Source: Treponemataceae bacterium
GTDB taxonomy: Bacteria > Spirochaetota > Spirochaetia > Treponematales > Rectinemataceae
NCBI GenBank assembly: GCA_963678065.2
Contig: CAXXVZ010000002.1
Span: forward strand, 192,001 to 256,000
DNA length: 64,000 bases
Direction of reading: 5' to 3'
In this document: in pieces, positions 1 to 64,000 of the stretch
How the letters are laid out: every line of letters begins with the position of its first letter
How positions within the stretch are numbered: the stretch's first letter is position 1
The notes under the pieces: generated by a model
What the model was told of the DNA's origin: nothing
What the model saw: only the letters and a program-made list of their open reading frames with translations
Database searches by the model: none
Translations under genes and position numbers: made by a program

Positions 1-707
1 CCGTACACATGGCCGTCGAGGGTGATGTATTTCTGGACCTCAGCCAGTTTTCCCATGAGGATCGTCGGGATCGGGTTTTCCTGTCCGTCGACGACCTTGG
101 TCTGCAGTGCGGTGTAGGTCTCGGTCCAGGCGATGGGGGTCGGGCTGGCGCCCATGGCTTTGAGCATATTGACGTACAGCGGTGTTTCCTGGACGCGGAT
201 CTTGAGACCCTTCATGTCGGCGGGCGTCTTTATCGGCCTGACATTGTTCGTGAAGTGACGGAAGCCGACCTCGGCGAAAGCCAGACAGCGCATCCCGGTC
301 TCTTTGAGGAACTGAGCCCTGAGTTTATCGCCGAAGGGACCATCCATGACCTGCCATGCGACTTCGCCCGAGGGGAAGAGGTAGGGAATATCGGTCACCA
401 TCGCCGAGGGAAAGAAGTTGGAAATGACGCCCGAGGAGATGCCGGCTTCCACAGTGCCGGCCTTGACGCCTTCGACATACTCGCGCTCTGCGCCGAGGGA
501 TCCACCGCCATAGACCTTCACGTTGATCTGGCCGCCGCTTCTCGCGTTGACCAAACTCGCGAAAGCGAGAGCCTGCGCGTGTTTGCGCGATACCGTGGCA
601 TCGGTCGAATCGGCGTGCGCAAGCTTCAGTTCGAACACCTTTGTCTGGGCGAAGACCGCAGTCACTGCCAGGGAAACCATGAGTACGCAGATTAAGAATC
701 TTTTCAT
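1..707 (-). CDS. dctP: TRAP transporter substrate-binding protein DctP (3' end runs off window)
   Basis: Hand translation from ATG 707 (or GTG 710), AGGAGG at 715-720: MKRFLICVLMVSLAVTAVFAQ signal peptide, then LGAEREYVEG, GFRHFTN, DMKGLKIRV, ETYTALQTKVVDGQENP motifs. Absent from the ORF track because it is open to the window edge. Confidence 0.92.
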   Translation of the reverse strand, partial: MKRFLICVLMVSLAVTAVFAQTKVFELKLAHADSTDATVSRKHAQALAFASLVNARSGGQINVKVYGGGSLGAEREYVEGVKAGTVEAGISSGVISNFFPSAMVTDIPYLFPSGEVAWQVMDGPFGDKLRAQFLKETGMRCLAFAEVGFRHFTNNVRPIKTPADMKGLKIRVQETPLYVNMLKAMGASPTPIAWTETYTALQTKVVDGQENPIPTILMGKLAEVQKYITLDGHVY

Positions 708-760
708 CACTCCACCTCCTGATAAAATTGGGATCGGCGGCACTGCGCCGATATCAAAAA

Positions 761-1726
761 TCAACTGGGCCAGGCGATTGTATACAGATGCTTCCCGCCG
801 TTCGTCGGACCGAGAAGGAGGGCTTTCAGCTCTTCCTCGTTCCGCTGCGACATCAGCTTGCTGTCGGGGAGCTGCCCCACGGGGAATTTGGCAAGAATGT
901 CATCGTGGAGCTTGACGAGGTAGTTGAGCACGTTCTCGATCGCCTTGTAGGCCTTGGTCGGCTCGGCGAGCGTGGCCTTCCCGAGAACGCCTTCGGGGAA
1001 GGTGACGCACTCGATGCCAGTCCCTCCGATGATGCAATGACCAGGGATGGGATTCCCGTAGATGTCCCCGCCCTTGTCCACGTGGCCGGGAGGAAGGAAG
1101 CCGCCCAGCTTCGTGTCCTCTGCGTGTTCGAGCTGGCACATCTCGGGGAAGAGGGCCATCGAGATCGAGGTCTCTGCCTCGTCGGCGTGCTGGAAGGGCG
1201 TCTCGAATGGGCCGCCGTGAGCCTTGTCCTTCAGGTCAGTTCCCATGACACGCGGAAGATCGACGAAAATGACGACTGCGGGAACCTGATACTTTTTCCC
1301 CCATTCCTGGATCGCCGAGGGGAGGGCGTATTCCTGCCCGTGCATGCTGAGGAATATCTGCTTCCTGAATCCCGTGTTCCAGAATCCGGAGATCATCGAC
1401 CTGATGTGGTCGCAGAAAACGCTGTCGGGGAGCGGAACGGTCCCTGGCTGGCCGATGTGGTGGAAGGGATGAGATCCGTACCACATGGGCTCGGCGACCG
1501 TGCAACCGGTCGCTTGAGCCACCATCTCGGCTATCCTCGTGACGATGAAGGTATCCTCGCCGTAAGGGCCGGCCTTGCCGTGGTTCTCCGTGGATCCGAT
1601 GGGGATGAGGATGACATCATCTTTCTTGAGCCTCTCCTCCGCATCGTATTTCGTCATTGTCTGGAAGTAAATCTTGGAGGGCCTGTCCATGTGTCCCTCG
1701 CGTACCGGCAAATTCCAATTAGGCAT
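761..1726 (-). CDS. iolN: Creatininase-family hydrolase, IolN-like (3-dehydro-scyllo-inosose hydrolase subfamily)
   Basis: GSTENHG...GEDT, HGQE and HADEAETS metal motifs; IYFQTMT, GFWNTGFRKQI, GFLPxGHxDK and PEGVxGKATLA segments recall Thermotoga IolN. ATG 1726 with GAGGAG RBS. Confidence 0.8.
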   Translation of the reverse strand: MPNWNLPVREGHMDRPSKIYFQTMTKYDAEERLKKDDVILIPIGSTENHGKAGPYGEDTFIVTRIAEMVAQATGCTVAEPMWYGSHPFHHIGQPGTVPLPDSVFCDHIRSMISGFWNTGFRKQIFLSMHGQEYALPSAIQEWGKKYQVPAVVIFVDLPRVMGTDLKDKAHGGPFETPFQHADEAETSISMALFPEMCQLEHAEDTKLGGFLPPGHVDKGGDIYGNPIPGHCIIGGTGIECVTFPEGVLGKATLAEPTKAYKAIENVLNYLVKLHDDILAKFPVGQLPDSKLMSQRNEEELKALLLGPTNGGKHLYTIAWPS

Positions 1727-1755
1727 ACTCTGTTCTCCTCTCGCGAATAGTAGGG

Positions 1756-2115
1756 CTAGATCCGATGGCTCTTGAGCTGGGGCGCGTAAACCCACACGAA
1801 CTTGAGCTTCGTCGTCCCCGTGTTGACGATCTTGTGGGTGGCTCCAGGCGGGTTGTAGACGCAGATTCCGGGCTTGAGGTCGATCTCCTCGTCAGCCGTG
1901 ATGAATTTCCCCGTTCCTTCCAGGAAGAGCATCACTTCCTCTTCGGTATCATGCTTGTGCTCGGGGACCATGGAACCCGGCTCCGTCTCGTTCACCCCGA
2001 GGGCGAGATTCTGCGAGCCCACGGTCTTCTCCGAAATGAGGATCCACGAGGCCCTTGGCGGAGTTTTCCGCTCGGGCTCAACCTTGTTGATGTCGACTAC
2101 CTTCAATCCTGACAT
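1756..2115 (-). CDS. Cupin-domain protein (possible isomerase)
   Basis: PEHKH..EEE and P.GATH cupin metal motifs; 119 aa. Confidence 0.85.
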   Translation of the reverse strand: MSGLKVVDINKVEPERKTPPRASWILISEKTVGSQNLALGVNETEPGSMVPEHKHDTEEEVMLFLEGTGKFITADEEIDLKPGICVYNPPGATHKIVNTGTTKLKFVWVYAPQLKSHRI

Positions 2116-2134
2116 GATTCTCCCTCTCCTTGTC

Positions 2135-2881
2135 TCAGCCGATGAAAATGCCGCCGTTCACGTCGAGGGTAACCCCGGTGACCCAGTCGGACCTCGCCGA
2201 TGCCAGATAGATGACCGCGTCCGCCACGTCCTCCGGATACCCGTCCTTCGATACGGCCCTGCCGGCGTTCCACGACGCGAAAACTTCCTTTGTATACTGC
2301 CTCGTCTGCTCGGTGAGCATGGGGCCCGGGCAGATGGTGTTCACATAGATGTTGAAGGCTCCGAGCTCCTTGGCGAGGCACTTGGAAACACCGATGAGGC
2401 CAGCCTTGGAAGCCGCGTAGTTGACGCCGACGCCCGGCCTGCCCGTCCTGCCGCCGAGGGAGGCGATATTGACGATCTTCCCGGAGCCCTGTTTCTTCAT
2501 GACCGGCGCGACGGCCTTGCAGCAGAGGAAGGGGCCGGTGAGGTTCACCTTGATGACGAGATCCCAGAGTTCGAGGCTCATCTCATCGAGGTTCTTGTGC
2601 CTGGAGATGCCCGCGTTGTTGACGAGGACGTCGATCCGCCCGAACTTTTCGGTCGTCCGGGCGACAGCCTCGACAGCCTCGGCCTCATCGGTCACGTTCA
2701 CTTTGACCGCGATTGTCCTCTCTCCCGCGGGATCGAGCTCGGAGGCGACCTTCCGCGCCGCCTCGAAGTTCATGTCCCAGAGGGCCACAAGAGCCCCTTC
2801 CGCGAACAGTTTCCGCGCGATCACTTCGCCGATTCCGTTGCCCGCGCCTGTCACTACGGCGACTCTATTTTCCAGTTCCAT
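2135..2881 (-). CDS. SDR-family NAD(P)-dependent oxidoreductase
   Basis: TGAGNGIG, NNAG, YAASK; start at MELENR. Confidence 0.92.
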   Translation of the reverse strand: MELENRVAVVTGAGNGIGEVIARKLFAEGALVALWDMNFEAARKVASELDPAGERTIAVKVNVTDEAEAVEAVARTTEKFGRIDVLVNNAGISRHKNLDEMSLELWDLVIKVNLTGPFLCCKAVAPVMKKQGSGKIVNIASLGGRTGRPGVGVNYAASKAGLIGVSKCLAKELGAFNIYVNTICPGPMLTEQTRQYTKEVFASWNAGRAVSKDGYPEDVADAVIYLASARSDWVTGVTLDVNGGIFIG

Positions 2882-2898
2882 TGTTTTGTCCCTCTCCA

Positions 2899-4632
2899 TC
2901 AAAGCTGGCCGGCGGGAACGTAATCGTCCCACATGGCATGCATTTCGCTCATCGGCACATCGAAAACAGCGTTGTTCGGAGGCAGGGGTTCATCCTGCAT
3001 GAATTCGGGCATGGGATGGAATTCCTCGGAGGCGCCGGATCTCCTGTTGAACTCCCGTTCGGTCATGATCGTGTCGTAGCCGAGGCGGACAACATCCTCC
3101 ACGCTCATCTCCCATCCATACCTGCCCTTGAGCAGGTTCGCGAACATCTCCGGCCTCTTGAGGAAGGGAGGCCGTACGAAGAGGCAGAGGCCGAGGGTAT
3201 CCAGGAGGGCTGCCCTGATCTGCAGCTTCCTCGAGACCGCAACCTGCCCTTCGGCCTTCAGAGGATCGAGGGTTTTCAGGGTCTCGAAGGCGTTTCCCGC
3301 CGTGTGGTCTGCGCCCATCGGCGAGGTGACATAGGTGACGCCGTTGCCCTTGACTCCCCTCGGGTCGTAGCCCGGCATGGCCTGGCCCTTGATGACCGGC
3401 ACGCGCCTGATTCCGAAAACCCTTCCGGTAATCTGGGCGCCGTTGCCGAGAACCCGGCCGAGGCAGGTCCCCTGGCCGATCTGGCGGATGAGATCCTTAG
3501 CGCCTTCGGCATCGCCGAACCGGATGATGCCGGCCTCCATGGCCACGCCGATGGCGGCCCCGGTCTCTATCCCGTCAACGCCGACCTGATTGCAGAGATT
3601 GTTCAGTTCCGCGATGTCGTCGAGGCTGCCGATCCCGCAGTTGGAGCCCAAAAGAGAGATATTTTCATATTGTATGGAGGCGACGATCTTTTTGCCGCTC
3701 CTGTCCGGAAAGATGTTGCTGCACTTGATCACACAGCCGGCGACGCAGGGCTTTCCCGCCCCACCCTCCCCGCCGCGCGCAAGTATTTCTTCCCGGACGC
3801 GTTCTCCCGCTATCTCGTCTGCGCGCTCGAAGCTGCCCGAGCTGAAATTCCTGGTAGGAAGGAGTCCCGACGCGTTGGCCAGGGCAAGAATCGCCGGAGT
3901 CCCAAAGAGATTCCGGTTCTCGGTCTTGGGATCCTTAAGGAGGGCTTCCGTCATCCACTTCGACGTGGCCGCGAGGAGTTCCGGATCGAAGATATCCGGC
4001 TTGAAGGTCGAACCTGCGTCGTCGATGACTATCGCCTTCAGCCCCTTCGACCCCATGAGAGCGCCCAGTCCGCCGCGGGCGGCGTAACGTATCTGCACAT
4101 CCTCGTTGTCCGGGGAAGCGATCCCCGCTCCGTACATGAGCATCTCACCGGCGGGACCGATGCAGAAGATGCCGACCTTTTCCCCGAATCGCTCGCGGAG
4201 AGCGGCGACCGCCTCTGCAACTTGCAGACCGCGCAATTCGGGTGCAGGTTCCATCCGGGATCCCTTCGCCGCGACGACGAGGACGTCCAGAGAGGAAGTG
4301 GCGGGCGTATCTTCTATTACGAGGGCCCTGATGCCGAGCTTCGCCAATCTCTTGCCGGCGAGGCCGCCGACATTGCTCTCCTTGACGCCCCCCGTCAGCG
4401 GGCTCTTTCCTCCTATGGACAGCTGCCCCGCCGTCGTCACGGAGGTATCCGCGAGGAGGCCCGAGGCGAAAATGAGCTTGTTCCGCCGGCCCACCGGCTC
4501 GCAGGTCGGAGGCACTTCCCGCAGGAGGAAATTTGCGAGGAGAGATCTTCCTCCCCATCTCATTTCCTCTTCTGTCGCCTTCTGCTCCAGGATGCTCCTG
4601 TCGCGGACATTCACGCGAAGAATGGTGTTCAT
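2899..4632 (-). CDS. Aldehyde:ferredoxin oxidoreductase family (W/Mo-pterin, 4Fe-4S)
   Basis: KSPLTGG.KESN.GG, AARGGLGA.MGSK.LKA, CVAGCVIKC cluster, YDPR, GADHT, distal LGLC. Confidence 0.92.
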   Translation of the reverse strand: MNTILRVNVRDRSILEQKATEEEMRWGGRSLLANFLLREVPPTCEPVGRRNKLIFASGLLADTSVTTAGQLSIGGKSPLTGGVKESNVGGLAGKRLAKLGIRALVIEDTPATSSLDVLVVAAKGSRMEPAPELRGLQVAEAVAALRERFGEKVGIFCIGPAGEMLMYGAGIASPDNEDVQIRYAARGGLGALMGSKGLKAIVIDDAGSTFKPDIFDPELLAATSKWMTEALLKDPKTENRNLFGTPAILALANASGLLPTRNFSSGSFERADEIAGERVREEILARGGEGGAGKPCVAGCVIKCSNIFPDRSGKKIVASIQYENISLLGSNCGIGSLDDIAELNNLCNQVGVDGIETGAAIGVAMEAGIIRFGDAEGAKDLIRQIGQGTCLGRVLGNGAQITGRVFGIRRVPVIKGQAMPGYDPRGVKGNGVTYVTSPMGADHTAGNAFETLKTLDPLKAEGQVAVSRKLQIRAALLDTLGLCLFVRPPFLKRPEMFANLLKGRYGWEMSVEDVVRLGYDTIMTEREFNRRSGASEEFHPMPEFMQDEPLPPNNAVFDVPMSEMHAMWDDYVPAGQL

Positions 4633-4633
4633 G

Positions 4634-5698
4634 CTAGTGATCCTTCTCCTCGGTGGCTGATATCCTTCGATCGCTCCCCATCACGGCGAGGATCCCGTTT
4701 ATGGCATCCACGACCGTCGCGGGAACATCTATCCCCAATCGTCGGCTCTCCTCTTCCTTCTTCAGCTCCAATTCGCCGGGGAGGAGAATCTCGGTGACCC
4801 CGGGCTGTTTCTTCAGCGCCTTGATTTCCGTGACGTACTCGTCCATCGTCTGCGCGAAAGCCTCAGGATCGACGAAGCGGCCGATGTCGGCGGCAATGAA
4901 ACAGGCCCCGACGCCCGTCGCTCCCTCGAGTTCGTGGAAACTTCTCAGCCTGCGCCCGTAGGCCGAACCGGAGATCACGCCGGAGAGGACGTCGATCATC
5001 AGCGCGAGTCCCGAGCCCTTCGGTCCGCCGAGGGGCAAGAGGGAGCCCTTCAGCGCGCGCTTCGCGTCCGTGGTGGATTCACCGTTCTCGTCGAGGGCCC
5101 ATCCGGCGGGAATACTCTCCCCGGCGAGCGAGGCCAGGCGGATCTTGCCCCTCGCAACGACGCTTGAGGACATGTCGAGGATGAGCGACTTCCCCTCGCC
5201 CGACGGAACCGCGATGGAAATGGGATTGGTTCCGAAGAAAGGCTCGCCGCTGCCGTAGGGAGCCACTGAAGGGTTCCCATTTGTCGTTATTATGGAAACG
5301 ACTCGATCCTGCGCCGCCGCAGCCGAGGAAAAGTAACCGAGAGCGCCTACATTGTTGGTGTTCCGGAGAACGACCATGCCGAGGCCGTGACGTTTCGCCT
5401 TCTCGACACAGAGACGGAGGGCTCGGAAGGCGGCAACCTGCCCGAGTCCGTTGTTTCCGTCGAGGATGGCGGTGGTATCGTCGTCCTTGATTGTCTCGAC
5501 GTGGGTTGGAAAGCTGAGCATCCCGACCGAAACCCTTTGGGATACCATGCGGAGCAGATTGATTCCGTGAGTATTGACCCCGCGCATATCCGCGCTGACG
5601 AGAGCGGCGGCGGCGATCCGGGCGTTCTCTTCATTTTCACCGAGACGGATGAGGATCTCCTCGGCAGTCTCGCGCAGCTTGGTTTCCGGTATCCTCAT
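4634..5698 (-). CDS. Ldh2 family (malate/L-lactate/ureidoglycolate dehydrogenase-like) oxidoreductase
   Basis: AD.RG..THG, GTNPI, LDMSSS..ARGK, GG.KGSGL, LPGE motifs. Confidence 0.92.
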   Translation of the reverse strand: MRIPETKLRETAEEILIRLGENEENARIAAAALVSADMRGVNTHGINLLRMVSQRVSVGMLSFPTHVETIKDDDTTAILDGNNGLGQVAAFRALRLCVEKAKRHGLGMVVLRNTNNVGALGYFSSAAAAQDRVVSIITTNGNPSVAPYGSGEPFFGTNPISIAVPSGEGKSLILDMSSSVVARGKIRLASLAGESIPAGWALDENGESTTDAKRALKGSLLPLGGPKGSGLALMIDVLSGVISGSAYGRRLRSFHELEGATGVGACFIAADIGRFVDPEAFAQTMDEYVTEIKALKKQPGVTEILLPGELELKKEEESRRLGIDVPATVVDAINGILAVMGSDRRISATEEKDH

Positions 5699-5705
5699 AT
5701 ACAGT

Positions 5706-6377
5706 TCACTCCTCGACCAGTCCAAGGGATTCGAATACTTTCTCGAGGCTGTTGAGCTCGACGCTCGAGGTCCCGCCCTTCAGGAGCTTCGCCTTCGACT
5801 CCTCGAACTCCACCCTCTTCAGGGATTTCTCGAGCACCGACTCGCATTCTTCCAGTCTGACGACGACCATTCCGTCGTCGTCGCCGAGGATCAAGTCGCC
5901 TGGGAAAATTGTCACCTGGCCGAAGTTCAGCGGATAGTTGATGAGACCGAGAACTCCCTTGGCTGTTCCCCGGATGCAGAAGCCCCGGCAGAAGATGGGG
6001 AAGCCCATCCTCTCGATCTCGGCAGAATCTCGGATGCAGCCATCGATCGCGAGGCCGGCCAAGCCCCGGGCGACCGCGGCTGTCGCCATCAAACCGCCCC
6101 AATAGCCATAATCGTAAGCCCCACCGACGCTGGCGACGAGGACAACGCCCTCGGGCGATCGCTGGAGTGCCTTGTGCAACATCAGGTTGTCCCCCGGGGC
6201 GCACTGAACCGTGTACGCGGGACCGCATATACGGGTCCCCTTAGCGGCCGGCCTGATGGCGTTCTCGATGAAGCCCTTCCTGCCCGAGGCCTCATACACG
6301 GTTGCAACGTCCAGAGCCTTGAATGCTTCGATAATCGAGGCCGCAGGCTTCCGGATCTCCTTCCTCACATGTGTCAT
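5706..6377 (-). CDS. RraA-family HMG/CHA aldolase, LigK/GalC-type (4-carboxy-4-hydroxy-2-oxoadipate aldolase-like)
   Basis: ATVYEA.GR.G, PGDN.M.H, WGGLM, DGCIRD, GDDDG.VVV; carries the N-terminal extension typical of the LigK clade. Confidence 0.85.
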   Translation of the reverse strand: MTHVRKEIRKPAASIIEAFKALDVATVYEASGRKGFIENAIRPAAKGTRICGPAYTVQCAPGDNLMLHKALQRSPEGVVLVASVGGAYDYGYWGGLMATAAVARGLAGLAIDGCIRDSAEIERMGFPIFCRGFCIRGTAKGVLGLINYPLNFGQVTIFPGDLILGDDDGMVVVRLEECESVLEKSLKRVEFEESKAKLLKGGTSSVELNSLEKVFESLGLVEE

Positions 6378-7060
6378 AGTACCGTCCTATTTCTGATAGT
6401 CAGTTGATTGATATTGACTAGCGAAAGATGCAGATGCTCTCGCATCGCCTTCTCTGCCGCGTCAGGATCCCCGTCTACGATGGCCTGAAGGATCTTCTTG
6501 TGCTCGTCCACGGTCTCGTAAAGGCGCTTCAGCTCGAAGCGTTTGATGAAGAACACCCGGATCCGGACGATGTGCGCCAGGGTAGTCCGATAGTACTCGG
6601 TCAGGAAACTGTTGCCCGATGCCTCCACGATCGCGGTATGTATCTGGTATCCCGACAGCAATGAGTGGCGCAGCTCTACCTCATCGTGGATTTTGAAGGA
6701 ATCATGGTTCTCAAGGATCTCCGCAAACTGCACGTGCGATGGAAAGGACGCCGCGATGCGCGCGGCGGCGCACTCGAGGATTTCGCGCACTTCAAAAATC
6801 TCGTGGATCAAATCGATACCGATCGGCGCCACAAAACAGCCCTTGTTCGGCACGACGACGATGAGGCGATTGTGCTCCAGCTGTTGCAGGGCTTCCCTCA
6901 CGGGAGTTTTGCTGACACCGAGATCCTTGCAGATACTCTGTTCGTTCAGGTACTCCTGCGGCTTCAATTCATTCTGAACAATTTTGTTCTTCAGGATCTC
7001 ATATACTCGTCTCTTTTTGTTGATCTCAGAACCGATCTCGACGATTGTTTCTACCGGCAT
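6374..7060 (-). CDS. GntR-family transcriptional regulator (FCD domain)
   Basis: GVSKTPVREAL HTH; EH..I..AI...D...A...MREH FCD; AAGGAG RBS upstream of ATG 7060. Confidence 0.93.
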   Translation of the reverse strand: MPVETIVEIGSEINKKRRVYEILKNKIVQNELKPQEYLNEQSICKDLGVSKTPVREALQQLEHNRLIVVVPNKGCFVAPIGIDLIHEIFEVREILECAAARIAASFPSHVQFAEILENHDSFKIHDEVELRHSLLSGYQIHTAIVEASGNSFLTEYYRTTLAHIVRIRVFFIKRFELKRLYETVDEHKKILQAIVDGDPDAAEKAMREHLHLSLVNINQLTIRNRTVL

Positions 7061-7079
7061 ATGTGGCCTTCTCCTTAAA

Positions 7080-7151
7080 TAGCGATCAGACATCGCTAAG
7101 CTATCGCCGATATATCGGCGTTATTTTCACCCCGTTCCAAGAATCTGTCAA
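7080..7151 (-). promoter_or_regulatory. Sigma70-type promoter with palindromic operators for the GntR operon
   Basis: Minus-strand TTGACA (7146-7151), 17 nt, GAAAAT; perfect 16-bp palindrome CGCCGATATATCGGCG (7105-7120); TAGCGAT-N5-ATCGCTA (7080-7098). Confidence 0.65.
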
Positions 7152-7409
7152 CTAAAATCTTCACGTTTTCACGAATCTTTAAATGTGCCTCCTTTCAAGC
7201 CGATCCTGGAGAAATTGTCAGAAATTTCTCCAGTGCTACGGTACACAGCGGATATCCGACCGCGATCCGTATTAGATATTAATAATATATGATTGACATA
7301 TTGGGAAGATGTTCCTGTTCTCCCAATAAATCAGCCCTGCCCCATTTGTCAAGGGAAAGTTGAGAGGAGGCCATGGTTGGAGCCTGATATCGCAGCCATG
7401 CTCACGAAT

Positions 7410-7443
7410 GTGAAAAGACCGCGGTTGACCGCGGTCTTTTCAC
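7410..7443. terminator. Intrinsic terminator downstream of the esterase gene
   Basis: Perfect 16-bp inverted repeat GTGAAAAGACCGCGGT-TG-ACCGCGGTCTTTTCAC with T-tracts on both strands. Confidence 0.8.
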
Positions 7444-7489
7444 CCCATCAGGATTATCCTGAGAGATATCGAACGAATCCCTGTCGATA

Positions 7490-9328
7490 TTACTTCACAA
7501 CACTGGGATCGCGCATGTACTCGATTTTTCCACCCACTCTTCGATACTTGCTGAAATGTTCGTCCCATATCATCCAGGATTCATCGGCGATGTTGTTGTG
7601 GGCACGTCCCATAGTGATGGAATAGCGGACTATGGGGACGCCAACCTCGTTGAACCAGAGCTGGTGCTGAAATCTGCCGCTTTTATAGGTATACGGCTTG
7701 TCGATATCGCCATTCGTGAAGCGACGCACCCAGTACGCCATGGTAGCCTTGAGGACGGGGCTCTTGGTGAACCCGCCTGGCCATATGTCGTTCTCGCCCG
7801 TGATGACCCAGATGGGGACCTGGCCCGTAGTGTTGATGTTGGCCGGCCATACGAAGTTGGGCTGGTCGATACCCATGATCGGGCCGGAGGTCGCGCCGAT
7901 GGCGGCGAAGGTTTCGGGCGTCTGCATCGCCACGAGATGGCTCATCATGCAGCCGAGCGACTGTCCTGTGAGGTACACCCTGGTCGGGTCGATATTGTAG
8001 GTGGCCTCGACTTTCTTCACGAGCTCGTTGAGGAACTTGACATCGTCGGGCCGAGTCGGGTCGGCGAGGGCGTTCCACTGCGGCCGAGGCACGCAGTTGG
8101 TGCCACTTGTATACGGGAAGGCACTTGGGAAAGCGAGAATGAAACCGCGGGCATTTGCCACCTTGTACCATTCGCTGTGGTGAGCGACCATGATCTCGCC
8201 CGTCTGCCCGGAGCCGTGATTGACGACTACAAGGGGAACCGGATCCTTGGAATCGCGCAGGGCGGGAGGAACGTATTCCCACCACTCGCGGACATAGCCG
8301 TCCACCTCGAGCTGAACCTTCCTGACACCTTTCTCCACATAATTAAAAGGCGGGATGATAGTGTTCTGGAGGCAGCCTAAACCATAACGGCTGTTCTTGA
8401 GCATATAGTCGGTGTAGATCTTCTCGTTCGCTGCCGGGTCGATGTAGTTGGTCTTCTGTTCCGTCACTTGCACCCTGCCCGCGACTATCGATTCCTCGAT
8501 ATCCTTCGCAAGACTCTCTGCGGACTCCATGTAAACTGTCGTCTTGCCGTTCGTGTAGCCAACCGGATCGCACTTGTCCGCTTTTGCCCAGTAGTCGACC
8601 GTCTTCTGGACACCTGGCGTCATTTCTTCCGTGATGATCCAGACCTGTGTCTTTATCTCGCTATTCATCAGAGCCTTGTTATGCGCGGTCGGCGTCTTGG
8701 CCATGGTCTGCATGTAAGCTTCAGGGATCTCGCTGCCGTCAACCACGACCAGGGCCGAGCAGAGCTTCGGGTTGCTCATGATGTACTGTTGCAGCATCTG
8801 GCCACCGTCGCCGTAGCCGATAAAGCGGAAGTTGAACTGGTTGTTGTTGTAGTACGGCCGGACATCGATGACGCGGGCGAAGGCCTTCGTAATGTAGGCC
8901 ACTTCGTCGGCCGCCATGGTGACGTTCCACTTCTTGTCGACACCTTCGAGAACGAACAGGAACTGGGAATACTTGTCCGCGATTGCCATCCAGCCACTCG
9001 CCTCGAGGAAGGCGACTGCGTCCACGCCCGAGGGCACGGCGACGACGATGTTGTTTTGCCCCTGCTTGGCGCTTGCAGGGATATAGACCTTGAACGACCG
9101 CTTCACGCCGTTGACATCGAGAATGTCGTCGTACAGTCCCTGGTAAACAGGAGCGTAGGCGTCTTTCGGGTTCAGGGTCTTCACCATATTCACGAAATCC
9201 GGAGTGGCCGGGAAGAGCTTCACCGCCGTTTTGGCTGGCGACAAAGACAAATCGCTTGCAGCCGACAGCGGGAGAGCCAACGCCAACCCGACTATCGCCG
9301 CCAGGAAATGAATCAGACCTCTTCTCAT
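7490..9328 (-). CDS. Secreted tandem alpha/beta-hydrolase (PHB-depolymerase/LpqC-like esterase)
   Basis: Signal peptide MRRGLIHFLAAIVGLALALPLSAA; C-terminal domain with NHGSG, DDVKFL, IDPTRVYLTGQSLG and His in GRAHN; AAGGAG RBS before ATG 9328. Confidence 0.85.
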   Translation of the reverse strand: MRRGLIHFLAAIVGLALALPLSAASDLSLSPAKTAVKLFPATPDFVNMVKTLNPKDAYAPVYQGLYDDILDVNGVKRSFKVYIPASAKQGQNNIVVAVPSGVDAVAFLEASGWMAIADKYSQFLFVLEGVDKKWNVTMAADEVAYITKAFARVIDVRPYYNNNQFNFRFIGYGDGGQMLQQYIMSNPKLCSALVVVDGSEIPEAYMQTMAKTPTAHNKALMNSEIKTQVWIITEEMTPGVQKTVDYWAKADKCDPVGYTNGKTTVYMESAESLAKDIEESIVAGRVQVTEQKTNYIDPAANEKIYTDYMLKNSRYGLGCLQNTIIPPFNYVEKGVRKVQLEVDGYVREWWEYVPPALRDSKDPVPLVVVNHGSGQTGEIMVAHHSEWYKVANARGFILAFPSAFPYTSGTNCVPRPQWNALADPTRPDDVKFLNELVKKVEATYNIDPTRVYLTGQSLGCMMSHLVAMQTPETFAAIGATSGPIMGIDQPNFVWPANINTTGQVPIWVITGENDIWPGGFTKSPVLKATMAYWVRRFTNGDIDKPYTYKSGRFQHQLWFNEVGVPIVRYSITMGRAHNNIADESWMIWDEHFSKYRRVGGKIEYMRDPSVVK

Positions 9329-9675
9329 AAAAAACTCCTTAAAAAAAGGATCAAGAATATTGCGTACAGGCAATAATCCACTAATCCACTGCCCGCAGAA
9401 CCTGACTATCCTGGCAGACAAATAATTTCCACGCCGCCAACATACTCGACAATTTGCGGACTTCATTGTGCAACATCAACAAGCAATCTATTTGTTCATT
9501 ACAGCCAACTGTCGTATCCTCCTCCCGAGGCATCTTTGACTTTGACAAAAGAACCAATGACGTCGCAACTTGCCATACAAATCTTGTCAAGAGGGTAAAG
9601 CTCTCACCGTTTATGCTGCCGCAACCCATCAATGTTTTGTGGGCAATTGTGATTGGACCATCGGACGAGATTGTT

Positions 9676-9858
9676 TCCAGTTGCTGCAGGGTCTCCTTCT
9701 TGGGAGTCGTGCTGATACCACGATCAATGCGGAAACTCTGTTAATTAGGTACACGGCGGCTTCAATTCATCCCGGACAATCCTGTTCTCCAAAAACCCGT
9801 ATACCCAACGCTGTCTGGCGATCCCGCAATCGATCTCGACGATTGTTTCTACCGGAAC
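9676..9858 (-). pseudogene. Decayed duplicate of the GntR HTH-coding region
   Basis: Aligns by eye with 6876-7060, including a 25-bp identical block (9831-9855 = 7033-7057). Start ATG is lost and a net 2-nt deletion shifts the offset from 2800 to 2798. Remnants PVETIVEI, ELKP, LQQLE. Confidence 0.85.
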
Positions 9859-9877
9859 GCTAGGCTCACTCCTTGGA

Positions 9878-9949
9878 TAGCAATCGGACATCGCTAAGTT
9901 ATCGCCGATATATCGGTAATATCCTCACATCGTTCTTCAAATCTGTCAA
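9878..9949 (-). promoter_or_regulatory. Second copy of the GntR promoter/operator
   Basis: CCGATATATCGG (9905-9916), TAGCAAT-N5-ATCGCTA (9878-9896) and TTGACA (9944-9949) at the same spacing as 7080-7151. Confidence 0.65.
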
Positions 9950-10312
9950 TAAATATTTTCACTCTTTTTACGAATTTCGACTTTCTCGTCAAAGACTTTC
10001 TCTATCGAATTGGGAGAATCCCATCTTCTTCAAAAGGCCCATTCAGGGGTGTCGAAATCTGCCACCAAAATACTGTCGCGGCAGCGCATCCGTGATATGG
10101 CTCGCACTGGATACAGAAGATCACAATGAGCCAGAAAATGCCCGCAAGAGGATATACCCCCTTATCGCCCTGAGCGGCTCGTCGACGCAGGCGGGCACAG
10201 TCGCTGGCAAATAGTCCTCCCGGGCTTCGCTCTCCCGATCCCGGAGGCCGTTTCCGTCATCCTTGAGCCCGCGAGCTGTACTTTCCCCCTTCCCGCCAGT
10301 ATCCTCTGTTCC

Positions 10313-11050
10313 GTGGCAGACAATTCCGTAACAGATATCGGGCAGCCGACAGAGCTTCGCGGCGCGGCCCTCCTCGCGCACCTACGGGCGGCCTTCGCGC
10401 GGCCCCTCCCCGGTCCCCGCGCCCAGATGCTCATGGCTCCCGGATACCGCGTTCGGGAGATGGCCAGGTCGCCGCGGACATCGGACCCGGCCGATATGCC
10501 GGAATACACCGGAGCCTCCGGCTCCGGGCCCCCGTACCGACATGCGGCCGTCCTCATCCTTCTGCATCCGGTCGGGAGTTCGCTGTGCTTTCCGCTCATC
10601 CGGCGACCGGAAACCATGCGACACCACAGAGGGCAGATCGGACTGCCCGGCGGCGGTATCGAGCGGGGAGAATCTCACAGGGAGGCGGCCATTCGCGAAA
10701 CGCGCGAGGAACTCGGTGAGGAACTCGGCATAGTCCTCCACCAGTCATCTGTCATAGGAGACCTGAGTCCTCTCGCAGTGCCTCACTCGGGATACATCAT
10801 CCATCCCTCCGTCGCCTATATCCCCTCGATTCCGGAATACCATCCGCAGAAAACGGAAGTCGCCGGCCTGTTCGAGGCCCGCCTCGACATCCTCCTCGAC
10901 CCCGCAAACCATCGCGTCGAAACGCGCAGATTCAGCGACGGGCCCTGGCCGGTTCCCTATTATGCCTTCGATGAGGACAAAGTCTGGGGAGCCACGGCGA
11001 TGATACTGTCGGAATTTGTCTTCATGCTCGGCTCGCGACCCGAGGCATGA
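10313..11050 (+). CDS. CoA pyrophosphatase, Nudix family (NudL-like)
   Basis: AAVLI, H.GQI.LPGG, Nudix box GGGIERGESHREAAIRETREELG, VWGATA; start uncertain. Confidence 0.9.
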   Translation: MADNSVTDIGQPTELRGAALLAHLRAAFARPLPGPRAQMLMAPGYRVREMARSPRTSDPADMPEYTGASGSGPPYRHAAVLILLHPVGSSLCFPLIRRPETMRHHRGQIGLPGGGIERGESHREAAIRETREELGEELGIVLHQSSVIGDLSPLAVPHSGYIIHPSVAYIPSIPEYHPQKTEVAGLFEARLDILLDPANHRVETRRFSDGPWPVPYYAFDEDKVWGATAMILSEFVFMLGSRPEA

Positions 11051-11148
11051 GCGGCCGCTCCCGCAATGAATGGATGACTGTATTTCCGGGACCACAGCGG
11101 AGATGGGGCGGAAGGACGGGCGGACAGGACTGCTCCCCCCGCCCTTTC

Positions 11149-12276
11149 TCATCTGTCGGGAGAACTCCGGGCGACGCGGGTCTTGCGGCGGAGAGGCTTT
11201 TCCATACCGACCAGGTTTTCCGACTCGTCGTGTTTCCAGCCAAGATCGGGAATCTTGCCGGAAAGGACGGAGACGAGCCCGAGAAGATAGGCGATGCCCC
11301 AGGCGGGCAGGTAGAGGACGCTGAAGAGGATATACGCGGGAAGCGAAAGCCTCGTTCCGAATTTCCGGGCGCCCGCGGCGAAATACGAGGCAGTCATGCC
11401 GAAGAGAAGGAGCCCCGCCAAGGCCATGATCGCGCGCCCGACAGTGTTTACCACGGTGTGCGAGGGGCCCGGGATGAACTGCAACAGCGCGGCGAGGGAC
11501 GCGACGATGAAGGGCAGCGGAAAGATAAGCCCCGACTTGAAGATGCCCGACGCGAGCTCGGGCGCTTCGCGCTTGACGCGGGGCATGTAGACTCGGGCCC
11601 ACAGTGGAGCGTTTATGGCCCAGCGGCGGCGCTGCTTGAACCAGATGCCGAAACTTTCCGGCACTTCGTTGTGGACGGTCAGAGAGGGCTCGAAGCCAGT
11701 CCTTGCCCCGGCGAAGAACGCTCGCGCGGCAAAATCCATGTCCTCGTTCACGACTCCGCGGAAACCGCCGATCTCCCTGAAAAGCCTTCGGCGCACGACG
11801 AAGGCGGCGCCGTTCATGGCGGGGCAGCGCCCCTCCCTCGACACGAGATAATCGGTCGCGATGACGTTGGCGAGAAATTCGCACTCCACCATGGATGCGA
11901 GAATGCCGGTGCCCATTCCCAGTTTGGGAATCTCGGCGATGTCGCAGCGCCCGAGGGTGGTCTCGCAGCCAGCGAACATCCGCATCCCGGGTTCCAGGCA
12001 GATGTCGTTGTCGAGGAAAAGGATGCCATCGGAGTCGGTCGCGGAGACAGCCTGATTGAGGGCTGCGGCCTTGCCCATGTGGGGCCTTCCCGCGATGACG
12101 CGGACTCTGGGAAGGCCGCGGAGGGAATCGAGTGCTCCGTCGATGGCGGCATTCGTCTCGCCGTCGACGACGATGACGATCTCCGAGCCGGGATGGTTTT
12201 CGGCCGAGAGGATGCGAGCTGTCTCGGCCACGCGCCGGGGGCTCGAGTATACGGGAATGAATGCCGTTATCCGCAT
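11149..12276 (-). CDS. Membrane glycosyltransferase family 2 (D,D,D,QxxRW type)
   Basis: GKAAALN, FLDND, NEDMDF, KQRRRW, C-terminal TM helices. Confidence 0.9.
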   Translation of the reverse strand: MRITAFIPVYSSPRRVAETARILSAENHPGSEIVIVVDGETNAAIDGALDSLRGLPRVRVIAGRPHMGKAAALNQAVSATDSDGILFLDNDICLEPGMRMFAGCETTLGRCDIAEIPKLGMGTGILASMVECEFLANVIATDYLVSREGRCPAMNGAAFVVRRRLFREIGGFRGVVNEDMDFAARAFFAGARTGFEPSLTVHNEVPESFGIWFKQRRRWAINAPLWARVYMPRVKREAPELASGIFKSGLIFPLPFIVASLAALLQFIPGPSHTVVNTVGRAIMALAGLLLFGMTASYFAAGARKFGTRLSLPAYILFSVLYLPAWGIAYLLGLVSVLSGKIPDLGWKHDESENLVGMEKPLRRKTRVARSSPDR

Positions 12277-12336
12277 TGTTCTTTCCTTTCAGTACCGAAT
12301 TGTCAGAATACCGATTCCGCGATATTGTAGGCAAGT

Positions 12337-13500
12337 ATGCCCGAAACACCCCGGACGGACGAACAGGAACTGGCCCGAGCCGCCACTGCGGAACTGGCAG
12401 CAGGGTCAGGCGGCGAAGCCGCGCGCAAACCGAAAAAACTCGGCAAAAACATTCTGATCGCCGTCCTGGCCGGACTGTTCATCAACACGCTCTTCGGTCT
12501 CCTCCTCGACTACAAGGAACTGCTCGCCACACTCTCCCGCGTGCGTGTGTGGCAGATCGCCCTGCCATTTTTCACCATAGTTCTGGTGTATATCATAGAC
12601 TCTCTCAGATATCTCCTGGTATTCCGGCAATTCCATGTCAGGCTGTCATTTCTTGATGCATTCTACAACAACATCATCGGATATTTCATCAGCGGAATAA
12701 CGCCGAGCTCTGCCGGCGGACAGCCATTTCAGGTCTACCACTTCACCAAGCTCGGGCTGGACTCGACGGCATCGACGAACATCGTGTTCTCCCGCCTCAT
12801 GGTGGCGAACCTGGCACAGCTCGCCGTCGTCATCATCTTCATCCGGAACGGCATCAACCTTTTGGGAACCGCCGGCAATGGCGTCTACATCCTCGGCCTC
12901 GGCATGCTGACGACGATCGCGGTCAGCGTCATCCTCTTCTTCGTGTTCGTGAAGCCGAGCATCCTCGGCCAGCTCGCCCTCAAAATCGAGGGAACGAAGC
13001 TGGGGCACTTCATCAGCCACCGGACCCGCGATGAACACTGGGCGGAAAAGATGTCGACCTGGAGCTTCGGCCTGCGCGATAGTTTCCGCTACCTCTGGGC
13101 CGGCCGGACATGGACCATGATACTCGATCTGATCCTCTTCGGGTTCGACCAGGTCATCTGGGCCTTCGGACTGTACTATCCCCTCATCGCCCTCGCGGGA
13201 ACTCCGATCCATTTCGGCGGATTCCTCTTCGCCTTCATCCTCTGCGGCCTCGTGTCGGCCTACGTTCCCACCCCGGGAGCCTCGGGCAGCATCGAAACCG
13301 CCTACGCCCTCGTCCTCGGCGGCGTGACGGGCTCCCCTGGCGCCGCGCTGAGCGCCATCATCCTGTGGCGTCTGGGCTCCTACTACCTCCACCTCATCGT
13401 GGGCGGGCTCGTCTACTCCCTCGTTCCGGTCGCCCGCGGATGCTACGCGAAGGGCGCCGACGGCACGGTGCGGAAGATCAGCGTCCCTTCCAGTCCCTGA
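12337..13500 (+). CDS. Lysylphosphatidylglycerol-synthase TM-region / flippase-like membrane protein (UPF0104)
   Basis: ITPSSAGGQP, PTPGASGSIE and LWR..SYY motifs; multiple TM segments. Confidence 0.88.
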   Translation: MPETPRTDEQELARAATAELAAGSGGEAARKPKKLGKNILIAVLAGLFINTLFGLLLDYKELLATLSRVRVWQIALPFFTIVLVYIIDSLRYLLVFRQFHVRLSFLDAFYNNIIGYFISGITPSSAGGQPFQVYHFTKLGLDSTASTNIVFSRLMVANLAQLAVVIIFIRNGINLLGTAGNGVYILGLGMLTTIAVSVILFFVFVKPSILGQLALKIEGTKLGHFISHRTRDEHWAEKMSTWSFGLRDSFRYLWAGRTWTMILDLILFGFDQVIWAFGLYYPLIALAGTPIHFGGFLFAFILCGLVSAYVPTPGASGSIETAYALVLGGVTGSPGAALSAIILWRLGSYYLHLIVGGLVYSLVPVARGCYAKGADGTVRKISVPSSP

Positions 13501-14701
13501 GGATGGCGCGGTAGCGCTCCCCCACCTCCCCGATCACGCTCTCCCACGACCTGTACAGGGTGGAGTAGGCTCCGAGGCCTGCCATCCTCCGCGAGTCAGG
13601 GTCGGCGAGGGCGGCGGCCAGGCGCCTGGCCATGCCCTGTGCGCTGTTTTCGGCGAGGAAACCGTTCTTCCCGTCCACGACGCCCTGCGCGGTGGTCGAC
13701 CCTGAGACGAGAAGGGTCGGAAGGCGCATGCCCGCCGCCTCCTTCACGATGAGACTCGACGTGTCGTACAGGGAGGGGAAGTAGAGTATATCGGCCCGCG
13801 CGTAAGCCCGTTTGATGAGCTCGCGGTCGCGCACGACGCCCTTGAACAGAACCTTGTCGCCGAGGCCCAGTTCCGCGACCCTGGCTTCGAGCGCCTCCCT
13901 GTGGTAGCCGCCGCCGATGAAGACCATCCGGAAGTCCGTGCCTCCGGCGGAGAGGAGCCCCAGAGAATCGACGAGGAGATCCAGGTTCTTTTCCTTTATG
14001 TGCTGCCCGATGTACAGGAGGACGGGCAGGCCGGATGGCAGGCCGAGGAACTTCTCGCCCTCGGCGCGGAGCATCGGCAGCTCCTCCTCGTCGACGATGA
14101 GGTCCGTCCCGTTGGGCATAACCTCGATCGGGCCCTTGTATCCGTAAGAGCGGAGAGTCTCGATCGTCTCGGAGCTCGGCACCCAGACGAAATCGACGGA
14201 GTTGTAGAAGAGCACCAGCCTGAACACGGCTATGTCGACGAGGAGCTTTCCCTTCAGGGATTGCTGGAAATCCTCCCGGTACTTGGTGTGGAAGGTTGCG
14301 ACGAGAGGAATCTTCTTGACGGTCGCAACGCGTTTGGCGAGCTCTCCCGAAGTGAAGGGGCAGTGGGCGTGCACGAGCGAAAACGGTATGTCGAATACGT
14401 TCGTGGAGAGCCGCTCCCTCAGATTATCTCCGCGCCGGCGCTTTTCGTGGACCTCCCCGACGAAATTCATGCCGAAGCGGTATGGAGGCCGCGCGTGGAG
14501 GGGCAGGGAGAAATAGCGGTAGACGGGAAATTCTTCCGAGTCGTAGTAGTCGGGCATGTCGGGAGTGACTACGCAGGAGGGTCCGACGAGGCGGTTCAGC
14601 CAGTGGGCATAATTCTTCGTCACCATGGCGACCCCGTCGGTGATGGGAGCGTAGGAGTCGTTGAATATGCCGGTTACCAGCTCCTCCTTTTCCCCGATCA
14701 C
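13478..14701 (-). CDS. Glycosyltransferase family 4 (diacylglycerol glycosyltransferase-like)
   Basis: NDSY.P..DGV, HAHCPF, ATFHTKY, PNG.D, EKN, FPSLYDT...VKEAA; GTG start overlaps the glf stop. Confidence 0.9.
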   Translation of the reverse strand: MIGEKEELVTGIFNDSYAPITDGVAMVTKNYAHWLNRLVGPSCVVTPDMPDYYDSEEFPVYRYFSLPLHARPPYRFGMNFVGEVHEKRRRGDNLRERLSTNVFDIPFSLVHAHCPFTSGELAKRVATVKKIPLVATFHTKYREDFQQSLKGKLLVDIAVFRLVLFYNSVDFVWVPSSETIETLRSYGYKGPIEVMPNGTDLIVDEEELPMLRAEGEKFLGLPSGLPVLLYIGQHIKEKNLDLLVDSLGLLSAGGTDFRMVFIGGGYHREALEARVAELGLGDKVLFKGVVRDRELIKRAYARADILYFPSLYDTSSLIVKEAAGMRLPTLLVSGSTTAQGVVDGKNGFLAENSAQGMARRLAAALADPDSRRMAGLGAYSTLYRSWESVIGEVGERYRAILRDWKGR

Positions 14702-15798
14702 AGGTCGGCCACCTTTTTCATGACCGCGGCCACGACCTGGTCCATGTTGTAGTACTGGTATTCGGCCAGTCGCCCGATGAAGAGATGAGTCCCGGCGGAT
14801 TCAAGGGCAGCCGCATCCTTCATGTAGGACTCGCGCCGGGCGAGATTGTCCTCGGTCATGACGATGTAGAAAGGTTCGCCCTCCTGTTTCGGGTACTCGA
14901 AGCAGACTGTCGTCTTGGACGACTTCTCGTCGAGGAAGGTCTTGTACTCGGAAATCCTCGTCCAGTCGTAGTCGTTGGGGTAGTTGACGACAGGGGCCTC
15001 CTGGTAGCGCTCCATGTCGAAGGTCTTGTTGACGAGTTCGAGAGAGCGGTACTCGAGTTTCCCGTAGCGGAAATCGAAGAAGCGGTCGAGCTCTCCGGTA
15101 AAGACCGTCAGATCCGCTCCGATCTCCGGTCCGACCTCGAACCAGTCCGCTCCGAGGAGTACGGAGATGCGGGGGTGGTCCAGCATGGAGTTGACCATGG
15201 CCGTGTAGCCGCGTGCGGGAATGCCCTGGTAGCGGTCGGAGAAATAGCGCCCGTCGCGGTTGGAGCGGACGGGGATGCGTTTGGCTACCTCGGCGGAGAG
15301 AAGCTCAGGATCGCGCTCCCACTGCTTGCGGGTGTAGTTCTCGAAAAAGAGCTTGTAGAGCCTCTCCCCCACCTGGGAGACGACGGCGTCGCGGAAGTTG
15401 CGGGGAGGGTTGTTGAAGGTCGAGTGCTCCACCTGGGCGAGGAGGAAGTCCTCCACCTCGTCGACGCCGATCGTGATGCCGAAGACCTCCCTGACGGTGT
15501 CGACATTGATCGGGAAGGGAATGAGACGGCCGTCGGCGTAGGAGAGCACCCTGTGCTGGAAAAAGTGGAATTCAGTGAAACGGTTCAGGAATTTCCAGAC
15601 TTCGGCCTTGTTCGTGTGAAAGATGTGGGGTCCATACGTGTGGACGGTGATTCCGTGTTCGTTGCGCTCGTCGTGGCAGTGGCCGGCGAGGTGCCGGTGC
15701 TGCTCTACGACGAGGACTCGCTTACCCTTCTCGGCGAGAATCCTCGCGGCGGTGGCTCCGGCCAGGCCGGCCCCAACAACTGCTACGTCATATTTCAT
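14698..15798 (-). CDS. glf: UDP-galactopyranose mutase
   Basis: GAGLAG, H.YGPHIFHT, YT.KQW, YFSD.YQGIP..GYT, GRLAEY.YYNMDQ. Confidence 0.97.
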   Translation of the reverse strand: MKYDVAVVGAGLAGATAARILAEKGKRVLVVEQHRHLAGHCHDERNEHGITVHTYGPHIFHTNKAEVWKFLNRFTEFHFFQHRVLSYADGRLIPFPINVDTVREVFGITIGVDEVEDFLLAQVEHSTFNNPPRNFRDAVVSQVGERLYKLFFENYTRKQWERDPELLSAEVAKRIPVRSNRDGRYFSDRYQGIPARGYTAMVNSMLDHPRISVLLGADWFEVGPEIGADLTVFTGELDRFFDFRYGKLEYRSLELVNKTFDMERYQEAPVVNYPNDYDWTRISEYKTFLDEKSSKTTVCFEYPKQEGEPFYIVMTEDNLARRESYMKDAAALESAGTHLFIGRLAEYQYYNMDQVVAAVMKKVADL

Positions 15799-15999
15799 CG
15801 GTGCGGGTACTCCTCTAAAGCTTTCCCAGGGTAGAAGCGGACTGGCATCATGTCATCGGGACCCTGCAGCTTTCCCGGATACGATCTTTTGCTGCTTCCA
15901 TCCATTATACCGGCAAAACCGGAGCTCGGAAACCGGTCTCTCGCGGCACCATGAATATACCTCGGGACAGGCCCGGAAACACCGGAATACGCCGCAGGT

Positions 16000-16881
16000 T
16001 CACGCTCCTCCGATCATGAAGCAGCGCATGCCCATGGAAGCGTTCTGGATCGACTCGTGAAAATACTGCACAGGCTCCCCATCCTCCCGGAGGGCAAGCG
16101 CATAGAGCATCGGCAGATAGTGCTCGTTCGTCCGGAAGGCCCGCCGCGAAGCGGCGTTCGGTCCGCCGAATCCGATCAGGGTTTCGGTGTCTGTGGCGTC
16201 GATCTTCTCTTTCACAAGAGCATCGAAGGCGATGGCCCAGGGCAGGGCTTCGGCATTGTCGTCGAAGTCGACCTCGTCGAAGCTGTGGACGATGTTGCCC
16301 GAGCCCACGACAAGGACGCCCTCCTCCCTGAGAGGAGCGAGTCGCTGCGCGAATTCGAAACCCGCTCCGGGAGAAAGTCCTGCGTCGAGGCTCAGCTGGA
16401 GGACCGGGATGTCTTGCGCCGGATACATGTGGTGGAGGACTGACCATGCCCCGTGGTCGATCCCGCGTCCCGGATCAGGAAGAACCGTGGAGCCAGAGCC
16501 GGAGAGTGTTGCCGCGATATGTTCCGCGAGCCGTGGGTCTCCGGGCGCGCTGTAGGAGACCTTGTACAGCTCGGGAGGGAAGCCGGAAAAATCGTAGATC
16601 TGCTTCGGCCGCGGAGAGGAGGTTACGAAGCTGCCGCGCGATTGCCAGTGGGCGGACACGACGAGTATGGACTCGGGCTTCGGCAGCCGCGCCGCCACGG
16701 CCACGAGATCCCGCGTGAAATCGTTGTCCGCGACAATGTTCATGGGAGAACCGTGGGCCGAGAACAGGACAGGCATGCGAGAGCGGCGCGGGCTCGTTCC
16801 GGCATCGATACCGGCATGCGCGCCGACCTTGGCATCGGCGCTGGCGTTGGCGTTGGCGTTCATGTGATGCTCCTCGTTCAT
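16000..16881 (-). CDS. ygiD: 4,5-DOPA dioxygenase extradiol-like (LigB/class III ring-cleavage family)
   Basis: HGSPMN, VSAHW, IYDF.GFP..LY, DHGAW, GSGNIVH, EHYLP; true start may be up to about 34 codons downstream. Confidence 0.9.
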   Translation of the reverse strand: MNEEHHMNANANASADAKVGAHAGIDAGTSPRRSRMPVLFSAHGSPMNIVADNDFTRDLVAVAARLPKPESILVVSAHWQSRGSFVTSSPRPKQIYDFSGFPPELYKVSYSAPGDPRLAEHIAATLSGSGSTVLPDPGRGIDHGAWSVLHHMYPAQDIPVLQLSLDAGLSPGAGFEFAQRLAPLREEGVLVVGSGNIVHSFDEVDFDDNAEALPWAIAFDALVKEKIDATDTETLIGFGGPNAASRRAFRTNEHYLPMLYALALREDGEPVQYFHESIQNASMGMRCFMIGGA

Positions 16882-16888
16882 GGCGACT

Positions 16889-17374
16889 TCAGGAAATCTT
16901 TCCTCCGATTTCCTTTACAAAAACGATCTGCTGCTTGGTGCGCCTGAATCCGAGTCTTTCATAGAAGCGGTGCGCGTCGAGTCGGATGGCGTTGGCGCGA
17001 AGACGGATAGCCGGACAGCCTGCGGCGGCCGCCCAGCGCTCGGCTTCGGCCATCATGAGGGTCCCGATGCCCCCTTTGCGGCAGGACTCGTCCACGACGA
17101 AGCCCGAAATCTCGGCTACTGTCGGAGTGTAGAAGTGGTGGACCACGGCGACGCTCGTCCAGCCGATCACTCGTCCCCTGCCGTCGGACTGCAACGAGTC
17201 GGGCAGCGACGAGTCGCGCGCGACAATGACGGCTTCGTCGTCCCTACCGGCCATTCCGGCGATCGCCTCGGCCACGGCGCCGGGGTCCACAGGGTAGCCG
17301 AGCTGCCCGGCGAGCCTCGCGAGATCGGATGCGTCCTCAGGCGCGGCCCTGTCGATCCGAATTCCCACCTTCAT
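16889..17374 (-). CDS. GNAT-family N-acetyltransferase
   Basis: VVDE..RKGGIG, AHRFYERLGF; ATGA overlap with upstream gene. Confidence 0.88.
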   Translation of the reverse strand: MKVGIRIDRAAPEDASDLARLAGQLGYPVDPGAVAEAIAGMAGRDDEAVIVARDSSLPDSLQSDGRGRVIGWTSVAVVHHFYTPTVAEISGFVVDESCRKGGIGTLMMAEAERWAAAAGCPAIRLRANAIRLDAHRFYERLGFRRTKQQIVFVKEIGGKIS

Positions 17375-17700
17375 TTCCTTCCTCCTTGTCCCGAATCGGG
17401 TGCGGTCAGAACCTCGAGTTCCGCCAGGTACCGAAAAGCCTCTTCCTTGCCGGCCCCGCACATCTCCGCCGAAGCCTTGAGACCCGCGCAGAAAGCCGGG
17501 TAGTCTGGCTCCCCATGGATCACGCAGCGGTCAGCTGAGTCGAGGTTGACGCAGCGTACGCCCGCCGGCTTTCCGCCCGGCATGCCCGGTCGGCCGCGCG
17601 CTCCGGGTATGGGCGAGGCGATGGAGACGGCGATGCAGCAGGCCGCGCAGCCAGGCCGGCATTCCACGCTACCCGCGGCTCTCTCAGCTCTGTCGCGCAT
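17371..17700 (-). CDS. YkgJ/YeiW-like cysteine-cluster (Zn/Fe-chelating) protein
   Basis: CRPGCAACC..SI.SPIPG..MP.GKPAGVRC..L....C.I......P..C. Confidence 0.85.
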   Translation of the reverse strand: MRDRAERAAGSVECRPGCAACCIAVSIASPIPGARGRPGMPGGKPAGVRCVNLDSADRCVIHGEPDYPAFCAGLKASAEMCGAGKEEAFRYLAELEVLTAPDSGQGGRK

Positions 17701-18357
17701 CTTTTTCCCCCTTCGCAGCCCTCGCGGCGGGCCCCCTATCCAGGTCGTCCGCGAGAGTGGCCAGGAATCCGGCCAGCCCGGCATTTTCCGGAAAGTGGGA
17801 AGTGAAGCTTTCGGCCCCCAGCTTCAGCTCGACGACGAGTGCGGCGATCCCCGAACGGTGATAGTCCAAAAGTCTGGCGATCCAGGACTTCAGGGATACA
17901 AAATCGTCGGGATGCTCCGCTCTGAGCCAGAAAAGCTCCCTCTCGAATTCACGGAATACCGACTCTCCCCTCTCCGGATCGCCGACCCTCATGTTCTCCA
18001 GAAAAGCGAATCTCGCGTAATCATAGCGCTCTTTTTCCTTGGCGTGGCGGGGTATTTCGGAAAACCCCTCGCGAAGAGGCTTTCGAGGCTCAGATAGAGC
18101 GCGCACCTGTTCAGAACGAGGCGCTCGCGCCGCCCGGCCCCGAAGCGGTAGCGGTCGAAATCCCCGAGGACATGCTCGTATTCCTCGCGGACCCGGATGA
18201 AATCCGCCGCCGCGGCTCTCTGTCCAGTGGCCGTCGGAGAGGGAGTCTGCGCGAGGTCGGGATGCGTTTCCTTGGCGAGCCGCTTGAAGAGGCTCTTGAG
18301 TTCAGCGACTGTCCCGATCTCCCCGGAACGGATCAGGCGGACAAAACGGTTGGGCAC
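17684..18357 (-). pseudogene. J-domain protein split by a -1 frameshift (pseudogene, sequencing error or programmed frameshift)
   Basis: GTG 18357 gives ELKSLFKRLAKETHPD...FIRVREEYE (J-domain HPD). That frame stops at 17989, while the -1 frame continues PRHAKEKERYDYARF to 17684 and couples to the next gene. Confidence 0.7.
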
Positions 18358-18367
18358 ACCGGCTTCT

Positions 18368-18772
18368 TTATTGAACGATCTCGAATCCAGCCGCCGAGAG
18401 GCACTCGGCCGCGGCTTTGTACGCGCCATCCTTGACGAGCACGTAGTCCGTATCGTAGGTCGAAACTGCAAAAATGCTGATTCCGGCGACAGCGAGCGGA
18501 GCGGCGATGGAACTCAGTATGCCAGTGAGCCCGAAATCGAGGGGGCCCACGACCTTGAACAGTCTCCAGCCGCCCTCGCGGGCTTGAAATTCCTCAGCGA
18601 GTCCCTCCTCGCAGACAAGGGAGAGCTCCTCTCCGGACCCCGTCAGGCTGAAGAAGCGCCCTTCTGCGGCGCGCGAAAGGAGAGCTCCGAGACGGCCTGA
18701 GCGCGGGCCCCCGACGCTTGTGGGATCGAATCTGAGGACGGCATAGAGGCCGCCCTGTTTCTGTATTTTCAT
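18368..18772 (-). CDS. ACT-domain protein (ACT_7/CASTOR-like)
   Basis: EELSLVC, GPLDFGLTGIL, AGISIFAVSTYDTDYVLV. Confidence 0.92.
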   Translation of the reverse strand: MKIQKQGGLYAVLRFDPTSVGGPRSGRLGALLSRAAEGRFFSLTGSGEELSLVCEEGLAEEFQAREGGWRLFKVVGPLDFGLTGILSSIAAPLAVAGISIFAVSTYDTDYVLVKDGAYKAAAECLSAAGFEIVQ

Positions 18773-18797
18773 CGCCGCTCACGCCTCCCGATTGTGT

Positions 18798-19289
18798 TCA
18801 GCCAATGAACAGCAGCATGCACAGGCCAGCCCGGGCCGCCTGCGCGAAAAACCGCTTGAGCTGTTCGAAATTGAAGTCGAGGTAGTTGAGGTCTTCCTCT
18901 TCGGACAATCCCGGATAGACCTCGGCGTTGCCCAGGACGAGATCCTTGAACTCGTCGGTCCTGGCCGAGAGGTCGACATCCGCGATCGCGGCATTCACCG
19001 CCTCCACGCGGCCCCGGTCGAGATACCGCACGGGAAGGTAGGCCATCTCGATATCGTTGAGCGCCGTCCCGCCGAGCACCAGGTCGGACAGGGGCGCCTC
19101 GCCCCCCTCCAGGCTCCCGCAGAGGAGGACATGGATGCCGTGCCAGGCCTTGTCGATTTCGATGCACCGATCTTCATCCGCGATCAGAAGGGAAAGTTCG
19201 TCGTCGATTCCTTCCTCACCCCTCTTCTTCGCCAGCGCGACGAGATCCGCGAGCTCCGTTTCGTCGAGTGTCAGGTAGTATCCGATCAT
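18798..19289 (-). CDS. YfbM/DUF1877 family protein
   Basis: IDKAWHGIH.LL, EVYPG, F..LK.FF..AA; GGAGGAG RBS before ATG 19289. Confidence 0.85.
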   Translation of the reverse strand: MIGYYLTLDETELADLVALAKKRGEEGIDDELSLLIADEDRCIEIDKAWHGIHVLLCGSLEGGEAPLSDLVLGGTALNDIEMAYLPVRYLDRGRVEAVNAAIADVDLSARTDEFKDLVLGNAEVYPGLSEEEDLNYLDFNFEQLKRFFAQAARAGLCMLLFIG

Positions 19290-19359
19290 CGCTCCTCCAC
19301 AGGCGAGCATAATATCCCACTGTGGCGGATTTGGCATCACCTTTTTCCGGCTCGCGCCG

Positions 19360-19388
19360 CGCCATACCTGTCGCCATACCTGTCGCCA
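19360..19388. repeat. 12-bp tandem repeat (CGCCATACCTGT x2.4)
   Basis: Direct reading. Confidence 0.85.
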
Positions 19389-19774
19389 AACAAAAAGCCG
19401 AGCAGCGAAAAAGAGAGCATGGGAAAACTCACGAATTTGCCACAAAACCATTTTCATACATTTCAGTATGTATCAGTATTTAGCTCATGTGCCATATATC
19501 GAAATGGTGTTTCTTATTTTGAAATTTTCTCGTCAAAATTCTGTTTCCGCAACTGTATTTTTTCGTATTGATACATTATAGTACTTTTTTTCAAGTTATC
19601 AACCTAATTGTAGCTTTATTGGTAACCATTTTTATTCTCTCGCTCCGAAAAGCACCCCAAGACTGACTCTTGTCGATTCTTTTTCCACTTTTCGACTCAA
19701 CCCCATCCGTGAAAATCGCGTAAAACAATAATAATGCCGAATTCTGCATAAATATTCATTTCCATTGCTCTATC

Positions 19775-19790
19775 TGGCACGAGACGTGCT
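19775..19790 (+). promoter_or_regulatory. Sigma-54 (-24/-12) promoter of amtB-glnK
   Basis: TGGCACGAGACGTGCT = GG-N10-GC, about 40 nt upstream of the amtB start. Confidence 0.82.
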
Positions 19791-19831
19791 TTGTGCCTTG
19801 CATCCTGAACGGACAAGGGAGAACGGAACGA

Positions 19832-21493
19832 ATGATGCGAGAATTCTCACCCAACCCGAAGATGACGAGAGGGACTGTCTTCCTCCTCGCGGCTGGAGCC
19901 GCTCTGCTTCTCGGAGCGACCGGAGCCTTTGCCCAGACTGCGCCGGCATTGGCGGCGACGCCCGCGGCGGCAGCGATCCCGGCCGTGGACCCCGCGGCGG
20001 CGCTCCAGGCCGTCGCCGACACGGCTAAAGGCGTGACCGAGGCGATCAACATCCTCTGGATGCTGATCGCCGGCTTCCTCGTATTCTTCATGCAGGCGGG
20101 CTTCGCCCTCGTCGAAACGGGATTCACGCGCCACAAGAACGTCGCCCACACGATGATGATGAACATGATGGTGTTCTGCATCGGCGCGATCGGTTACTGG
20201 CTGGTCGGATTCGCCTTCCAGTTCGGCGCCGTCAACGCCGCCTTCCCCGCCGTCGCGAACGCGGGGGCCATCGCGGGCGAATGGGCCCACTCGCCGACTA
20301 CGCTCGGCAGCTGGGGTAGCACGCTCTCGACGCCGCTCCTGCGCTTCGGCCAGGTCGGCCTGCTCGGGGGCTCGGGATTCATGCTCCTCGGGATAGGAGG
20401 AAACACCGGCATCCTGGCCTTTTTCCTCTTCCAGATGGTCTTCATGGATACGGCGGCCACCATCCCGACCGGCTCCATGGCCGAACGACTCAAATTCTCG
20501 GGCTTCTGCCTCATGGGTCTGTGGGTCAGCATGATAATCTACCCGGTCGTCGGAGGATGGATATGGGGCGGCGGCTGGCTGCAGAACATCGGCCGCATCG
20601 CGGGGCTCGGAAACGGAGCTGTCGACTTCGCAGGATCGGGCGTCGTCCACATGATCGGAGGATCGGTCGCCCTCGCAGGAACCCTCGTGCTGGGTCCGCG
20701 CATCGGGCGATTCAATCCGGACGGATCGGCCAACGCTCTGCCCGGCCACAACATCCCTATGGGTGTGCTCGGCACGATCATCCTCTTCTTCGGATGGTTC
20801 GGATTCAACCCCGGCTCCTCCCTGGCCTTTGTCGGTTCGGGTGGCCTCCTCGCGACGAACGCCGCAGTGAACACCCTCGTGGCGGGCTCCATCGGTGGCT
20901 GCGTGGCCATGCTCTACATGTGGCTCTTCGGCCCGACCCGCAAGCCCGATCCCTCGATGTCGGTCAACGGCATACTGGCGGGTCTCGTCGCGATCACTTC
21001 GTCCTGCGCCTTCGTCGATTCGATCGGCGCTGTGGTGATCGGAGGCATCTCCGGCGTGATCGTGTGCCTCGTCAGTTTCCTTCTTGAAAAACTGCAGATC
21101 GACGACCCTGTCGGCGCCGTTCCCGTCCACTTCGCCAACGGACTGTGGGGCGTCATCGCGGTGGGACTTTTCTCCAACGGCAGCCTCGCATCCGAGGGCT
21201 GGAACGGAGTCAAGGGCACAGTCCGCGGCCTATTCTTCGGCAATCCTGGACAGCTCGCTGCCCAGCTTCTCGAAGTCGTGGCCATAATCGTCGTCGTGTT
21301 CGGATCCTCCTACGCGTTCTTCCGGATTCTGAACGCGCTCAAGCTGCTCCGCGCCGAGCCGCACGACGAAATCGCCGGCCTCGACATTCCCGAAATGGGA
21401 GCCCCAGGCTACACTACGGTGGACATGAGGATGCCCGGTGGGCGCGGACGCCTCGTGGCACAGACACCCGTCAAACACAAGGCCGGGGCCTGA
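19832..21493 (+). CDS. amtB: Ammonium transporter Amt
   Basis: FFMQAGFALVE.G, FQMVF, AER, DFAGSGVVH, GWFGFN.GS, DDPVGA.PVH (twin His intact). Confidence 0.97.
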   Translation: MMREFSPNPKMTRGTVFLLAAGAALLLGATGAFAQTAPALAATPAAAAIPAVDPAAALQAVADTAKGVTEAINILWMLIAGFLVFFMQAGFALVETGFTRHKNVAHTMMMNMMVFCIGAIGYWLVGFAFQFGAVNAAFPAVANAGAIAGEWAHSPTTLGSWGSTLSTPLLRFGQVGLLGGSGFMLLGIGGNTGILAFFLFQMVFMDTAATIPTGSMAERLKFSGFCLMGLWVSMIIYPVVGGWIWGGGWLQNIGRIAGLGNGAVDFAGSGVVHMIGGSVALAGTLVLGPRIGRFNPDGSANALPGHNIPMGVLGTIILFFGWFGFNPGSSLAFVGSGGLLATNAAVNTLVAGSIGGCVAMLYMWLFGPTRKPDPSMSVNGILAGLVAITSSCAFVDSIGAVVIGGISGVIVCLVSFLLEKLQIDDPVGAVPVHFANGLWGVIAVGLFSNGSLASEGWNGVKGTVRGLFFGNPGQLAAQLLEVVAIIVVVFGSSYAFFRILNALKLLRAEPHDEIAGLDIPEMGAPGYTTVDMRMPGGRGRLVAQTPVKHKAGA

Positions 21494-21520
21494 ACGGCCC
21501 CGAAGGCAGGAGGGATACAC

Positions 21521-21895
21521 ATGCTGAAAAGAATCGAAGCGATCATACGCGAGGAATCGCTCGACGAGGTGAAGGACGCCCTCAGGGCGATCGGAATCGT
21601 CGGGATGAGCATTGTCGAGATACAGGGGCACGGGCGGGAGGGCGGCGTCACGCTCTCCTGGCGAGGAACAGCCTACAAGATGGACATGATCCCGAAGCTC
21701 ATGCTCACCATCATCCTTTCCGACAGAAATGTCGAGAAGACGATCGAGGCCATAACCAAGGCCGCGCGCACGGGCGAGCAGGGCGACGGCATCATCTTCA
21801 TTTCGCCTGTGGACGACGTCTACAGGATCAGGACGGGAGAGCGCGGGGGAGAGGCCCTCGCCTACCCCGACGACATCGACACGAGAAAGAAATGA
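21521..21895 (+). CDS. glnK: Nitrogen regulatory protein P-II
   Basis: IEAIIR, T-loop RG..Y, TG..GDG.IF, RIRTGE; adjacent to amtB. Confidence 0.92.
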   Translation: MLKRIEAIIREESLDEVKDALRAIGIVGMSIVEIQGHGREGGVTLSWRGTAYKMDMIPKLMLTIILSDRNVEKTIEAITKAARTGEQGDGIIFISPVDDVYRIRTGERGGEALAYPDDIDTRKK

Positions 21896-21900
21896 CCCTA

Positions 21901-21932
21901 TGCGCCGGCCTTGAAAAACCGAGGCCGGCGCA
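21901..21932. terminator. Hairpin between convergent glnK and arsR
   Basis: TGCGCCGGCCT...AGGCCGGCGCA 11-bp inverted repeat. Confidence 0.65.
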
Positions 21933-21940
21933 CACAGCGG

Positions 21941-22285
21941 TCAGACCTCGGACGGCCGTGCGCAGCCGGGATTGCGCCGCGTCCCGCTCCCCTTGTGGGG
22001 CGCCACTGCATCGACGCAGTGCAGAAAATCGATGATGCAGGTGCAGGCCAGCGAATAGAAAATGTTCTGCCCCTCGCGCCTGTCCGTCACGAGGCCGGCA
22101 TCCCGGAGAATCGCCAGATGCTTGGATACAGTGGAAATGTCTGCGCCGATCTCCACCGTCAGGTCGCCCACGCAGGCTTCGCCTTCGGCGAGGCGCAGAA
22201 CGATATAGAGCCGCGAGGAATGCGCGAGCGCCTTGAATACTTCGACCCGCCGCTCATGCATCTCACTCTGTAGTTCAGGCGTCAT
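21941..22285 (-). CDS. arsR: ArsR/SmtB-family regulator
   Basis: FKALAH.SRL.I, STVSKHL..LR.AGLV..RREG; divergent from acr3-arsC; start ATG 22285 or TTG 22303. Confidence 0.88.
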   Translation of the reverse strand: MTPELQSEMHERRVEVFKALAHSSRLYIVLRLAEGEACVGDLTVEIGADISTVSKHLAILRDAGLVTDRREGQNIFYSLACTCIIDFLHCVDAVAPHKGSGTRRNPGCARPSEV

Positions 22286-22367
22286 ACTTGGTATTTTTAC
22301 CAATATTTGTCACAAAGTCAACAGAAAGAGCTTGACAGCGGTTTGTTATTTGGTATTATTGCCAATA
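22285..22367. promoter_or_regulatory. Divergent ars promoters with two ArsR-type operators
   Basis: TACTTGGTATTTTTACCAATA (22285-22305) and TATTTGGTATTATTGCCAATA (22347-22367), 18/21 identical and palindromic; TTGACA 22332-22337 with extended TGn-TATTAT 22354-22359. Confidence 0.72.
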
Positions 22368-22408
22368 GTTGATGTCGATGACAGCATCGTGGAAAAAAAG
22401 GAGCCGCC

Positions 22409-23452
22409 ATGCCCGGAAAACGAATCGGTTTCTTCGCGAAGTACCTCTCGCTCTGGGTTTTCCTGTGTATCGTCGCAGGCGTCGCGCTGGGCCGCTTCGT
22501 CCCGGCCTTTCCGGCCTTCCTCGGCACCTTCGAATACGCCAAGGTCTCCATCCCGGTCGCCATCCTCATCTGGCTCATGATCTACCCGATGATGCTCAAA
22601 GTGGATTTCCAGAGCATCAGGAATGCCGGACGCAAGCCGAAAGGCCTCATCGTCACCCTCGTCGTGAACTGGCTCATAAAACCCTTCACCATGTACGCCA
22701 TCGCCTGGTTCTTCCTTAAAGTTGTTTTCCGGAACCTCATACCCGACGCGGCCGCCACGGACTACCTCGCCGGCGCCGTTCTTCTCGGCGCGGCGCCCTG
22801 CACGGCCATGGTCTTCGTCTGGTCCTACCTTTCGGATGGCGATCCCGGCTACACGGTCGTCCAGGTCGCGGTCAACGACCTCGTCATACTCCTCGCCTTC
22901 ACACCGATAGTGGCCTTCCTCCTCGGCGTCTCCAACGTCCATGTCCCCTTGGACACTCTCATACTCTCGGTCGTCCTCTTCGTCGTCATACCCCTCGGGC
23001 TCGGCTACATCACCCGCGTGAACCTCGTGAAACGGCGCGGCCTTGCGTGGTTCGAAAACGTGTTCTGCAAAAAATTCGACGGCATCACCGAGGTGGGGCT
23101 CCTCGCCACCCTTGTCATCCTCTTCTCCTTCCAGGGCGACACGATCCTCAACAACCCGGTCACAATCATCCTCATCGCTGTCCCCTTAGTCCTCCAGACT
23201 TACCTGATCTTCGCCATCGGCTACCTCTGGTCCAAGGCCTGGAAGATTCCCTACGCCATCGCAGCTCCCGCGGGCATGATCGGAGCCTCGAACTTCTTCG
23301 AGCTCGCGGTGGCCGTCGCCGTCAGCCTCTTCGGCCTGACATCGGGTGCGGCCCTCGCGACGGTCGTCGGCGTCCTCACGGAAGTGCCCGTGATGCTCAG
23401 CCTCGTCGCCATCGCGAAGAAGACGCGCGGCTGGTTCCCGGAGGCGGCATGA
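22409..23452 (+). CDS. acr3: Arsenite efflux transporter Acr3
   Basis: IWLMIYPMM.K.DF, NWLIKPF, APCTAMVFVW, ASNFFELA.A, VG.L.EVPVML. Confidence 0.96.
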   Translation: MPGKRIGFFAKYLSLWVFLCIVAGVALGRFVPAFPAFLGTFEYAKVSIPVAILIWLMIYPMMLKVDFQSIRNAGRKPKGLIVTLVVNWLIKPFTMYAIAWFFLKVVFRNLIPDAAATDYLAGAVLLGAAPCTAMVFVWSYLSDGDPGYTVVQVAVNDLVILLAFTPIVAFLLGVSNVHVPLDTLILSVVLFVVIPLGLGYITRVNLVKRRGLAWFENVFCKKFDGITEVGLLATLVILFSFQGDTILNNPVTIILIAVPLVLQTYLIFAIGYLWSKAWKIPYAIAAPAGMIGASNFFELAVAVAVSLFGLTSGAALATVVGVLTEVPVMLSLVAIAKKTRGWFPEAA

Positions 23453-23868
23453 AACGGGTCCTGTTTCTCTGTGTACACAATTCCGCCAGGAGCCAGATGG
23501 CTGAGGCGTATCTGCGGCGTTTCGGCGGGTCGGATTTCGAGGTCGAGAGCGCCGGACTCGAGCCGGGGAAACTCAATCCTTTTGTCGTGCGCGCCCTGGC
23601 GGAAGATGGCATCGACATCGCGGGAAAATCAACCCAAGACGTCCACGATCTCTTCAATGCCAGAAAATCCTACGACTACGTCGTGACCGTCTGTTCGAAG
23701 GAAGCGGCGGAGCGCTGCCCGATATTCCCCGGGCTCTCCATAAAGCTCCACTGGCCCTTCGATGATCCCTCGACTTTTACAGGAAGCGATGGGGAGATCA
23801 TGGCGAAGGTGCGCGCCCTGCGCGATGCGATAAAAGAGAAAGTGAAGGCCTTCGCCGAGGGCATCTGA
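23449..23868 (+). CDS. arsC: Arsenate reductase ArsC (LMW-PTP fold, thioredoxin-type)
   Basis: LCVHNSARSQMAE, TVC...AERCP, HWPFDDP; ATGA overlap with acr3. Confidence 0.94.
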   Translation: MKRVLFLCVHNSARSQMAEAYLRRFGGSDFEVESAGLEPGKLNPFVVRALAEDGIDIAGKSTQDVHDLFNARKSYDYVVTVCSKEAAERCPIFPGLSIKLHWPFDDPSTFTGSDGEIMAKVRALRDAIKEKVKAFAEGI

Positions 23869-23962
23869 GATAGAGAAACACACGCGCCGGCGATCTCAGT
23901 CCGGTTTTCCGTCTTGCGGGATCTGCTGTACCGACTTACAATTACGGTGAGAGGTGCGATCG

Positions 23963-25162
23963 GTGAACGACTCAAAAACCACTTCAGAACGGATCATCGC
24001 GATCGACGCGCTGCGCGGCTTCAACATGTTCTGGATTCTCGGGGCAGATATCCTGGTCACTTCATTGAAAGGCCTATGGAACAATCCCGCGACCCGATTC
24101 CTCGCGGTGCAGGTCGATCACAGCGATTGGAGCGGCTTCACCTTCTACGATTTCATCTTTCCCCTGTTCATCTTCATAGTCGGCCTCTCCGCCGCCCTGT
24201 CCCTCCCGAAGAGCCTCGAGCGCAGCGGCCGCTCTGCGACAATTCTGCGGATCATCAGAAGGAGTCTCCTCCTGTATGTCCTCGGGTTCATCTATTACGG
24301 TGGCTTCGCCAAACTGTGGCCCGAAGTAAGGCTGCTCGGTGTTCTTCAGAGGATCGCCATATGCTATCTCGTCGCGGGAATCCTCTTCTGCTTCTTCCGT
24401 GCGCGCGGCCTCGCGGCGGTTGCGGCTGTCATCCTGCTCGGGTATTGGGCTGCGCTCGCGCTTGTCCCCTTTCCCGACCTCAGGCCTGCAGGCATCACGG
24501 AGATCTGCAGGGAGACCGGCTTCGCCGATTCGTCAAAACTCAACTTCGCGTCGACGTCCATGCTGCGCGGTGTCTATCTCAAGGGAGTCAATCTGGCGAA
24601 TTACATCGACCAGCGATTCCTGCCGGGCTTCAAATGGGATGGATCATGGGACCCCGAAGGTTTGGCGAGCACCCCCGCGGCGATAGTCACATGTCTCGCG
24701 GGCGTTCTCGCGGGGCTGTTCCTCGTGGACGGAAAACGGACGGGGGCGAAGAAGGCGGTCACCCTCGCGCTCGCGGGGGCGGCGGCCTTTGCCGTCGGCC
24801 TGGTGTGGAATATCCCGCTCCCGATCATCAAAAAGATCTGGACGCCGTCGTACGTCCTCGTGGCCGCAGGATTCAGTCTGATGCTGCTTGCGGGATTCTA
24901 CTATCTCGTGGAACTGCGTGGAATGCGCCGATGGACGATTCCTTTCGTGTGGATAGGCATGAATCCCATCACAGTCTACCTTTTCGATACAATCGTCGAC
25001 TTCCACAAGCTGGCCGACACCATAGCGGGCGGAAGCGTCAGAAACCTTTTCGAAAGCGTAACGCCCGGTCTCGGAGATTTCATCCGCGCGGTCCTTGCGC
25101 TCGCGCTCGCGGTCATGTTCTGCCGCTTCCTGTATGTCAAAAAGATTTTCCTGAAGCTGTGA
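23963..25162 (+). CDS. HGSNAT/NagX-like membrane acyltransferase (DUF5009/DUF1624)
   Basis: IDALRGF.M, H..W.GF..YD.IFP.F.F.VG, GVLQRIA, DPEG, P.IKKIWT.S, GMNPI. Confidence 0.88.
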   Translation: MNDSKTTSERIIAIDALRGFNMFWILGADILVTSLKGLWNNPATRFLAVQVDHSDWSGFTFYDFIFPLFIFIVGLSAALSLPKSLERSGRSATILRIIRRSLLLYVLGFIYYGGFAKLWPEVRLLGVLQRIAICYLVAGILFCFFRARGLAAVAAVILLGYWAALALVPFPDLRPAGITEICRETGFADSSKLNFASTSMLRGVYLKGVNLANYIDQRFLPGFKWDGSWDPEGLASTPAAIVTCLAGVLAGLFLVDGKRTGAKKAVTLALAGAAAFAVGLVWNIPLPIIKKIWTPSYVLVAAGFSLMLLAGFYYLVELRGMRRWTIPFVWIGMNPITVYLFDTIVDFHKLADTIAGGSVRNLFESVTPGLGDFIRAVLALALAVMFCRFLYVKKIFLKL

Positions 25163-25360
25163 AACCGCTTCCCGTCCGTCCCCCCCCCCGATTCGGGCTA
25201 GGGGAGGTGGAGCACTCGTTGGAAAGCCGGGAAGTCAGGAAACAATCCACAGGCGGTTTCCTGCACTGTCAAATCTCAAGTCCATGCAATACAATTGATG
25301 CATGGACGACCGGACAATCGCCATCCTCATGGTCTTGACAGGCCTTCCGGGAAAACTGGA

Positions 25361-25714
25361 ATGACGGGAAACGGAAAACCCCTCTCGGGAGAACCCCTCG
25401 TGAAAGAGGTTTGTCGCCTGATACGGCTCGCGCGGAGTCATTGGGACGCCCATGAGAACCAAGCTTGCAGGACCGAGCGCGACCGGGCGATCCGGCTGTA
25501 CGAAACACTTTCGAAGGAAGAAAAAGAGAAGATTCCGCAGGTACTCAGGGTGTGGCTGCGCTACCGGAGCGAGAAGTATTTCGGGAAGGACCGCACACCG
25601 CCTTCGGGCGCAGGGGGCGGTTCTGTCAGCCATCCCCGCGATCCCCGCGGTGTTGATTCCGCTGCCGAACCCGCCTCAAGGCCGAACATCCGCGGCAGGC
25701 AGGCTGGTCGCTAA
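25361..25714 (+). CDS. Small hypothetical protein
   Basis: Ordered helical core PLSGEPLVKEVCRLIRLARSHWDAH...IPQVLRVWLRYRSEKYFG with a low-complexity tail. Confidence 0.65.
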   Translation: MTGNGKPLSGEPLVKEVCRLIRLARSHWDAHENQACRTERDRAIRLYETLSKEEKEKIPQVLRVWLRYRSEKYFGKDRTPPSGAGGGSVSHPRDPRGVDSAAEPASRPNIRGRQAGR

Positions 25715-25761
25715 AAAAAAATGACCCAGGGCACGGCGGTATGCGCCGCCACCCCGGGTCA
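25713..25761 (-). terminator. Intrinsic terminator of earP-efp
   Basis: TGACCC.GGG...CCCGGGTCA hairpin preceded by A9 (U-tract on the minus strand). Confidence 0.7.
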
Positions 25762-25851
25762 CCGTTCATGGTCTATCGCCCGCCGTTTCATCCGGGAGCG
25801 GCGTAGTTCCAGGTCCCGGACGCCAGCCAGTCTCTCAGACAAGACGGCTCT

Positions 25852-26418
25852 TTACTTCACACGCTCGATGAAGGAACCGTCGCGGGTGTCGATCCTGACT
25901 TTGGTTCCGATGTCGCAGAAAAGAGGCACCGAGACTTCGATGCCGGTATCGAGCGTGGCCGGCTTGAAGGTCTTGCCGGAGGTGTCGCCCTTGACGCCGG
26001 GTTCGCAGTACGTGATCGTGCGCTCGATTGCGGTCGGAAGCATGATGCCGACCGGCTTGCCCTCGTAGAAGGTGATCTCGACGGGAAAATCGTCGTCGGG
26101 GGTGATGTAACCGGCATTGTCGCCCAGATCTTCTTTGGTGAGCTCGTACTGCTCGAAGGTTTCCTGCTCCATGAACACGAAGGTGTCCCCGTCGATGTAG
26201 GAAAGCTTCATTTTGAGAAGATCGAGGATGACTTCCTCGAATTTTTCGCCCGAATCGAGGGCGAGATCGGAGGTCTGGCCGGTCACGATGTTCTTGACGC
26301 GAAGCCTGGTGGTCATGCCTGCGCGGCCGCTTTTCTGGCCGAGCATGCGCTGGACGATCAAGGCGTCGTTGCCGTACTTGAAAACACTGCCGCCGCGAAG
26401 TTGGGAAGTAACTAACAT
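25852..26418 (-). CDS. efp: Elongation factor P, Arg32 (rhamnosylated) type
   Basis: KSGR32AG loop, FM..ETFEQ, PGVKGDT, KPATL.TG, VPLF, DTR.G. Confidence 0.97.
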   Translation of the reverse strand: MLVTSQLRGGSVFKYGNDALIVQRMLGQKSGRAGMTTRLRVKNIVTGQTSDLALDSGEKFEEVILDLLKMKLSYIDGDTFVFMEQETFEQYELTKEDLGDNAGYITPDDDFPVEITFYEGKPVGIMLPTAIERTITYCEPGVKGDTSGKTFKPATLDTGIEVSVPLFCDIGTKVRIDTRDGSFIERVK

Positions 26419-26504
26419 GAATGGTCCTCACCTAGAGTGGAGTATATGCCTGATTCCCGGAATCGCCGCTCCGGGAGCCTGTCCTGAATCTGCAAGGCCC
26501 TATC

Positions 26505-27827
26505 CTACAACAACTCGCGCAAAAAAGTCAGCAGGTGGGAGGCGAGGTCTCCATGGGAAGAAAGGTCCTCCGAAAATGCCGAAAAACCGCCGGCTAAGGC
26601 CTGGGCACAGCTCAGAACCGACAGGAAGTCCTCGCCGCCGCCCCTGTGGGGATCGTCGCGGAGCCTGTCGTTGAAGGCGACAAAGAGTCTCTCCAGAAGG
26701 GGGAAAGAGGCCGGATCGAAGAAGGGGCGCATGCGGTCGAGAAGGGCGCGAACCTTGACGAGCTGGTGGGCATTCTCCTGGACGTAGGCGTGCCAGAGGA
26801 AGGGCCGCCCCGACAGCGCCGCCCGGGCGAGGGATTCCTCGCCGCGGACAATGGAAAAATCCGAAGCGAGGAGAACCTCGTCCCAGGGCTCCTGAGGGAG
26901 GAATGGCAGCGGGGCGACGGGGAATGGCGAGCCGGCCGATCTCCACGCGTCGAGAAAACATGCCTGACTCCTCCCCGCGGCCGCGAGGACCAGGAGGGGG
27001 GTCGCCGCGTCGAAGGCCGCCAGATCCGCGACGATGCGGGAATAGTCTCGCTCGTAGCTGAAGACGGTGATCCAGAACCTGTCCTCGGCCGGGACCTCAG
27101 GCTCATCGCGGGATTCGCCGGCAATCCCGGCTCCGGAGCTCTTTCCCGGAAGATCGACGCCGATCCGGCCGGCGAGGATTCGACGCGCCTCTCGCCGGGA
27201 TGATCCGCCGCGAAGAGCCTCGAGGGACCGGGCAAAGCCGCGATCCACGACGAGGCCGCCCGTCCGCTCCGTGAACCCGGGCATGAACATGTATTTCTTG
27301 ACAAGCGGAGAGCGGGTCAGAGAAGGCATGCGGTGGACCTCGTCGACCCAGGTCTCGGCGGAAAGGTATTCGAGGTTGACGATATGCCGCGTCACGGGAT
27401 CGGAGGGGTCGAAGAGAATCTCCTCGAACCAATCGGGCCGTCCACAGGCAAAACACTCGATGAGATGGCGGGGACGTTCGGCGAGAAAGAGTTCCCTGAC
27501 CGCCGCGGGGGCTTCGCTTCCCGCCGACGGGGACCGCCCGCCAGCAGCTCCCGTGGCAACCGCGGCTGCCGCCGTCGCTGCGACCTCTGCCGCGCCCGAG
27601 GGATTCCACCGGACCACTGTCCAGCCTCTATAGAATTGCAGATCGCGGGCCGGGTCGATCCCGGGGGCGAGCTGGGCGAAGGCGGGAAGGTCGTCGACAA
27701 TGATCCGGAGCCGGAGCGCTGGAGTGGCCTCCGACAGTGCGCGCGCAAGCCTGTAGACGAGGCCGATGTCGCCGTAGTTGTCGACCACCCGACAGAGGAG
27801 GTCGAGGGTCCGGATCTCTCTGTCCAT
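26505..27827 (-). CDS. earP: EF-P arginine-32 rhamnosyltransferase
   Basis: CRVVDNYGDIG, IE.F.C, NLEYLSAE.W, PGFT.RTGG, VRGE.S..RA, PF.WH.Y.Q; directly upstream of efp. Confidence 0.95.
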   Translation of the reverse strand: MDREIRTLDLLCRVVDNYGDIGLVYRLARALSEATPALRLRIIVDDLPAFAQLAPGIDPARDLQFYRGWTVVRWNPSGAAEVAATAAAAVATGAAGGRSPSAGSEAPAAVRELFLAERPRHLIECFACGRPDWFEEILFDPSDPVTRHIVNLEYLSAETWVDEVHRMPSLTRSPLVKKYMFMPGFTERTGGLVVDRGFARSLEALRGGSSRREARRILAGRIGVDLPGKSSGAGIAGESRDEPEVPAEDRFWITVFSYERDYSRIVADLAAFDAATPLLVLAAAGRSQACFLDAWRSAGSPFPVAPLPFLPQEPWDEVLLASDFSIVRGEESLARAALSGRPFLWHAYVQENAHQLVKVRALLDRMRPFFDPASFPLLERLFVAFNDRLRDDPHRGGGEDFLSVLSCAQALAGGFSAFSEDLSSHGDLASHLLTFLRELL

Positions 27828-27944
27828 CGGGGCATGGTCCGCGAAAGTGTGCACTTTGGCAAGCGGGTCAGACTGTGTCCCGTGCGAACAGGCAGGGTTC
27901 CTGCGCACTGGCATTCCGCTCCAACCTGATGTAATCATGGGGCA

Positions 27945-29882
27945 ATGGAAGAAGGTCCGTCCGGAACAGGGGCGATCGAAAGATCCGGACACAGGCGTGG
28001 CGCCGGATCTGTGGCCGCAGCTTCAGCCGTATCCTCGGCAGGCTTCGACCGACGGCTCAAAACGGCACTCGTCGCGGTCAATCTTTTCGTCTTCCTCCTC
28101 GCGTGTGTCGTCCTCTGGTTCGTGTACCTCCGAGCTGTGGAAGAGGCAAAGATCGCGACGCAGAATCTGGCCCTCACGCTGGAAAAACACATCTCCGGAG
28201 TATTCAAGAAGGCCGAAGTCGCGCTCTTCGCCGCCGGCGACGAGGCCGAGCGGCAGCTCGCGACCGCGGGCATCGATGCCGGCTCCTACAGCCGCTTCCT
28301 CGCCGTGCAGACGGGAAGGGTGCCCGAGGTGTCGGCCATCCGCATGGCCGACAAGACGGGGCGCATCCTCTTCGGGAAGGGCGTGGCGAAGGATTCCGCC
28401 GTCAACGTCGCCGACCGCGATTACTTTGTCCACGCGCGGGACGATCGGTCGGACGGCTCTTACATTTCGTCGCCCTACCTCAGCAGGATCTCCGGCGAAT
28501 GGACCATCAACATATCCCACAGGATCGTATACAGGGATGGAAGCTTCGCGGGCGTCGTCTATGCCGGTTTCCCGACCGCTTTCTTCACGGAACTCTTCTC
28601 CTCGCTCGATATCGGCCGGAGCGGGACTGCCGCGCTCAGGGACCATGAGCTGAAACTGATCGCCCGCCATCCCGATCCCGGGAAAAATGGCAGCTTCATC
28701 GGCCAGCAGATCAGCCAGGCTTCTTTTCTCGACAGGGCGCGGTCGGGGATCGAGCAGTGGACACAGACAGAACTCTCGGACATCGACGGCTTCTACAGGA
28801 TACTCTCGTTCAGAAAGATAGAAGGCTTTCCCCTCTACGTCTCCGTCGGGGTGGCATCCGCCGATTACTTGGCCGGATGGAACAATCTCGGCCTCGTGGT
28901 GATCCTTCTGATCGCCTTCTTCGTGGCCGTAACTGTCAGGCTGAGTCAGCTCATTCTGGTTTCATGGGGTAAGGAGAAGCGGGCCGAAGAGGATTTGCGG
29001 GAGTCGAACCGGCGACTGGAAGAGGGCATCAGCGAACGCACCGCCGATCTGAGCCGCGCCAACGACCGACTCAGGATGGAGCTCGAGGAGCGGGTGCGCA
29101 TAGAGAAGAGAATCCAGAACATCAACACCGAACTCGAACAGCGGGTTCGCGAACGGACCAGCCTTCTCGAGTCGACGAACAAGGAACTGGAGGCTTTCGC
29201 ATATTCGATTTCCCACGACTTGCGCTCGCCGCTGCGCGCGCTGGACGGCTTCAGCGAAGTTCTTCTCCGCGAATACGGGGAGAAGATGGATGGGCGCGGC
29301 AGGGAACTTCTGGAGCGCATTCAGACGGCATCGCGTAGGATGGGGCAGCTCATCAGCGATCTTCTCAACCTCTCCACGATCGCCCGCATGGGGTTCGCGC
29401 GGCAGGAAGTCGACCTCTCCATCATCGCGAGGGAGACGGTGGAAAAACTCAAAGCCGCCGATCCGGCGCGAAAAATCAGCGTCAGGATAGCGCCCGGCCT
29501 GAAGGCGATGGGCGACGAGCGGCTCATCCGGTTCATGATGGAGCACCTGATCGACAACGCCTGGAAGTTCACGGGCGGACAGGATGATGCGCGCGTGGAG
29601 ATCGGGTCGGACCGATCGGGCCCACAGAAAGAATTCTTCGTCAGAGACAATGGCGTCGGATTTGATATGGCCTACGCGGGCAATCTCTTCAAGCCCTTCC
29701 AGAGACTGCACGGCATACACGAGTTCCCCGGCAACGGCATAGGGCTGGTGACCGTCCAGCGGATCGTGGCGCGGCACGGCGGGACGATCCGGGTGGAGGC
29801 AGAACCCGGGCAAGGTGCAACCTTCCGTTTCACACTCCCGCCCGGGCCTCAAGGCGCTACATCGGAGTCATGTCCGGGATAG
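27945..29882 (+). CDS. Sensor histidine kinase (Cache-like periplasmic domain, HisKA, HATPase)
   Basis: Two TM segments, DRDYF, FAYSISHDLRSPL, NAWKF, DNGVGFD, FQRLH, G.GIGL. Confidence 0.92.
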   Translation: MEEGPSGTGAIERSGHRRGAGSVAAASAVSSAGFDRRLKTALVAVNLFVFLLACVVLWFVYLRAVEEAKIATQNLALTLEKHISGVFKKAEVALFAAGDEAERQLATAGIDAGSYSRFLAVQTGRVPEVSAIRMADKTGRILFGKGVAKDSAVNVADRDYFVHARDDRSDGSYISSPYLSRISGEWTINISHRIVYRDGSFAGVVYAGFPTAFFTELFSSLDIGRSGTAALRDHELKLIARHPDPGKNGSFIGQQISQASFLDRARSGIEQWTQTELSDIDGFYRILSFRKIEGFPLYVSVGVASADYLAGWNNLGLVVILLIAFFVAVTVRLSQLILVSWGKEKRAEEDLRESNRRLEEGISERTADLSRANDRLRMELEERVRIEKRIQNINTELEQRVRERTSLLESTNKELEAFAYSISHDLRSPLRALDGFSEVLLREYGEKMDGRGRELLERIQTASRRMGQLISDLLNLSTIARMGFARQEVDLSIIARETVEKLKAADPARKISVRIAPGLKAMGDERLIRFMMEHLIDNAWKFTGGQDDARVEIGSDRSGPQKEFFVRDNGVGFDMAYAGNLFKPFQRLHGIHEFPGNGIGLVTVQRIVARHGGTIRVEAEPGQGATFRFTLPPGPQGATSESCPG

Positions 29883-32814
29883 CGCCCGGCATCGAGGATA
29901 TCCACTCGCCGATGTGCGCCGCGTCGACCGGCTTTGAAAAATAATCGCCCTGGATGGCGTCTATCCGCATGCCTGCGAGGAGCTCGAGCTGCCTCTTCTC
30001 CTCGACCCCCTCGACGATGATGTCGAGGCCGAACACTGCGGCCAGTTCGGAGAAAACTTCCAGAAGTCGCGTCACCCTCTCGTCCTTTCCGATCCCCGAG
30101 AGGAACTGCCGGTCTATTTTGATCGCGTCGAAGCGATAGTCCTTCAGGTAGCCGATCGAAGAATAGCCCGAACCGAAATCGTCGAGAAAAATCCGGAAAC
30201 CCTTTCCCCGGGCCGAATCGATCATCCGGCCTGTCAGTCCTGGGTCCTCGAGGAAGGTCGATTCGGTGAGTTCGAGAACGAGGTCGGAGGGAGCGGCCCC
30301 CTCCGCGACCACTGTCTCGACCATTTTTTCGATCAGGAAGGAATCCCGGATCTGGAGCGGGGAGAGGTTGACGCTGACATAGAAGCTCCGGTCGGGATAT
30401 TCCTTTTTCCAGAGGGCGATCTGTCGGGCCGCCTTGCGGATCATGTAGCGTCCGAGTTCGAGAATGAGGCTCGATTCTTCGGCCAAAGGAATGAATACGC
30501 CGGGCATGACGAGACCGTACTCCGCGTGGGGCCAGCGCGCTAGAGCCTCGAATCCGAGGCAGACACCGTCCGAGGCCCGGACGATCGGCTGGTAGAAGAC
30601 CCCGATCCCGTCGGTACGGACGGCGACATGCAGCTCGTTCTCCAGTTCCATGCGCCTGAAGACTTCTTCGCGCATTGTTTCGTCGAAAACCTCGCGCCTG
30701 GCTCGGCCGGCCGCCTTGGCCCTGTACATGGCTATGTCGGCATCCCTGAGGACATCCTCCGTTTCGGAATACTCCTTCCTTCCGAGGTTGACGCCGATGC
30801 TCGCGGTGATCATGAAATGCCCGTCGTCAATGTCGATGGGGATGGTGAGCGCCTCTTCGATACTGTCGACGACATCGTGCACTCTGCGTTCCGGATCGCC
30901 CTCCACAAGGACTAGGAACTCGTCTCCGCCGAGCCTGACGAGGCTCTCATGTTCGTGGATGCAGGATCGGAGGCGCCAGGCCACGGCGACGAGGACCTTG
31001 TCTCCTACATTGTGGCCTCTCGTATCGTTGATGAGTTTGAAGTGATCGAGATCGAGGAAGATGACGGCATACCGGGGCCCATCTCCTTCCTTCGCCCAAT
31101 GAAGAAGGTGGCCCAGCCTTTCGTTCAGCCATTTCCGGTTGTGCAGTCCCGTCAGAACGTCGTATTCGGCCTCGAAACGCAGACGGTCCTCCGCACGGCG
31201 GCGGTCGGTGACATCCGAATTGGAGCCGGCCATCCGGAGGGCGCCTGTTCCGGGGTCGCGGAGGGCAAGTCCCCGCGTGAGTATCCAGATGTATTCGCCG
31301 TCTTTCCTGCTGATCCTGTACTCGTTTTTGAATACTGAAGTCTTGCCATCGAGGTGGGCGAAAAGTTCGCGGTCAAAACCGGGCCGGTCGAGGCTGTGGA
31401 TGCGGCTGAACCATGCTTCGGGATCGGTGCCGAACCCGTCCCTGTCGAAACCGAGCATCTGGGCGAAACGCTCGGAAAAAAAAGCTTTCCGGGTGACGAA
31501 ATCGAGTTCCCACAAACCTTCGTTGGTCGCCCTCGCGACGAGGGAATAGCGCGCTTCGCTCGCCAGAAGAGCCTTGTCCATGCGTCGCTTTTCGTGAATG
31601 GACTCGAGGTATGCGTTGAACCAGCGCACAAGGTCGCCGACTTCATCCAGGCTGGCGGATTCGAGACGGAAATCATTGTCGAGGCTGCCCTGCCCAAGCG
31701 CCCGGAAAGCGTTGCTGATACTCCGGAGCGGAGTGATCCAGCGCCGGACGACTCCGATGGTGAACACGAGTGTGCCCGCGAACATGACGAGGGCGCAGAT
31801 CAGGGTCACGAGGTAGATATCCCTGTTCCTGCCGAGGAGAATGGACTCGGGCATGAGAGCGATGAGGGTCCAGTCGGTCCTGTCGATTTTTATCGAAAAA
31901 AGCAGATTCCGCCCTCTGTCGTCGTTGTGATACCGGATCCGGGCAGTGCCCGCGAGATCGGACAAAAGGCTCTCGGGAACCGGGCCTCCGGCTGCCACAT
32001 CTCCCGAACTGGCGATAAAGCGATTGTTCCGGTCGATGATCATGAATCTGGCCCCCGTGGTGGAAGCCACCTCGGCGAGAGATGCGCCGAAGGTCTCGGG
32101 CGCGAAACTCAGCATGAGGACCGCGCGGGGCACCGACTCGAGGCTCGCCTTGTCCATCCTCGTAATGAGCCTCGCGACATTGACAACTTTTTCCTTGTCA
32201 TCTTTGCCGGAGAGGCTTTCGTTCACTCCGAGCCAGAGAACACTCTGCCCCGAAGCCACGAGTTGCCTGAAAATGTCTGCCTTGAGGTCCTCGCGCTGTT
32301 TTTCAGCGTACAGAGTGTCGCCCACGCGAAAATCGCCTCCCCCGGGTACCCAGAGATGGATGAGCGAGAGCCCTTTTATGGTAAGGAAGTTGGAGAGCAC
32401 ATATCCGATCCTAGCCTGCGTCGCCAGCTTGAGATAATCGTCTCCTGTCGCGGGAGAGTTCAAGGCTTCGTTGATCGAGTCGGTTCCGGCGATCGCCGAG
32501 AGCAGATTTTCAGCCTGGCCGACGATGTTTTCCATGATGTCGTCCTGGGACTCGAGGACTGAATCCATGGCTGAATTCTGTGCCGAGAGGATGGAACGGG
32601 ATGCCATCTGCACGGAAAGCAAACCGAGGATGACGAGGGGAACGAAGCTGACAATGAGAAAATACGTCAAAAAACTGGAGAGCATGCCGCCTTTCATCCG
32701 CGCGCGGGTCGGGGCACGGAGATTCGTCTGAACGGAGGAAGGCGATTCCCCTTCCGTCCGGGCGATATTTCCGGCCTCCGCTTCCTTTGCGCCGTCGGGC
32801 TGTCGTCTCTCCAT
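29857..32814 (-). CDS. Membrane Cache-HAMP-PAS-GGDEF-EAL diguanylate cyclase/phosphodiesterase
   Basis: DEVG.L HAMP, PAS, D.LTGL.NR, LGGDEF, YQPIV, EALARW, DDFGSGYSS, EGVE; start may be 32697. Confidence 0.93.
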   Translation of the reverse strand: MERRQPDGAKEAEAGNIARTEGESPSSVQTNLRAPTRARMKGGMLSSFLTYFLIVSFVPLVILGLLSVQMASRSILSAQNSAMDSVLESQDDIMENIVGQAENLLSAIAGTDSINEALNSPATGDDYLKLATQARIGYVLSNFLTIKGLSLIHLWVPGGGDFRVGDTLYAEKQREDLKADIFRQLVASGQSVLWLGVNESLSGKDDKEKVVNVARLITRMDKASLESVPRAVLMLSFAPETFGASLAEVASTTGARFMIIDRNNRFIASSGDVAAGGPVPESLLSDLAGTARIRYHNDDRGRNLLFSIKIDRTDWTLIALMPESILLGRNRDIYLVTLICALVMFAGTLVFTIGVVRRWITPLRSISNAFRALGQGSLDNDFRLESASLDEVGDLVRWFNAYLESIHEKRRMDKALLASEARYSLVARATNEGLWELDFVTRKAFFSERFAQMLGFDRDGFGTDPEAWFSRIHSLDRPGFDRELFAHLDGKTSVFKNEYRISRKDGEYIWILTRGLALRDPGTGALRMAGSNSDVTDRRRAEDRLRFEAEYDVLTGLHNRKWLNERLGHLLHWAKEGDGPRYAVIFLDLDHFKLINDTRGHNVGDKVLVAVAWRLRSCIHEHESLVRLGGDEFLVLVEGDPERRVHDVVDSIEEALTIPIDIDDGHFMITASIGVNLGRKEYSETEDVLRDADIAMYRAKAAGRARREVFDETMREEVFRRMELENELHVAVRTDGIGVFYQPIVRASDGVCLGFEALARWPHAEYGLVMPGVFIPLAEESSLILELGRYMIRKAARQIALWKKEYPDRSFYVSVNLSPLQIRDSFLIEKMVETVVAEGAAPSDLVLELTESTFLEDPGLTGRMIDSARGKGFRIFLDDFGSGYSSIGYLKDYRFDAIKIDRQFLSGIGKDERVTRLLEVFSELAAVFGLDIIVEGVEEKRQLELLAGMRIDAIQGDYFSKPVDAAHIGEWISSMPGAIPDMTPM

Positions 32815-32818
32815 TCGC

Positions 32819-33814
32819 TCATTCTCCCGCGCGCGTGATCACGGACGTGTTCAGCACGGTCAGGGCGGGAACTGTCCCCCCCTTGAGCAACTTGAGGGCG
32901 TACTCGACGCCGAGCCTGCCCTGGGCCACTGGATTCTGGTCGACCGTCACGGCGAGCTTTCCTGCTTTCATGGCGGTCAGGGCCTGCGGGAGCGCGTCGA
33001 AACCGCCGACGAGGACATCGGTCCTCCCCGACTCATCCAGATGTCGGATGGCTCCGAGGGCCATCATGTCGTTGGCGCAAAAGATATATCGGGTGCCGGG
33101 AAACCGCTGCATGAGCCGGGCGACAAGGTCGTGGGCTTCGTCGATCTTCCAGTTGGCGCTCTCCGAGGCGACGAGCTTGATTTCGGGGTGAAGGGCAAAA
33201 GCCTCGAGCGCGCCGTTTTTCCTGTCTTCGGCGTTGGATGCCGTCCGGATACCCTCGATCAGCAAAGCCTGTGCGGGATCCTTGTTGCCTCGTATGAGCG
33301 CGGCGACGGCATTTCTGGCGCCAGCCCTGTTGTCGACGCTGATGAAGGGGACATCCTCCATTCCGAACTTCTTCATGAAGGCCGGATCGAGCCTGTTGTC
33401 GATGTTGACGACCAGGATGTGTGCGTCGCGGGCCTTTTTAAGCGCCGGAATGAGCTCGACGGAGTCGCCGGGGGCTATGACGATGGCGTCATACTTTTCT
33501 CTGATGGATTCCTCGACGATGGCGATCTGCTGCTGTATGGAGGTCTCCTGGGCGGCTGTCTTGACGGTGAGCCGGATGCCCTGTTCCTTTTCCGCGAGCC
33601 TCGCTCCCTTTTCCATCTCGATGAAGAAAGGATTGGCGAGGGTTTTCATTATAAGGACGATGCGGGCGGGTGGCGGAGAGGCCTTGGTCTCCGTCTTTGA
33701 AACGGCGCCGGGCAGGGACGGACCCGGCGGCTTGTTTCCGCAAGCCGTGGACATAAAGACAATTCCCATGAGTATCGTGAACGCCAGATTGCGCCGACGA
33801 TCCGACCCTGTCAT
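32819..33814 (-). CDS. RbsB-like sugar-binding lipoprotein
   Basis: Lipobox-like STAC, KTLANPFF, NIDN, ANDMMALGA, GFD, TVDQ.P..QG. Confidence 0.9.
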   Translation of the reverse strand: MTGSDRRRNLAFTILMGIVFMSTACGNKPPGPSLPGAVSKTETKASPPPARIVLIMKTLANPFFIEMEKGARLAEKEQGIRLTVKTAAQETSIQQQIAIVEESIREKYDAIVIAPGDSVELIPALKKARDAHILVVNIDNRLDPAFMKKFGMEDVPFISVDNRAGARNAVAALIRGNKDPAQALLIEGIRTASNAEDRKNGALEAFALHPEIKLVASESANWKIDEAHDLVARLMQRFPGTRYIFCANDMMALGAIRHLDESGRTDVLVGGFDALPQALTAMKAGKLAVTVDQNPVAQGRLGVEYALKLLKGGTVPALTVLNTSVITRAGE

Positions 33815-34051
33815 GTTTTTGCCACCTTTCCCCCCCTTGAGCGGATCAGCCGGACCCCGGCAGAAGGACGAATGCCGGCGCATTCCGGCTTCATCCGATC
33901 AGGTCAGAGGGGAAAATCCGCTGCCGGTTTTCCGCATACCGTTCTATCTGACAGTCACCCAGATATAAATGATAGTATGACTCGGCCCGCGAGACAACGG
34001 GCGCCCGGAAAGGCCCTGCGGGCAGGCGGCCTCATCGATCCGATTTTCCGG

Positions 34052-35116
34052 CTAAACGAGCCTCAGCACCTCGCCGAGCAGGTGCACGGTCAGGGCCTGG
34101 CCGTAGGCCATGGGGCAGACGGGGATGCGCTTGTAGAAGTCCGCGTCGTCGCCCATGGGCGTGCCGTAGGAGACCTGGGTGACCGCGCCGGTTTCGTCGA
34201 CACGGGCGAGGACGGCTTCGCAGGCTCGAAGTCCCATGGCCCGGTAGGACGCGGGGAGAAATCCGAGGCGGACAGCCTTGAGTATACCGTAGCCGAAGCC
34301 AGCCGTGGCCGAACTTTCGACATACGAACTCGGGTCGTCGATGATGGTGTGCCACATGCCGTCGGGGTCTTGGAGGGGTATGAGAGCGTCGACCTGGTCC
34401 TGGAAGGTGTCGAGGAGGTACTGCCTGACGCCGCCCTCGAGTCCGATCATCTCGATGAAGTCGATGACGCCGGCGGTGAACCAGCAGTTGCCGCGACCCC
34501 AGTGGATGCGGCCGAAATTGTTCCTGCCGTCGAAGGTCCAGCCGTGGAACCAGAGGCCGGACTCGCGGTCGGCGAGATACTTGATGTGGATGAGGAACTG
34601 GCGGACAGCCTCCTCGACGTACTCGCGCCTGCCCGTGACCATGCCCGTCTTGGCGAGGAAGAGCACGGTCATGTAGAGGGTGTCGACCCAGAGCTGGCCG
34701 TCGTTGCGCCGATTGGTGACGATGTGCTGGAGGCCGCCGTCGACCGTGCGGGGCATCTCGCGCATGACCCACTCGGCCCATTCCAGGCAGAGCGCGAGCC
34801 TCTCGGGGCGCTTGTCGATCTCGTAGAGATGGATGAGGGTGAGCATGGGGGCCATGGTGTTGACATTCTTCTCTGGCAGCCCCTCGGCGATGCGCGCCGC
34901 GAACCATGCGTCGAGGATATCGAAGTAGCGCTTCTCGCCCGTGCGCAGATAGAGCTTGCACATGCCGTAGAGTCCGACGCCCTGAGGCCACTCCCACTTG
35001 GTGAAATCGAGGTTGCTGATGGGGTTGGTCTCGACGAATTCCGGCTTTGGCGGATTCGTCATGCGGATGATGATCTCGTCCATCTTCTTTTCGAGCGCGC
35101 TGCGGTCAAACTTCAT
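34052..35116 (-). CDS. Glycoside hydrolase family 105 (unsaturated rhamnogalacturonyl hydrolase, YteR/YesR-like)
   Basis: WEWPQGVGL, QLW.DTL.M, GLW.HGW, WGRGN.W, GMWHT, ESSATA, YGQ. Confidence 0.92.
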   Translation of the reverse strand: MKFDRSALEKKMDEIIIRMTNPPKPEFVETNPISNLDFTKWEWPQGVGLYGMCKLYLRTGEKRYFDILDAWFAARIAEGLPEKNVNTMAPMLTLIHLYEIDKRPERLALCLEWAEWVMREMPRTVDGGLQHIVTNRRNDGQLWVDTLYMTVLFLAKTGMVTGRREYVEEAVRQFLIHIKYLADRESGLWFHGWTFDGRNNFGRIHWGRGNCWFTAGVIDFIEMIGLEGGVRQYLLDTFQDQVDALIPLQDPDGMWHTIIDDPSSYVESSATAGFGYGILKAVRLGFLPASYRAMGLRACEAVLARVDETGAVTQVSYGTPMGDDADFYKRIPVCPMAYGQALTVHLLGEVLRLV

Positions 35117-36221
35117 TGTCTTCTCCTTGCAGGGCTTCGGATCTTGTGGGCCTTCCGATCGCCGCGTAGTAATCGTCGAGTATCGCGAGGCTTTTTATCC
35201 CTTCGTCAGGGTCGAGGGGGAAGGGCCTGCCTTCGCGGATACAGTCGTAGAAGTCTTCGATGAGGTCGGCGTGGCGGTTGCCCCAGTAGGCGTGGCGCGG
35301 GTCGGCGGGGTCGGCGGCCAGGCCGGAGTCGTCGGGCGCGAGCCTGAGAGTTTCCCGCGGCGAGTCAGACCCCGTTACGATCAGGTACAGCGCGTCGGTG
35401 ATCCGCATGCGGGCGCCTTCGCAGAGAATTTCGAACTCCACGGGGGAGTCCTCGACATTGCCGTTGGTGGCGAACAGGATTCCGCGCCCGCCGGAAGCGA
35501 GGTCCATGAATACGACCGCCGTGTCCTCGACCTCGATGAGGCCGGGCAGGGTCATGTTGCCGCCGATCCCGCGCGCGCGTACGCAGCCGCCTCCGAGCCA
35601 CTGGATGATGTCGAGGCTGTGGATGGCCTGATTTATCAGGGCGCCGCCGCCCTCCGTCTTCCAGCGGCCCCGCCAGCCGCCGCGCGAGGCGTAGTAGGCG
35701 GCGTCCCGTTTCCAGGCGACGAGGGCGCGGACTCCGACAAGCGCGCCGTATTTCCCCGAGTCGACGAGGCGCTTCGCCTGTGCGACGGCCGGGCGGTAGC
35801 GGTTCTGGAAACAGAGACCGAGGTTTCTGCCGCTCGCGCGCCAGACTGCGGCGAGTTCCCGCCCCTCGGCGCAGTCCATCGCCATGGGCTTCTCCATGAG
35901 GACCTGCTTGCCCGCGCGCAGTGCCTGCGCCGCCATGGGAGCGTGGAGCCAGTGCGGCGTGCAGATGTGCACGGCGTCGATGTCCGCGCGGGTCAGCATC
36001 CCGTCGAAGTCGCGGCACAGCTCCGCGCCGGGGTGCGCCGCGCGCGCCAGTTCCAGACAGGCCGGATCGGTGTCGCAGACAGCGGCCAGCTCGATCCCGG
36101 GAAGGGAAGCGATCGCCTTCGCGTGCACGGGGCCGATGTTGCCGAATCCGACGACAGCCGCGCGTATGCGCCGGGCGCCACCATCGGACAATGGTGTCGC
36201 ACAACCGGACAGATCGGTCAT
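35106..36221 (-). CDS. Gfo/Idh/MocA-family oxidoreductase
   Basis: GFGNIG..H, CTPH..H, EKP, GGG.L.NQAIH..D; ATGA overlap at 36218-36221. Confidence 0.92.
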   Translation of the reverse strand: MTDLSGCATPLSDGGARRIRAAVVGFGNIGPVHAKAIASLPGIELAAVCDTDPACLELARAAHPGAELCRDFDGMLTRADIDAVHICTPHWLHAPMAAQALRAGKQVLMEKPMAMDCAEGRELAAVWRASGRNLGLCFQNRYRPAVAQAKRLVDSGKYGALVGVRALVAWKRDAAYYASRGGWRGRWKTEGGGALINQAIHSLDIIQWLGGGCVRARGIGGNMTLPGLIEVEDTAVVFMDLASGGRGILFATNGNVEDSPVEFEILCEGARMRITDALYLIVTGSDSPRETLRLAPDDSGLAADPADPRHAYWGNRHADLIEDFYDCIREGRPFPLDPDEGIKSLAILDDYYAAIGRPTRSEALQGEDNEV

Positions 36222-37141
36222 CGGGCGGGTTCCCCTCCGGCTCGCGCCTTCTCCACCATCGCCATGAGAGCCCTGCCATATCCGATGTATCCCGCCATCC
36301 TGGCCTCTTCGGGGGATACCCCGCTTCCCTCGTGGAAGACTGCCTCCGTATGCGGCTCGATGGACAGGAATCCGTCGTAACCCGATTTCACGAGGTCTTC
36401 CACGATGCGCACGACATCGCCGTTGCCTTCCCCCGGCAACGTAAAGCGCGCCTTCGGGAAAATGCCCTCGCTCGGGCCGATGTAGACGCAGTCCTTGATG
36501 TGCACGTGCTTCACGAAAGGCTTCACGCGCTCGTAGAACTCCCACGAACTCTGGATCTTCCAGGGCTCGGGTCCCCGCCTGTCAAAGCTGAAAGGCGGAT
36601 TGCCCGTGTCGAATATGAGACCGAAGGCAGGGGACTTTATCGCCTCGAGGAGCCGCAGAGTGTGTTCCCAGGACTGTCCCCCGAAGTTCATGCAATTCTC
36701 GTGCAGGTACAGGACGCCCGCCTCCTCGCACATCCGCACGAGGGGCGCGAGGCGCTCGACGACGAGCCGCGCGATCGCGGGATCGTCGGGTGAGGCCTCG
36801 CGCACGATGCCGAAACTCATGCCTCTGAGCATGGTGGTCCCCAGCCGCTTCATTCGGGGCAGTGCCCGCGAAAGCTCCGCTACGCTGCGCTCGAAGTCTT
36901 CGTCCTTGCGCGGGTCCTTTCCCCAGTTCGCGACCGCGCTGCCGAAGCAGTCGATCCTGACGCCCGATTCAAAAAGCGCGCGCTCGACTTCGTCGAACGT
37001 CGCCTCGTCGACGTCGGTGATGTTGACGCCGTCGATGGCCCGCGACTCGATCGACGCCCAGCCGAGCCGTTTCGTCGCCTCGATCTGGCCGCGGATTCCC
37101 GCGGCGGCCTCGTCCGCGAATCCTGTATATCTGATTGCCAT
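36218..37141 (-). CDS. Sugar phosphate isomerase/epimerase (AP endonuclease-2 TIM barrel)
   Basis: GFADEA, LHEN, FDTGN, HVHIKD, G.G.G, LSIEPH. Confidence 0.9.
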   Translation of the reverse strand: MAIRYTGFADEAAAGIRGQIEATKRLGWASIESRAIDGVNITDVDEATFDEVERALFESGVRIDCFGSAVANWGKDPRKDEDFERSVAELSRALPRMKRLGTTMLRGMSFGIVREASPDDPAIARLVVERLAPLVRMCEEAGVLYLHENCMNFGGQSWEHTLRLLEAIKSPAFGLIFDTGNPPFSFDRRGPEPWKIQSSWEFYERVKPFVKHVHIKDCVYIGPSEGIFPKARFTLPGEGNGDVVRIVEDLVKSGYDGFLSIEPHTEAVFHEGSGVSPEEARMAGYIGYGRALMAMVEKARAGGEPAR

Positions 37142-37179
37142 GGAATCCTCCGTCCCGCCCGGTCCGGGCGGCTTGTCCT

Positions 37180-38361
37180 CTATCGCTTGTACGAGCGCGA
37201 GAAATCGTCCTCGCCGACCTCGAATTTCCTCTCGACCTTCACGAAGCGGGAGCTTGCGGCGAGTTCGCTCAACCTTTCTTCGAAGGCCCCCCTGGGCAGC
37301 GGAAGCTCCACGCTCCGTTTTTCAAGAGCCGAAAATACGATGGCGTTGTCGAGCGTCACCATGCTGATCCCTTCCCGGGCGTCGATGCGCGGAGCCCTGC
37401 CTTCGCGGATCGCGGCCCCGAAGTCCTCGAGCACGATGCGGTGGTTGCCCGACATCGGACCCGTCACCGGGATCTCGGTCTCCTCGGAGGCGAGTGGCTC
37501 CCAGGGAGCTTTCGCCTCGCGCAGGTGGGCGAGCATGGATTTCGCGTTCTTCGAGAAGAAGAGCCTGCCTTTCTCGCAGACGAGCCTTCCGTTCTCGCCC
37601 ACGATCTCGAGCCGGTTCGTGCCGGGCGACTCGCCTGTCGAGGTGATGAAGTGCCCGACCATACCGTTCCCGTACTCGAAATAGGCCGTCACCTCGTCCT
37701 CGACTTCGATGTCGTGGTATTTCCCGATGCCCGCGAAGGCGGTGACACGGGAGGGCATTCCGACGAACCACTGGAAGAGGTCGAGATTGTGCGGGCACTG
37801 GTTCATGAGCACTCCGCCTCCCTCGCCCGACCAGGTCGCCCGCCATCCGCCCGAATCGTAGTAGGCCTGGGTCCGGAACCAGTCGGTGATGATCCAGGAA
37901 GTCCTGACTATCCGTCCGAGCTCGCCGGAATCGATCATCTGTTTCACCTTCATCCAGTTGCCCTGGGTGCGCTGCTGGAACATCGCCGTGAACACGAGTT
38001 CGGGGTGGGCGGGCTTCGCCGCCTCGTAGGCCGCGATCATGGCGCGCGCGTCCTCCACGTGAACCGCGATCGGCTTCTCCGAGAGCACGCTCACGCCGCG
38101 TTTGAAGGCTTCGATCGCGATCGTCGTGTGATCGTAGTGCGGCGTGGCGATGACGACTCCATCGACGAGCCCCGAATCGAGCAGTTCCGCCGCGTCAAAA
38201 AAGGCGGACAGCCCGTACTTCGCGGCAGCGGCTTCGGCCTTCGTCCTGTCGATGTCGCAGACCGCCGCGAGCGCGACGCCTTCCATCGCGGAAAGCTCGC
38301 GCATGTGCTGGCTTCCCATGTTTCCGAGGCCGATGACGGCCAGACGGGCTTTCCCCTTCAT
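37180..38361 (-). CDS. Gfo/Idh/MocA-family oxidoreductase
   Basis: GLGNMG..H, ATPHY.H, EKP, WRATW.GEGGGVL.NQCPH.LD. Confidence 0.93.
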   Translation of the reverse strand: MKGKARLAVIGLGNMGSQHMRELSAMEGVALAAVCDIDRTKAEAAAAKYGLSAFFDAAELLDSGLVDGVVIATPHYDHTTIAIEAFKRGVSVLSEKPIAVHVEDARAMIAAYEAAKPAHPELVFTAMFQQRTQGNWMKVKQMIDSGELGRIVRTSWIITDWFRTQAYYDSGGWRATWSGEGGGVLMNQCPHNLDLFQWFVGMPSRVTAFAGIGKYHDIEVEDEVTAYFEYGNGMVGHFITSTGESPGTNRLEIVGENGRLVCEKGRLFFSKNAKSMLAHLREAKAPWEPLASEETEIPVTGPMSGNHRIVLEDFGAAIREGRAPRIDAREGISMVTLDNAIVFSALEKRSVELPLPRGAFEERLSELAASSRFVKVERKFEVGEDDFSRSYKR

Positions 38362-40022
38362 GTCGACTCCTTGTGTGCGCGCGGCTCTGTCCGCGGTATG
38401 GTCATCCGCACGCCGAAGCCGGTCTCCATGTCGAGCAATTCGAGGCCGTAGGGCGGGCCGAAACTCATCCTGATCCTGTCGTGGACGTTGAAAAGTCCAC
38501 CCTCGTGTCCCGTGCGGTTCTGGGTGCGGGCGAAACTCATGCGCAGCGATTGTGCGACCTCGGGCGGACATCCGGGGCCGTCGTCCCTCACGTCGACGAC
38601 GACGCTATTTCCCTCGGGATGGGCGCGGATGGCTATATGCATGCCGCCCCGCCCCTCGTGCACACCGTGGGTGAAGCAATTCTCGACGATGGGCTGGATG
38701 CCGAAGCGGCAGATCCGCGCGTTGGAGACGGACCCATCGACATCGATGCTCCAGGTGAAGCGATCCTTGTACCGCACATCCTGGATGGCGATGTAGCTGC
38801 GCACGTACTCGAGCTCCTCGGAGAGGGTGACGATGTCGCGCGTGCGGCGCACCGTCATGTGGAGCATCGACGAGAGCGCCTTCAGCATGCGCATGAGCGT
38901 GTCGAAATCGTGCGCTTCGGCGACGCCGATCATGCTGTCCAGGGTGTTGAACAGGAAGTGCGGGTTGATTTTGGCCTGCAGGGCCTCGAAGCGCGCGACG
39001 AGTTGCTCCTTCTCGAAACTGCGCGCGCGTCTGAAGGCCTGGAGGAGCATGAGTCCGAGGATGATGACTGCGACGAGGGCGGCGATACCCACCGTAGCCA
39101 CGTTCATGGCTATCCGCCTGACGTTTTTCATGACCGCAGCCGCGGGGACCCGCCCCACGCAGAGGAGGTTGAGGCGGTCGTCCTTGTAGGATGCCTCTAT
39201 GTTCTTGCTGCCGGGAGCGAGATAATCGCCCGGCGAACGCGTGATTCTCTCGGCCGGAGCGGCGGAAAACTCCGGGACGAAAGGGTGCAGAAGGACGACA
39301 GGCAGATTGCGCGTCGTTTCCACCAGGATTCCCTCCCTGTCGTAGAAAGAAAGCTCGATGGGATATTCGCTTCCGCCCGTATCGCGGTTCAATTTGTTCA
39401 TGAGGTCGTCGAGGATCACGGTCATGTCGATCTCGAAAAATGCGGTCATGGCGGGTTCCATCCCGACGTAGTACGAGACGACGACGGGCAGGATCGTTCC
39501 GATGCCGGTGGTGCCGCGGAAGGGGGGCGCGACGAAGCCCAGGTTTCTTCTGATTCCGAGATTGCCGAAGGTCCCGTTCCGCACGGAACCCGCGAGATCG
39601 AGATAATCGCGCCACCAGTTCCTCCGGTTCGGCGACTCCCTCGGGGTCCCCAGCGCGATTATCGGCGGGGCGCCCCGCCGGACGATCCAGGCGCCGGTGC
39701 AGCCGATGAGACCGGCCTGGATCTGGCCGAGCTGTTCCCTGATGACGGCCGGATCCTTCGCGCCGCGGGCCTCGTAGGTGGCCATCAGGTTCATGGCCTC
39801 GTCGGCCGCGAGGGAGAGGACATTCACGATCGAGGAGTTGACCGAGATGACGCGGTTCGTGATGGCGACTTCCGTGTTGTCCACCAGTTCATCGGCCAGC
39901 CTGGAGAAGACGATTGTCGTGGTCGCAACGAGCCCCGCGAGGAGGACGGCCACGACGGCGAAGGAGAGGAGTTCGACGGAGCGTTTGCCGGTCGCCGCGC
40001 GCGGCGATGCGCCCGAGCTCAC
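38358..40022 (-). CDS. YesM-like sensor histidine kinase
   Basis: LQAKINPHFLFNTL, EEL.Y...Y..IQ..RY, QPIVEN...HG, DDGPG; GTGA overlap. Confidence 0.9.
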   Translation of the reverse strand: MSSGASPRAATGKRSVELLSFAVVAVLLAGLVATTTIVFSRLADELVDNTEVAITNRVISVNSSIVNVLSLAADEAMNLMATYEARGAKDPAVIREQLGQIQAGLIGCTGAWIVRRGAPPIIALGTPRESPNRRNWWRDYLDLAGSVRNGTFGNLGIRRNLGFVAPPFRGTTGIGTILPVVVSYYVGMEPAMTAFFEIDMTVILDDLMNKLNRDTGGSEYPIELSFYDREGILVETTRNLPVVLLHPFVPEFSAAPAERITRSPGDYLAPGSKNIEASYKDDRLNLLCVGRVPAAAVMKNVRRIAMNVATVGIAALVAVIILGLMLLQAFRRARSFEKEQLVARFEALQAKINPHFLFNTLDSMIGVAEAHDFDTLMRMLKALSSMLHMTVRRTRDIVTLSEELEYVRSYIAIQDVRYKDRFTWSIDVDGSVSNARICRFGIQPIVENCFTHGVHEGRGGMHIAIRAHPEGNSVVVDVRDDGPGCPPEVAQSLRMSFARTQNRTGHEGGLFNVHDRIRMSFGPPYGLELLDMETGFGVRMTIPRTEPRAHKEST

Positions 40023-40897
40023 GCCTCTCCCCCGTGCAGCCCGGCATCGTCGTCGGGGCAGTTCCCGCAACCTTCATCGGAACGGCCGGAGGAAGGGATT
40101 CCGGGGAGGACCCGGCCGCCCGACTTCCGGTAAGCTCCCGGACTCGTGCCGGCGATTTTCCTGAAAAGCTTGGAGAATGTGGGCAAGTCGGGGAAGGCCA
40201 GCCTGTCTGCGATCTCCTTCAGGGGGAGGTCGCCGGTCACGAGAAGCTCGCGGGCTTTTTCGACGCGGTAGAGCCGCGCGTACTCCATGAAAGAGCAGCC
40301 GTATATCTTCTTGAAGCCCGAGCTGAGCCAGGACGGAGATACGCAGGCGGCGCGCGCCGCGTCGTCGAGCGAAAAGCGCGAGTCGCAGTTCAGCTCGATG
40401 AAGGCCAGGGCCTTGCGGACGGCCTCGGGCAATTCCCTCCCCCTCCTCGGTTCCGGAAGTCTGCCCGCCCTGATCGCTCCCGATCCCTCCGCGCCGCGCC
40501 TATCCGCCTGCGAGGCGGAGCCGCAGACAAGCTTTGCGGTGATTTTCCCGAGAAGGGCCTTCATGTCCTCCGGGAATACCGGCTTCAGAAGGAAGTCGAA
40601 AACGCCGAGCCGGATGGCCTGCTGTGCGTAGGTAAAATCGTCGTAGCCGGAGACGACGACGGCGAGGCCCTTCCAGCCAGAATCACGCAGGCGCGACAGG
40701 AGGGAGAGCCCGTCTTCTCCGGGCATGCGGATGTCGGTGAAAAGGACGGCGGGATTCGCCCTCCCCACGGCCGAATAGGCCTCCGACGAACAGGAACAGC
40801 GCGCGACGACGGAAAACCCGCATCCGTACTCCTCGATATACGAGGAGTAGCGCTCGAGGGCCGCGGGCTCGTCGTCGACTACGATGGTCTTGATCAT
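40019..40897 (-). CDS. YesN-like response regulator (REC + AraC HTH)
   Basis: VDDE, TDIRMP..DG, SGYDDF.YAQ.A, LLKP; C-terminal AraC motif FSK.F.K..G.SP..YR. Confidence 0.92.
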   Translation of the reverse strand: MIKTIVVDDEPAALERYSSYIEEYGCGFSVVARCSCSSEAYSAVGRANPAVLFTDIRMPGEDGLSLLSRLRDSGWKGLAVVVSGYDDFTYAQQAIRLGVFDFLLKPVFPEDMKALLGKITAKLVCGSASQADRRGAEGSGAIRAGRLPEPRRGRELPEAVRKALAFIELNCDSRFSLDDAARAACVSPSWLSSGFKKIYGCSFMEYARLYRVEKARELLVTGDLPLKEIADRLAFPDLPTFSKLFRKIAGTSPGAYRKSGGRVLPGIPSSGRSDEGCGNCPDDDAGLHGGEA

Positions 40898-40910
40898 GGG
40901 ATAAGGAAGT

Positions 40911-41816
40911 TTAGCCCTTGATTCCCGACAGGGCAATTCCCTCCACGAAGAATCTCTGGAGGAAGACGTACACCGTGAGGAGCGGCACTATCGCGAGTAT
41001 GGTCGCCGCCATGACCAGGTTCCACTGCACGTCGAAGTCTCCCCGCATGATGGCGAGCCCCAGGGTGAGGGTCCGCTTCGTCTCCGAGTTGATGAAGACG
41101 AGGGCGTAGAGGTATTCGTTCCAGATCGCGAGCAGGGTGATGATGAGAAGTGTCGTGAGCGCAGGTTTCGCGAGCGGGATGATGATTTTGGAGAAGCGCG
41201 CCCAGTAGCCATAGCCGTCGATGATCGCCGCCTCTTCGAGTTCGCGGGGGATGCTGAGGAAGAACTGACGGAGAAGGAAGGTCCCGTAGGCGGTGAAGAT
41301 GCCCGTCAGGATGAGGGAGAGCCGCGTGTCGATGAGGCCCGCCATGCGGAAAAGAACGAAATTCGGAATGAGGGTGACCTGCCGCGGAACCATGAGTGTC
41401 GCGAGGTAGACCAGAAAAAGAACATCGCGCCCGGGGAACTTGAGCCTCGCGAAGGCGTAGGCGGCCATGGACGAGGTCAGGAGGGTCCCCGCGCAGCAGG
41501 CGACGGTGACCCAGACCGTGTTGAGGAAATAACTGAAGAAGGGGATCGTCTTGAAGACGTTCACGTAGTTTTCGAACTTGGGGACCTTGGGAAAGGGATT
41601 CGACACGTCTTTGATGACTTCCGCGTAGGATTTGAGCGAGATCCCGACGGCCCAGAGGAGGGGCACGAGGATCACCGCGGTGACGATGAGGATGACGAGC
41701 CAGATGACGAGATTCCCGATCGCCCGTTTGGCCCGCCAGGTTTCGATACCGACGCTTCCTCTCGTGGCGACGGCCGCCTGCGTGTTTGTCGCCTTGATTC
41801 CGTTCGGTGCGCTCAT
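40911..41816 (-). CDS. Carbohydrate ABC transporter permease
   Basis: EAA loop IPRELEEAA.IDG, WNEYL. Confidence 0.95.
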   Translation of the reverse strand: MSAPNGIKATNTQAAVATRGSVGIETWRAKRAIGNLVIWLVILIVTAVILVPLLWAVGISLKSYAEVIKDVSNPFPKVPKFENYVNVFKTIPFFSYFLNTVWVTVACCAGTLLTSSMAAYAFARLKFPGRDVLFLVYLATLMVPRQVTLIPNFVLFRMAGLIDTRLSLILTGIFTAYGTFLLRQFFLSIPRELEEAAIIDGYGYWARFSKIIIPLAKPALTTLLIITLLAIWNEYLYALVFINSETKRTLTLGLAIMRGDFDVQWNLVMAATILAIVPLLTVYVFLQRFFVEGIALSGIKG

Positions 41817-41829
41817 TTCCGGCCCCCCT

Positions 41830-42723
41830 TCATTCCTGGACCCACTTTTTCGAGGACCGGTTCTGAAACAGCGTGAACACGAGTATTATCAGGAACAGCA
41901 TGAGGGCCATGGCCGAAGCGTAGCCCATGCGGAAATTTCTGAAGGCCGACTGGAAGATGTACATGACGAGGGTGTTGGTCGCATTCCCGGGTCCTCCCTG
42001 GGTCAGGACCGAGGTGAGGTCGAAAACCTGGAAGGCGCTTATTATCGAGGTGACGAGGACGAAAAAGGTCGTCGGCGAAATGAGAGGAACGGTGATGTGC
42101 ACGAATTCCTGGAAGACATTGGCTCCGTCCACTCTCGCGGCCTCGTAGTAGGTGCGCGAAATCCCCTGCAATCCCGCGAGAAAAATGACCATCACGTAGC
42201 CGATCTCCTTCCAGACGGCCACGCCGATGACACTGGGCATGGCATACTTCGTCGACGAGAGCCAGGGCACGGGTTCCCCTCCGAAAAATCTGACGATGAG
42301 GTTGAGAAGACCCGAGGACTGCTCGAAGAGTGGCTGCCAGATCAGGGCCACGGAAACCGCCGAACAGATCACCGGAATGAAGACGATCGTGCGGAAAAAA
42401 TTGCGGCCGCGGATCTGGCGGTTGAGGATTATGGCGAGAAACATCGCGATCGCCATGGTGAGAGGAACCTTCGCGAAGACAAAGAGCGCCGTATTGGCCG
42501 TCGACTTCCAGAAGAGCGAGTCCGCAAAGAGCTCAGCGAAATTCGCGAACCCGAGAAAGCTCGGCTTGTTGAGGAGCTTCCAGTCGAAAAAACTCAGGAC
42601 GAAGGAAGTGATCACGGGAATGGCCGTGAGTACGAGAAAGCCCAGGAGATTGGGCAGAAAGAACAGGATCGCAGCGATTATTTCCTTTCTCTGCGAGTCG
42701 AATCGGCGGGATCTCATGGGCAT
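41830..42723 (-). CDS. Carbohydrate ABC transporter permease
   Basis: FLAGLQGI....YEAA.VDGA, T.GGP. Confidence 0.95.
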   Translation of the reverse strand: MPMRSRRFDSQRKEIIAAILFFLPNLLGFLVLTAIPVITSFVLSFFDWKLLNKPSFLGFANFAELFADSLFWKSTANTALFVFAKVPLTMAIAMFLAIILNRQIRGRNFFRTIVFIPVICSAVSVALIWQPLFEQSSGLLNLIVRFFGGEPVPWLSSTKYAMPSVIGVAVWKEIGYVMVIFLAGLQGISRTYYEAARVDGANVFQEFVHITVPLISPTTFFVLVTSIISAFQVFDLTSVLTQGGPGNATNTLVMYIFQSAFRNFRMGYASAMALMLFLIILVFTLFQNRSSKKWVQE

Positions 42724-42772
42724 TTCTCCGGAAAGGTGGCGGACGGCGGGACTCGCGGCTCCGCGAACGAAC

Positions 42773-42814
42773 CCGGGGCTGGCGTAGCGGGACTTTCCGC
42801 TACGCTAGCCCCGG
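42773..42814. other. Intercistronic hairpin after the SBP gene (mRNA-stabilising or attenuating)
   Basis: 18-bp inverted repeat with one mismatch, CCGGGGCTGGCGTAGCGG-N6-CCGCTACGCTAGCCCCGG. Confidence 0.7.
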
Positions 42815-42828
42815 ATCGGAAACGATGC

Positions 42829-44094
42829 TTACTTGCCGGTCCTGTCAAGAACGGCCTGAGCCTTGGACGCGATTTCCTTCATGGCGACTTCCGCGGTCTT
42901 GTCGCCCGTGAGTACGAGCTGGAGGGCGGGCCTCACGATCTGCTCGACCTCGAGCCAGCCGGCGCGCAGCGGGAGTTTGTGGCCATAGAACTTGGAGATC
43001 GCCTTGGAGTTGGCCTCGACGAGCTTGGGATACTTGGTGGTGTCGGCGTAGAGGCCCCAGTACTTGGCTGAGTCCATGGTCGGCGGCATGCGCTTGGCCT
43101 GCATGTAGAGAGTCTCGCCCTTGCCTTCCGGTCCGCGGAGGTACTTGAGGAAGGTCCAGGCCGCGTCCTGCTTCTTGCTGCCGGCAGCGATGCCGACGAT
43201 GTTGGACTTGAACACGCTGGTGTTCTTGAACTTGCCGTTGGGCATGGGCATGACTTCGAAGCGGACACCCTCGACTTTCTGGGTCGAGAGGATCTCGGCG
43301 GCCGATCCCATGCGCATGGCGACCTTGTTGTTGACGAAGAGTCTGGTATTGATATCGGCGGTCGCGGAGACTGTCTCGGGGGGCAGGTATCCCTGCTTGA
43401 GAAGGTCGGCGAGGCGCTGAATGGCCTGCACCGCGGCGCTCTGATCGAGAGTGAATTTACTCCTGTCGGCGCTGAAGAGGTCGCCGCCGTTCGCCCAGAC
43501 CCAGGGAAGAATGGTGGAGATCGTGCCGGCTTCGAAGGCGAATCCGTATACTTTGTCGGCACCGGAGCCCTTGGTCACGGCCTTGCAGATCGCGACGAAG
43601 TCATCCCAGGACCAGTCGTTGGAGGGCATCTTGACCCCGGCCTTCTCGAGCACATCGAGATTGACGAACATGTACAGAGGCGATGTCGCCCAGGGAAGCC
43701 CGTAGAGCTTGTTGTTGTAGGTGCACTCTTCGATGCCCTGCTGGTAGTAGCCGGACAGGTCGATTTTCTCTTTGGCGACAAGGTCGTCAATGCCCTTCAG
43801 GGCTCCGACCTTCATGAAGTCGTCGAAGTAGTAGGAATCGACGCGCATGACGTCCGGAGCGGCGCCGCCGGCGATCATGGTGAGAAGTTTGGTGTGGTAG
43901 TCGCCGTAGGCCGAGACGATGGGCTCGACCTTGATGCCGGGATTGAGGGACTCGAATTCCTCGATGATGTCTTTTTCGACGCCGATGGCGTCCGGGTTGC
44001 CCCAGAACGCGTACTTGATGGTCGTTTTGGCCTGCGCGCCGGCGATGGACGCCACGAGGGCGAGGGCTGCGAGCGTTGCGAGAAGTCGTTTCAT
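42829..44094 (-). CDS. Carbohydrate ABC transporter substrate-binding protein (family 1)
   Basis: Signal peptide, KL.T.IAGG.APDV, YGLP, WSWDDF, AW.FLKY. Confidence 0.93.
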   Translation of the reverse strand: MKRLLATLAALALVASIAGAQAKTTIKYAFWGNPDAIGVEKDIIEEFESLNPGIKVEPIVSAYGDYHTKLLTMIAGGAAPDVMRVDSYYFDDFMKVGALKGIDDLVAKEKIDLSGYYQQGIEECTYNNKLYGLPWATSPLYMFVNLDVLEKAGVKMPSNDWSWDDFVAICKAVTKGSGADKVYGFAFEAGTISTILPWVWANGGDLFSADRSKFTLDQSAAVQAIQRLADLLKQGYLPPETVSATADINTRLFVNNKVAMRMGSAAEILSTQKVEGVRFEVMPMPNGKFKNTSVFKSNIVGIAAGSKKQDAAWTFLKYLRGPEGKGETLYMQAKRMPPTMDSAKYWGLYADTTKYPKLVEANSKAISKFYGHKLPLRAGWLEVEQIVRPALQLVLTGDKTAEVAMKEIASKAQAVLDRTGK

Positions 44095-44140
44095 GAATGC
44101 CTCCTTGAAATGATTCTGCGTTTCCACATGAAGATTTATG

Positions 44141-44197
44141 AGTATAGGAATGGTTTTCCGCCCCGCGATATGTCAGCGTATGAACGGGAGTTGTCAA
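44141..44197 (-). promoter_or_regulatory. Activator-type promoter (copy 1) upstream of the ABC operon
   Basis: Minus strand TTGACAA-N13-GCTGACATATCG-N19-TATACT; identical geometry at 45561-45617. Confidence 0.72.
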
Positions 44198-44272
44198 AAA
44201 ATCAGCAGTCGCTCAGGACATCGCCCGCTCTCTTTTTTCAGCAGTCGCGATAGCTCGCCATCGCGACCTTTC

Positions 44273-45493
44273 TTAGTAGTCGCGATGGCGGTCGAACTCG
44301 TCCAGCATGGCCATGAAATTGTCGTACTTCGTGCCCACGGCTACGGAGTGGCTCGAGCCGAAAATGTAGCCGCCGGGACGCCCGTCGGGCCCCGGTGTCT
44401 TTCCCGCGGCGAGCGCCGCGCGCACATCGGCCCGAACTTCCTCCATCGATCCGTCGACGAGGTGCTCGACGGGAAGGCCGCCCCACTGGCAGATCCTGTC
44501 CCCGTACGCGGCCCTGACGCCCGCGAGGTCCATGCCCGCGGTCGGCTGGATGGACTGGTAGCAGGCGTAGCCTATTTCGGCAAACTGGTCCATGAGCTCG
44601 GTGTTGTTTCCGCAGGCGTGCTTGAACACCGGCAGACCGTACTCTTCCGCGAGTATGCGCACGCGCTTTTTCGCGAAGTCCGTGACGTAGCGGCGGAACA
44701 TGTCCGGAGAAATCATGGGGCCCGTCTTGTAGGCGAAATCCTGGGCCCACATCACGGCGTCCTGGCCGGGGCGTATCATGGCGCGGTCGCGCGCGCAGGC
44801 GCGTCGGAACTGTTCGCGGGCGACGGCGAGGGCGAGATCCGGCTGCAGCGCATACTCGCACAGCGAGCGCTCCGACAGCGGCGAGTTCGTTCCCGTAAAG
44901 AAAGGCAGCTCCGATTCGTCGCCCGCGGCCCAGAGAATGTACCTGTCGGCGCCCAGTTCCCGGATTACATGGTCGACGACTTCGAAGATGGAGGGATCAG
45001 GCGCTTCGACTGCGGAAAGATCGCTCTCCGCGACAGTGCCATGCGCAGACACCGTAGCGGGCATCCCACCGGGAACGCCGATCTCACGCTCCCACTCGCC
45101 GGGGTCCTCGACGATCGAGATGTCCATCGTGGCCTCGGAGAGCCTGTAGACGCGCCCCTCGCGGTCGCGCCAGGTGCCCTCGGCGATTTTCGCGGGAGCC
45201 TCGGGCCTGTAGCCCTTGGGAGGCACCGTGCCGAAGGCCATGGCGTTCACGTTGACGATATCGTAGACGCCGAGCTTCCGGTACAGTTCGACGGAATCTT
45301 CCTTCCAGCTCTGGACGACCTCGTCGCGCCGTCCCTCCCAGAACGCGATCTGGGACTTGGCTTTGGCCCTGAGGTAGGTCTCGTGTCCGAGAATCCGCTC
45401 TGCAGTATCGAAATCGATGGCGAACTCGCCGGCCGGAATCCTGTCCGGCTGTTCATGGGCGAGGGCTGCCCTGACGCGCTCTTTGGAATTCAC
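44273..45493 (-). CDS. Uroporphyrinogen-decarboxylase-superfamily protein (MtaA/CmuA-like)
   Basis: MNSKERV..AL.H..PDR.P, QD.A...GP.ISP..FR, KHACGN, GG....GSSHS. Confidence 0.87.
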   Translation of the reverse strand: MNSKERVRAALAHEQPDRIPAGEFAIDFDTAERILGHETYLRAKAKSQIAFWEGRRDEVVQSWKEDSVELYRKLGVYDIVNVNAMAFGTVPPKGYRPEAPAKIAEGTWRDREGRVYRLSEATMDISIVEDPGEWEREIGVPGGMPATVSAHGTVAESDLSAVEAPDPSIFEVVDHVIRELGADRYILWAAGDESELPFFTGTNSPLSERSLCEYALQPDLALAVAREQFRRACARDRAMIRPGQDAVMWAQDFAYKTGPMISPDMFRRYVTDFAKKRVRILAEEYGLPVFKHACGNNTELMDQFAEIGYACYQSIQPTAGMDLAGVRAAYGDRICQWGGLPVEHLVDGSMEEVRADVRAALAAGKTPGPDGRPGGYIFGSSHSVAVGTKYDNFMAMLDEFDRHRDY

Positions 45494-45560
45494 GGATACC
45501 TCCCTTGTCCCGCATGCGAATCAGGCGGGGACTTCCGCCACTCCCACCCTGCGTGAGAAC

Positions 45561-45617
45561 AGTATAGGGGGCGATTCCGGGAAGCCGATATGTCAGCCTT
45601 GCCGGGAAACTTGTCAA
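45561..45617 (-). promoter_or_regulatory. Activator-type promoter (copy 2)
   Basis: Same three blocks as 44141-44197, each at offset 1420. Confidence 0.72.
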
Positions 45618-45671
45618 TTTACCGCCGGAACCGGAACAATATCCGAAATTCCTGAAAATCAGGCCTGGATC

Positions 45672-46655
45672 CTAAATCCCGCAGTATTCCAGAACCGCCC
45701 GGTATCCCCATTCGTCCCACTCCTCTTTGACCCCGATACCCGGAAGGTCGGGATAGACCTTGACGATGAGGCAGCCGTCGAAAATCCGGCACATGGTCAG
45801 GGTCTGTTCCCGGATATAGTCGCGGTCCCCCGTCGGCAGGACTTTCTGGATGTCGATGGGGCTCCAGAGGGCCACGCGGCGCCTGCGGAACAGGGCAAGG
45901 AGGTCCTCCATGTCGTAGACCGTCGGCTGGTCGAACTGGAAAGCGTCCACGCCGCAATCGATCAGGTCATCCAGTATGGCACGATTCTGGCCGCAGCTGT
46001 GCATGAGCACCTTCATGCCCGCTTCGTGGGCCATGCCCATAAGGCGGGAATAGAGATCCTTGAAGTAGTCTCTGAACATGGAGGGGGAAAAGAGCAGTCC
46101 CGTCTGGGTCCCCATATCCTCGCCGATCATGATCGCTTCGGCTCCGGCCTTCGCTGAGGCCAGGATGAGGCTCTCATACAGTTCCGCCACGCGCTCGTGC
46201 ACGGCACAAAGCTCTTCCGGATAGAGGGCCATATCCAGGAGGTAGACCTCGAGCTTTCGCAGGTAGCGCGCGTTGTCGAAGACCCAACCGCCGATGCTGG
46301 CGACGCGGTACTTTCCCCCATCCGGGTCTTCGGCGAAGCCGGCGCGGATCCGCTGGGCTGCCTTGTCAATATCGTAGGCGGGCGCGCGGAAGGATTTCAG
46401 CCCCTCCCAGGTCGGAAGGGCTGGGGTATGGATTTCTCCTTTGACCGGACCATCCATCATGCGGACCCAGAGATTGCCCCACATATCGTCGTAATATTCT
46501 TTGTTGTCCTCTTTCCAGCGCTTTTGGACATAGCCCTCGGGACTTCCCGGAAAGCCGAACACCATGTCGCAGAGGCGGCCCCGGTCGAAGGTCAGTCCGG
46601 GGCGCAGGGCTCCGGTCTGATTCAGGTTTGCGAGAACGATTTCCCTCGAAGTCAT
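45672..46655 (-). CDS. Uroporphyrinogen-decarboxylase-superfamily protein
   Basis: MTSRE.V, D.WG..W, EDMGTQ....SP..FR, MHSCG, DIQ..LP.G. Confidence 0.87.
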   Translation of the reverse strand: MTSREIVLANLNQTGALRPGLTFDRGRLCDMVFGFPGSPEGYVQKRWKEDNKEYYDDMWGNLWVRMMDGPVKGEIHTPALPTWEGLKSFRAPAYDIDKAAQRIRAGFAEDPDGGKYRVASIGGWVFDNARYLRKLEVYLLDMALYPEELCAVHERVAELYESLILASAKAGAEAIMIGEDMGTQTGLLFSPSMFRDYFKDLYSRLMGMAHEAGMKVLMHSCGQNRAILDDLIDCGVDAFQFDQPTVYDMEDLLALFRRRRVALWSPIDIQKVLPTGDRDYIREQTLTMCRIFDGCLIVKVYPDLPGIGVKEEWDEWGYRAVLEYCGI

Positions 46656-46751
46656 TCTTCCTCTCCTGTAGAATAGGTAATTGTATTTTATATCCATCAA
46701 AACGTGTAAACTATGGAAAATGGTGACATTATTTTGTACTCTGGTATCATT

Positions 46752-47687
46752 ATGACCGAATCTGGATTTCGGGGAAGGTTGATTGTCAATTCCGTCTGTC
46801 CACCTGTCGAACTGGATGGTCCGCTGAAGACGGCGATCGAAGCCATCCACGCCAGCTGGCGTTTTCCCGCAGAGAGAAACGACGGGCGGAGAGAACACCG
46901 GCACGAGGTCTTTCACTTCGTCGCGGTGACCGGCGGACGCGGATCTTTCCTTATCGAGGGCGAAAACTGTCCCTTCGACGGCCCCAGCCTCTTCCTCGTC
47001 GATCCTTTCGTCCCCCACGTTTTTTCCACCCGGGCGGCGGAATGCGCCGAATATCACGAGTTCACCTTCGGCGTCCGGGGAAAATCGGCGCCCCGCGGTT
47101 GGGGCGAGTTGCTGACGGCCGTCTTCATGAAGCCCTCTTTATCGGGCCGGTATCCCATTCCCTCCGTTCTGGTCCTGGATGAAGATTCATTCGCCCTGAC
47201 CGGATCCCTGATCAAGGGTATAACCCGAATACTGGTTTCCCGCTCTCCCTCGCCGCTCTTTTCTTCGTATATCAGGATGCTGATCGCATGCGCCTTCGAG
47301 CGCGTCGAAGCGGGGGAACCCGGCGCGGCGGGAAAAGAGGCGTGCGATCCTCTCGAAAAGGCGAAGGCATATCTGGAGCTGCGCTACTCGGAGCGCTTCG
47401 ATCTCGCGCGTTTGGCGGCGGCCGCAGGTCTGTCCGAGAAACATCTCTGCCGCGCCTTCGGGAAGCGCTACGGCACGACGCCCTTCCGCATGAAGCGTGA
47501 GCTCGCGATGAGGAGCGCCGGACGTCTTCTGAGTTCCACGCGGTACCCGATCAAGTCCGTGGCCGAGACTGTCGGATTCGACGACATGTACCATTTTGCC
47601 AAGGCTTTCCGGGCCTGGAGCGGGATGCCGCCGGGGCGCTTCCGGGCCGAGCGGAGCGGCGGGAAGACGGAGCTCCCCGAAGCGTGA
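46752..47687 (+). CDS. AraC-family transcriptional regulator (cupin + HTH)
   Basis: H.H..FH cupin; LSEKHL.R.F...YG.TP, VGF.D.YHF.K.F....G..P..FR; start could be 46713. Confidence 0.9.
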   Translation: MTESGFRGRLIVNSVCPPVELDGPLKTAIEAIHASWRFPAERNDGRREHRHEVFHFVAVTGGRGSFLIEGENCPFDGPSLFLVDPFVPHVFSTRAAECAEYHEFTFGVRGKSAPRGWGELLTAVFMKPSLSGRYPIPSVLVLDEDSFALTGSLIKGITRILVSRSPSPLFSSYIRMLIACAFERVEAGEPGAAGKEACDPLEKAKAYLELRYSERFDLARLAAAAGLSEKHLCRAFGKRYGTTPFRMKRELAMRSAGRLLSSTRYPIKSVAETVGFDDMYHFAKAFRAWSGMPPGRFRAERSGGKTELPEA

Positions 47688-47708
47688 GAGGCCGGGATCG
47701 ACGGCAGA

Positions 47709-48125
47709 TCAGTTTGTGGCGGATGCGCACCCGGCACAGAGACCCTCGATATAAATCTGTATCGATTCGGCGAGGAAACCCTCGGGAAGGGCGAAGGACG
47801 CAGGAAGGGCGGGAACCTGGAGGCGGGGAAGGTCGGATACCGAGCCGCAGACGCGGCAGAGAAAATGGACGTGGGGCGAAATGTCCGCGTCGAAGCGGAG
47901 CTCCGTCCCCGAGATGGTGAGTTTCTGCGCGAGGCCGGAGCGGGCGAAGAGATCGAGGGTGTTGTAAACGGTCGTGCGGGAGAGCGTCGCGATCTCGGGC
48001 GCGAGGGTGGCATGAATGCCGTCCGCCGAAGGATGCGCGCGGGTCGCGGCGAGAGTTTCGTAGATGCGGATGCGCTGGAAGGATGGCTGGATGCCGCGTT
48101 CACGCAGTAAATCGGCGGTACTCAT
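47709..48125 (-). CDS. perR: Fur-family peroxide regulator PerR-like
   Basis: HPSA, TVYNTL, RFD, H.HF.C..C, Asp in VSDL (PerR-type rather than Fur Glu), C..C; co-transcribed with rubrerythrin. Confidence 0.8.
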   Translation of the reverse strand: MSTADLLRERGIQPSFQRIRIYETLAATRAHPSADGIHATLAPEIATLSRTTVYNTLDLFARSGLAQKLTISGTELRFDADISPHVHFLCRVCGSVSDLPRLQVPALPASFALPEGFLAESIQIYIEGLCAGCASATN

Positions 48126-48149
48126 GCCTTCCTTCCTTGGAATTCGCGC

Positions 48150-48698
48150 TTATTTGAAGTACCGGGCGAGAAGTCCGCGGAATGCGGAACCGTGGCGGGC
48201 CTCGTCCTTGCACATCTCGTGGACAGTGTCGTGGATGGCGTCGTAGCCGAGTTCCTTGGCGCGCTTCGCTATCTTGAGCTTGCCCTCGCAGGCGCCGTAT
48301 TCGGCGTCGGCGCGCAGCATGAGGTTGGTCTTGGTGTCGGCGTAGACGACTTCGCCGAGAAGCTCGGCGAAGCGGGAGGCGTGATCGGCCTCTTCGTAGG
48401 CGATGCGGCGGTAGGCCTCGGCGACCTCGGGATAGCCCTCGCGGTCGGCCTGGCGGCTCATGGCGAGATACATTCCGACTTCGGTGCATTCTCCGGTGAA
48501 GTTCATGCGAAGACCCTGGACGACTTCCTCGTCGAGCCCCTTCGCGACGCCGATGCGGTGCTCATCGGCCCAGACGGCGCTGGAGGCCGCTGTCTTCTCG
48601 ACAAATTTCTCTTTGGGGGCGCCGCACTGGGAGCACTTCGCAGGAGTTTCCTCGCCGATGAAGATGTAGCCGCAGACCGAGCATACGAAGGTTTTCAT
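48150..48698 (-). CDS. Reverse rubrerythrin (NADH peroxidase)
   Basis: N-terminal rubredoxin C..C / C..C, then [36 protein letters not shown]. Confidence 0.95.
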
Positions 48699-48711
48699 GT
48701 TCTCTCCTTGA

Positions 48712-48739
48712 ATTAAGTACACTGTTGTATTAAGTACAA
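48712..48739. promoter_or_regulatory. Putative Per/Fur box
   Basis: 7-1-7 palindrome TTGTATT-A-AGTACAA (48725-48739); ATTAAGTACA repeated at 48712 and 48729. Confidence 0.55.
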
Positions 48740-48867
48740 TACTTATACACCATGATTCGGAAATATGCAAGCCTGATCTGTGGTTTGATTTTTGGTTGAG
48801 GCAACACGGCCACATCCGAATGAACGAAACCCGAGGCCAAGCTTCAAGGTGTGGACTCGCGTGCGAA

Positions 48868-49662
48868 TCAGCGGGGTTCTTTCCTGTTCGTTCCGACTCC
48901 GCGCAGAAGATCGCTCAGCGCTGCGCCGGCGCGCCTGGTCTCGGCGATGAACGCGTCCATCTGGTCTTCCATTCTTTCCCGCGGCCCGGAAATGCCGATC
49001 GCCGCTTCGACGACTCCCTCGAAATTGTAGACCGGCGCCGCGACGCAGATCACGCTTTTCTCATTTTCTTCTATATCTGTCGCGTATCCCCTCGACCTGA
49101 CGGCGGTCAATTCCTGAGCAAGTTCTCCGGGGTCGACGATAGTGCGGTCGGTGTACTGTTCAAGAGGAGCGCCGCCTAAAAGGCGATCGAGGCGCTCCAC
49201 GTCCAGCGCGCAGATGAGGCATTTGCCGACAGCGGTGCAATGCAGGTCCTCGGTCTCGCCGATGTTCGTGTTGGCCGCTATCGTCTTGGCGGCCCGCTCC
49301 CTGTCGATGAATACAGCCTTGTTTCCCGACAGCACCGCGAGATGGGCGTTCTCTTTCGTCGTATGGGCAAGCCGCTTCAGAATGGGAGACGCGAGATCGG
49401 TGATCTTGAGCTGGTCGTGGAGAGCTGCCGCGAGCTTGTAGATGCCGAAACCGAGACGATACGCCTTTCTGCTCTCGTCCTGTCTGACGAGCCCGAATTT
49501 CATCAGCGTCGAGAGAAGCCTGAACACCGAACTTCTGTCGATGCCTATGGTCTCCGACAGACCGTCCAGACCGCAGGCGATCTCGGGGTTTTCCGCGATG
49601 GTGAAGAGGAGACTCAGAGCCCGGTCGACTGACTGGACGCCCGTGGATTCGCTTTTCGGCAT
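48868..49662 (-). CDS. IclR-family transcriptional regulator
   Basis: [33 protein letters not shown]. Confidence 0.94.
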
Positions 49663-49712
49663 GCGGACTACTATACGTCCCGGTTCGGGGAAATGCAAGA
49701 ATCACAATTTCA

Positions 49713-49747
49713 TTGACTAATACACAATAGTATTTCATAATACACAA
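49713..49747 (+). promoter_or_regulatory. Sigma70 promoter with direct-repeat operator
   Basis: TTGACT-N17-CATAAT; TAATACACAA at 49718 and 49738. Confidence 0.7.
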
Positions 49748-49762
49748 CACAGGAGATTACTG

Positions 49763-50602
49763 ATGCATTCCACCCCTCCGACGATCGGTGAACTCGAATC
49801 GAAGGCACGAGAAATACGCCGACTCATCCTGCGGACGACCCATCACGCCGGCATGGGTCACACGGGCGGCTCCCTCTCGGAAGCGGATCTGCTCGCCGCG
49901 CTCTTCTTCAAGGTCCTCAGAAACCGCGATCCCGCCAACCCGGACAGGATCGACAGGGACCGCTTCATTCTCTCCAAGGGACACGCATCTCCGGGCTACT
50001 ACGCGGCGCTGGCGTTGCGCGGCTATTTCCCGCCAAAGACGCTCGAGAGCTTCGACACTCTGGGCAGCATCCTGCAAGCCCATCCCGACATGAAGAAGAC
50101 TCCCGGAGTCGACATGTCCTCGGGTTCGCTCGGACAAGGGCTGTCCTGCGGCCTCGGCATGGCTCTGGCCGCGCTGAGGGACCCGGCCATGGCGGGAGTC
50201 AGGATCTTCGTCCTCATGGGCGACGGCGAACTGCAGGAAGGCCAGATTTGGGAAGCGGCGCTCTACGCGGGCGCACACCGACTTCCGGGGCTGATCGGCA
50301 TCGTCGACATGAATGGCGTGCAGCTGGCCTCGAAGACCGACGAGGCGGTGGGGCTTTATCCCCTCGCGGAAAAATGGAGAGCCTTCGGGTGGACCGTGCT
50401 CGAAACCGATGGACACGCGATGGCTTCCCTCGCACAGACGCTCGAGAGCGCGCGCGAACTCGCCTCTTCGGGGCCGGTGCTGGTCATCGCCCGAACGGTC
50501 AAGGGCAAGGGAGTCTCGTTCATGGAAGGGCGATATGAATGGCACGGGAAGGCGCCCGATGACCGCGAGTTCGAGCTCGCGATGCGGGAGATAGGCGAAT
50601 GA
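49763..50602 (+). CDS. Transketolase, N-terminal (ThDP-binding) subunit
   Basis: GH.GGSLS, DRFILSKGH, GSLGQGLS, GDGELQEG..WEA, WHG. Confidence 0.95.
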   Translation: MHSTPPTIGELESKAREIRRLILRTTHHAGMGHTGGSLSEADLLAALFFKVLRNRDPANPDRIDRDRFILSKGHASPGYYAALALRGYFPPKTLESFDTLGSILQAHPDMKKTPGVDMSSGSLGQGLSCGLGMALAALRDPAMAGVRIFVLMGDGELQEGQIWEAALYAGAHRLPGLIGIVDMNGVQLASKTDEAVGLYPLAEKWRAFGWTVLETDGHAMASLAQTLESARELASSGPVLVIARTVKGKGVSFMEGRYEWHGKAPDDREFELAMREIGE

Positions 50603-51582
50603 AGACGGGAGACATGATAGCGCAGAGGACCGCCTTCGGCAGGGCCCTCGTCGATATAGCGGACAACTATCCCCGGATGATGGTATTCGACACCGACGTC
50701 TGCACCTCGACCCAGACGGCGGCATTCAGGCAGGCCTTCCCCGACAGGTTTTACGAGATGGGAATCGCCGAGGCGAACGCGGTCTGCGCGGCCGCCGGCA
50801 TGGCCGCATGCGGCTTCGTGCCCTGGGTATCGGCCTTCGCGGTATTTCTCGCGAAGCGGGCCCTGGACCAGATCCGGGTCTCGGTGGCACAGGCCAGGCT
50901 TCCCGTGAAACTGAACGGCGCCTACGGAGGGCTGCCCTCGGGGCGCGGCGGCGCCACGCACTCTTCCGTGGAGGATATCGCGGTCATGCGCGCGATGCCG
51001 AACATGACAGTCCTCTGCCCCGCCGACGCTGTCGAGACGATGGCCATGACGGAACTCGCCATGAGGATCCCCGGTCCGGTCTACCTGCGGACCGTCCGCT
51101 GCGAAGTGCCGGTGATATTCGATCCGGGATGGATTCCGGAAATCGGCAGAGCCGCCGAGCTCCGACCGGGAAGCGATGTCGCGATCATCTCGGAGGGCAT
51201 GATGACGCAGGTCGCGCTTGAGGCCGCGTCGATCCTCGCGGGGCGGGGAGTCCGCGCGCGGGTCCTCCATTTCGGCACCATCAAGCCCTTCGACGAGGAA
51301 GCCACTGTAGCCGCGGCGCGCGAATGCGGCGCGATCCTCACGCTCGAAAACCACTCGGTCATAGGCGGACTCGGCGGGGCGGTGTGCGAAACGGTGGCTG
51401 CGCGCGCGCCGTGCCGCGTGAGGCGGATCGGTTTCCCCGATGTGTTCATGGAGTCGGGGGACGACGCGGCCATCTTCGAAGGATTCGGAATGAATGCGCA
51501 AGGAGTCGCGGCAGAGGCCCTGAGACTCCTGGCCGACATGCGCCCCGGATACAGGGCAGTGGGCCTGAAGGAGGCACGATGA
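50599..51582 (+). CDS. Transketolase, C-terminal subunit
   Basis: R.AFG, GIAE.N, RA.DQ, GATH...ED, GP.YLR, TIKP.D, E.H...GGLG. Confidence 0.95.
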   Translation: MKTGDMIAQRTAFGRALVDIADNYPRMMVFDTDVCTSTQTAAFRQAFPDRFYEMGIAEANAVCAAAGMAACGFVPWVSAFAVFLAKRALDQIRVSVAQARLPVKLNGAYGGLPSGRGGATHSSVEDIAVMRAMPNMTVLCPADAVETMAMTELAMRIPGPVYLRTVRCEVPVIFDPGWIPEIGRAAELRPGSDVAIISEGMMTQVALEAASILAGRGVRARVLHFGTIKPFDEEATVAAARECGAILTLENHSVIGGLGGAVCETVAARAPCRVRRIGFPDVFMESGDDAAIFEGFGMNAQGVAAEALRLLADMRPGYRAVGLKEAR

Positions 51583-52208
51583 AGATTGCCATCATCAATG
51601 AGACAAGCGCCGCGGATCGGAACGACGACATCCTGCGCGCGCTCGGGGGCCGCAGACACGAACTCATCAATTGCGGCATGAAAAAGAGCGGAGAGCAGCC
51701 GGAACTCACCTACATTCACACAGGCTTCCTCGCGGCCCTGATTCTCGCCGCGGGCAAAGCGGATTTCGTCGTAGGGGGCTGCGGGACAGGCCAGGGATTC
51801 ATAAACTCGGTGCTCCAGTACCCCGGTGTGACCTGCGGGCACATCCAGAGCCCGCTCGATGCCTTCCTGTTCGCGAGGATCAACGGGGGAAACTGTGTCA
51901 GCCTCGCGCTCAACCAGGGTTACGGCTGGGCGGGGGACGTCAATCTGCGTCTGCTGTTCGACCAGCTTTTCACTCCGGAGTGGAGCTCAGGTTACCCCGA
52001 ACACCGGCGGGAATCCCAGGCGCGTTCGCGCTCGCTTCTCCGCGACATTTCCGGCGCCACGCACCGGACGATGGCGGAGATACTCGGCGCGCTCCCGGAC
52101 GGGATTGTCCGTCCCGCCCTCAGGTATCCCGGAATAGAAGAACTTCTTCTCTCGCAACCCTGCGCGGACGGAAAGCTCGACGAAGCGATACGCGGGAGCT
52201 ACGCATGA
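51579..52208 (+). CDS. RpiB/LacA/LacB-family ketol isomerase (DhuI-like long form)
   Basis: MKIA.INE.S, LTYI, DFVV.GCGTGQG, DA.LF..IN.GN, G.GW.G, GYP..R. Confidence 0.88.
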   Translation: MKIAIINETSAADRNDDILRALGGRRHELINCGMKKSGEQPELTYIHTGFLAALILAAGKADFVVGGCGTGQGFINSVLQYPGVTCGHIQSPLDAFLFARINGGNCVSLALNQGYGWAGDVNLRLLFDQLFTPEWSSGYPEHRRESQARSRSLLRDISGATHRTMAEILGALPDGIVRPALRYPGIEELLLSQPCADGKLDEAIRGSYA

Positions 52209-54127
52209 ACGGGATCCCATCCTCCGCGGCGAGGACCGCGCGCGCCAAGGCAATCGCATCGGCGGGGGGCATAGAAGCCGCGCTTTCTTCGGGTGGACTT
52301 CCCGCATTTCAGGACGTATCGCTCTCCGAGGCACTCGTCCTGGGGCTCCTGCGCCAGAGAGTGAGGACCTACATCGGCGTCTTCGGACACGGGACGACCG
52401 AACTTGGCGAAGCCCTCCGGGTCTACGAGTCGGAAGGGCTCGTGAAGGTCGTCAATGTCAGAAGCGAAATCGAGGCCTCGCACATCGCCACCGCCCTGCG
52501 CTGGCACTACGGGGAAGCCGCGGCGGTGTTCACGTCCATAGGGCCGGGCGCGCTCCAGGCCATGTCGGCCTCTCTCGTGCCCCTTTCGAACGGCATCGGC
52601 GTCTATTACCTCCTTGGGGGCGAGACCACACAGGACGAGGGCTACAACATGCAGCAGATTCCCCGGCCGGAGCAGGGGCTTTTCCCGAGACTCTTCGGCA
52701 CGATGGGGACCGCCTACGAGCTGCACACCGGCGAGGCGCTGCCGGCTGCGCTCCGGCGAGGGGCGGCGTCCGTCTTCAGTCCGCTCCAGCCGGGTCCCTG
52801 CTATCTCATTCTTCCCATGAACGTTCAAGCATCTGTCATGCGGGATTTCAACATCGCCGAGCTTCCCCGCAAGCCTGAATATCCGCCCCTCGCCCCGGCA
52901 GTGAACACCCTCTTCGAACAAGCCGTCGAACAGATCCGCGCAAAGGAAAGAATAACCGTGAAGACCGGACACGGGGCGATCTGGCTCGACCGGGACACGC
53001 TCGCTGAACTCCTCGAACGGAGCGACGCCGTCTACGTCCACGGTCCTTCGGCTGTCGGCATCCTGCCCGGAGATCATCCCCGGAACATGACGGTGGGAGG
53101 ATCCAAGGGCTCGGTCGCCGGGAACGCGGCCATGGCGGAGGCGGAGCTCGCCATCACCATCGGCGCAAGGGCCGTCTGCCAGTGGGATTCCTCGGGGACG
53201 GCGTGGAAGAGCACGAAGGCGGTGATCGCCATAAACAGCCGTCACGAGGATGCCTCCCACTACAACGGAAGCCTCTGCCTCGTGGGCGACGCGCAACAGG
53301 TCACGGCGCGGCTTGTCGAAGCGTTGAGGGCAGCCGGGGTGGACAAGGGCGGCTGGGCGGAAACCTCGGCCGGGAAAGAGCCGGTCAGGTCAGCCTGGTT
53401 CCTGGTCAACAGCCGCAGGAGAGAGGCGCTGGACAGCTTCCTCGCCGGACGCGTGTCGACGCCTCCCCTGCCCGATCCCAAGTTCGGCGTCGAACTCCTG
53501 ACCCAACCGGCGGCCATCGGAATCGCGATCGATTTTGCGCACGCAAAGGGAGCGGTCAAATACTTCGACGCGGGCGACGTGCAGGCGAACGGCTTCCAGC
53601 TGACCGAAGACGACTCGCCCGGGATGACGATTACCGATACGGGAGCTTCCTACATGGGATTCGCGTCCTGCGGCATACTCGCCTCGGCCCTCGTCGAGGT
53701 CCCGGATTACCCGATCGCTTTCACGGGCGACGGAAGTTTCACGATGAATCCGCAAGTCCTCATCGACGCGGCAGCCCTGGACCTGCACGGCATGATCATC
53801 CTGTTCGACAACCGGAGGATGGCCGCGATTTCGGGCTTGCAGCAGGTCCAGTATGGCGTCGACTTCAGGACGGACGACACGGTGTCCGTGGACTATGCGA
53901 GGCTCGCCTCCTGCGTCGCGGGAGTCAGGGGCTTCGACGGCGGACACAGCGCAGGGGAGTTTGCCGCAGCGCTCGAAGCAGCCTTTGAATACCCCGGCCT
54001 CTCGCTCGTCCACGTACCTGTCTATTCAGGGCCCGACGAGCGCGGCGGACTCGGGGCGTACGGAGACTGGAATGTCGGCTGCTGGTGCGAGAGAGTGCAG
54101 AAAGAAAAGCACCGGATCGGATTGTGA
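52205..54127 (+). CDS. ThDP-dependent ring hydrolase, divergent IolD-like
   Basis: G.FGHG, TSIGPGA, G.LPGD, G.SYMG, GDGSF.MN, I..LQ, D.A. Confidence 0.75.
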   Translation: MNGIPSSAARTARAKAIASAGGIEAALSSGGLPAFQDVSLSEALVLGLLRQRVRTYIGVFGHGTTELGEALRVYESEGLVKVVNVRSEIEASHIATALRWHYGEAAAVFTSIGPGALQAMSASLVPLSNGIGVYYLLGGETTQDEGYNMQQIPRPEQGLFPRLFGTMGTAYELHTGEALPAALRRGAASVFSPLQPGPCYLILPMNVQASVMRDFNIAELPRKPEYPPLAPAVNTLFEQAVEQIRAKERITVKTGHGAIWLDRDTLAELLERSDAVYVHGPSAVGILPGDHPRNMTVGGSKGSVAGNAAMAEAELAITIGARAVCQWDSSGTAWKSTKAVIAINSRHEDASHYNGSLCLVGDAQQVTARLVEALRAAGVDKGGWAETSAGKEPVRSAWFLVNSRRREALDSFLAGRVSTPPLPDPKFGVELLTQPAAIGIAIDFAHAKGAVKYFDAGDVQANGFQLTEDDSPGMTITDTGASYMGFASCGILASALVEVPDYPIAFTGDGSFTMNPQVLIDAAALDLHGMIILFDNRRMAAISGLQQVQYGVDFRTDDTVSVDYARLASCVAGVRGFDGGHSAGEFAAALEAAFEYPGLSLVHVPVYSGPDERGGLGAYGDWNVGCWCERVQKEKHRIGL

Positions 54128-54179
54128 ACGCAGACTGTGGGCATTGATCGTGAAAGTTGATTGTGAACGCCGACTGAGG
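54120..54179. repeat. 21-bp imperfect direct repeat with a partial middle unit
   Basis: GATTGTGAACGCAGACTGTGG (54120) and GATTGTGAACGCCGACTGAGG (54159), 19/21 identical; GATCGTGAAAG at 54146. Confidence 0.75.
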
Positions 54180-54247
54180 ATACTGCCTTTGAGCAGCGAC
54201 ATCGCGCCGCGCTTGGCCAGTGACCGCAGTGCGGCGCAGGGAGAAAC

Positions 54248-55792
54248 ATGATGACGGGACAAGGACCGAAAAAACTGGGTTATTACGTGAACGGCGGCTG
54301 GAAGGAATCCCTGACAGCCACATACATGGAATGCTTCGACCCATCGGAAGGAGAGGTGATCGCGCTCGCGCCGCAGTGCACGGCGAATGAAGTGGAGGAA
54401 GCCATCGAAGCGGCGAAGAATGCCTTCCTGTCCTGGTCTTCGCTGCCCGCGACGCGGCGCGTCCAGGTGCTCTTCAGGATGAAATCCCTCATGGACAGCC
54501 ATCTGGACGAACTCAGCTCCCTCACGGCGCGGGAACACGGCAAGGTCTGGGACGAGGCGATGGGCGATGTGCTCAAGGCGACCGAGGTCATCGAGTTCGC
54601 CTGCGGCATTCCCCAGCTCATGAAGGGCACGGCCCTCATGGACTGCAGTCCCGGGTACGACACGGTGCAGTGCATGGAGCCGCTGGGCGTATTCGCCGGG
54701 ATCGTACCCTGGAATTTCCCGGCCATGATCCCCATGGGCTGGATGGCGCCTCTGTGCATAGCGACCGGCAACACCATGGTGCTGAAGGCAGCGAGCTTCA
54801 CGCCGCAGACCTCGATGCGCATCATGGAACTCTGGACCGAGGCGGGCCTGCCTCCGGGCGTCCTCAACCTCGTCACCTGCTCGCGCAGAGAGGCGGAGAT
54901 TTTCCTCAGGCATCCCGGCATAAAAGGGGTGAGCTTCGTGGGATCTACGGAGGTCGGCCGACACATCTACGAGACGGCCGCCGCCAACGGAAAACGGGTA
55001 CAGTGCCTCACTGAAGCCAAAAACCACGCACTCGTCCTCGCGGACGCGGCGCTCGAACGGACCGCGGGTGGAATCATCAATTCAGCCTGCGGATGCGCGG
55101 GCGAGCGCTGCATGGCGCTGCCCGTCATCGTGGCCGAAGAGGAGATCGCAGACAGACTTGTGGCTCTCCTGGTCCGAAAGATGGCGGAACTGAAAATCGG
55201 CCCCGCGAATGACAAATCGAGCCGGCTCGGACCGCTCGTGAACGACGCGCACAGGCAAAGCGTCGTGGCCTGGATTGAAAGAGGGCTCGCTGAGGGCGCC
55301 ACACTCGTGCTCGACGGGCGCGGAGTCGTCGTTCCCGGCCATGAGAGGGGATTCTACCTCGGCCCTACGCTATTCGATGACGTACAGCCCGGCATGAGCA
55401 TCGGCGATCGGGAAATCTTCGGACCTGTCGCCTGCGTGAAGCGGGTGAAGGATTTCGAGGAAGGGCTTGCGGTCATGAACGCGAACGAGTTTGCCAATGG
55501 CTCCGTCATCTACACCCAAAGCGGCCACCATGCGAGGGAGTTCGTGCGCCGGACCCACGGAGGCATGGTGGGAGTGAATGTCGGAATCCCCGTGCCGCTC
55601 GGAATTTTCGGCTTCACCGGACACAAGAATTCTTTTTTCGGCGACCTGCACGCCATGGGCACGGACGGAGTGCGGTTTTTCACGGAACTCAAGAATGTCA
55701 CGACGCACTGGTTCTCCGAAGAGGAAGCCCGCGAGGGGCATGTGGCAAACAGCTGGGACGGCACGATCGTCATGCCGGCGCAAAAACTATAA
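54248..55792 (+). CDS. mmsA: CoA-acylating (methyl)malonate-semialdehyde dehydrogenase, IolA/MmsA family
   Basis: EFACGIP, P.NFPAMIP, SFVGST, KRVQ...AKNH, GCAGERCMA, EIFGP, GMVGVN..IPVP, S.FGD. Confidence 0.92.
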   Translation: MMTGQGPKKLGYYVNGGWKESLTATYMECFDPSEGEVIALAPQCTANEVEEAIEAAKNAFLSWSSLPATRRVQVLFRMKSLMDSHLDELSSLTAREHGKVWDEAMGDVLKATEVIEFACGIPQLMKGTALMDCSPGYDTVQCMEPLGVFAGIVPWNFPAMIPMGWMAPLCIATGNTMVLKAASFTPQTSMRIMELWTEAGLPPGVLNLVTCSRREAEIFLRHPGIKGVSFVGSTEVGRHIYETAAANGKRVQCLTEAKNHALVLADAALERTAGGIINSACGCAGERCMALPVIVAEEEIADRLVALLVRKMAELKIGPANDKSSRLGPLVNDAHRQSVVAWIERGLAEGATLVLDGRGVVVPGHERGFYLGPTLFDDVQPGMSIGDREIFGPVACVKRVKDFEEGLAVMNANEFANGSVIYTQSGHHAREFVRRTHGGMVGVNVGIPVPLGIFGFTGHKNSFFGDLHAMGTDGVRFFTELKNVTTHWFSEEEAREGHVANSWDGTIVMPAQKL

Positions 55793-55799
55793 AAAGAAC

Positions 55800-55845
55800 T
55801 TGACAGTTTCGGAAGTCTGGTCAATACTTACTTTAACGTTAATGT
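55800..55845 (+). promoter_or_regulatory. Sigma70 promoter with LacI-type operator
   Basis: TTGACA-N17-AATACT, then palindrome TTAACGTTAA (55833-55842). Confidence 0.68.
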
Positions 55846-55876
55846 GACAATCCATTACAACTATGGAGATCACGCT

Positions 55877-56965
55877 ATGGAAACCGTAAGGATAGGAATT
55901 ATCGGATGCGGACGCATATCAGATCTCCACGCGGCGGGTTACCTGTCGAATCCTCGCGCAAAAATCGTGGCTGTCTGCGACGCGGACCAGGCCAAGGCGG
56001 AGGCCAAGGCCCGGGAGTGGGGCGCCGGGACCTCATATTCCGATTACCGCGCTTTGCTCGATGACCAGAGCGTGGATGCCGTCGAAATCATCACTCCTCA
56101 GCGACTCCATGAAGCAATAGTCCTCGATGCCTTGGCAGCGGGGAAACATGTCAGCGTGCAGAAACCGATGACCACCGACATGGACAGTGCCGACCGGATG
56201 GTCGCCGCGGCGGACGCGGCCGAAGGACAGGTCGCGAAACTTTTTGAAAACTATGTCTTCTACCCTCCATTAGTCTTGATGAAACACATTATCGATGAAG
56301 GAGCAATTGGCGAACCGACGAGCATGCGGATCAAATTCATTTCCGGCGTGCGCGGAGGCTGGGATGTTCCGGATTCGGCGTGGAATTGGCGCAAAGACGA
56401 GCATCGGCGCGGCTACGGGATGCAGACCTTCGACCATGGCCACCACATGTGGTCGGTCGCGTGGTTCCTCATGGGCGAAGTGGAGCGCGTCCTCGCCTGG
56501 ATCGACTCGGTGGACGGAGTCATAGACTGCCCGGCCGAGATCATCTGGAAGTATTCGGGGGCACCGAAGTATGGCTCCTGCGATTACTCCCACGGAACCG
56601 AACTTACAATTCCCTCCCGCTATTATGCGAACGACGAGTGGTTTGAGGTCACCGGCAGCAAAGGCATTGTGTCGGTGTCGCGCTGCACCGGGAATGTCCA
56701 AGAGGGTGCACCCCTGCGCCTGTTCGCAGACGGACGCTGGACCGAATACCCGGATGTCGCCTCGGACTGGGCAGAAGGATTCAAGGGAGCGACGGCCAAT
56801 TTTGTCTCCGCAGTCCTGGGTGAAGAAACACCACTGCTCAGCGTCAAACAAGGCCGCGAAATACTCCGGATGGATCTTGCAGTTCAGGAATCTGCGCGAA
56901 TGCACCGCGAAATCGTGCTCGCCGAATTCCGAGGCTCACCAGCGACGGTGCAAGAACCGCAATAA
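55877..56965 (+). CDS. Gfo/Idh/MocA-family oxidoreductase
   Basis: GCGRIS..H, ITP..LH, QKPM, FDHGHH. Confidence 0.92.
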   Translation: METVRIGIIGCGRISDLHAAGYLSNPRAKIVAVCDADQAKAEAKAREWGAGTSYSDYRALLDDQSVDAVEIITPQRLHEAIVLDALAAGKHVSVQKPMTTDMDSADRMVAAADAAEGQVAKLFENYVFYPPLVLMKHIIDEGAIGEPTSMRIKFISGVRGGWDVPDSAWNWRKDEHRRGYGMQTFDHGHHMWSVAWFLMGEVERVLAWIDSVDGVIDCPAEIIWKYSGAPKYGSCDYSHGTELTIPSRYYANDEWFEVTGSKGIVSVSRCTGNVQEGAPLRLFADGRWTEYPDVASDWAEGFKGATANFVSAVLGEETPLLSVKQGREILRMDLAVQESARMHREIVLAEFRGSPATVQEPQ

Positions 56966-57037
56966 AAGAAGAGACTGCGCTAAGGATGAGGAGGCAAAGT
57001 CAAGTGATCGACCTCGCCTTTTGCGCGGAAATATTTG

Positions 57038-57100
57038 TTGACAGGCAGAAAAGGTGGTGGTAAGATCGAAATTGGTAAGACAACCTTACCAATTTCGATC
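57038..57100 (+). promoter_or_regulatory. Sigma70 promoter with FadR/PdhR-type operator
   Basis: TTGACA-N17-TAAGAT (extended TG); perfect 16-bp inverted repeat GATCGAAATTGGTAAG-N5-CTTACCAATTTCGATC (57064-57100). Confidence 0.8.
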
Positions 57101-57134
57101 CCCGAGTTCCAATTCAGTGGTAGGAGGCTGCAGA

Positions 57135-57569
57135 ATGTTCCTGCTAGCGGATGAACACTCTGAATTCGACAATATCCTATGGGATTCAATCGCCGCCAAA
57201 GCAAAAAATGGTGAATTGGCTGTGGCGGACCTTTCGGATTGCTTCAAAGTGCTCTGCGCAGGGTGCAACCACATCGATGAGCTGCGCTTCGAACTCAGAA
57301 GTTACTCCGGCTCTTACCAATTCGTTTTCGATGGGGAACGCTATGCCCTGGTTTTCCGCTCCGGCGCCTGCTCGGCCTTCTCCGGCGATGTCGAACAGCC
57401 GGATATCACGGTGTGGATGGGTCTCGATGTTGCGCGCGACCTCCTTATGGGTAATGTCAATTCCGGCGCGGCCCACATGAACGGTGACATACGATACAAA
57501 GGCACCAAGAATGGTGCGATAACGCTCCAGTCGGTATTTGAACTCTTCCTCGACGAACTCAGCGCTTGA
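57135..57569 (+). CDS. SCP2 sterol/lipid-binding domain protein
   Basis: PD.T......A..L..G..N...A.M.G.I...G pattern; AGGAGG RBS. Confidence 0.78.
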   Translation: MFLLADEHSEFDNILWDSIAAKAKNGELAVADLSDCFKVLCAGCNHIDELRFELRSYSGSYQFVFDGERYALVFRSGACSAFSGDVEQPDITVWMGLDVARDLLMGNVNSGAAHMNGDIRYKGTKNGAITLQSVFELFLDELSA

Positions 57570-57619
57570 GCGCCGCGGGCGCTATCCGCGATGCAATTCT
57601 CGCAAGGACGGGCAGAACG

Positions 57620-59893
57620 ATGAAGTACGTGAAATTCGGAGTGATTGGAGGAGGTAGCGCCTTCAATTTCCATGTCAACGGCGTCCGGGACTCGGAGCTC
57701 CTGCGCTTCGTGGCGATCTACGACACGAACATCGAGAATGCCAGGAAGGTTGCCAGGCGTTTCAAGGATGGCCATCTGGAAGTCTATGAAACGCTGGATG
57801 CGATGCTCGATTCGGACATCGATGCAGTCTTGGTCATGGTTCCTCACGCCTACCACGAGCGGATCGTCATCCGGTGCGCCGAGAGAGGCAAACATGTGCT
57901 TTGCGAGAAGCCGATGGGAACCACAGTGGAAGCTTGCAGGAACATGATCGCCGCTGCTCTCAGGAACAAGATCAAATTCATGATTGCGGAAAATCATCGT
58001 TTCCTCCCTGCCCATACCTGGATCCGCAATGCGATTCAGCAGGGTCTCGTCGGCGACGTCCTGATGGTCCGCGCATACGAAGGTGTCAATGAGATACCGG
58101 GTCTCAGCATCAGTGGCTTCTGGAAGGGCGACCCGATCAAGGCAGGGGGTGGCTCGCTCATGGACATGGGCGCACACAAGTTCGCCACCCTCGAATACAT
58201 TCTGGACAGCCGCTGCACCGAGGTTACCGCAATCCTGGCCAAGCAGGCGATCAACCTGCCGGAAAAAGCCGAAGACAACGCCATCACGATGCTCCGCTTC
58301 AGCGACGGCACCATCGGCGAAATGTCCGTAAGCTTTACACAGATGACTCCGCCCTTCAACAGCCTGGAGATTTACGGAACCGAGGGCAGCATCTTTGAAA
58401 ACCACGCATGGGAGAAGCCCGTCCGGATCTATTCATTCTCGAAGTCGATGGGGGAGAACCAGCAAGTATGGTATGAACCCGAGATCGAGCACGCGCCCTT
58501 CCCGGGCTACTACCCGATTTCGGTCCGGCACGAGGATGAGCATTTCGCACGATGCATACTTGAGCACAGGGAACCCGAATTCAGCCCCGAGGACTCGATG
58601 AGCGCCATCGAGTGCATCTTGGCAGGATATCTCTCCTCTATCGAGAGGCGGCCGGTCGCCCGACAGGAGATTCTCGACCTTGCCGATAAGGGCCTTACCG
58701 GCCAAATTTTGGAACGACTCGCCGAGTCGATTCCCGTCAATCCCAAACTCCCCAAGGTAAAGAGCATGAAAGCAGTAGGATTCGACAAGAGACGGGCTGC
58801 AGTGATCATGGAGAAGCTGGATCTCGACCTTCTCATAGCGAGTTCGCCAGTCAACACATATTACCTGAGCGGACTACCCGTTCTCCACAGCGCTCCCAAT
58901 CCCATCCTCGAGGCGCTGTCCAATCAGTACCCGAACTTCGCGATGATTCGGAGGGAAGGCGAGGGTTCGATCATCCACTGGGATGTCTTCCGTAGCGTCC
59001 AGGATCTGTGCTGGGCGGCTGACGCAGTAGGCGTACACAATGTGCAGGATGCGCAGGCCGCGCTTGTCGCCAAGATCAAAAAATGGGGCCTGGTCGGCAA
59101 GCGGGTCGGTGTGGAGTCCACGGCGCCCAAATTCATTCTGGATGCAATCGGATCGGACAAGGTGGCCATGAAAATAATCGAGGCCGACCCCGCTTTCCAG
59201 GAGATGCGTCTCATTAAAACTGACAAGGAGGTCGCCTGCATCGCCGCGGCGACTTCGATCACCGAGAAAGCGATCATGAAGTGTGCGGCCGCCCTCAAGG
59301 AAGGGATCACCGACAACGAGCTCCTCGATATCGGAAAAAGAGCGATGCTCGAGGAGGGAGCGGAAGGCTGGAATCACCTGACCCTCTCCATCGGCGGATC
59401 GGACCCCGAAGCCCCTGGCGTTGGCACGATTGTCCGGAAGGGCGACATAGTGCGTCTGGACTTCGGAGCTATCTATAAAAACTATGTCGCCGATGTGAAC
59501 GCGGAGTTCGTGATCGGCGAGGTGCCCGGGAAGGCGGCCGCGCTCATTGAAGGACTCCTCGAATTCCAAGGCTACTTCGAGTCGCGCATCAGACCCGGGG
59601 TTCTGATGCGGCAGCTCGGCGAGGAAGCCGTGGCCTGGTACGAGGGGAAATACCCCGAAGGCATCGCCTTCTGCATCGGCCACAGCATAGGCCTCGAATG
59701 TGAAGACCTGCACCTTTTCGGGGCGATGGGATCGCAGGACCGCGTCTTCGAGAAGAATATGGTCTTCGAAATCGAGGCCTGGGAAAACTATGAGGGCTAC
59801 CTCATCGGTGTCGAGGACTGCTATGTAGTCACCGACTCAGGCTGCCGCAAGATGACCAGCCTCGACAAGCGCATCGCCGCGATCAAGGAGTGA
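57620..59893 (+). CDS. Fusion of Gfo/Idh/MocA oxidoreductase and M24 (Xaa-Pro peptidase/creatinase-fold) metallohydrolase
   Basis: N-half VPH..H, CEKP, GGG.LMD.G.H; C-half R.IKT..E, LDFG....Y.AD, GHSIGL, E.E, GVED. Confidence 0.87.
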   Translation: MKYVKFGVIGGGSAFNFHVNGVRDSELLRFVAIYDTNIENARKVARRFKDGHLEVYETLDAMLDSDIDAVLVMVPHAYHERIVIRCAERGKHVLCEKPMGTTVEACRNMIAAALRNKIKFMIAENHRFLPAHTWIRNAIQQGLVGDVLMVRAYEGVNEIPGLSISGFWKGDPIKAGGGSLMDMGAHKFATLEYILDSRCTEVTAILAKQAINLPEKAEDNAITMLRFSDGTIGEMSVSFTQMTPPFNSLEIYGTEGSIFENHAWEKPVRIYSFSKSMGENQQVWYEPEIEHAPFPGYYPISVRHEDEHFARCILEHREPEFSPEDSMSAIECILAGYLSSIERRPVARQEILDLADKGLTGQILERLAESIPVNPKLPKVKSMKAVGFDKRRAAVIMEKLDLDLLIASSPVNTYYLSGLPVLHSAPNPILEALSNQYPNFAMIRREGEGSIIHWDVFRSVQDLCWAADAVGVHNVQDAQAALVAKIKKWGLVGKRVGVESTAPKFILDAIGSDKVAMKIIEADPAFQEMRLIKTDKEVACIAAATSITEKAIMKCAAALKEGITDNELLDIGKRAMLEEGAEGWNHLTLSIGGSDPEAPGVGTIVRKGDIVRLDFGAIYKNYVADVNAEFVIGEVPGKAAALIEGLLEFQGYFESRIRPGVLMRQLGEEAVAWYEGKYPEGIAFCIGHSIGLECEDLHLFGAMGSQDRVFEKNMVFEIEAWENYEGYLIGVEDCYVVTDSGCRKMTSLDKRIAAIKE

Positions 59894-59898
59894 ACGAA

Positions 59899-60693
59899 AT
59901 GAAGCCGCTGATAATCGTCGCCACACCCAATATTTGCTGGCTTAAAACCGATGTGCCCTTCCCTGAAACCCCTGCCGGCATAGCCGAGGAGACAGAGCTC
60001 TGCCGGAAAAACGGGGCTTCGGTCCTCCATATCCACGGGGAGGGCCAGTGGGTCGAGGTCATGACCGAGGTCAGGAAGCGGACGGATATTCTGATCCAGT
60101 GCGGTATGTCCAGCATACCCCTCAAGGACCGCATGGACATCATGTACCAGAAGGCGGACATGATCTCGATAATCCTGAACCATCACGACGAGGCCTTCGC
60201 TGAGGTGAATTGCAATGTGCTCCACACCATGCAGGAATTCGAAGATTATGCGACAGCATGCCGGAGGTATGGAGTAAAACCCGAGTTCGAGATCTGGCAC
60301 TCCGGCTCCATCTGGAATCTCAATCGACTCATCGACAATGGCTTCCTCGATCCGCCGTACATCACGACCATGTTCTTTGGCTGGCCGGGAGGAACCTGGT
60401 CGCCGCCGACCGTCGAGGAGTACTTATACCGGCGGAAAAACATGCCCGGGAATTGCGCGGTCACCGTGAGCATCATGAATGAGAAGCAGATGGATATCCT
60501 CGTGGCAGCGATCATGCACGGCGACAATGTGCGGGTCGGGACCGAAGACTATCCGTACGACAGGCGCGGCAAACTCTGTGCGACCCATGAGCTTGTGAAG
60601 GAAATCGCCGATATCGCCCGCATGCTCGGCAGGGAGATTGCCAGCCCCGCGCAGGCGCGCGATGCGCTGGGTACCGGAAGGCAAATGCCATGA
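59899..60693 (+). CDS. Beta-keto acid cleavage enzyme (Kce/DUF849 family)
   Basis: P.TP..IAE, GAS..HIH, KPE.E, NVRVG.ED, GREIA.P..AR..L. Confidence 0.92.
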   Translation: MKPLIIVATPNICWLKTDVPFPETPAGIAEETELCRKNGASVLHIHGEGQWVEVMTEVRKRTDILIQCGMSSIPLKDRMDIMYQKADMISIILNHHDEAFAEVNCNVLHTMQEFEDYATACRRYGVKPEFEIWHSGSIWNLNRLIDNGFLDPPYITTMFFGWPGGTWSPPTVEEYLYRRKNMPGNCAVTVSIMNEKQMDILVAAIMHGDNVRVGTEDYPYDRRGKLCATHELVKEIADIARMLGREIASPAQARDALGTGRQMP

Positions 60694-61460
60694 CTGAAAA
60701 AAAAGTGGCTGTAGTCACCGGCGCCGCGAGCGGGATAGGCAAAGCGGCAGCCATGAAATTCGCCAAAGAGGGCTACGCAGTCGCGATTTTCGATTGGAGC
60801 AAGGGGATCGCGGAGGTCGGTGATGTACTGCGCAAGGATGGATGCGTTTGTCTCGATGTCGTGGGGGATGTCTCATCCGAAAAGGATGTCGCGGACTTTG
60901 TTGCGCAGGTCGAGAAGGCCTTCGGCAGGGTGGACGCCCTCAATTGCAACGCGGGCATAGTAGTTGTCAAACCCCTCGAGGATACGAGCTTCGAGGATTT
61001 CACGCGGGTAACGAACGTGAACATAGGCGGGACTTTTCTCTTCTGCAAGCACGTGCTCCCGATGATGAAAAGGCGGCGCAGCGGATCCATCGTAAACCTC
61101 GGCTCTGTTTCCGGGCACGTGGGCCAGACCGAGCATGCGATTTACGGGGCCACGAAGGGAGCAATTATCGCCTTTACCCGCGCGGTCGCGTGGGAGGTGG
61201 CGCGGTACAACATCCGAGTCAACTCCGTGAGCCCCGGATCCGTGGACACGCCGATGCTCCGGTCCGACATACGGCTTGAATCGACGCGCACAGGTATGCC
61301 TTTCGACGAAGTGAAGAAACTCAGAGAGGCGGAGCAGGCCTTCAATCGTTGGGCAGATCCCTCGGAGATCGCCGAGGCCATCTACTTCCTTTCGAGCGAT
61401 GCCGCATCCTTCATTACGGGTTCGGACCTGCTGGTAGACTGCGGTTGGGTGGCAAAGTAA
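60690..61460 (+). CDS. SDR-family oxidoreductase
   Basis: TGAASGIG, NAG, YGATK, PG.VDTPM. Confidence 0.93.
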   Translation: MTEKKVAVVTGAASGIGKAAAMKFAKEGYAVAIFDWSKGIAEVGDVLRKDGCVCLDVVGDVSSEKDVADFVAQVEKAFGRVDALNCNAGIVVVKPLEDTSFEDFTRVTNVNIGGTFLFCKHVLPMMKRRRSGSIVNLGSVSGHVGQTEHAIYGATKGAIIAFTRAVAWEVARYNIRVNSVSPGSVDTPMLRSDIRLESTRTGMPFDEVKKLREAEQAFNRWADPSEIAEAIYFLSSDAASFITGSDLLVDCGWVAK

Positions 61461-62189
61461 ATGCAAGAAACCGGTATAGATTTTGAGATCGAGCAGAAGA
61501 AAAGCACCACTGGCATTATCGTCAAAAAGCTCCTGGAGCTCATCCGCAGCCGAAGCCTCAAGCCTGGCGATAAACTTCCACCCGAGCGGGAACTCGCGGA
61601 ACTCATGAAGGTATCGAGGCCCTCTCTTCGGGAAGCACTCAAATCCCTGGAGACGATGAGCATCATCAGCATCCGGCAGGGCTCGGGAGCTTTCGTGAAC
61701 AAGCTCGAACCCGAAAGCATCGCGGAGCACCTGGATATCGTATTCACACTCGACGACTCGCTCTACCACGACCTGTATAAGGCGCGCAGGGTTCTTGAAT
61801 CAGCGATCGCCCGGATCGCGGCCGAAAGCATCACGGACGATGAACTCGCAGAGATCGAGGGAAACATCACAAGGGCTGCCAACTCCGTCCAGATGCCTCA
61901 AGAATTCCTCGCGCTGGATTTCCAGCTTCATAGCCTCATCCTCAAGGCATCGAAGAACCGGATTCTGCCCGTCTTCATCCAGTCTATCAACAAGCTCAAT
62001 CTGATGATGAGGGAAAAGACCAACAGTATCCTGTCGATACGGCAATCCACGATTCGGGACCACCAGAAAATCCTGGAAGCGCTCAGACAGAAAAACCCGG
62101 AGATGGCGGCGAAGGCCATGGAAGAGCACCTCCTCAACGTCGAGAACGGTTTCTACCGGACCGAGGACAGCGGAGGTTATGAAAAATGA
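61461..62189 (+). CDS. GntR/FadR-family regulator
   Basis: LKPGDKLP.EREL, VSR.S.REA, G.G.FV, FCD domain. Confidence 0.94.
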   Translation: MQETGIDFEIEQKKSTTGIIVKKLLELIRSRSLKPGDKLPPERELAELMKVSRPSLREALKSLETMSIISIRQGSGAFVNKLEPESIAEHLDIVFTLDDSLYHDLYKARRVLESAIARIAAESITDDELAEIEGNITRAANSVQMPQEFLALDFQLHSLILKASKNRILPVFIQSINKLNLMMREKTNSILSIRQSTIRDHQKILEALRQKNPEMAAKAMEEHLLNVENGFYRTEDSGGYEK

Positions 62190-63139
62190 AAGAGCGATTC
62201 TTCGTGTCAGGGGCCACAGGCTGCATCGGGGGCTGGGTCGTCAAGAATCTCGTCGAGTCAGGAAACGAGGTGTTTGCGCTCGCAAGAAGCGGCAGCCTCG
62301 ACAAACTTTCCTTGATAATGCCCGAGGAGGAGATAGCCGAAGTCCATATCGTCAAGGGGGACATTGCCGACGCGGCTTTGCTGCGGACCTGCATGGCGGA
62401 CAACAGAATCGAGCGGATTATCCACCTCGCGGCGATGCAGCTGCCCTTCTGTCACACCGATCCCCGGCTCGGAGCCCGGGTCAACGTCGAGGGGACCGTC
62501 AATATTTTCGAAGCGGCCAAGCATTGCGGCATCAAGTCCCTGGTCTATTCGAGCAGCACGGCTGTTTACGGGACCAAAGACGAATATGACACAGCCTGTC
62601 TGGAACACAATGCCCCGCTGATACCGCATTCCCACTACGGGGTGTACAAGCAGGCGAACGAGTGGAGTGCCCGCGTCTATTACAAGGTCGACAGGATCTC
62701 CAGCATCGGCATCAGGCCATATGTCGTCTATGGCCCCTTACGGGACCAGGGAATGACCTCCACGCCGACGGCTGCAATGAAAGCTGCGGTGAAATCAGAG
62801 CCGTACGAGATTTCTTTCGGGGGAGTCTGCAACTTCCAGTATGTCGACGACACCGCCAAGGCGTTTATCCGCGCTTCGATCTGCGACCACATCGGAGCCG
62901 ATACCTACAACCTCGGGGGCGGGGCGATTGCCATGGAAGACATAGTCCGCGCCATCGAGCTTGGCGAACCCGGCGCGGAAGGCCTTATCACCTACATCGA
63001 CAAGCCTCTTCCCTTCCCTCCGAGCGCGAGCAACGAAGAGTTGGTAAAAATCATTGGTCCCGTGTGCAAGACATCCCTTGTAGAAGGGGTAAAGGCGAGC
63101 ATGGAGATTTTCCGAGAACACGCCGCCCATTTGGGGTAA
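62186..63139 (+). CDS. NAD-dependent epimerase/dehydratase (extended SDR)
   Basis: SGATGCIG, IIHLAA, SS.AVYG, YGVYK, RP.VVYGP. Confidence 0.92.
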   Translation: MKERFFVSGATGCIGGWVVKNLVESGNEVFALARSGSLDKLSLIMPEEEIAEVHIVKGDIADAALLRTCMADNRIERIIHLAAMQLPFCHTDPRLGARVNVEGTVNIFEAAKHCGIKSLVYSSSTAVYGTKDEYDTACLEHNAPLIPHSHYGVYKQANEWSARVYYKVDRISSIGIRPYVVYGPLRDQGMTSTPTAAMKAAVKSEPYEISFGGVCNFQYVDDTAKAFIRASICDHIGADTYNLGGGAIAMEDIVRAIELGEPGAEGLITYIDKPLPFPPSASNEELVKIIGPVCKTSLVEGVKASMEIFREHAAHLG

Positions 63140-63252
63140 TGGCGCTCGGCAACAGATAACCAGAGGAGGTGATCCAGGAAGGTCGTTTTAACGACATAGT
63201 CGATCGGCTCGAGCGGATGCTTGAGCTAAAAGAACTGCAAGGAGGCAGGAAA

Positions 63253-64000
63253 ATGTCTAAGCGCGTGCGCATTTCAATGGCGTTAGGGGTCATGCTGTTC
63301 ATGGTCGCTGGGCTTGCATTTGCAGCGCCGAAGCAGGTTGTGATCGGCATCAGCATGCAGGGTAACCAGAGCGGCTTCGTCCAGTACATCACTTCGGGGA
63401 TGTGGGAGTGGCAGAAGAAAAATGCTCCGGATGTCAAGCTCGAAGTTGTGTTCGCCGATGACGATGCGGCGAAACAGCTGACGCAGGTCGAGACCTTCGT
63501 TGCGAAGAAAGTCGACGCGATCATCATCAATCCGGTGGACAAAGTGCAGTGCGCGGCTGCGGTCGATGCAGCGGCCAATGCCAGGATTCCGGTCCTCACC
63601 GTGAACACCATCACGACAAGCAAGAGGGTGACGGCGCATGTGGGTTCGGATGATGTTCTGTCCGGCTATCTGCAGATGAACCGGATCATCGATGTCTGCG
63701 GTCCAAAGGCAAGAGTCGCGTATGTAGACGCAGTGCTGGGGCACTCTGCGCAGGTCGGACGGACGGAAGGCTATCAGAAGTCCCTCAAAGAGCATCCCGG
63801 AGTGACCCTTGTCGTGCACGACACCGGCAACTGGTCAGCGGATGAATCGATGAAGCTGGTCGAGAACTGGCTGCAGTCGGGCAAACAGATGGATGCGATC
63901 GCATGCATGGCGGACTGTCAGCTTATCGGCGTGGTGACGGCGGTGCAGAACGCAAACATGGTCGGCAAGATCAAACTCGCCGGCATGGACTGCGATCCCT
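63253..64000 (+). CDS. RbsB-like sugar ABC substrate-binding protein (runs off window)
   Basis: Hand translation from ATG 63253 (GGAGG RBS): MSKRVRISMALGVMLFMVAGLAFAA signal peptide, KQL.QVE.F, VDAIIINPVD, GSDD..SG, GHSAQ..R, GNW. Confidence 0.9.
   Translation, partial: MSKRVRISMALGVMLFMVAGLAFAAPKQVVIGISMQGNQSGFVQYITSGMWEWQKKNAPDVKLEVVFADDDAAKQLTQVETFVAKKVDAIIINPVDKVQCAAAVDAAANARIPVLTVNTITTSKRVTAHVGSDDVLSGYLQMNRIIDVCGPKARVAYVDAVLGHSAQVGRTEGYQKSLKEHPGVTLVVHDTGNWSADESMKLVENWLQSGKQMDAIACMADCQLIGVVTAVQNANMVGKIKLAGMDCDP

Follow-up and report, generated by a model that had tools for sequence, protein, structure and literature searches.

In a 64,000-nt stretch of the genome of a Treponemataceae bacterium (hereafter the window), we found an operon headed by a GntR-type regulator gene, which we consider, with moderate confidence, to encode a route that needs no oxygen and forms no aromatic intermediate, by which quinate, and probably shikimate, is degraded to pyruvate and oxaloacetate. 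The cluster represents a real, conserved pathway and probably an undescribed one: the first-pass annotation knew of no described pathway with this gene set, and the literature searched yielded no description of such a pathway or of its genes.

Table 1. Features of the operon and its upstream region, with window positions, strand and basis of assignment.
Feature	Position	Strand	Basis
dctP, TRAP-A solute-binding gene, 5' two thirds	3..764	-	PF03480 224 bits, TIGR00787 195.5 bits
IolN-type creatininase-fold hydrolase	761..1795	-	NF041098 512.8 bits (cut-off 245), PF02633 153.9 bits
Cupin, 119 aa, single-domain, metal	1756..2115	-	Cupin_2 59 bits
Classical SDR dehydrogenase	2135..2932	-	adh_short_C2 215 bits
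AOR, tungsten/molybdopterin-type, 577 aa	2899..4632	-	AFOR_N 177.5 bits, AFOR_C 231.9 bits
Ldh2-family 2-hydroxyacid dehydrogenase	4634..5725	-	PF02615 366 bits
RraA/LigK-type class II aldolase	5706..6377	-	NF006731 192.6 bits (cut-off 179)
GntR/FCD regulator, first operon gene	6374..7093	-	GntR 63 bits, FCD 83 bits
Candidate GntR operator, perfect 16-bp palindrome CGCCGATATATCGGCG	7105..7120	.	12-bp core found twice in the genome
Sigma-70-like promoter TTGACA-17-GAAAAT before gntR	7123..7151	-	10/12 matches
Hairpin and T-run, likely terminator	7413..7440	-	directly after esterase stop codon
Secreted two-domain esterase	7490..9328 (ORF to 9466)	-	Esterase_PHB 37.9 bits
Duplicated gntR promoter/operator and truncated gntR' remnant	9740..9975	-	175/234 bases identical to 6940-7175

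Genes were called from an open reading frame listing combined with Pfam and NCBIfam scans, which placed all nine genes on the minus strand where they had previously been annotated and assigned a family to each of the eight operon genes, with the IolN and NF006731 aldolase models exceeding their curated cut-offs. Within the operon, the genes overlap or are separated by gaps of at most about 50 nt, and the gntR stop and aldolase start overlap by 4 nt. This packing on one strand agrees with the co-directional operon proposed earlier; the esterase, which had been described as preceding it, lies outside the operon proper: the hairpin with its T-run and a separate promoter-like site intervene before gntR. 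Probable start codons are ATG ~707 for dctP (MKRFLIC...), ATG 2899 or 2881 for the SDR gene and ATG 5698 for the Ldh2 gene. The window cuts dctP, which extends beyond the left edge to G000:C2:191679 and scores 269.8 bits at full length. Encoded further to the left are DctQ and DctM, a TIM-barrel protein resembling xylose isomerase, and a Zn-dependent dehydrogenase of the MDR type that matches the IolM model (205 bits, under the cut-off of 450); both the missing transporter subunits and a second dehydrogenase had been guessed to reside there.

In the pathway that we propose, the acid would be imported by the TRAP system and oxidised at C3 and C5 by the SDR and the IolM-like dehydrogenase to 3,5-didehydroquinate, a cyclic 2-hydroxy-1,3-diketone like the known substrate of IolN. 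Hydrolysis of a ring C-C bond by IolN would then yield 3-carboxy-3,6-dihydroxy-5-oxohexanoate, whose terminal ketol the cupin would convert to a 2-hydroxy-aldehyde. The AOR would oxidise this aldehyde with ferredoxin as acceptor, Ldh2 would oxidise the 2-hydroxy acid to 4-carboxy-4-hydroxy-2-oxoadipate (CHA), and CHA would be split by the aldolase. As side roles, the dehydroquinase AroQ would allow shikimate to enter through 3-dehydroshikimate, and quinate would be freed from chlorogenate-type esters by the secreted esterase, whose gene lies behind a copy of the operon's operator.

Evidence for a common pathway comes from a comparison of 81 loci encoding IolN relatives, 80 of them fetched and one our own. 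The RraA/LigK-type aldolase is encoded at 40 of them, which span about seven phylum labels, and each of these also encodes Ldh2, the cupin and IolN together with an aldehyde oxidiser; the cupin accompanies IolN at 59 of the 81 loci overall. Gene order and strand are the same in 37 of the 40 (aldolase-Ldh2-AOR-(SDR)-cupin-IolN-TRAP, with the Ldh2 gene directly following that of the aldolase). The recurrence of the five-gene core, aldolase-Ldh2-AOR/ALDH-cupin-IolN, exceeds chance, and its co-occurrence in other genomes had been named beforehand as a test on which the idea could fail. The idea withstood this test, as it did every other computational one capable of refuting it. The aldehyde oxidiser is an AOR at 35 loci and an NAD-type aldehyde dehydrogenase (ALDH) at the other five, occupying the AOR slot in loci L029 (PF00171, 510 bits) and L037. 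Since all five AOR-less loci carry an ALDH, the aldehyde-oxidation step assigned to the AOR in the first reading is backed by non-orthologous displacement. An SDR is found at 25 of the 40 loci and at least two dehydrogenases of the SDR, MDR or GFO type at 32; the remaining eight are mostly cut by a contig end. The importers are TRAP systems (DctP at 28 loci, DctM at 27) or, where identified, ABC systems with Liv-type ATPases, which speaks for an acid as the substrate.

Individually, the proteins have features consistent with their predicted roles. IolN, for which we predict ring opening of a cyclic 2-hydroxy-1,3-diketone, falls into a clade of 65 sequences (SH-aLRT 99) in a tree built without the characterised Thermotoga enzyme; this clade includes all dehydroquinase-linked loci and leaves out those that combine LacI with an ABC importer for sugars, which form a separate clade (SH-aLRT 100 and 99). 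The cupin, a predicted ketol-to-aldehyde isomerase, has H55, E60 and H94 invariant in 38 orthologues, and the fold of its AF2 model (pLDDT 91.7) resembles that of small cupins, archaeal phosphomannose isomerases among them, a match that is not diagnostic. Besides the TGxxxGIG and YxxxK motifs, the SDR has an Asp after strand beta-2, which we take to indicate a preference for NAD over NADP; the NCBIfam scan gave it no specific family, and we predict that it catalyses the first ring oxidation, quinate to 3-dehydroquinate.

The AOR is closest among solved structures to P. furiosus AOR (1AOR, 219 bits; BamB only 55 bits) and keeps the counterparts of 1AOR C288, C291, C295, C494, E313, H448 and D489, with D338 replaced by Asn and K450 by Ala. 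By these comparisons it belongs to the true AOR clade with its cofactor ligands kept, and we predict that it turns the ring-opened aldehyde into an acid. For Ldh2, whose nearest solved structures are a type-2 malate dehydrogenase (1V9N, 228 bits) and a sulfolactate dehydrogenase (2X06, 213 bits), the predicted reaction is oxidation of the 2-hydroxy triacid to CHA. The aldolase, the sole RraA family member in the genome, matches the P. putida HMG/CHA aldolase 3NOJ with 159 bits; across 36 orthologues the counterparts of R123, D124 and E199 do not vary, whereas the D102 position does and is Gly here. We predict it to be of the HMG/CHA (LigK/GalC) type and to yield pyruvate and oxaloacetate from CHA. 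In the DctP reading frame, a conserved Arg at residue 190, within a Lys-Ile-Arg-Val stretch, is presumably the carboxylate-binding Arg of TRAP binding proteins.

The identity of the substrate is suggested by chemistry and by neighbouring genes. Quinate is an abundant plant acid and, like CHA, has seven carbons and a tertiary C(OH)(COOH) centre. The connection to quinate and shikimate, originally drawn from chemistry alone, gained independent backing from the dehydroquinase genes that adjoin IolN at 27 of the 81 loci (AroQ 17, AroD 10). This is far above the roughly 0.5% that we estimate for a single-copy gene and 20 kb out of a genome of 4 Mb. AroQ (PF01220, 191 bits) is present at 15 of the 40 aldolase loci, often in two tandem copies, and AroD (PF01487, 267 bits) at 10 of the 11 loci of a nested Lachnospiraceae variant. 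In our genome, the only AroQ lies 20 kb from the operon on the same strand and is additional to the biosynthetic AroD-AroE fusion, which is encoded elsewhere, as is chorismate synthase. An AroE/YdiB-type quinate dehydrogenase was not found within the cluster. AroQ sits beside an M24 gene here as at other loci; M24, orf215 and the glyoxalase-like and racemase-like accessory genes are unaccounted for in the proposed route. The island also contains a second TRAP system, an orthologue of the one at other IolN loci.

From these associations, quinate or shikimate is the likely substrate. It is unlikely that the operon instead degrades another carboxylated cyclitol or sugar-derived acid by the same logic (oxidation, hydrolysis with IolN, aldehyde oxidation and aldol cleavage), with the dehydroquinases as a side branch. 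Such a reading would suit the absence of AroQ from 25 of the 40 aldolase loci, an aldolase below the cut-off of the stricter LigK model (TIGR02798, 179.6 versus 304.5 bits) and a DctP whose closest solved relatives (4nq8, 4p47 and 4p9k, ~190 bits) are listed without a ligand name. Against it stand the frequency of dehydroquinases beside IolN and the chemistry of the end product, as, to our knowledge, no other ring acid abundant in nature has a tertiary C(OH)(COOH) centre and would be degraded to a 4-carboxy-4-hydroxy-2-oxo acid.

More doubtful still is a variant of the inositol pathway of the Thermotoga type, in which a neutral inositol would be oxidised twice, opened by IolN to a keto-aldonic acid, isomerised, oxidised by the AOR to an aldaric acid and then cleaved. 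NF041098, on which IolN scores so highly, is the equivalog model for 3-dehydro-scyllo-inosose hydrolase; since the scores of all four context types on this model are similar (502-552 bits), quinate-type and inositol-type IolN are inseparable by sequence alone. The MDR dehydrogenase and the TIM-barrel protein resemble IolM and IolO, the latter in fold, but both fall far under the model cut-offs (45 versus 300 bits for IolO). The importers of TRAP or Liv type and the GntR/FCD regulator also speak against inositol, given the separate LacI and sugar ABC clade. Furthermore, the aldolase would need a 3-deoxy-2-oxo acid, and no dehydratase is present to form one. Ldh2 would be left without an evident role, and AroQ and AroD would make no sense.

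Aerobes aromatise quinate and shikimate to protocatechuate via dehydroquinase and dehydroshikimate dehydratase, and we regard it as very improbable that this also happens here, with the operon handling a later product. AroQ does often adjoin a xylose-isomerase-like TIM-barrel gene, whose fold family is that of the AsbF/QuiC-type dehydratases, and the TIM-barrel protein of our own locus weakly matches AsbF (24.8 bits). However, the model of the latter protein (pLDDT 95.5) matches ketose 3-epimerases, YcjR and the T. maritima L-ketose 3-epimerase, with AsbF not among the matches listed; its predicted fold is epimerase-like, with no obvious job in the proposed quinate route. A search for an intradiol dioxygenase found none, the single LigB-family gene lies 7 kb off amid cell-envelope genes, and an aromatic intermediate would give IolN, the cupin, the AOR and Ldh2 no roles. 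Hardly credible, finally, is a reductive phenolic-acid pathway of the phloroglucinol type, in which the SDR would reduce an aromatic ring and IolN open a cyclic diketone, since the SDR has the Asp that we take to be typical of NAD-dependent oxidative SDRs, the TfD dehydrogenase and TAL lyase of the phloroglucinol pathway were not among the operon families in the general Pfam/NCBIfam scan, and AroQ and AroD would have no role. The chemistry is analogous to the established phloroglucinol pathway of Clostridium scatologenes, where an SDR reductase acts before a retro-Claisen hydrolysis of the ring, but the ring-opening enzyme of that pathway belongs to the 'cyclase'/isatin-hydrolase family (PMC10470551), whereas IolN here belongs to the creatininase family.

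Regulatory features probably tie the esterase to the putative quinate operon. The palindrome, a candidate GntR operator, follows the -10-like hexamer and precedes the gntR start. Exactly two copies of its 12-bp core exist in the 5.27-Mb genome, against 0.26 expected, and both fall within the window. In loci L004, L005, L006 and L061, similar palindromes with 2-3 mismatches immediately precede the regulator/aldolase block. As sigma-70-like sites in the region are no more frequent than chance predicts (4 found, 4.1 expected), it is position alone that speaks for the gntR promoter. The hairpin, read from the sequence and not listed by a consensus scan, is a likely terminator between the esterase unit and the operon. 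Upstream of the esterase, the promoter and operator of gntR and about 50 of its first codons are present a second time, 75% identical over the aligned bases and with the operator at 9903-9918. This copy retains the -35 TTGACA and the palindrome, and the reading frame of the gntR' remnant stops early. Because of this copy, the esterase probably shares the regulon of the operon.

The esterase itself probably starts at ATG 9328, with an AAGGAG site before it and a signal-peptide-like N-terminus after it. Pfam and NCBIfam gave no family for the N-terminal ~350 aa; the C-terminal domain is a PHB-depolymerase/CE1-like alpha/beta hydrolase. The esterase scores 129 bits with NF050058, short of the cut-off of 150, and has weak matches to PHB-depolymerase-family, feruloyl and acetylxylan esterases. 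The suggestion that it frees quinate from chlorogenate-type esters is favoured by the duplicated promoter and operator, but the esterase is not conserved at the other IolN loci compared, and therefore the link to chlorogenate would be specific to this genome.

If the proposed pathway is true, an anaerobic spirochaete would use water to open the ring of quinate and degrade this plant acid in the absence of oxygen.

The genes named in the first-pass annotation, from the regulator to the TRAP binding protein, are all present on the minus strand together with the esterase, as judged from the list of open reading frames (ORFs) and from Pfam and NCBIfam scans, and adjacent operon genes overlap or are separated by at most about 50 nt. 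The encoded IolN is 85-87% identical to proteins of metagenome-assembled Spirochaetota/Treponemataceae genomes. Short metatranscriptome pieces (contigs of run X19) resemble dctP and the cupin, SDR, AOR and aldolase genes at 85-100%; as they may stem from relatives or from DNA, they are no sign of transcription of this operon.

Features of the operon, its control region and the surrounding island. Plain numbers are window positions; C2 denotes the contig of the 5.27-Mb, five-contig genome G000, in which the window is G000:C2:192001-256000.
Feature	Position	Strand	Profile match or remark
dctP, first two thirds	3-764	-	PF03480, 224 bits
IolN-type hydrolase	761-1795	-	NF041098, 512.8 bits (cut-off 245)
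Cupin	1756-2115	-	Cupin_2, 59 bits
SDR	2135-2932	-	adh_short_C2, 215 bits
AOR	2899-4632	-	AFOR_N, 177.5 bits; AFOR_C, 231.9 bits
Ldh2	4634-5725	-	366 bits
RraA-fold aldolase	5706-6377	-	NF006731, 192.6 bits (cut-off 179); strict ligK model TIGR02798, 179.6 bits (cut-off 304.5)
GntR/FCD regulator	6374-7093	-	GntR, 63 bits; FCD, 83 bits
Palindrome before gntR	7105-7120		perfect, 16 bp
Promoter-like site before gntR	7123-7151		TTGACA-17-GAAAAT
Hairpin and T-run after esterase stop	7413-7440
Esterase ORF	7490-9466	-	likely start ATG 9328
Copy of gntR control region	9740-9975		235 bp
Near copy of palindrome	9903-9918
LigB-family gene	16000-16881	-	72.5 bits
AroD-AroE fusion	C2:83234-84184
Aldehyde dehydrogenase (ALDH)	C2:168238-169794	+	908 bits on HMM from cluster-linked ALDHs of other loci
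M24/creatinase-like gene	C2:170607-171842	-
AroQ	C2:171782-172192	-	185 bits
Three further esterase genes	C2:174235-183306	-
orf215, glyoxalase-fold and racemase-like genes	C2:183352-187530 (= L001:7352-11530)	-

Only one dehydrogenase is visible in the window, and the first-pass annotation proposed looking to its left for a second, as well as for dctQM. Both lie in the flank that we inspected (C2:160001-194000): beyond the left edge of the window the operon runs on, without a change of strand, through the remainder of dctP, dctQ, dctM, a xylose-isomerase-like TIM-barrel gene and a Zn-dependent MDR dehydrogenase, followed by a 215-aa ORF without family (orf215) and a glyoxalase-fold gene. The three TRAP components are adjacent on one strand (DctP 269.8, DctQ 108.7 and DctM 418.8 bits), with the complete dctP at C2:191679-192764. 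The MDR, which answers the caveat of a single dehydrogenase, resembles IolM and threonine dehydrogenase and carries residues that we take to be its catalytic and structural zinc ligands. Further left, the minus strand holds a gene for an SLH/metallo-beta-lactamase protein, a racemase-like gene, a 1211-aa esterase, a second TRAP system, two Abhydrolase_3 esterases with BD-FAE matches, an MFS transporter, AroQ and an M24/creatinase-like gene, and the plus strand an ALDH. As the genes right of the window's esterase are cell-envelope genes, the island spans about C2:168-202 kb. Outside it, a lone LigB-family gene, which lacks a LigA partner and is unconnected with the operon, lies among cell-envelope genes (glycosyltransferase, UDP-galactopyranose mutase and LPG-synthase-like).

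Several island genes recur at IolN loci of other genomes, which we denote by L numbers. The second TRAP system (dctP at C2:176399-177409) is an orthologue of the TRAP at such loci, with values of 71/87/78% (DctP/DctM/DctQ) against L013, and of 37-52% for DctP and 52-68% for DctM against L016, L039, L058 and the Lachnospiraceae loci described below. The module of orf215, the glyoxalase-fold protein and the Asp/Glu-racemase-like protein is found, complete or partial, with identities of 60-78% in the spirochaete, Clostridia and Thermodesulfobacteriota loci L004, L005, L013, L016, L043 and L061, and the protein with SLH, metallo-beta-lactamase and cadherin-like parts recurs at 67-68% in L006, L007 and L014. 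The M24 gene also travels with the cluster, often directly beside AroQ (L002, L003, L004, L007, L013, L051, L054, L057, L061, L062 and L064).

A scan of one genome per species yielded 88 IolN relatives, from which 80 loci were kept; with our own region, this makes 81. Genes were counted by searching cluster-derived family HMMs against six-frame ORFs of the 80 loci and the own region, following the pattern seen in an earlier tblastn table and ORF clustering; greedy ORF calling was excluded from the counts because it mislabelled antisense ORFs in high-GC loci. An RraA-type aldolase occurs in 40 of the 81 loci, and every one of these 40 also has Ldh2, cupin and IolN, so the cluster proved conserved in the neighbourhood check that the first-pass annotation had proposed. 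AOR is present in 35 of them, and the other five (L008, L029, L037, L055 and L066) all have a PF00171 aldehyde dehydrogenase, which in L029 and L037 occupies AOR's exact slot. Order and strand of aldolase, Ldh2, AOR/ALDH, cupin and IolN are identical in 37 of the 40; two or more dehydrogenases (SDR, MDR or GFO type) accompany them in 32, the remaining 8 being mostly cut by a contig end. By phylum label, the 40 comprise 15 loci from Spirochaetota plus our own, 12 from Bacillota, five from Chloroflexota, two each from Thermodesulfobacteriota, 'Myxococcota' (records titled Deltaproteobacteria) and Atribacterota, and one from Planctomycetota. The full core is also carried by a cultured species, Thermovorax subterraneus DSM 21563 (L039). 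Within a sample of 301 genomes of the own phylum, own genome included, IolN exceeds the cut-off in just four; the gene is rare in that sample, which makes the cluster a patchy accessory trait. It is well supported that these genes form a conserved system, in which an IolN-type hydrolytic cyclitol pathway would be joined to an aldolase end acting on 4-carboxy-4-hydroxy-2-oxoadipate (CHA).

From the gene families we infer the following route. Two oxidations of quinate (C7), one at C3 and one at C5, would yield a cyclic 2-hydroxy-1,3-diketone, a kind of compound on which IolN is known to act, and hydrolysis of this diketone by the IolN-type enzyme would give HOOC-CH2-C(OH)(COOH)-CH2-CO-CH2OH. The cupin would then isomerize the ketol to an aldehyde, AOR or ALDH would oxidize the aldehyde, Ldh2 would oxidize the 2-hydroxy acid to CHA, and the aldolase would cleave CHA into pyruvate and oxaloacetate; shikimate could enter via AroQ. 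Since the tertiary C(OH)(COOH) of quinate would become C4 of CHA, a LigK-type aldolase fits. The epimerase-like TIM-barrel protein and the M24, orf215, glyoxalase-like and racemase-like genes have no role in this scheme.

The aldolase, the sole RraA-family gene of the genome, aligns over its full length with the Pseudomonas putida HMG/CHA aldolase 3NOJ (159 bits). Its R116, D117 and E192, none of which varies among 36 orthologues, align with Arg-123, Asp-124 and Glu-199' of that enzyme, where Arg-123 is reportedly catalytic and Asp-124 a metal ligand (Wang and colleagues, 2010); Asp-102 presumably binds the metal-bound water. As a discriminator, the Asp-102 position is uninformative because it varies inside the clade (Gly95 in our protein; D 13, G 12, A, N and S 3 each, and two others in 36 sequences). 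As in the LigK/GalC pathway, the proposed last step is the conversion of CHA to pyruvate and oxaloacetate by an RraA-fold, Mg-dependent aldolase. By contrast, CHA would be formed here by hydrolysis of a saturated ring and three dehydrogenations instead of dioxygenase cleavage of an aromatic ring; the operon is without LigAB, LigC, LigI, LigJ, GalA, GalB or GalD partners, and the Pfam and NCBIfam scans detected in it neither ring-cleavage dioxygenases nor hydratases belonging to protocatechuate 4,5-cleavage or to gallate degradation. The aldolase also differs from LigK in scoring below the strict LigK model cut-off and in the variable Asp-102 position.

The AOR scores 219 bits against Pyrococcus furiosus AOR (1AOR) and 55 bits against BamB, which rules out a BamB-like ring reductase. 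It keeps C288, C291, C295 and C494 of 1AOR, presumably the four [4Fe-4S] cysteines, as well as E313, H448 and D489, among which we take the Glu and His to belong to the active site; D338 is replaced by N and K450 by A. Ldh2 is closest to type-2 malate and sulfolactate dehydrogenases, 2-hydroxy acid enzymes whose substrates bear a second anionic group, and the SDR shows the motifs of classical SDRs, with an Asp following strand beta-2. The AlphaFold2 (AF2) model of the cupin (pLDDT 91.7) shows a generic small metal cupin, with archaeal phosphomannose isomerases among its matches, and is not diagnostic. A precedent for a cupin that interconverts aldehyde and ketol just after the opening of a cyclitol ring is the 5-deoxy-glucuronate isomerase IolB of Bacillus subtilis, a cupin-fold aldose-ketose isomerase, but IolB is larger and of another cupin family, whereas our 119-aa protein matches Cupin_2 only generically. 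The TIM-barrel protein (AF2 pLDDT 95.5) matches entries for ketose 3-epimerases, including the L-ketose 3-epimerase of Thermotoga maritima, and for the 3-keto-glucoside 4-epimerase YcjR. AsbF is not among the matches listed, and on its fold we reject the protein as a dehydroshikimate dehydratase; by sequence, it reaches only 24.8 bits against AsbF.

Elsewhere in the genome, an AOR paralogue (locus L093, G000:C5:1080001-1098000; 598 bits on the cluster HMM) lies beside genes for an AraC/GyrI-like regulator, a corrinoid-binding protein, a URO-D-like methyltransferase and a family III CoA-transferase. Past an ISL3 transposase, these are followed by a lactonase, a DeoR regulator, an AroE-like shikimate-dehydrogenase paralogue, a 656-aa protein without family, and a glycyl-radical enzyme with its activase. 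This region may encode another pathway for plant-derived compounds.

The link to quinate comes from the dehydroquinases that accompany the cluster. Although the clustering was not aimed at it, AroQ (PF01220, 191 bits) was found next to IolN in 17 of the 81 loci and in 15 of the 40 with an aldolase, often as two tandem copies and beside the TIM-barrel and M24 genes. In a Lachnospiraceae variant, AroD (PF01487, 267 bits) is present in 10 of 11 loci. By our estimate, far fewer than 1% of genomes should have a single-copy biosynthetic gene lying no more than 10 kb from a given gene. The island AroQ is the only type II dehydroquinase of our genome; the biosynthetic enzyme is a distant AroD-AroE fusion and chorismate synthase lies on another contig, so AroQ is additional to it, a situation also seen in known catabolic systems, and looks catabolic. 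The chief competitor of quinate is another ring or sugar acid degraded by the same logic, which we consider rather unlikely. In that case the dehydroquinases would serve a side branch. DctP has an Arg within a K-I-R-V stretch; the closest TRAP binding proteins in the PDB were listed without ligand names, hence giving no hint of its substrate.

A variant of the inositol pathway is less probable still. In T. maritima, IolG, IolM, IolN (TM0413) and IolO reportedly degrade myo-inositol (Rodionova and colleagues, 2013): a double oxidation is said to yield a 2-hydroxy-1,3-diketone, which IolN opens, the lower pathway is said to be a uronate isomerase/KDG route, and the importer a sugar ABC system. 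Our island shares with it the creatininase-fold IolN, which covers the full NF041098 model (positions 1-307), an IolM-like MDR and an IolO-like epimerase fold. However, the latter two stay below their cut-offs (IolM 205 against 450 bits, IolO 45 against 300 bits), the importer is a TRAP system and not a sugar ABC importer, the regulator is of GntR/FCD type, dehydroquinases accompany the cluster, and the lower pathway consists of cupin, tungsten-type AOR, Ldh2 and RraA-fold aldolase.

A tree of IolN proteins, for which a distant paralogue from our own genome served as root, also sets the window's type apart. All aldolase-type and AroD-type loci form one clade of 65 (SH-aLRT 99), within which the AroD type is nested (SH-aLRT 99), and five Chloroflexota loci form a separate clade (SH-aLRT 100). 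These five (L076 and L078-L081), with LacI, sugar ABC importer, TIM barrel, a 385-aa IolM-like MDR, Amidohydro_2, a different cupin, DUF6282 and transaldolase, look like the Thermotoga inositol make-up in gene content, and it is from their clade that the window-type IolN is separate. All four context types score 502-552 bits on NF041098, a score that does not separate substrates or proximity to the Thermotoga seed; since all four pass this 'equivalog' model, its name has probably been applied too widely.

Two further contexts became apparent in this comparison. One, in Atribacterota and Thermoanaerobacterales (L067 and L069-L075), lies outside the clade of 65, with an IolN of about 57% identity; it combines a sigma-54 activator, a nitroreductase-like protein, two CoA-transferase genes and a TctABC tricarboxylate importer with AOR, cupin, Ldh2, malic enzyme and two-subunit fumarase. 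The other is the AroD variant of gut Lachnospiraceae (L026, L028, L031, L032, L034, L035, L038, L040, L041, L053 and L063), whose record titles name Hespellia, Blautia, Faecalicatena and Robinsoniella among others; cultured carriers are Hespellia stercorisuis DSM 15480, Faecalicatena orotica DSM 1287 and Robinsoniella peoriensis. The genes run GntR, HMGL-like lyase, IolN, two MDRs, TIM barrel, a flavoprotein with Oxidored_FMN and Pyr_redox_2, AroD, MFS and TRAP; the variant is without aldolase, Ldh2, AOR and cupin, and its IolN is about 70% identical to the window's. This variant may represent another, seemingly undescribed anaerobic quinate/shikimate route.

An aromatizing route is very improbable. 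Aerobic use of quinate and shikimate (qui, qsu, qut) proceeds via quinate dehydrogenase, dehydroquinase, dehydroshikimate dehydratase and protocatechuate dioxygenase. The presumed substrates are the same here, and an extra type II dehydroquinase likewise exists besides the biosynthetic one. Unlike in those systems, no aromatization is proposed, and oxygen-sensitive AOR chemistry of the tungsten type would take its place; in addition, no dehydroshikimate dehydratase is recognizable, given the epimerase fold of the TIM-barrel protein, and the intradiol dioxygenase family PF00775 has no match in the genome (99.94% complete). The least credible reading is a reductive, phloroglucinol-type route as in Clostridium scatologenes, where the aromatic ring is reduced to a cyclic 1,3-diketone that is opened by metal-dependent retro-Claisen hydrolysis (PMC10470551). 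Both are oxygen-free strategies for plant rings that open a cyclic 1,3-diketone by hydrolysis, but the diketone would here arise by cyclitol oxidation, and the enzyme families are unrelated: the ring hydrolase DPGC belongs to the 'cyclase'/isatin-hydrolase family instead of the creatininase fold, which weakens this reading (PMC10470551).

The esterase connects the operon to a possible source of its substrate. Its likely start codon has AAGGAG upstream and a signal-peptide-like sequence downstream. A hairpin with a T-run after its stop and the promoter-like site before gntR indicate that the esterase gene is a transcription unit of its own, apart from the gntR operon; these sites are used by position only, as the promoter and terminator scans gave no more hits than shuffled sequences (4 against 4.1 and 7 against 8.9). 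A perfect palindrome separates the -10-like hexamer from the gntR start and has a near copy upstream of the esterase; the genome holds exactly two copies of its 12-bp core, where 0.26 would be expected. The stretch around the near copy matches the promoter, operator and first codons of gntR at 75% identity (175/234 bases), although its reading frame is broken, and four spirochaete loci have related palindromes ahead of their regulator/aldolase block. Given this duplication, the esterase gene is probably controlled by the regulator of the operon, to which it is thereby tied in our genome; esterases are not conserved at the other IolN loci. Its family is generic (PHB-depolymerase/CE1-like) and points to no particular substrate. 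Three more esterase genes lie on the same strand of the island: the two Abhydrolase_3 genes and the 1211-aa one, which has weak esterase-family matches in two distinct stretches. Taken with the esterase of the window, these genes point to ester-bound substrates as feedstock.

Taken together, we propose, with moderate confidence in the reading as a whole, that these loci hold the missing genes for a non-aromatizing, anaerobic fermentation of quinate and shikimate. The system would be widespread and horizontally spread over about seven phyla, would convert a C7 ring acid to CHA by water-dependent opening, and would assign a fixed catabolic role to a tungsten-type AOR. Here, it would be wired to secreted esterases via a duplicated operator, with chlorogenate-type esters as the real feedstock, and the Lachnospiraceae sister variant would be a second undescribed route. 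Such a fermentation is said to have been described in fermenting bacteria in the 1990s by Brune and Schink, and Ilyobacter insuetus is a specialist on quinate and shikimate. To our knowledge, the sole genetically defined quinate route is aromatization followed by oxygen-dependent ring cleavage; our search of the full-text literature, which leaves subscription journals mostly outside, found no description of an anaerobic, non-aromatizing quinate/shikimate pathway or gene set, and for quinate degradation or catabolism only the aromatizing route or pathway labels.

Quinate and its esters, the chlorogenic acids, rank with the most plentiful soluble acids of plants and find their way into anoxic soils, sediments, digesters and guts. 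The proposal can be tested directly and cheaply with commercially available substrates. If true, it would provide an oxygen-free gene set by which anaerobic turnover of quinate and its esters could be traced in metagenomes, and so bear on an open question of the carbon cycle. It would also define a physiological substrate for one clade of AOR and one of Ldh2, and would mean that enzymes which probably act on other diketones bear the NCBIfam name '3-dehydro-scyllo-inosose hydrolase'. The gut variant, in turn, would bear on the metabolism of dietary chlorogenic and quinic acid.

Follow-up and report, generated by a model that had tools for sequence, protein, structure and literature searches.

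Our best explanation for an operon in the window, i.e. the whole stretch of 64,000 nucleotides analysed here, is that it would break down a polyhydroxylated, probably cyclic compound via a five-carbon acid without spending ATP, and part of the same explanation is that the operon is unrelated to the supply line of myo-inositol (probability about 0.45). Gene content, protein families, operator and co-occurrence were computed, and from these we infer every reaction step. The features are the following:

48868-49698, minus strand: IclR-family repressor, assigned by its IclR domains, likely start at about 49662
49713-49747: double-box operator (TTG-N9-CAA, 5 nt, TTG-N9-CAA); a sigma-70-like promoter at 49713-49741 on the plus strand overlaps it
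49763-50602, plus strand: N-terminal ThDP-binding half of a split transketolase (tktN; Transketolase_N domain)
50599-51582, plus strand: C-terminal half of the split transketolase (tktC; Transket_pyr and Transketolase_C)
51579-52208, plus strand: aldose-ketose isomerase with RpiB fold from the PRK09273 (DhuI-like) family; its catalytic Cys motif is retained
52205-54127, plus strand: ThDP-dependent enzyme of an IolD sister family, the core of the system (TPP N, M and C domains)
54248-55792, plus strand: CoA-acylating (methyl)malonate-semialdehyde dehydrogenase (MMSDH) family, TIGR01722 match
55800-55828: promoter-like site belonging to the Gfo dehydrogenase
55844-56965, plus strand: Gfo/Idh/MocA dehydrogenase of the clade accompanying the ThDP enzyme, likely start 55877
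57054-57569, plus strand: SCP2-domain protein (SCP2 is fused to Gfo in relatives)
57566-64000, plus strand: adjacent unit running past the window end, with a Gfo-M24 hydrolase fusion, a divergent BKACE-like protein, an SDR, GntR, an NAD-dependent epimerase and a sugar ABC binding protein

The gene order of the preliminary description was borne out, including the divergent IclR gene and the ATGA overlaps of tktN/tktC, tktC/isomerase and isomerase/ThDP enzyme, and 120 bp separate the end of the ThDP enzyme gene (54127) from the start of the aldehyde dehydrogenase (54248). Comparison of loci showed that the Gfo dehydrogenase is part of the same conserved system. The operon is real and repressor-controlled: its double-box operator is conserved in 27 of 58 non-redundant IclR upstream regions, compared to 0.09% of shuffles, and 71 of 122 loci encode an IclR homologue close to the ThDP gene. 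In a genome-wide scan the window site was the sole one at its score, and no further regulon member was found. The adjacent unit, possibly responsible for uptake and upstream steps, neighbours the ThDP cluster in the window, L017 and L175, each time arranged differently. Two metatranscriptomes yielded short contigs, which cannot show transcripts or levels, covering parts of the region (shares 0.09 and 0.06).

The ThDP enzyme represents a widespread family without prior study, with a conserved IclR operator and a partner dehydrogenase. It is found across Spirochaetota, Chloroflexota, gut Clostridia-like contigs and Alphaproteobacteria, and culturable carriers include Phaeobacter, Salipiger, Labrenzia and Sinorhizobium plasmids. 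Databases often label the family as IolD, and IolD (TIGR04377) is its best curated model, with 119 bits against a cut-off of 715. The IolD copy on contig C3 of the same genome reaches 896 bits and is 23% identical to the window enzyme, and overall the identity to IolD is 23–25%, in agreement with the divergence reported earlier. The alignment to IolD (probability 99.9, 25% identity) shows shared family motifs; the ThDP-binding motif, the catalytic Glu and an N-terminal Gly-His-Gly are (near-)invariant among 31 homologues, and an IolD-like ring hydrolysis is the putative reaction. A PDB sequence search gave no close structure (best E 1e-14) and the ESM Atlas returned generic ThDP clusters.

For the module counts 134 loci of the family were merged at 95% identity into 100 non-redundant loci, in which we distinguish four downstream modules that never occur together (0 of 100 loci with two); 25 loci are left unassigned. 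Module A is characterized by IlvD (11 loci, seven with an SSADH-like aldehyde dehydrogenase, none with RpiB) and module B, that of the window, by transketolase (34 loci, 32 with an RpiB-family gene). Module C (27 loci) combines a cupin (24), BKACE (21), an ADP-forming ligase (19) and RpiB (24), and module D has an SDR (three loci, all with RpiB). On the ThDP tree the modules are intermingled, which is what a common ThDP product in all loci would predict. MMSDH is present in 19 of the 34 module B loci versus 0 of 41 loci with A, C or D; in the other 15 module B loci no MMSDH was seen, and L075 has a SauS-like enzyme (572/600 bits). The module C ligase fits best to the C3 type, 3-hydroxypropionate-CoA ligase (854/1300 bits), the one BKACE member aligned keeps the metal and catalytic residues, and the cupin, with weak matches only and no close PDB structure, is guessed to be a keto-shift enzyme. 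In module D a FabG-like SDR and an acyl-CoA synthetase come after the KduD-like SDR (286/369 bits), while related loci have a thiolase (L059) or a CoA-transferase (L061). This module rests on three non-redundant loci, and C5 and C6 acids fit it equally.

The five-carbon acid 3,4-dihydroxy-5-oxopentanoate (OHC-CHOH-CHOH-CH2-COO-) fits all four modules with the fewest missing genes. Module A would convert it via 2,3-dihydroxyglutarate into 2-oxoglutarate and module B into a C2 unit and malonate semialdehyde, the textbook substrate of MMSDH. Module D would lead to 2-deoxypentonate, and in module C a keto shift by the cupin would give 4,5-dihydroxy-3-oxopentanoate for BKACE. Cleavage of the latter to glyceryl-CoA and acetoacetate by BKACE was proposed in Price 2019 (PMC6365646), and module D resembles the Klebsiella deoxyribonate cluster of the same paper.

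In the window, the imported compound would be oxidised by the Gfo dehydrogenase to a 1,2-dione or alpha-ketol, which the ThDP enzyme would cleave in an IolD-like C-C cleavage to an aldehyde-acid, most likely the acid named above. The isomerase would form HOCH2-CO-CHOH-CH2-COO-, the split transketolase would pass its C2 ketol to an aldose phosphate, and the freed malonate semialdehyde would be turned into acetyl-CoA and CO2 by the MMSDH, with no kinase in the proposed route. The cluster is indeed kinase-free, as had been described, and across the 100 loci neither a kinase nor a class II aldolase nor a transaldolase is conserved. By the same comparison, two further proposals are most likely right, namely that the RpiB-fold protein turns the aldose product of the ThDP enzyme into a ketose and that the transketolase acts on an unphosphorylated ketose acid. 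A ring-cleavage product with five carbons implies a dihydroxy-cyclopentane-1,2-dione as precursor, or else that another piece, for instance CO2, is split off; we know of no abundant natural cyclopentane polyol that would fit.

The isomerase scores 192 bits on PRK09273 (cut-off 137), its nearest structure is gbs1892 (4u8e, E 1e-41), and the catalytic Cys motif is kept in 80 of 82 matches. The dehydrogenase scores 525 bits on TIGR01722 (cut-off 448.5), but Lys110 replaces the first of two arginines which we take to be carboxylate-binding, with the second Arg and the catalytic Cys being kept, whereas the MMSDH partners in Chloroflexota keep both arginines. As these two MMSDH types are only 35% identical and module B transketolases split over three clades, with the window enzyme inside one of them (support 1.0), the transketolase-MMSDH pairing arose more than once. 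Three paralogues of the window subtype (75–76% identity) lie within other sugar clusters of this genome, and it may thus be a general acylating dehydrogenase, which, like the lysine and the module B loci in which no MMSDH was seen, speaks against the proposed route.

The preliminary description saw a possible variant of inositol/cyclitol catabolism in which iolB, iolC and iolJ are replaced; with myo-inositol as source, the IolE product would be degraded. The absence of iolB, iolC, iolJ and iolE holds within the cluster but, for iolB and iolE, not for the genome, as a true iolG-B-D-E cluster including an IolB-family gene is located at C3:368-378 kb. It is of the type iolGBDE-GAPDH II-PGK-malic enzyme-racemase(-transketolase); such operons lack iolC and seem built for malate semialdehyde. 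Neither iolC over the cut-off (best 140/300) nor DUF2090 was found in this genome, nor a transketolase within its iol cluster, and thus the window transketolase could be borrowed; moreover, 6 of 19 module B genomes have a separate true IolD. Nevertheless, IolE passes the cut-off in only 2 of 36 other carrier genomes (0 of 19 rated at least 90% complete) and is found in 0 of 100 loci, the IclR operator was not found at the C3 iol cluster, which gives no sign of shared regulation at this level, true IolD is encoded elsewhere, and iol-operon transketolases form a clade of their own, whose nearest counterparts in this genome are C4:83287 and C4:30967. The inositol reading is therefore not supported here and highly improbable, and the ring substrate probably does not derive from myo-inositol, as had been suspected. 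On the reading preferred here, malonate semialdehyde would be formed and not the proposed 3-hydroxy-4-oxobutanoate; GAPDH II, PGK, racemase and malic enzyme, used by the operons that seem built for malate semialdehyde, occur in 0 of 100 loci. Yet the same chemistry fits the C3-type operon well, and most likely the kinase-free inositol route exists there. In the literature searched, which takes in few subscription journals, nothing relevant was found on transketolase with 5-dehydro-2-deoxy-D-gluconate and inositol, malate racemase with myo-inositol, type II GAPDH with inositol and iolC, IolD-like enzymes, IolD with thiamine, transketolase and IclR, malic semialdehyde with transketolase, Dysosmobacter with inositol and transketolase, or structure 4YO7. 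A bolder combination, which we regard as rather doubtful as a whole, would have the ThDP enzyme open a five-membered carbocycle in a new cyclopentane-polyol route with four endings that were assembled independently, next to a second new kinase-free inositol route in the same genome using transketolase and D-malate, with substrate-level ATP via re-purposed GAPDH II and PGK.

The earlier chemistry could also apply to another substrate, although we consider this unlikely. A non-myo cyclitol (e.g. deoxyinositol, oxidised twice with no need for IolE) would give trihydroxycyclohexanedione, from which ThDP enzyme, isomerase, transketolase and MMSDH-like enzyme would form 5-deoxyhexuronate, 2-deoxy-5-keto-hexonate, malate semialdehyde and malyl-CoA, respectively. 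The match to IolD with its shared motifs and the equal fit to module D speak for it, as do the nearest structures of the Gfo enzyme, which include scyllo-inositol/L-glucose and levoglucosan dehydrogenases, and an alternative Zn-dehydrogenase whose third-best model is scyllo-inosose 3-dehydrogenase (205/450 bits). The binding protein of the adjacent unit is closest to PDB 4yo7, presumably a myo-inositol-bound binding protein, which would favour a six-membered cyclitol, and binding-protein comparisons gave no named ligand. However, the transketolase would release the D-isomer by its established stereochemistry, and D-malate dehydrogenase, like the racemase, GAPDH II and PGK of the iolC-less iol operons, was found in none of the 100 loci; 17 of 19 module B genomes encode LarA-family proteins at some position (one over the malate-racemase cut-off), and D-malate could therefore be processed elsewhere in the genome. 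Furthermore, the aldolase required in module A would be missing, and for module C two keto shifts would be necessary.

The same C5 acid would be reached without a ring if the ThDP enzyme were a 2-keto-acid decarboxylase or ketol lyase on a keto-deoxy sugar acid such as the DhuI substrate 5-keto-4-deoxyuronate, followed by aldehyde oxidation by Gfo or a molybdo-enzyme. The DhuI family of the isomerase, the KduD-like SDR, 2-hydroxyacyl-CoA lyases as best PDB matches of the ThDP enzyme and the anion transporters (DASS, TTT) of loci with Zn-dehydrogenase and xanthine-dehydrogenase-like enzymes agree with this, but most loci import through neutral-sugar transporters, reading the 70 commonest neighbour clusters by eye we noticed neither lyases nor unsaturated glucuronyl hydrolases, and decarboxylation would be superfluous where DhuI and KduD are present, making this quite improbable. 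Even less probable is the formation of 4-deoxy-4-sulfoerythrose from a sulfosugar and its conversion to sulfoacetyl-CoA by the second half of the sulfo-transketolase pathway. RpiB-family isomerase, transketolase and acylating dehydrogenase do match the SqwI/SqwGH/SqwD arrangement (PMC9594981, PMC12890257). There are also the SauS-like gene of L075, TauE-family genes (L017, L077/78/80), GPH and ABC importers and the SCP2 lipid-binding domain, but BKACE in module C and acyl-CoA synthetase/thiolase in module D require a carboxylate, the SauS-like gene occurs in just 1 of 34 module B loci, Gfo matches 8qc2 (which we take to be a GH188 sulfoquinovosidase) weakly, and at C4:83.2-90.7 kb, apart from the window, the genome encodes a tkt-rpiB-acylating ALDH-ligase cluster. 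By reasoning we rejected pyranose 2,3-diuloses (an ether is left where transketolase needs a hydroxyl), quinate/shikimate diones (no C3 hydroxyl) and tetruronate, which fits modules A to C but yields glyoxylate, no MMSDH substrate, and does not fit the beta-oxidation of module D.

In summary, the context shows that a family often labelled IolD does not belong to inositol catabolism, and the four interchangeable endings narrow its product to a short, testable list. Two look-alike kinase-free designs can now be separated, transketolase with MMSDH in the window and transketolase with GAPDH II/PGK/racemase for inositol. Should the C5 reading be correct, it would indicate that sediments, digesters and guts offer a carbon source with a breakdown not described before. 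Compared to the myo-inositol pathway of Bacillus subtilis (IolG-E-D-B-C-J-A), the window shares the IolD-branch ThDP enzyme, an aldose-ketose isomerisation and the terminal MMSDH but uses an RpiB fold instead of IolB and transketolase instead of kinase and aldolase, is not accompanied by IolE, either within the locus or in the majority of carrier genomes, and its IclR has an operator of its own. The DhuI/KduI-KduD uronate route shares the isomerase family (PRK09273, gbs1892) and the KduD-like SDR of module D, whereas our loci have no conserved KdgK/KdgA-type kinase or aldolase and the ThDP enzyme as invariant gene. With the sulfo-transketolase pathway (SqvD, SqwGH, SqwI, SqwF or SqwD/SqwKL) the window has RpiB-family isomerase, a split transketolase, presumably for an unphosphorylated ketose in both, and a CoA-acylating dehydrogenase in common, but entry would be by dehydrogenase and ThDP C-C cleavage, the final enzyme passes TIGR01722 and is not of the SqwD/SauS or SqwF type, and the sister modules need a carboxylate; neither SqvD nor YihQ sulfoquinovosidase appeared among the recurrent neighbour clusters, which were not matched to models of these enzymes. 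Finally, modules C and D mirror the two endings of the oxidative 2-deoxyribonate pathways of Price et al. 2019 (PMC6365646), with acyl-CoA synthetase, 3-hydroxyacyl dehydrogenase, thiolase and CoA-transferase as the parallel to module D. There the 3-keto acid arises by direct oxidation, whereas here the aldose acid from the ThDP enzyme would first be isomerised, and the window itself takes the transketolase ending.

The six genes of the window cluster were recovered as the preliminary description had listed them. ATGA overlaps join the genes at positions 50599, 51579 and 52205, and 120 bp separate the ThDP gene from the aldehyde dehydrogenase gene. An imperfect 21-nt direct repeat (54120-54179) lies between these two genes. 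The features of the source genome (5.27 Mb, completeness 99.9%, contamination 6.7%) discussed here are:

Window 38358-48815, upstream: two-component system, sugar ABC transporter, two URO-D-family proteins, AraC, Fur-like and rubrerythrin-like genes
Window 48868-49698, minus strand: IclR regulator
Window from 49763, 50599 and 51579, plus strand: tktN, tktC, RpiB-family isomerase
Window 52205-54127, plus strand: ThDP enzyme
Window 54248-55792, plus strand: MMSDH-family dehydrogenase
Window 55844-64000 and contig C2, 256001-258800: Gfo/Idh/MocA dehydrogenase (Gfo), SCP2, Gfo-M24 fusion, divergent BKACE-like protein, SDR, GntR, epimerase, sugar ABC transporter
Contig C3, 368281-378300 (collected as L026:11282-19966 and L027:21-1301): iolG-iolB-iolD-iolE, type II GAPDH, PGK, malic enzyme, LarA
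Contig C4, 83149-90732 (from translations): tktN-tktC-rpiB-aldehyde dehydrogenase-two ligase subunits-transporter
Contig C5, 987674-989242, 1030336-1031910 and 1063295-1064851: paralogues of the window MMSDH, adjoining transaldolase-like or transketolase genes

The window cluster is a real, conserved and uncharacterised pathway and does not belong to inositol catabolism. Its proposed role as a variant of inositol catabolism was not borne out, as the best curated model for the ThDP enzyme is IolD with only 119 bits against a cut-off of 715, a true iolD is located on contig C3 (896 bits, 23% identity to the window enzyme, 25% by profile comparison) and, of 36 carrier genomes tested (a set leaving out 11 carriers of the source genome's own family), two had IolE above its cut-off, neither of them among the 19 rated at least 90% complete. 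The ThDP-enzyme family is thus independent of IolE. In this lineage it nevertheless often coexists with inositol genes, and a separate true IolD is present in 5/11 own-family carriers and 6/19 genomes with the window's type of cluster. The isomerase passes the PRK09273 cut-off (192 bits vs 137), its nearest relative being gbs1892, which we take to be DhuI, and the dehydrogenase passes that of MMSDH TIGR01722 (525 vs 448.5 bits).

The ThDP enzyme represents a widespread family in its own right. At E<=1e-20, 4899 of 8000 scored candidates matched, distant ThDP enzymes counted in; the best 120 matches show 53-100% identity, several being named IolD at source, and the nearest kin are Spirochaetota records. 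At E<=1e-100 it occurs in 26/401 genomes of the phylum, 12/61 near relatives, 6/251 genomes around an Anaerolineaceae genome and 2/301 around an alphaproteobacterial one, each count taking in the centre genome. Seven plasmids carry it, and a metagenome scan retained 79 loci from 562 confirmed stretches. In L045:9070-12807, one of the collected loci, a single open frame of 1245 residues spans ThDP enzyme and Gfo.

After merging 134 loci at 95% ThDP-protein identity, with matches under 450 residues left out, 100 loci showed four alternative downstream gene sets (modules), given here without p-value as kin among the loci are not independent:

Module A, 11/100 loci: IlvD/Edd dehydratase; SSADH-like ALDH in 7, RpiB in 0
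Module B (window), 34/100 loci: transketolase; RpiB-family gene in 32, MMSDH in 19
Module C, 27/100 loci: cupin in 24, BKACE in 21, ADP-forming ligase in 19
Module D, 3/100 loci: KduD-like SDR

Culturable bacteria with module A include Phaeobacter piscinae S26 and Salipiger CCB-MM3. The remaining 25 loci, many of them short contigs, were not assigned and include L175, whose fused transketolase fell below threshold. As the modules are defined by their genes, the finding is their mutual exclusion: no locus carries two, and on the ThDP tree they are scattered among one another. Query searches of the 100 loci did not find class II aldolase, transaldolase, iolB, iolE, GAPDH II, PGK, malic enzyme, LarA or TtuC, and PfkB or FGGY kinases occur in four flanks without conservation. 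Two module-B loci (L074:9475-9948, L096:7981-8463) have a classic short RpiB in place of the DhuI-like isomerase. URO-D-like genes are found beside the ThDP gene of L070, L074, L081, L082 and L121 as well.

Among 122 unmerged loci an IclR homologue lies near the ThDP enzyme in 71 and a Gfo dehydrogenase in 63. In 13 a Zn-dehydrogenase and a xanthine-dehydrogenase-like enzyme replace Gfo, and both types never occur together. Loci with this replacement include L109, L110, L111, L112, L116, L125, L065, L056 and L031 (gut contigs and Phaeobacter), most of which carry a DASS or TTT anion transporter. The window Gfo at 55844 falls inside the ThDP-partner clade, and its Gfo/SCP2/ABC unit, lower in GC (0.54-0.58 vs 0.60-0.66), adjoins the ThDP cluster in the window, L017 and L175, arranged differently in each. 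At 57064-57100 lies an inverted repeat of 16 bp without mismatches. A 35-bp double-box operator was detected in 27/58 non-redundant IclR upstream regions vs 0.09% of shuffles. With a training set including the window's own site, it is predicted at 49713-49747, overlapping a promoter-like site; the second-best site in the source genome (21.5) is under the weakest training site (27.7), and the genome scan found none at the iol cluster.

By the known chemistry of the enzyme families involved, a substrate of RpiB must be an alpha-hydroxy aldehyde and one of transketolase must have a hydroxyl adjoining its ketose carbonyl; IlvD acts on 2,3-dihydroxy acids, BKACE on beta-keto acids, and thiolysis starts from 3-hydroxy acids. 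What INTERMEDIATE fits, we infer, is the C5 acid OHC-CHOH-CHOH-CH2-COO-, which would suit all these families. From it module A would lead to 2-oxoglutarate and module B to a C2 unit and malonate semialdehyde. Module D would give a 2-deoxypentonate; genes for a FabG-like protein, an acyl-CoA synthetase, a thiolase and a CoA-transferase come next in the module-D context, similar to a Klebsiella cluster (PMC6365646, section 13). In module C, whose ligase is closest to the 3-hydroxypropionate-CoA ligase model (854 vs cut-off 1300), one keto shift would yield the compound suggested as a BKACE substrate by Price et al. (PMC6365646), who propose its cleavage to glyceryl-CoA and acetoacetate and state that direct evidence for this cleavage is lacking.

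The C6 acid of the preliminary description would be compatible with module D, but leaves module A short of an aldolase, needs two shifts in module C and in module B would give D-malate semialdehyde; LarA homologues, present in 17/19 module-B genomes, count against the C5 acid here. So does the binding protein of the adjacent unit, which matches 4yo7 (E 1.6e-54), presumably an inositol-bound structure. The C5 reading is further weakened because the window MMSDH aligns Lys to one of two arginines that we take to be carboxylate ligands, has three close paralogues (75-76% identity) within other sugar clusters, and no MMSDH was seen in 15/34 module-B loci. In a close relative (L017:11877-13192) the MMSDH gene is broken into pieces. 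To our knowledge, there is no abundant five-membered substrate. A sulfonate substrate is kept alive by a SauS-like gene in one module-B locus and TauE genes in four loci of two lineages. Judged from its translations, the C4 cluster looks like a sulfo-TK (SqwGH/I/D/KL) cluster.

The C5 acid probably fits the window modules better, and the transketolase/malate-semialdehyde chemistry first suggested for them fits the iol operon on contig C3 (cluster at 368-373 kb; iolG 483 bits, iolE 418 bits). The gene of the IolB family on C3 exceeds the cut-off of PF04962 and scores only 89 of 205 on TIGR04378. In the source genome none of 19 iolC matches reached the cut-off (best 140 of 300), and DUF2090 was not found. 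The iol genes continue into type II GAPDH, PGK, malic enzyme and a LarA-family protein (best model malate racemase LarAH6, 371 of 500). This operon, which is conserved in the order and in several of its copies includes a transketolase, is a candidate for inositol breakdown without a kinase, by way of D-malate: 2-deoxy-5-ketogluconate would be split into C2 and D-malate semialdehyde, which would proceed via malyl-phosphate to D-malate and ATP, then L-malate and pyruvate. GAPDH of this kind occurs in 50/250 genomes of the order. Twenty such loci, picked for long contigs, carry PGK (20), iolG-B-D-E (15), LarA (13), malic enzyme (11) and split transketolase with iol genes (5), and iolC exceeded its cut-off in none of the 15 genomes with iolG-B-D-E. 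The complete genome G250 has iolE/B/D/G followed by GAPDH II-PGK-LarAH6 (602 of 500)-malic enzyme-tktN-tktC, without iolC; one further genome, G175, has the same iol-GAPDH run but also a pair of iolC-like fragments, located at the ends of contigs. Since the C3 cluster itself lacks a transketolase, it may borrow that of the window. About 11 split pairs exist in the source genome, and in a midpoint-rooted tree of 37 transketolases the iol-linked ones cluster apart from the window clade (support 1.0), the nearest source-genome copies being C4:83287 and C4:30967. In another family (L142:7135-15190, L143:5665-12989) type II GAPDH/PGK have tartrate/D-malate dehydrogenase-like, GABA-aminotransferase-like and MttB genes as neighbours. 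This set would suit malate semialdehyde derived from carnitine and could possibly perform an ATP-yielding malate-semialdehyde step after quaternary-amine demethylation.

Compared with the sulfo-TK pathway, as described in PMC9594981, PMC12890257 and PMC11659671, the predicted window route resembles its second half, grafted onto an IolD-type cleavage.
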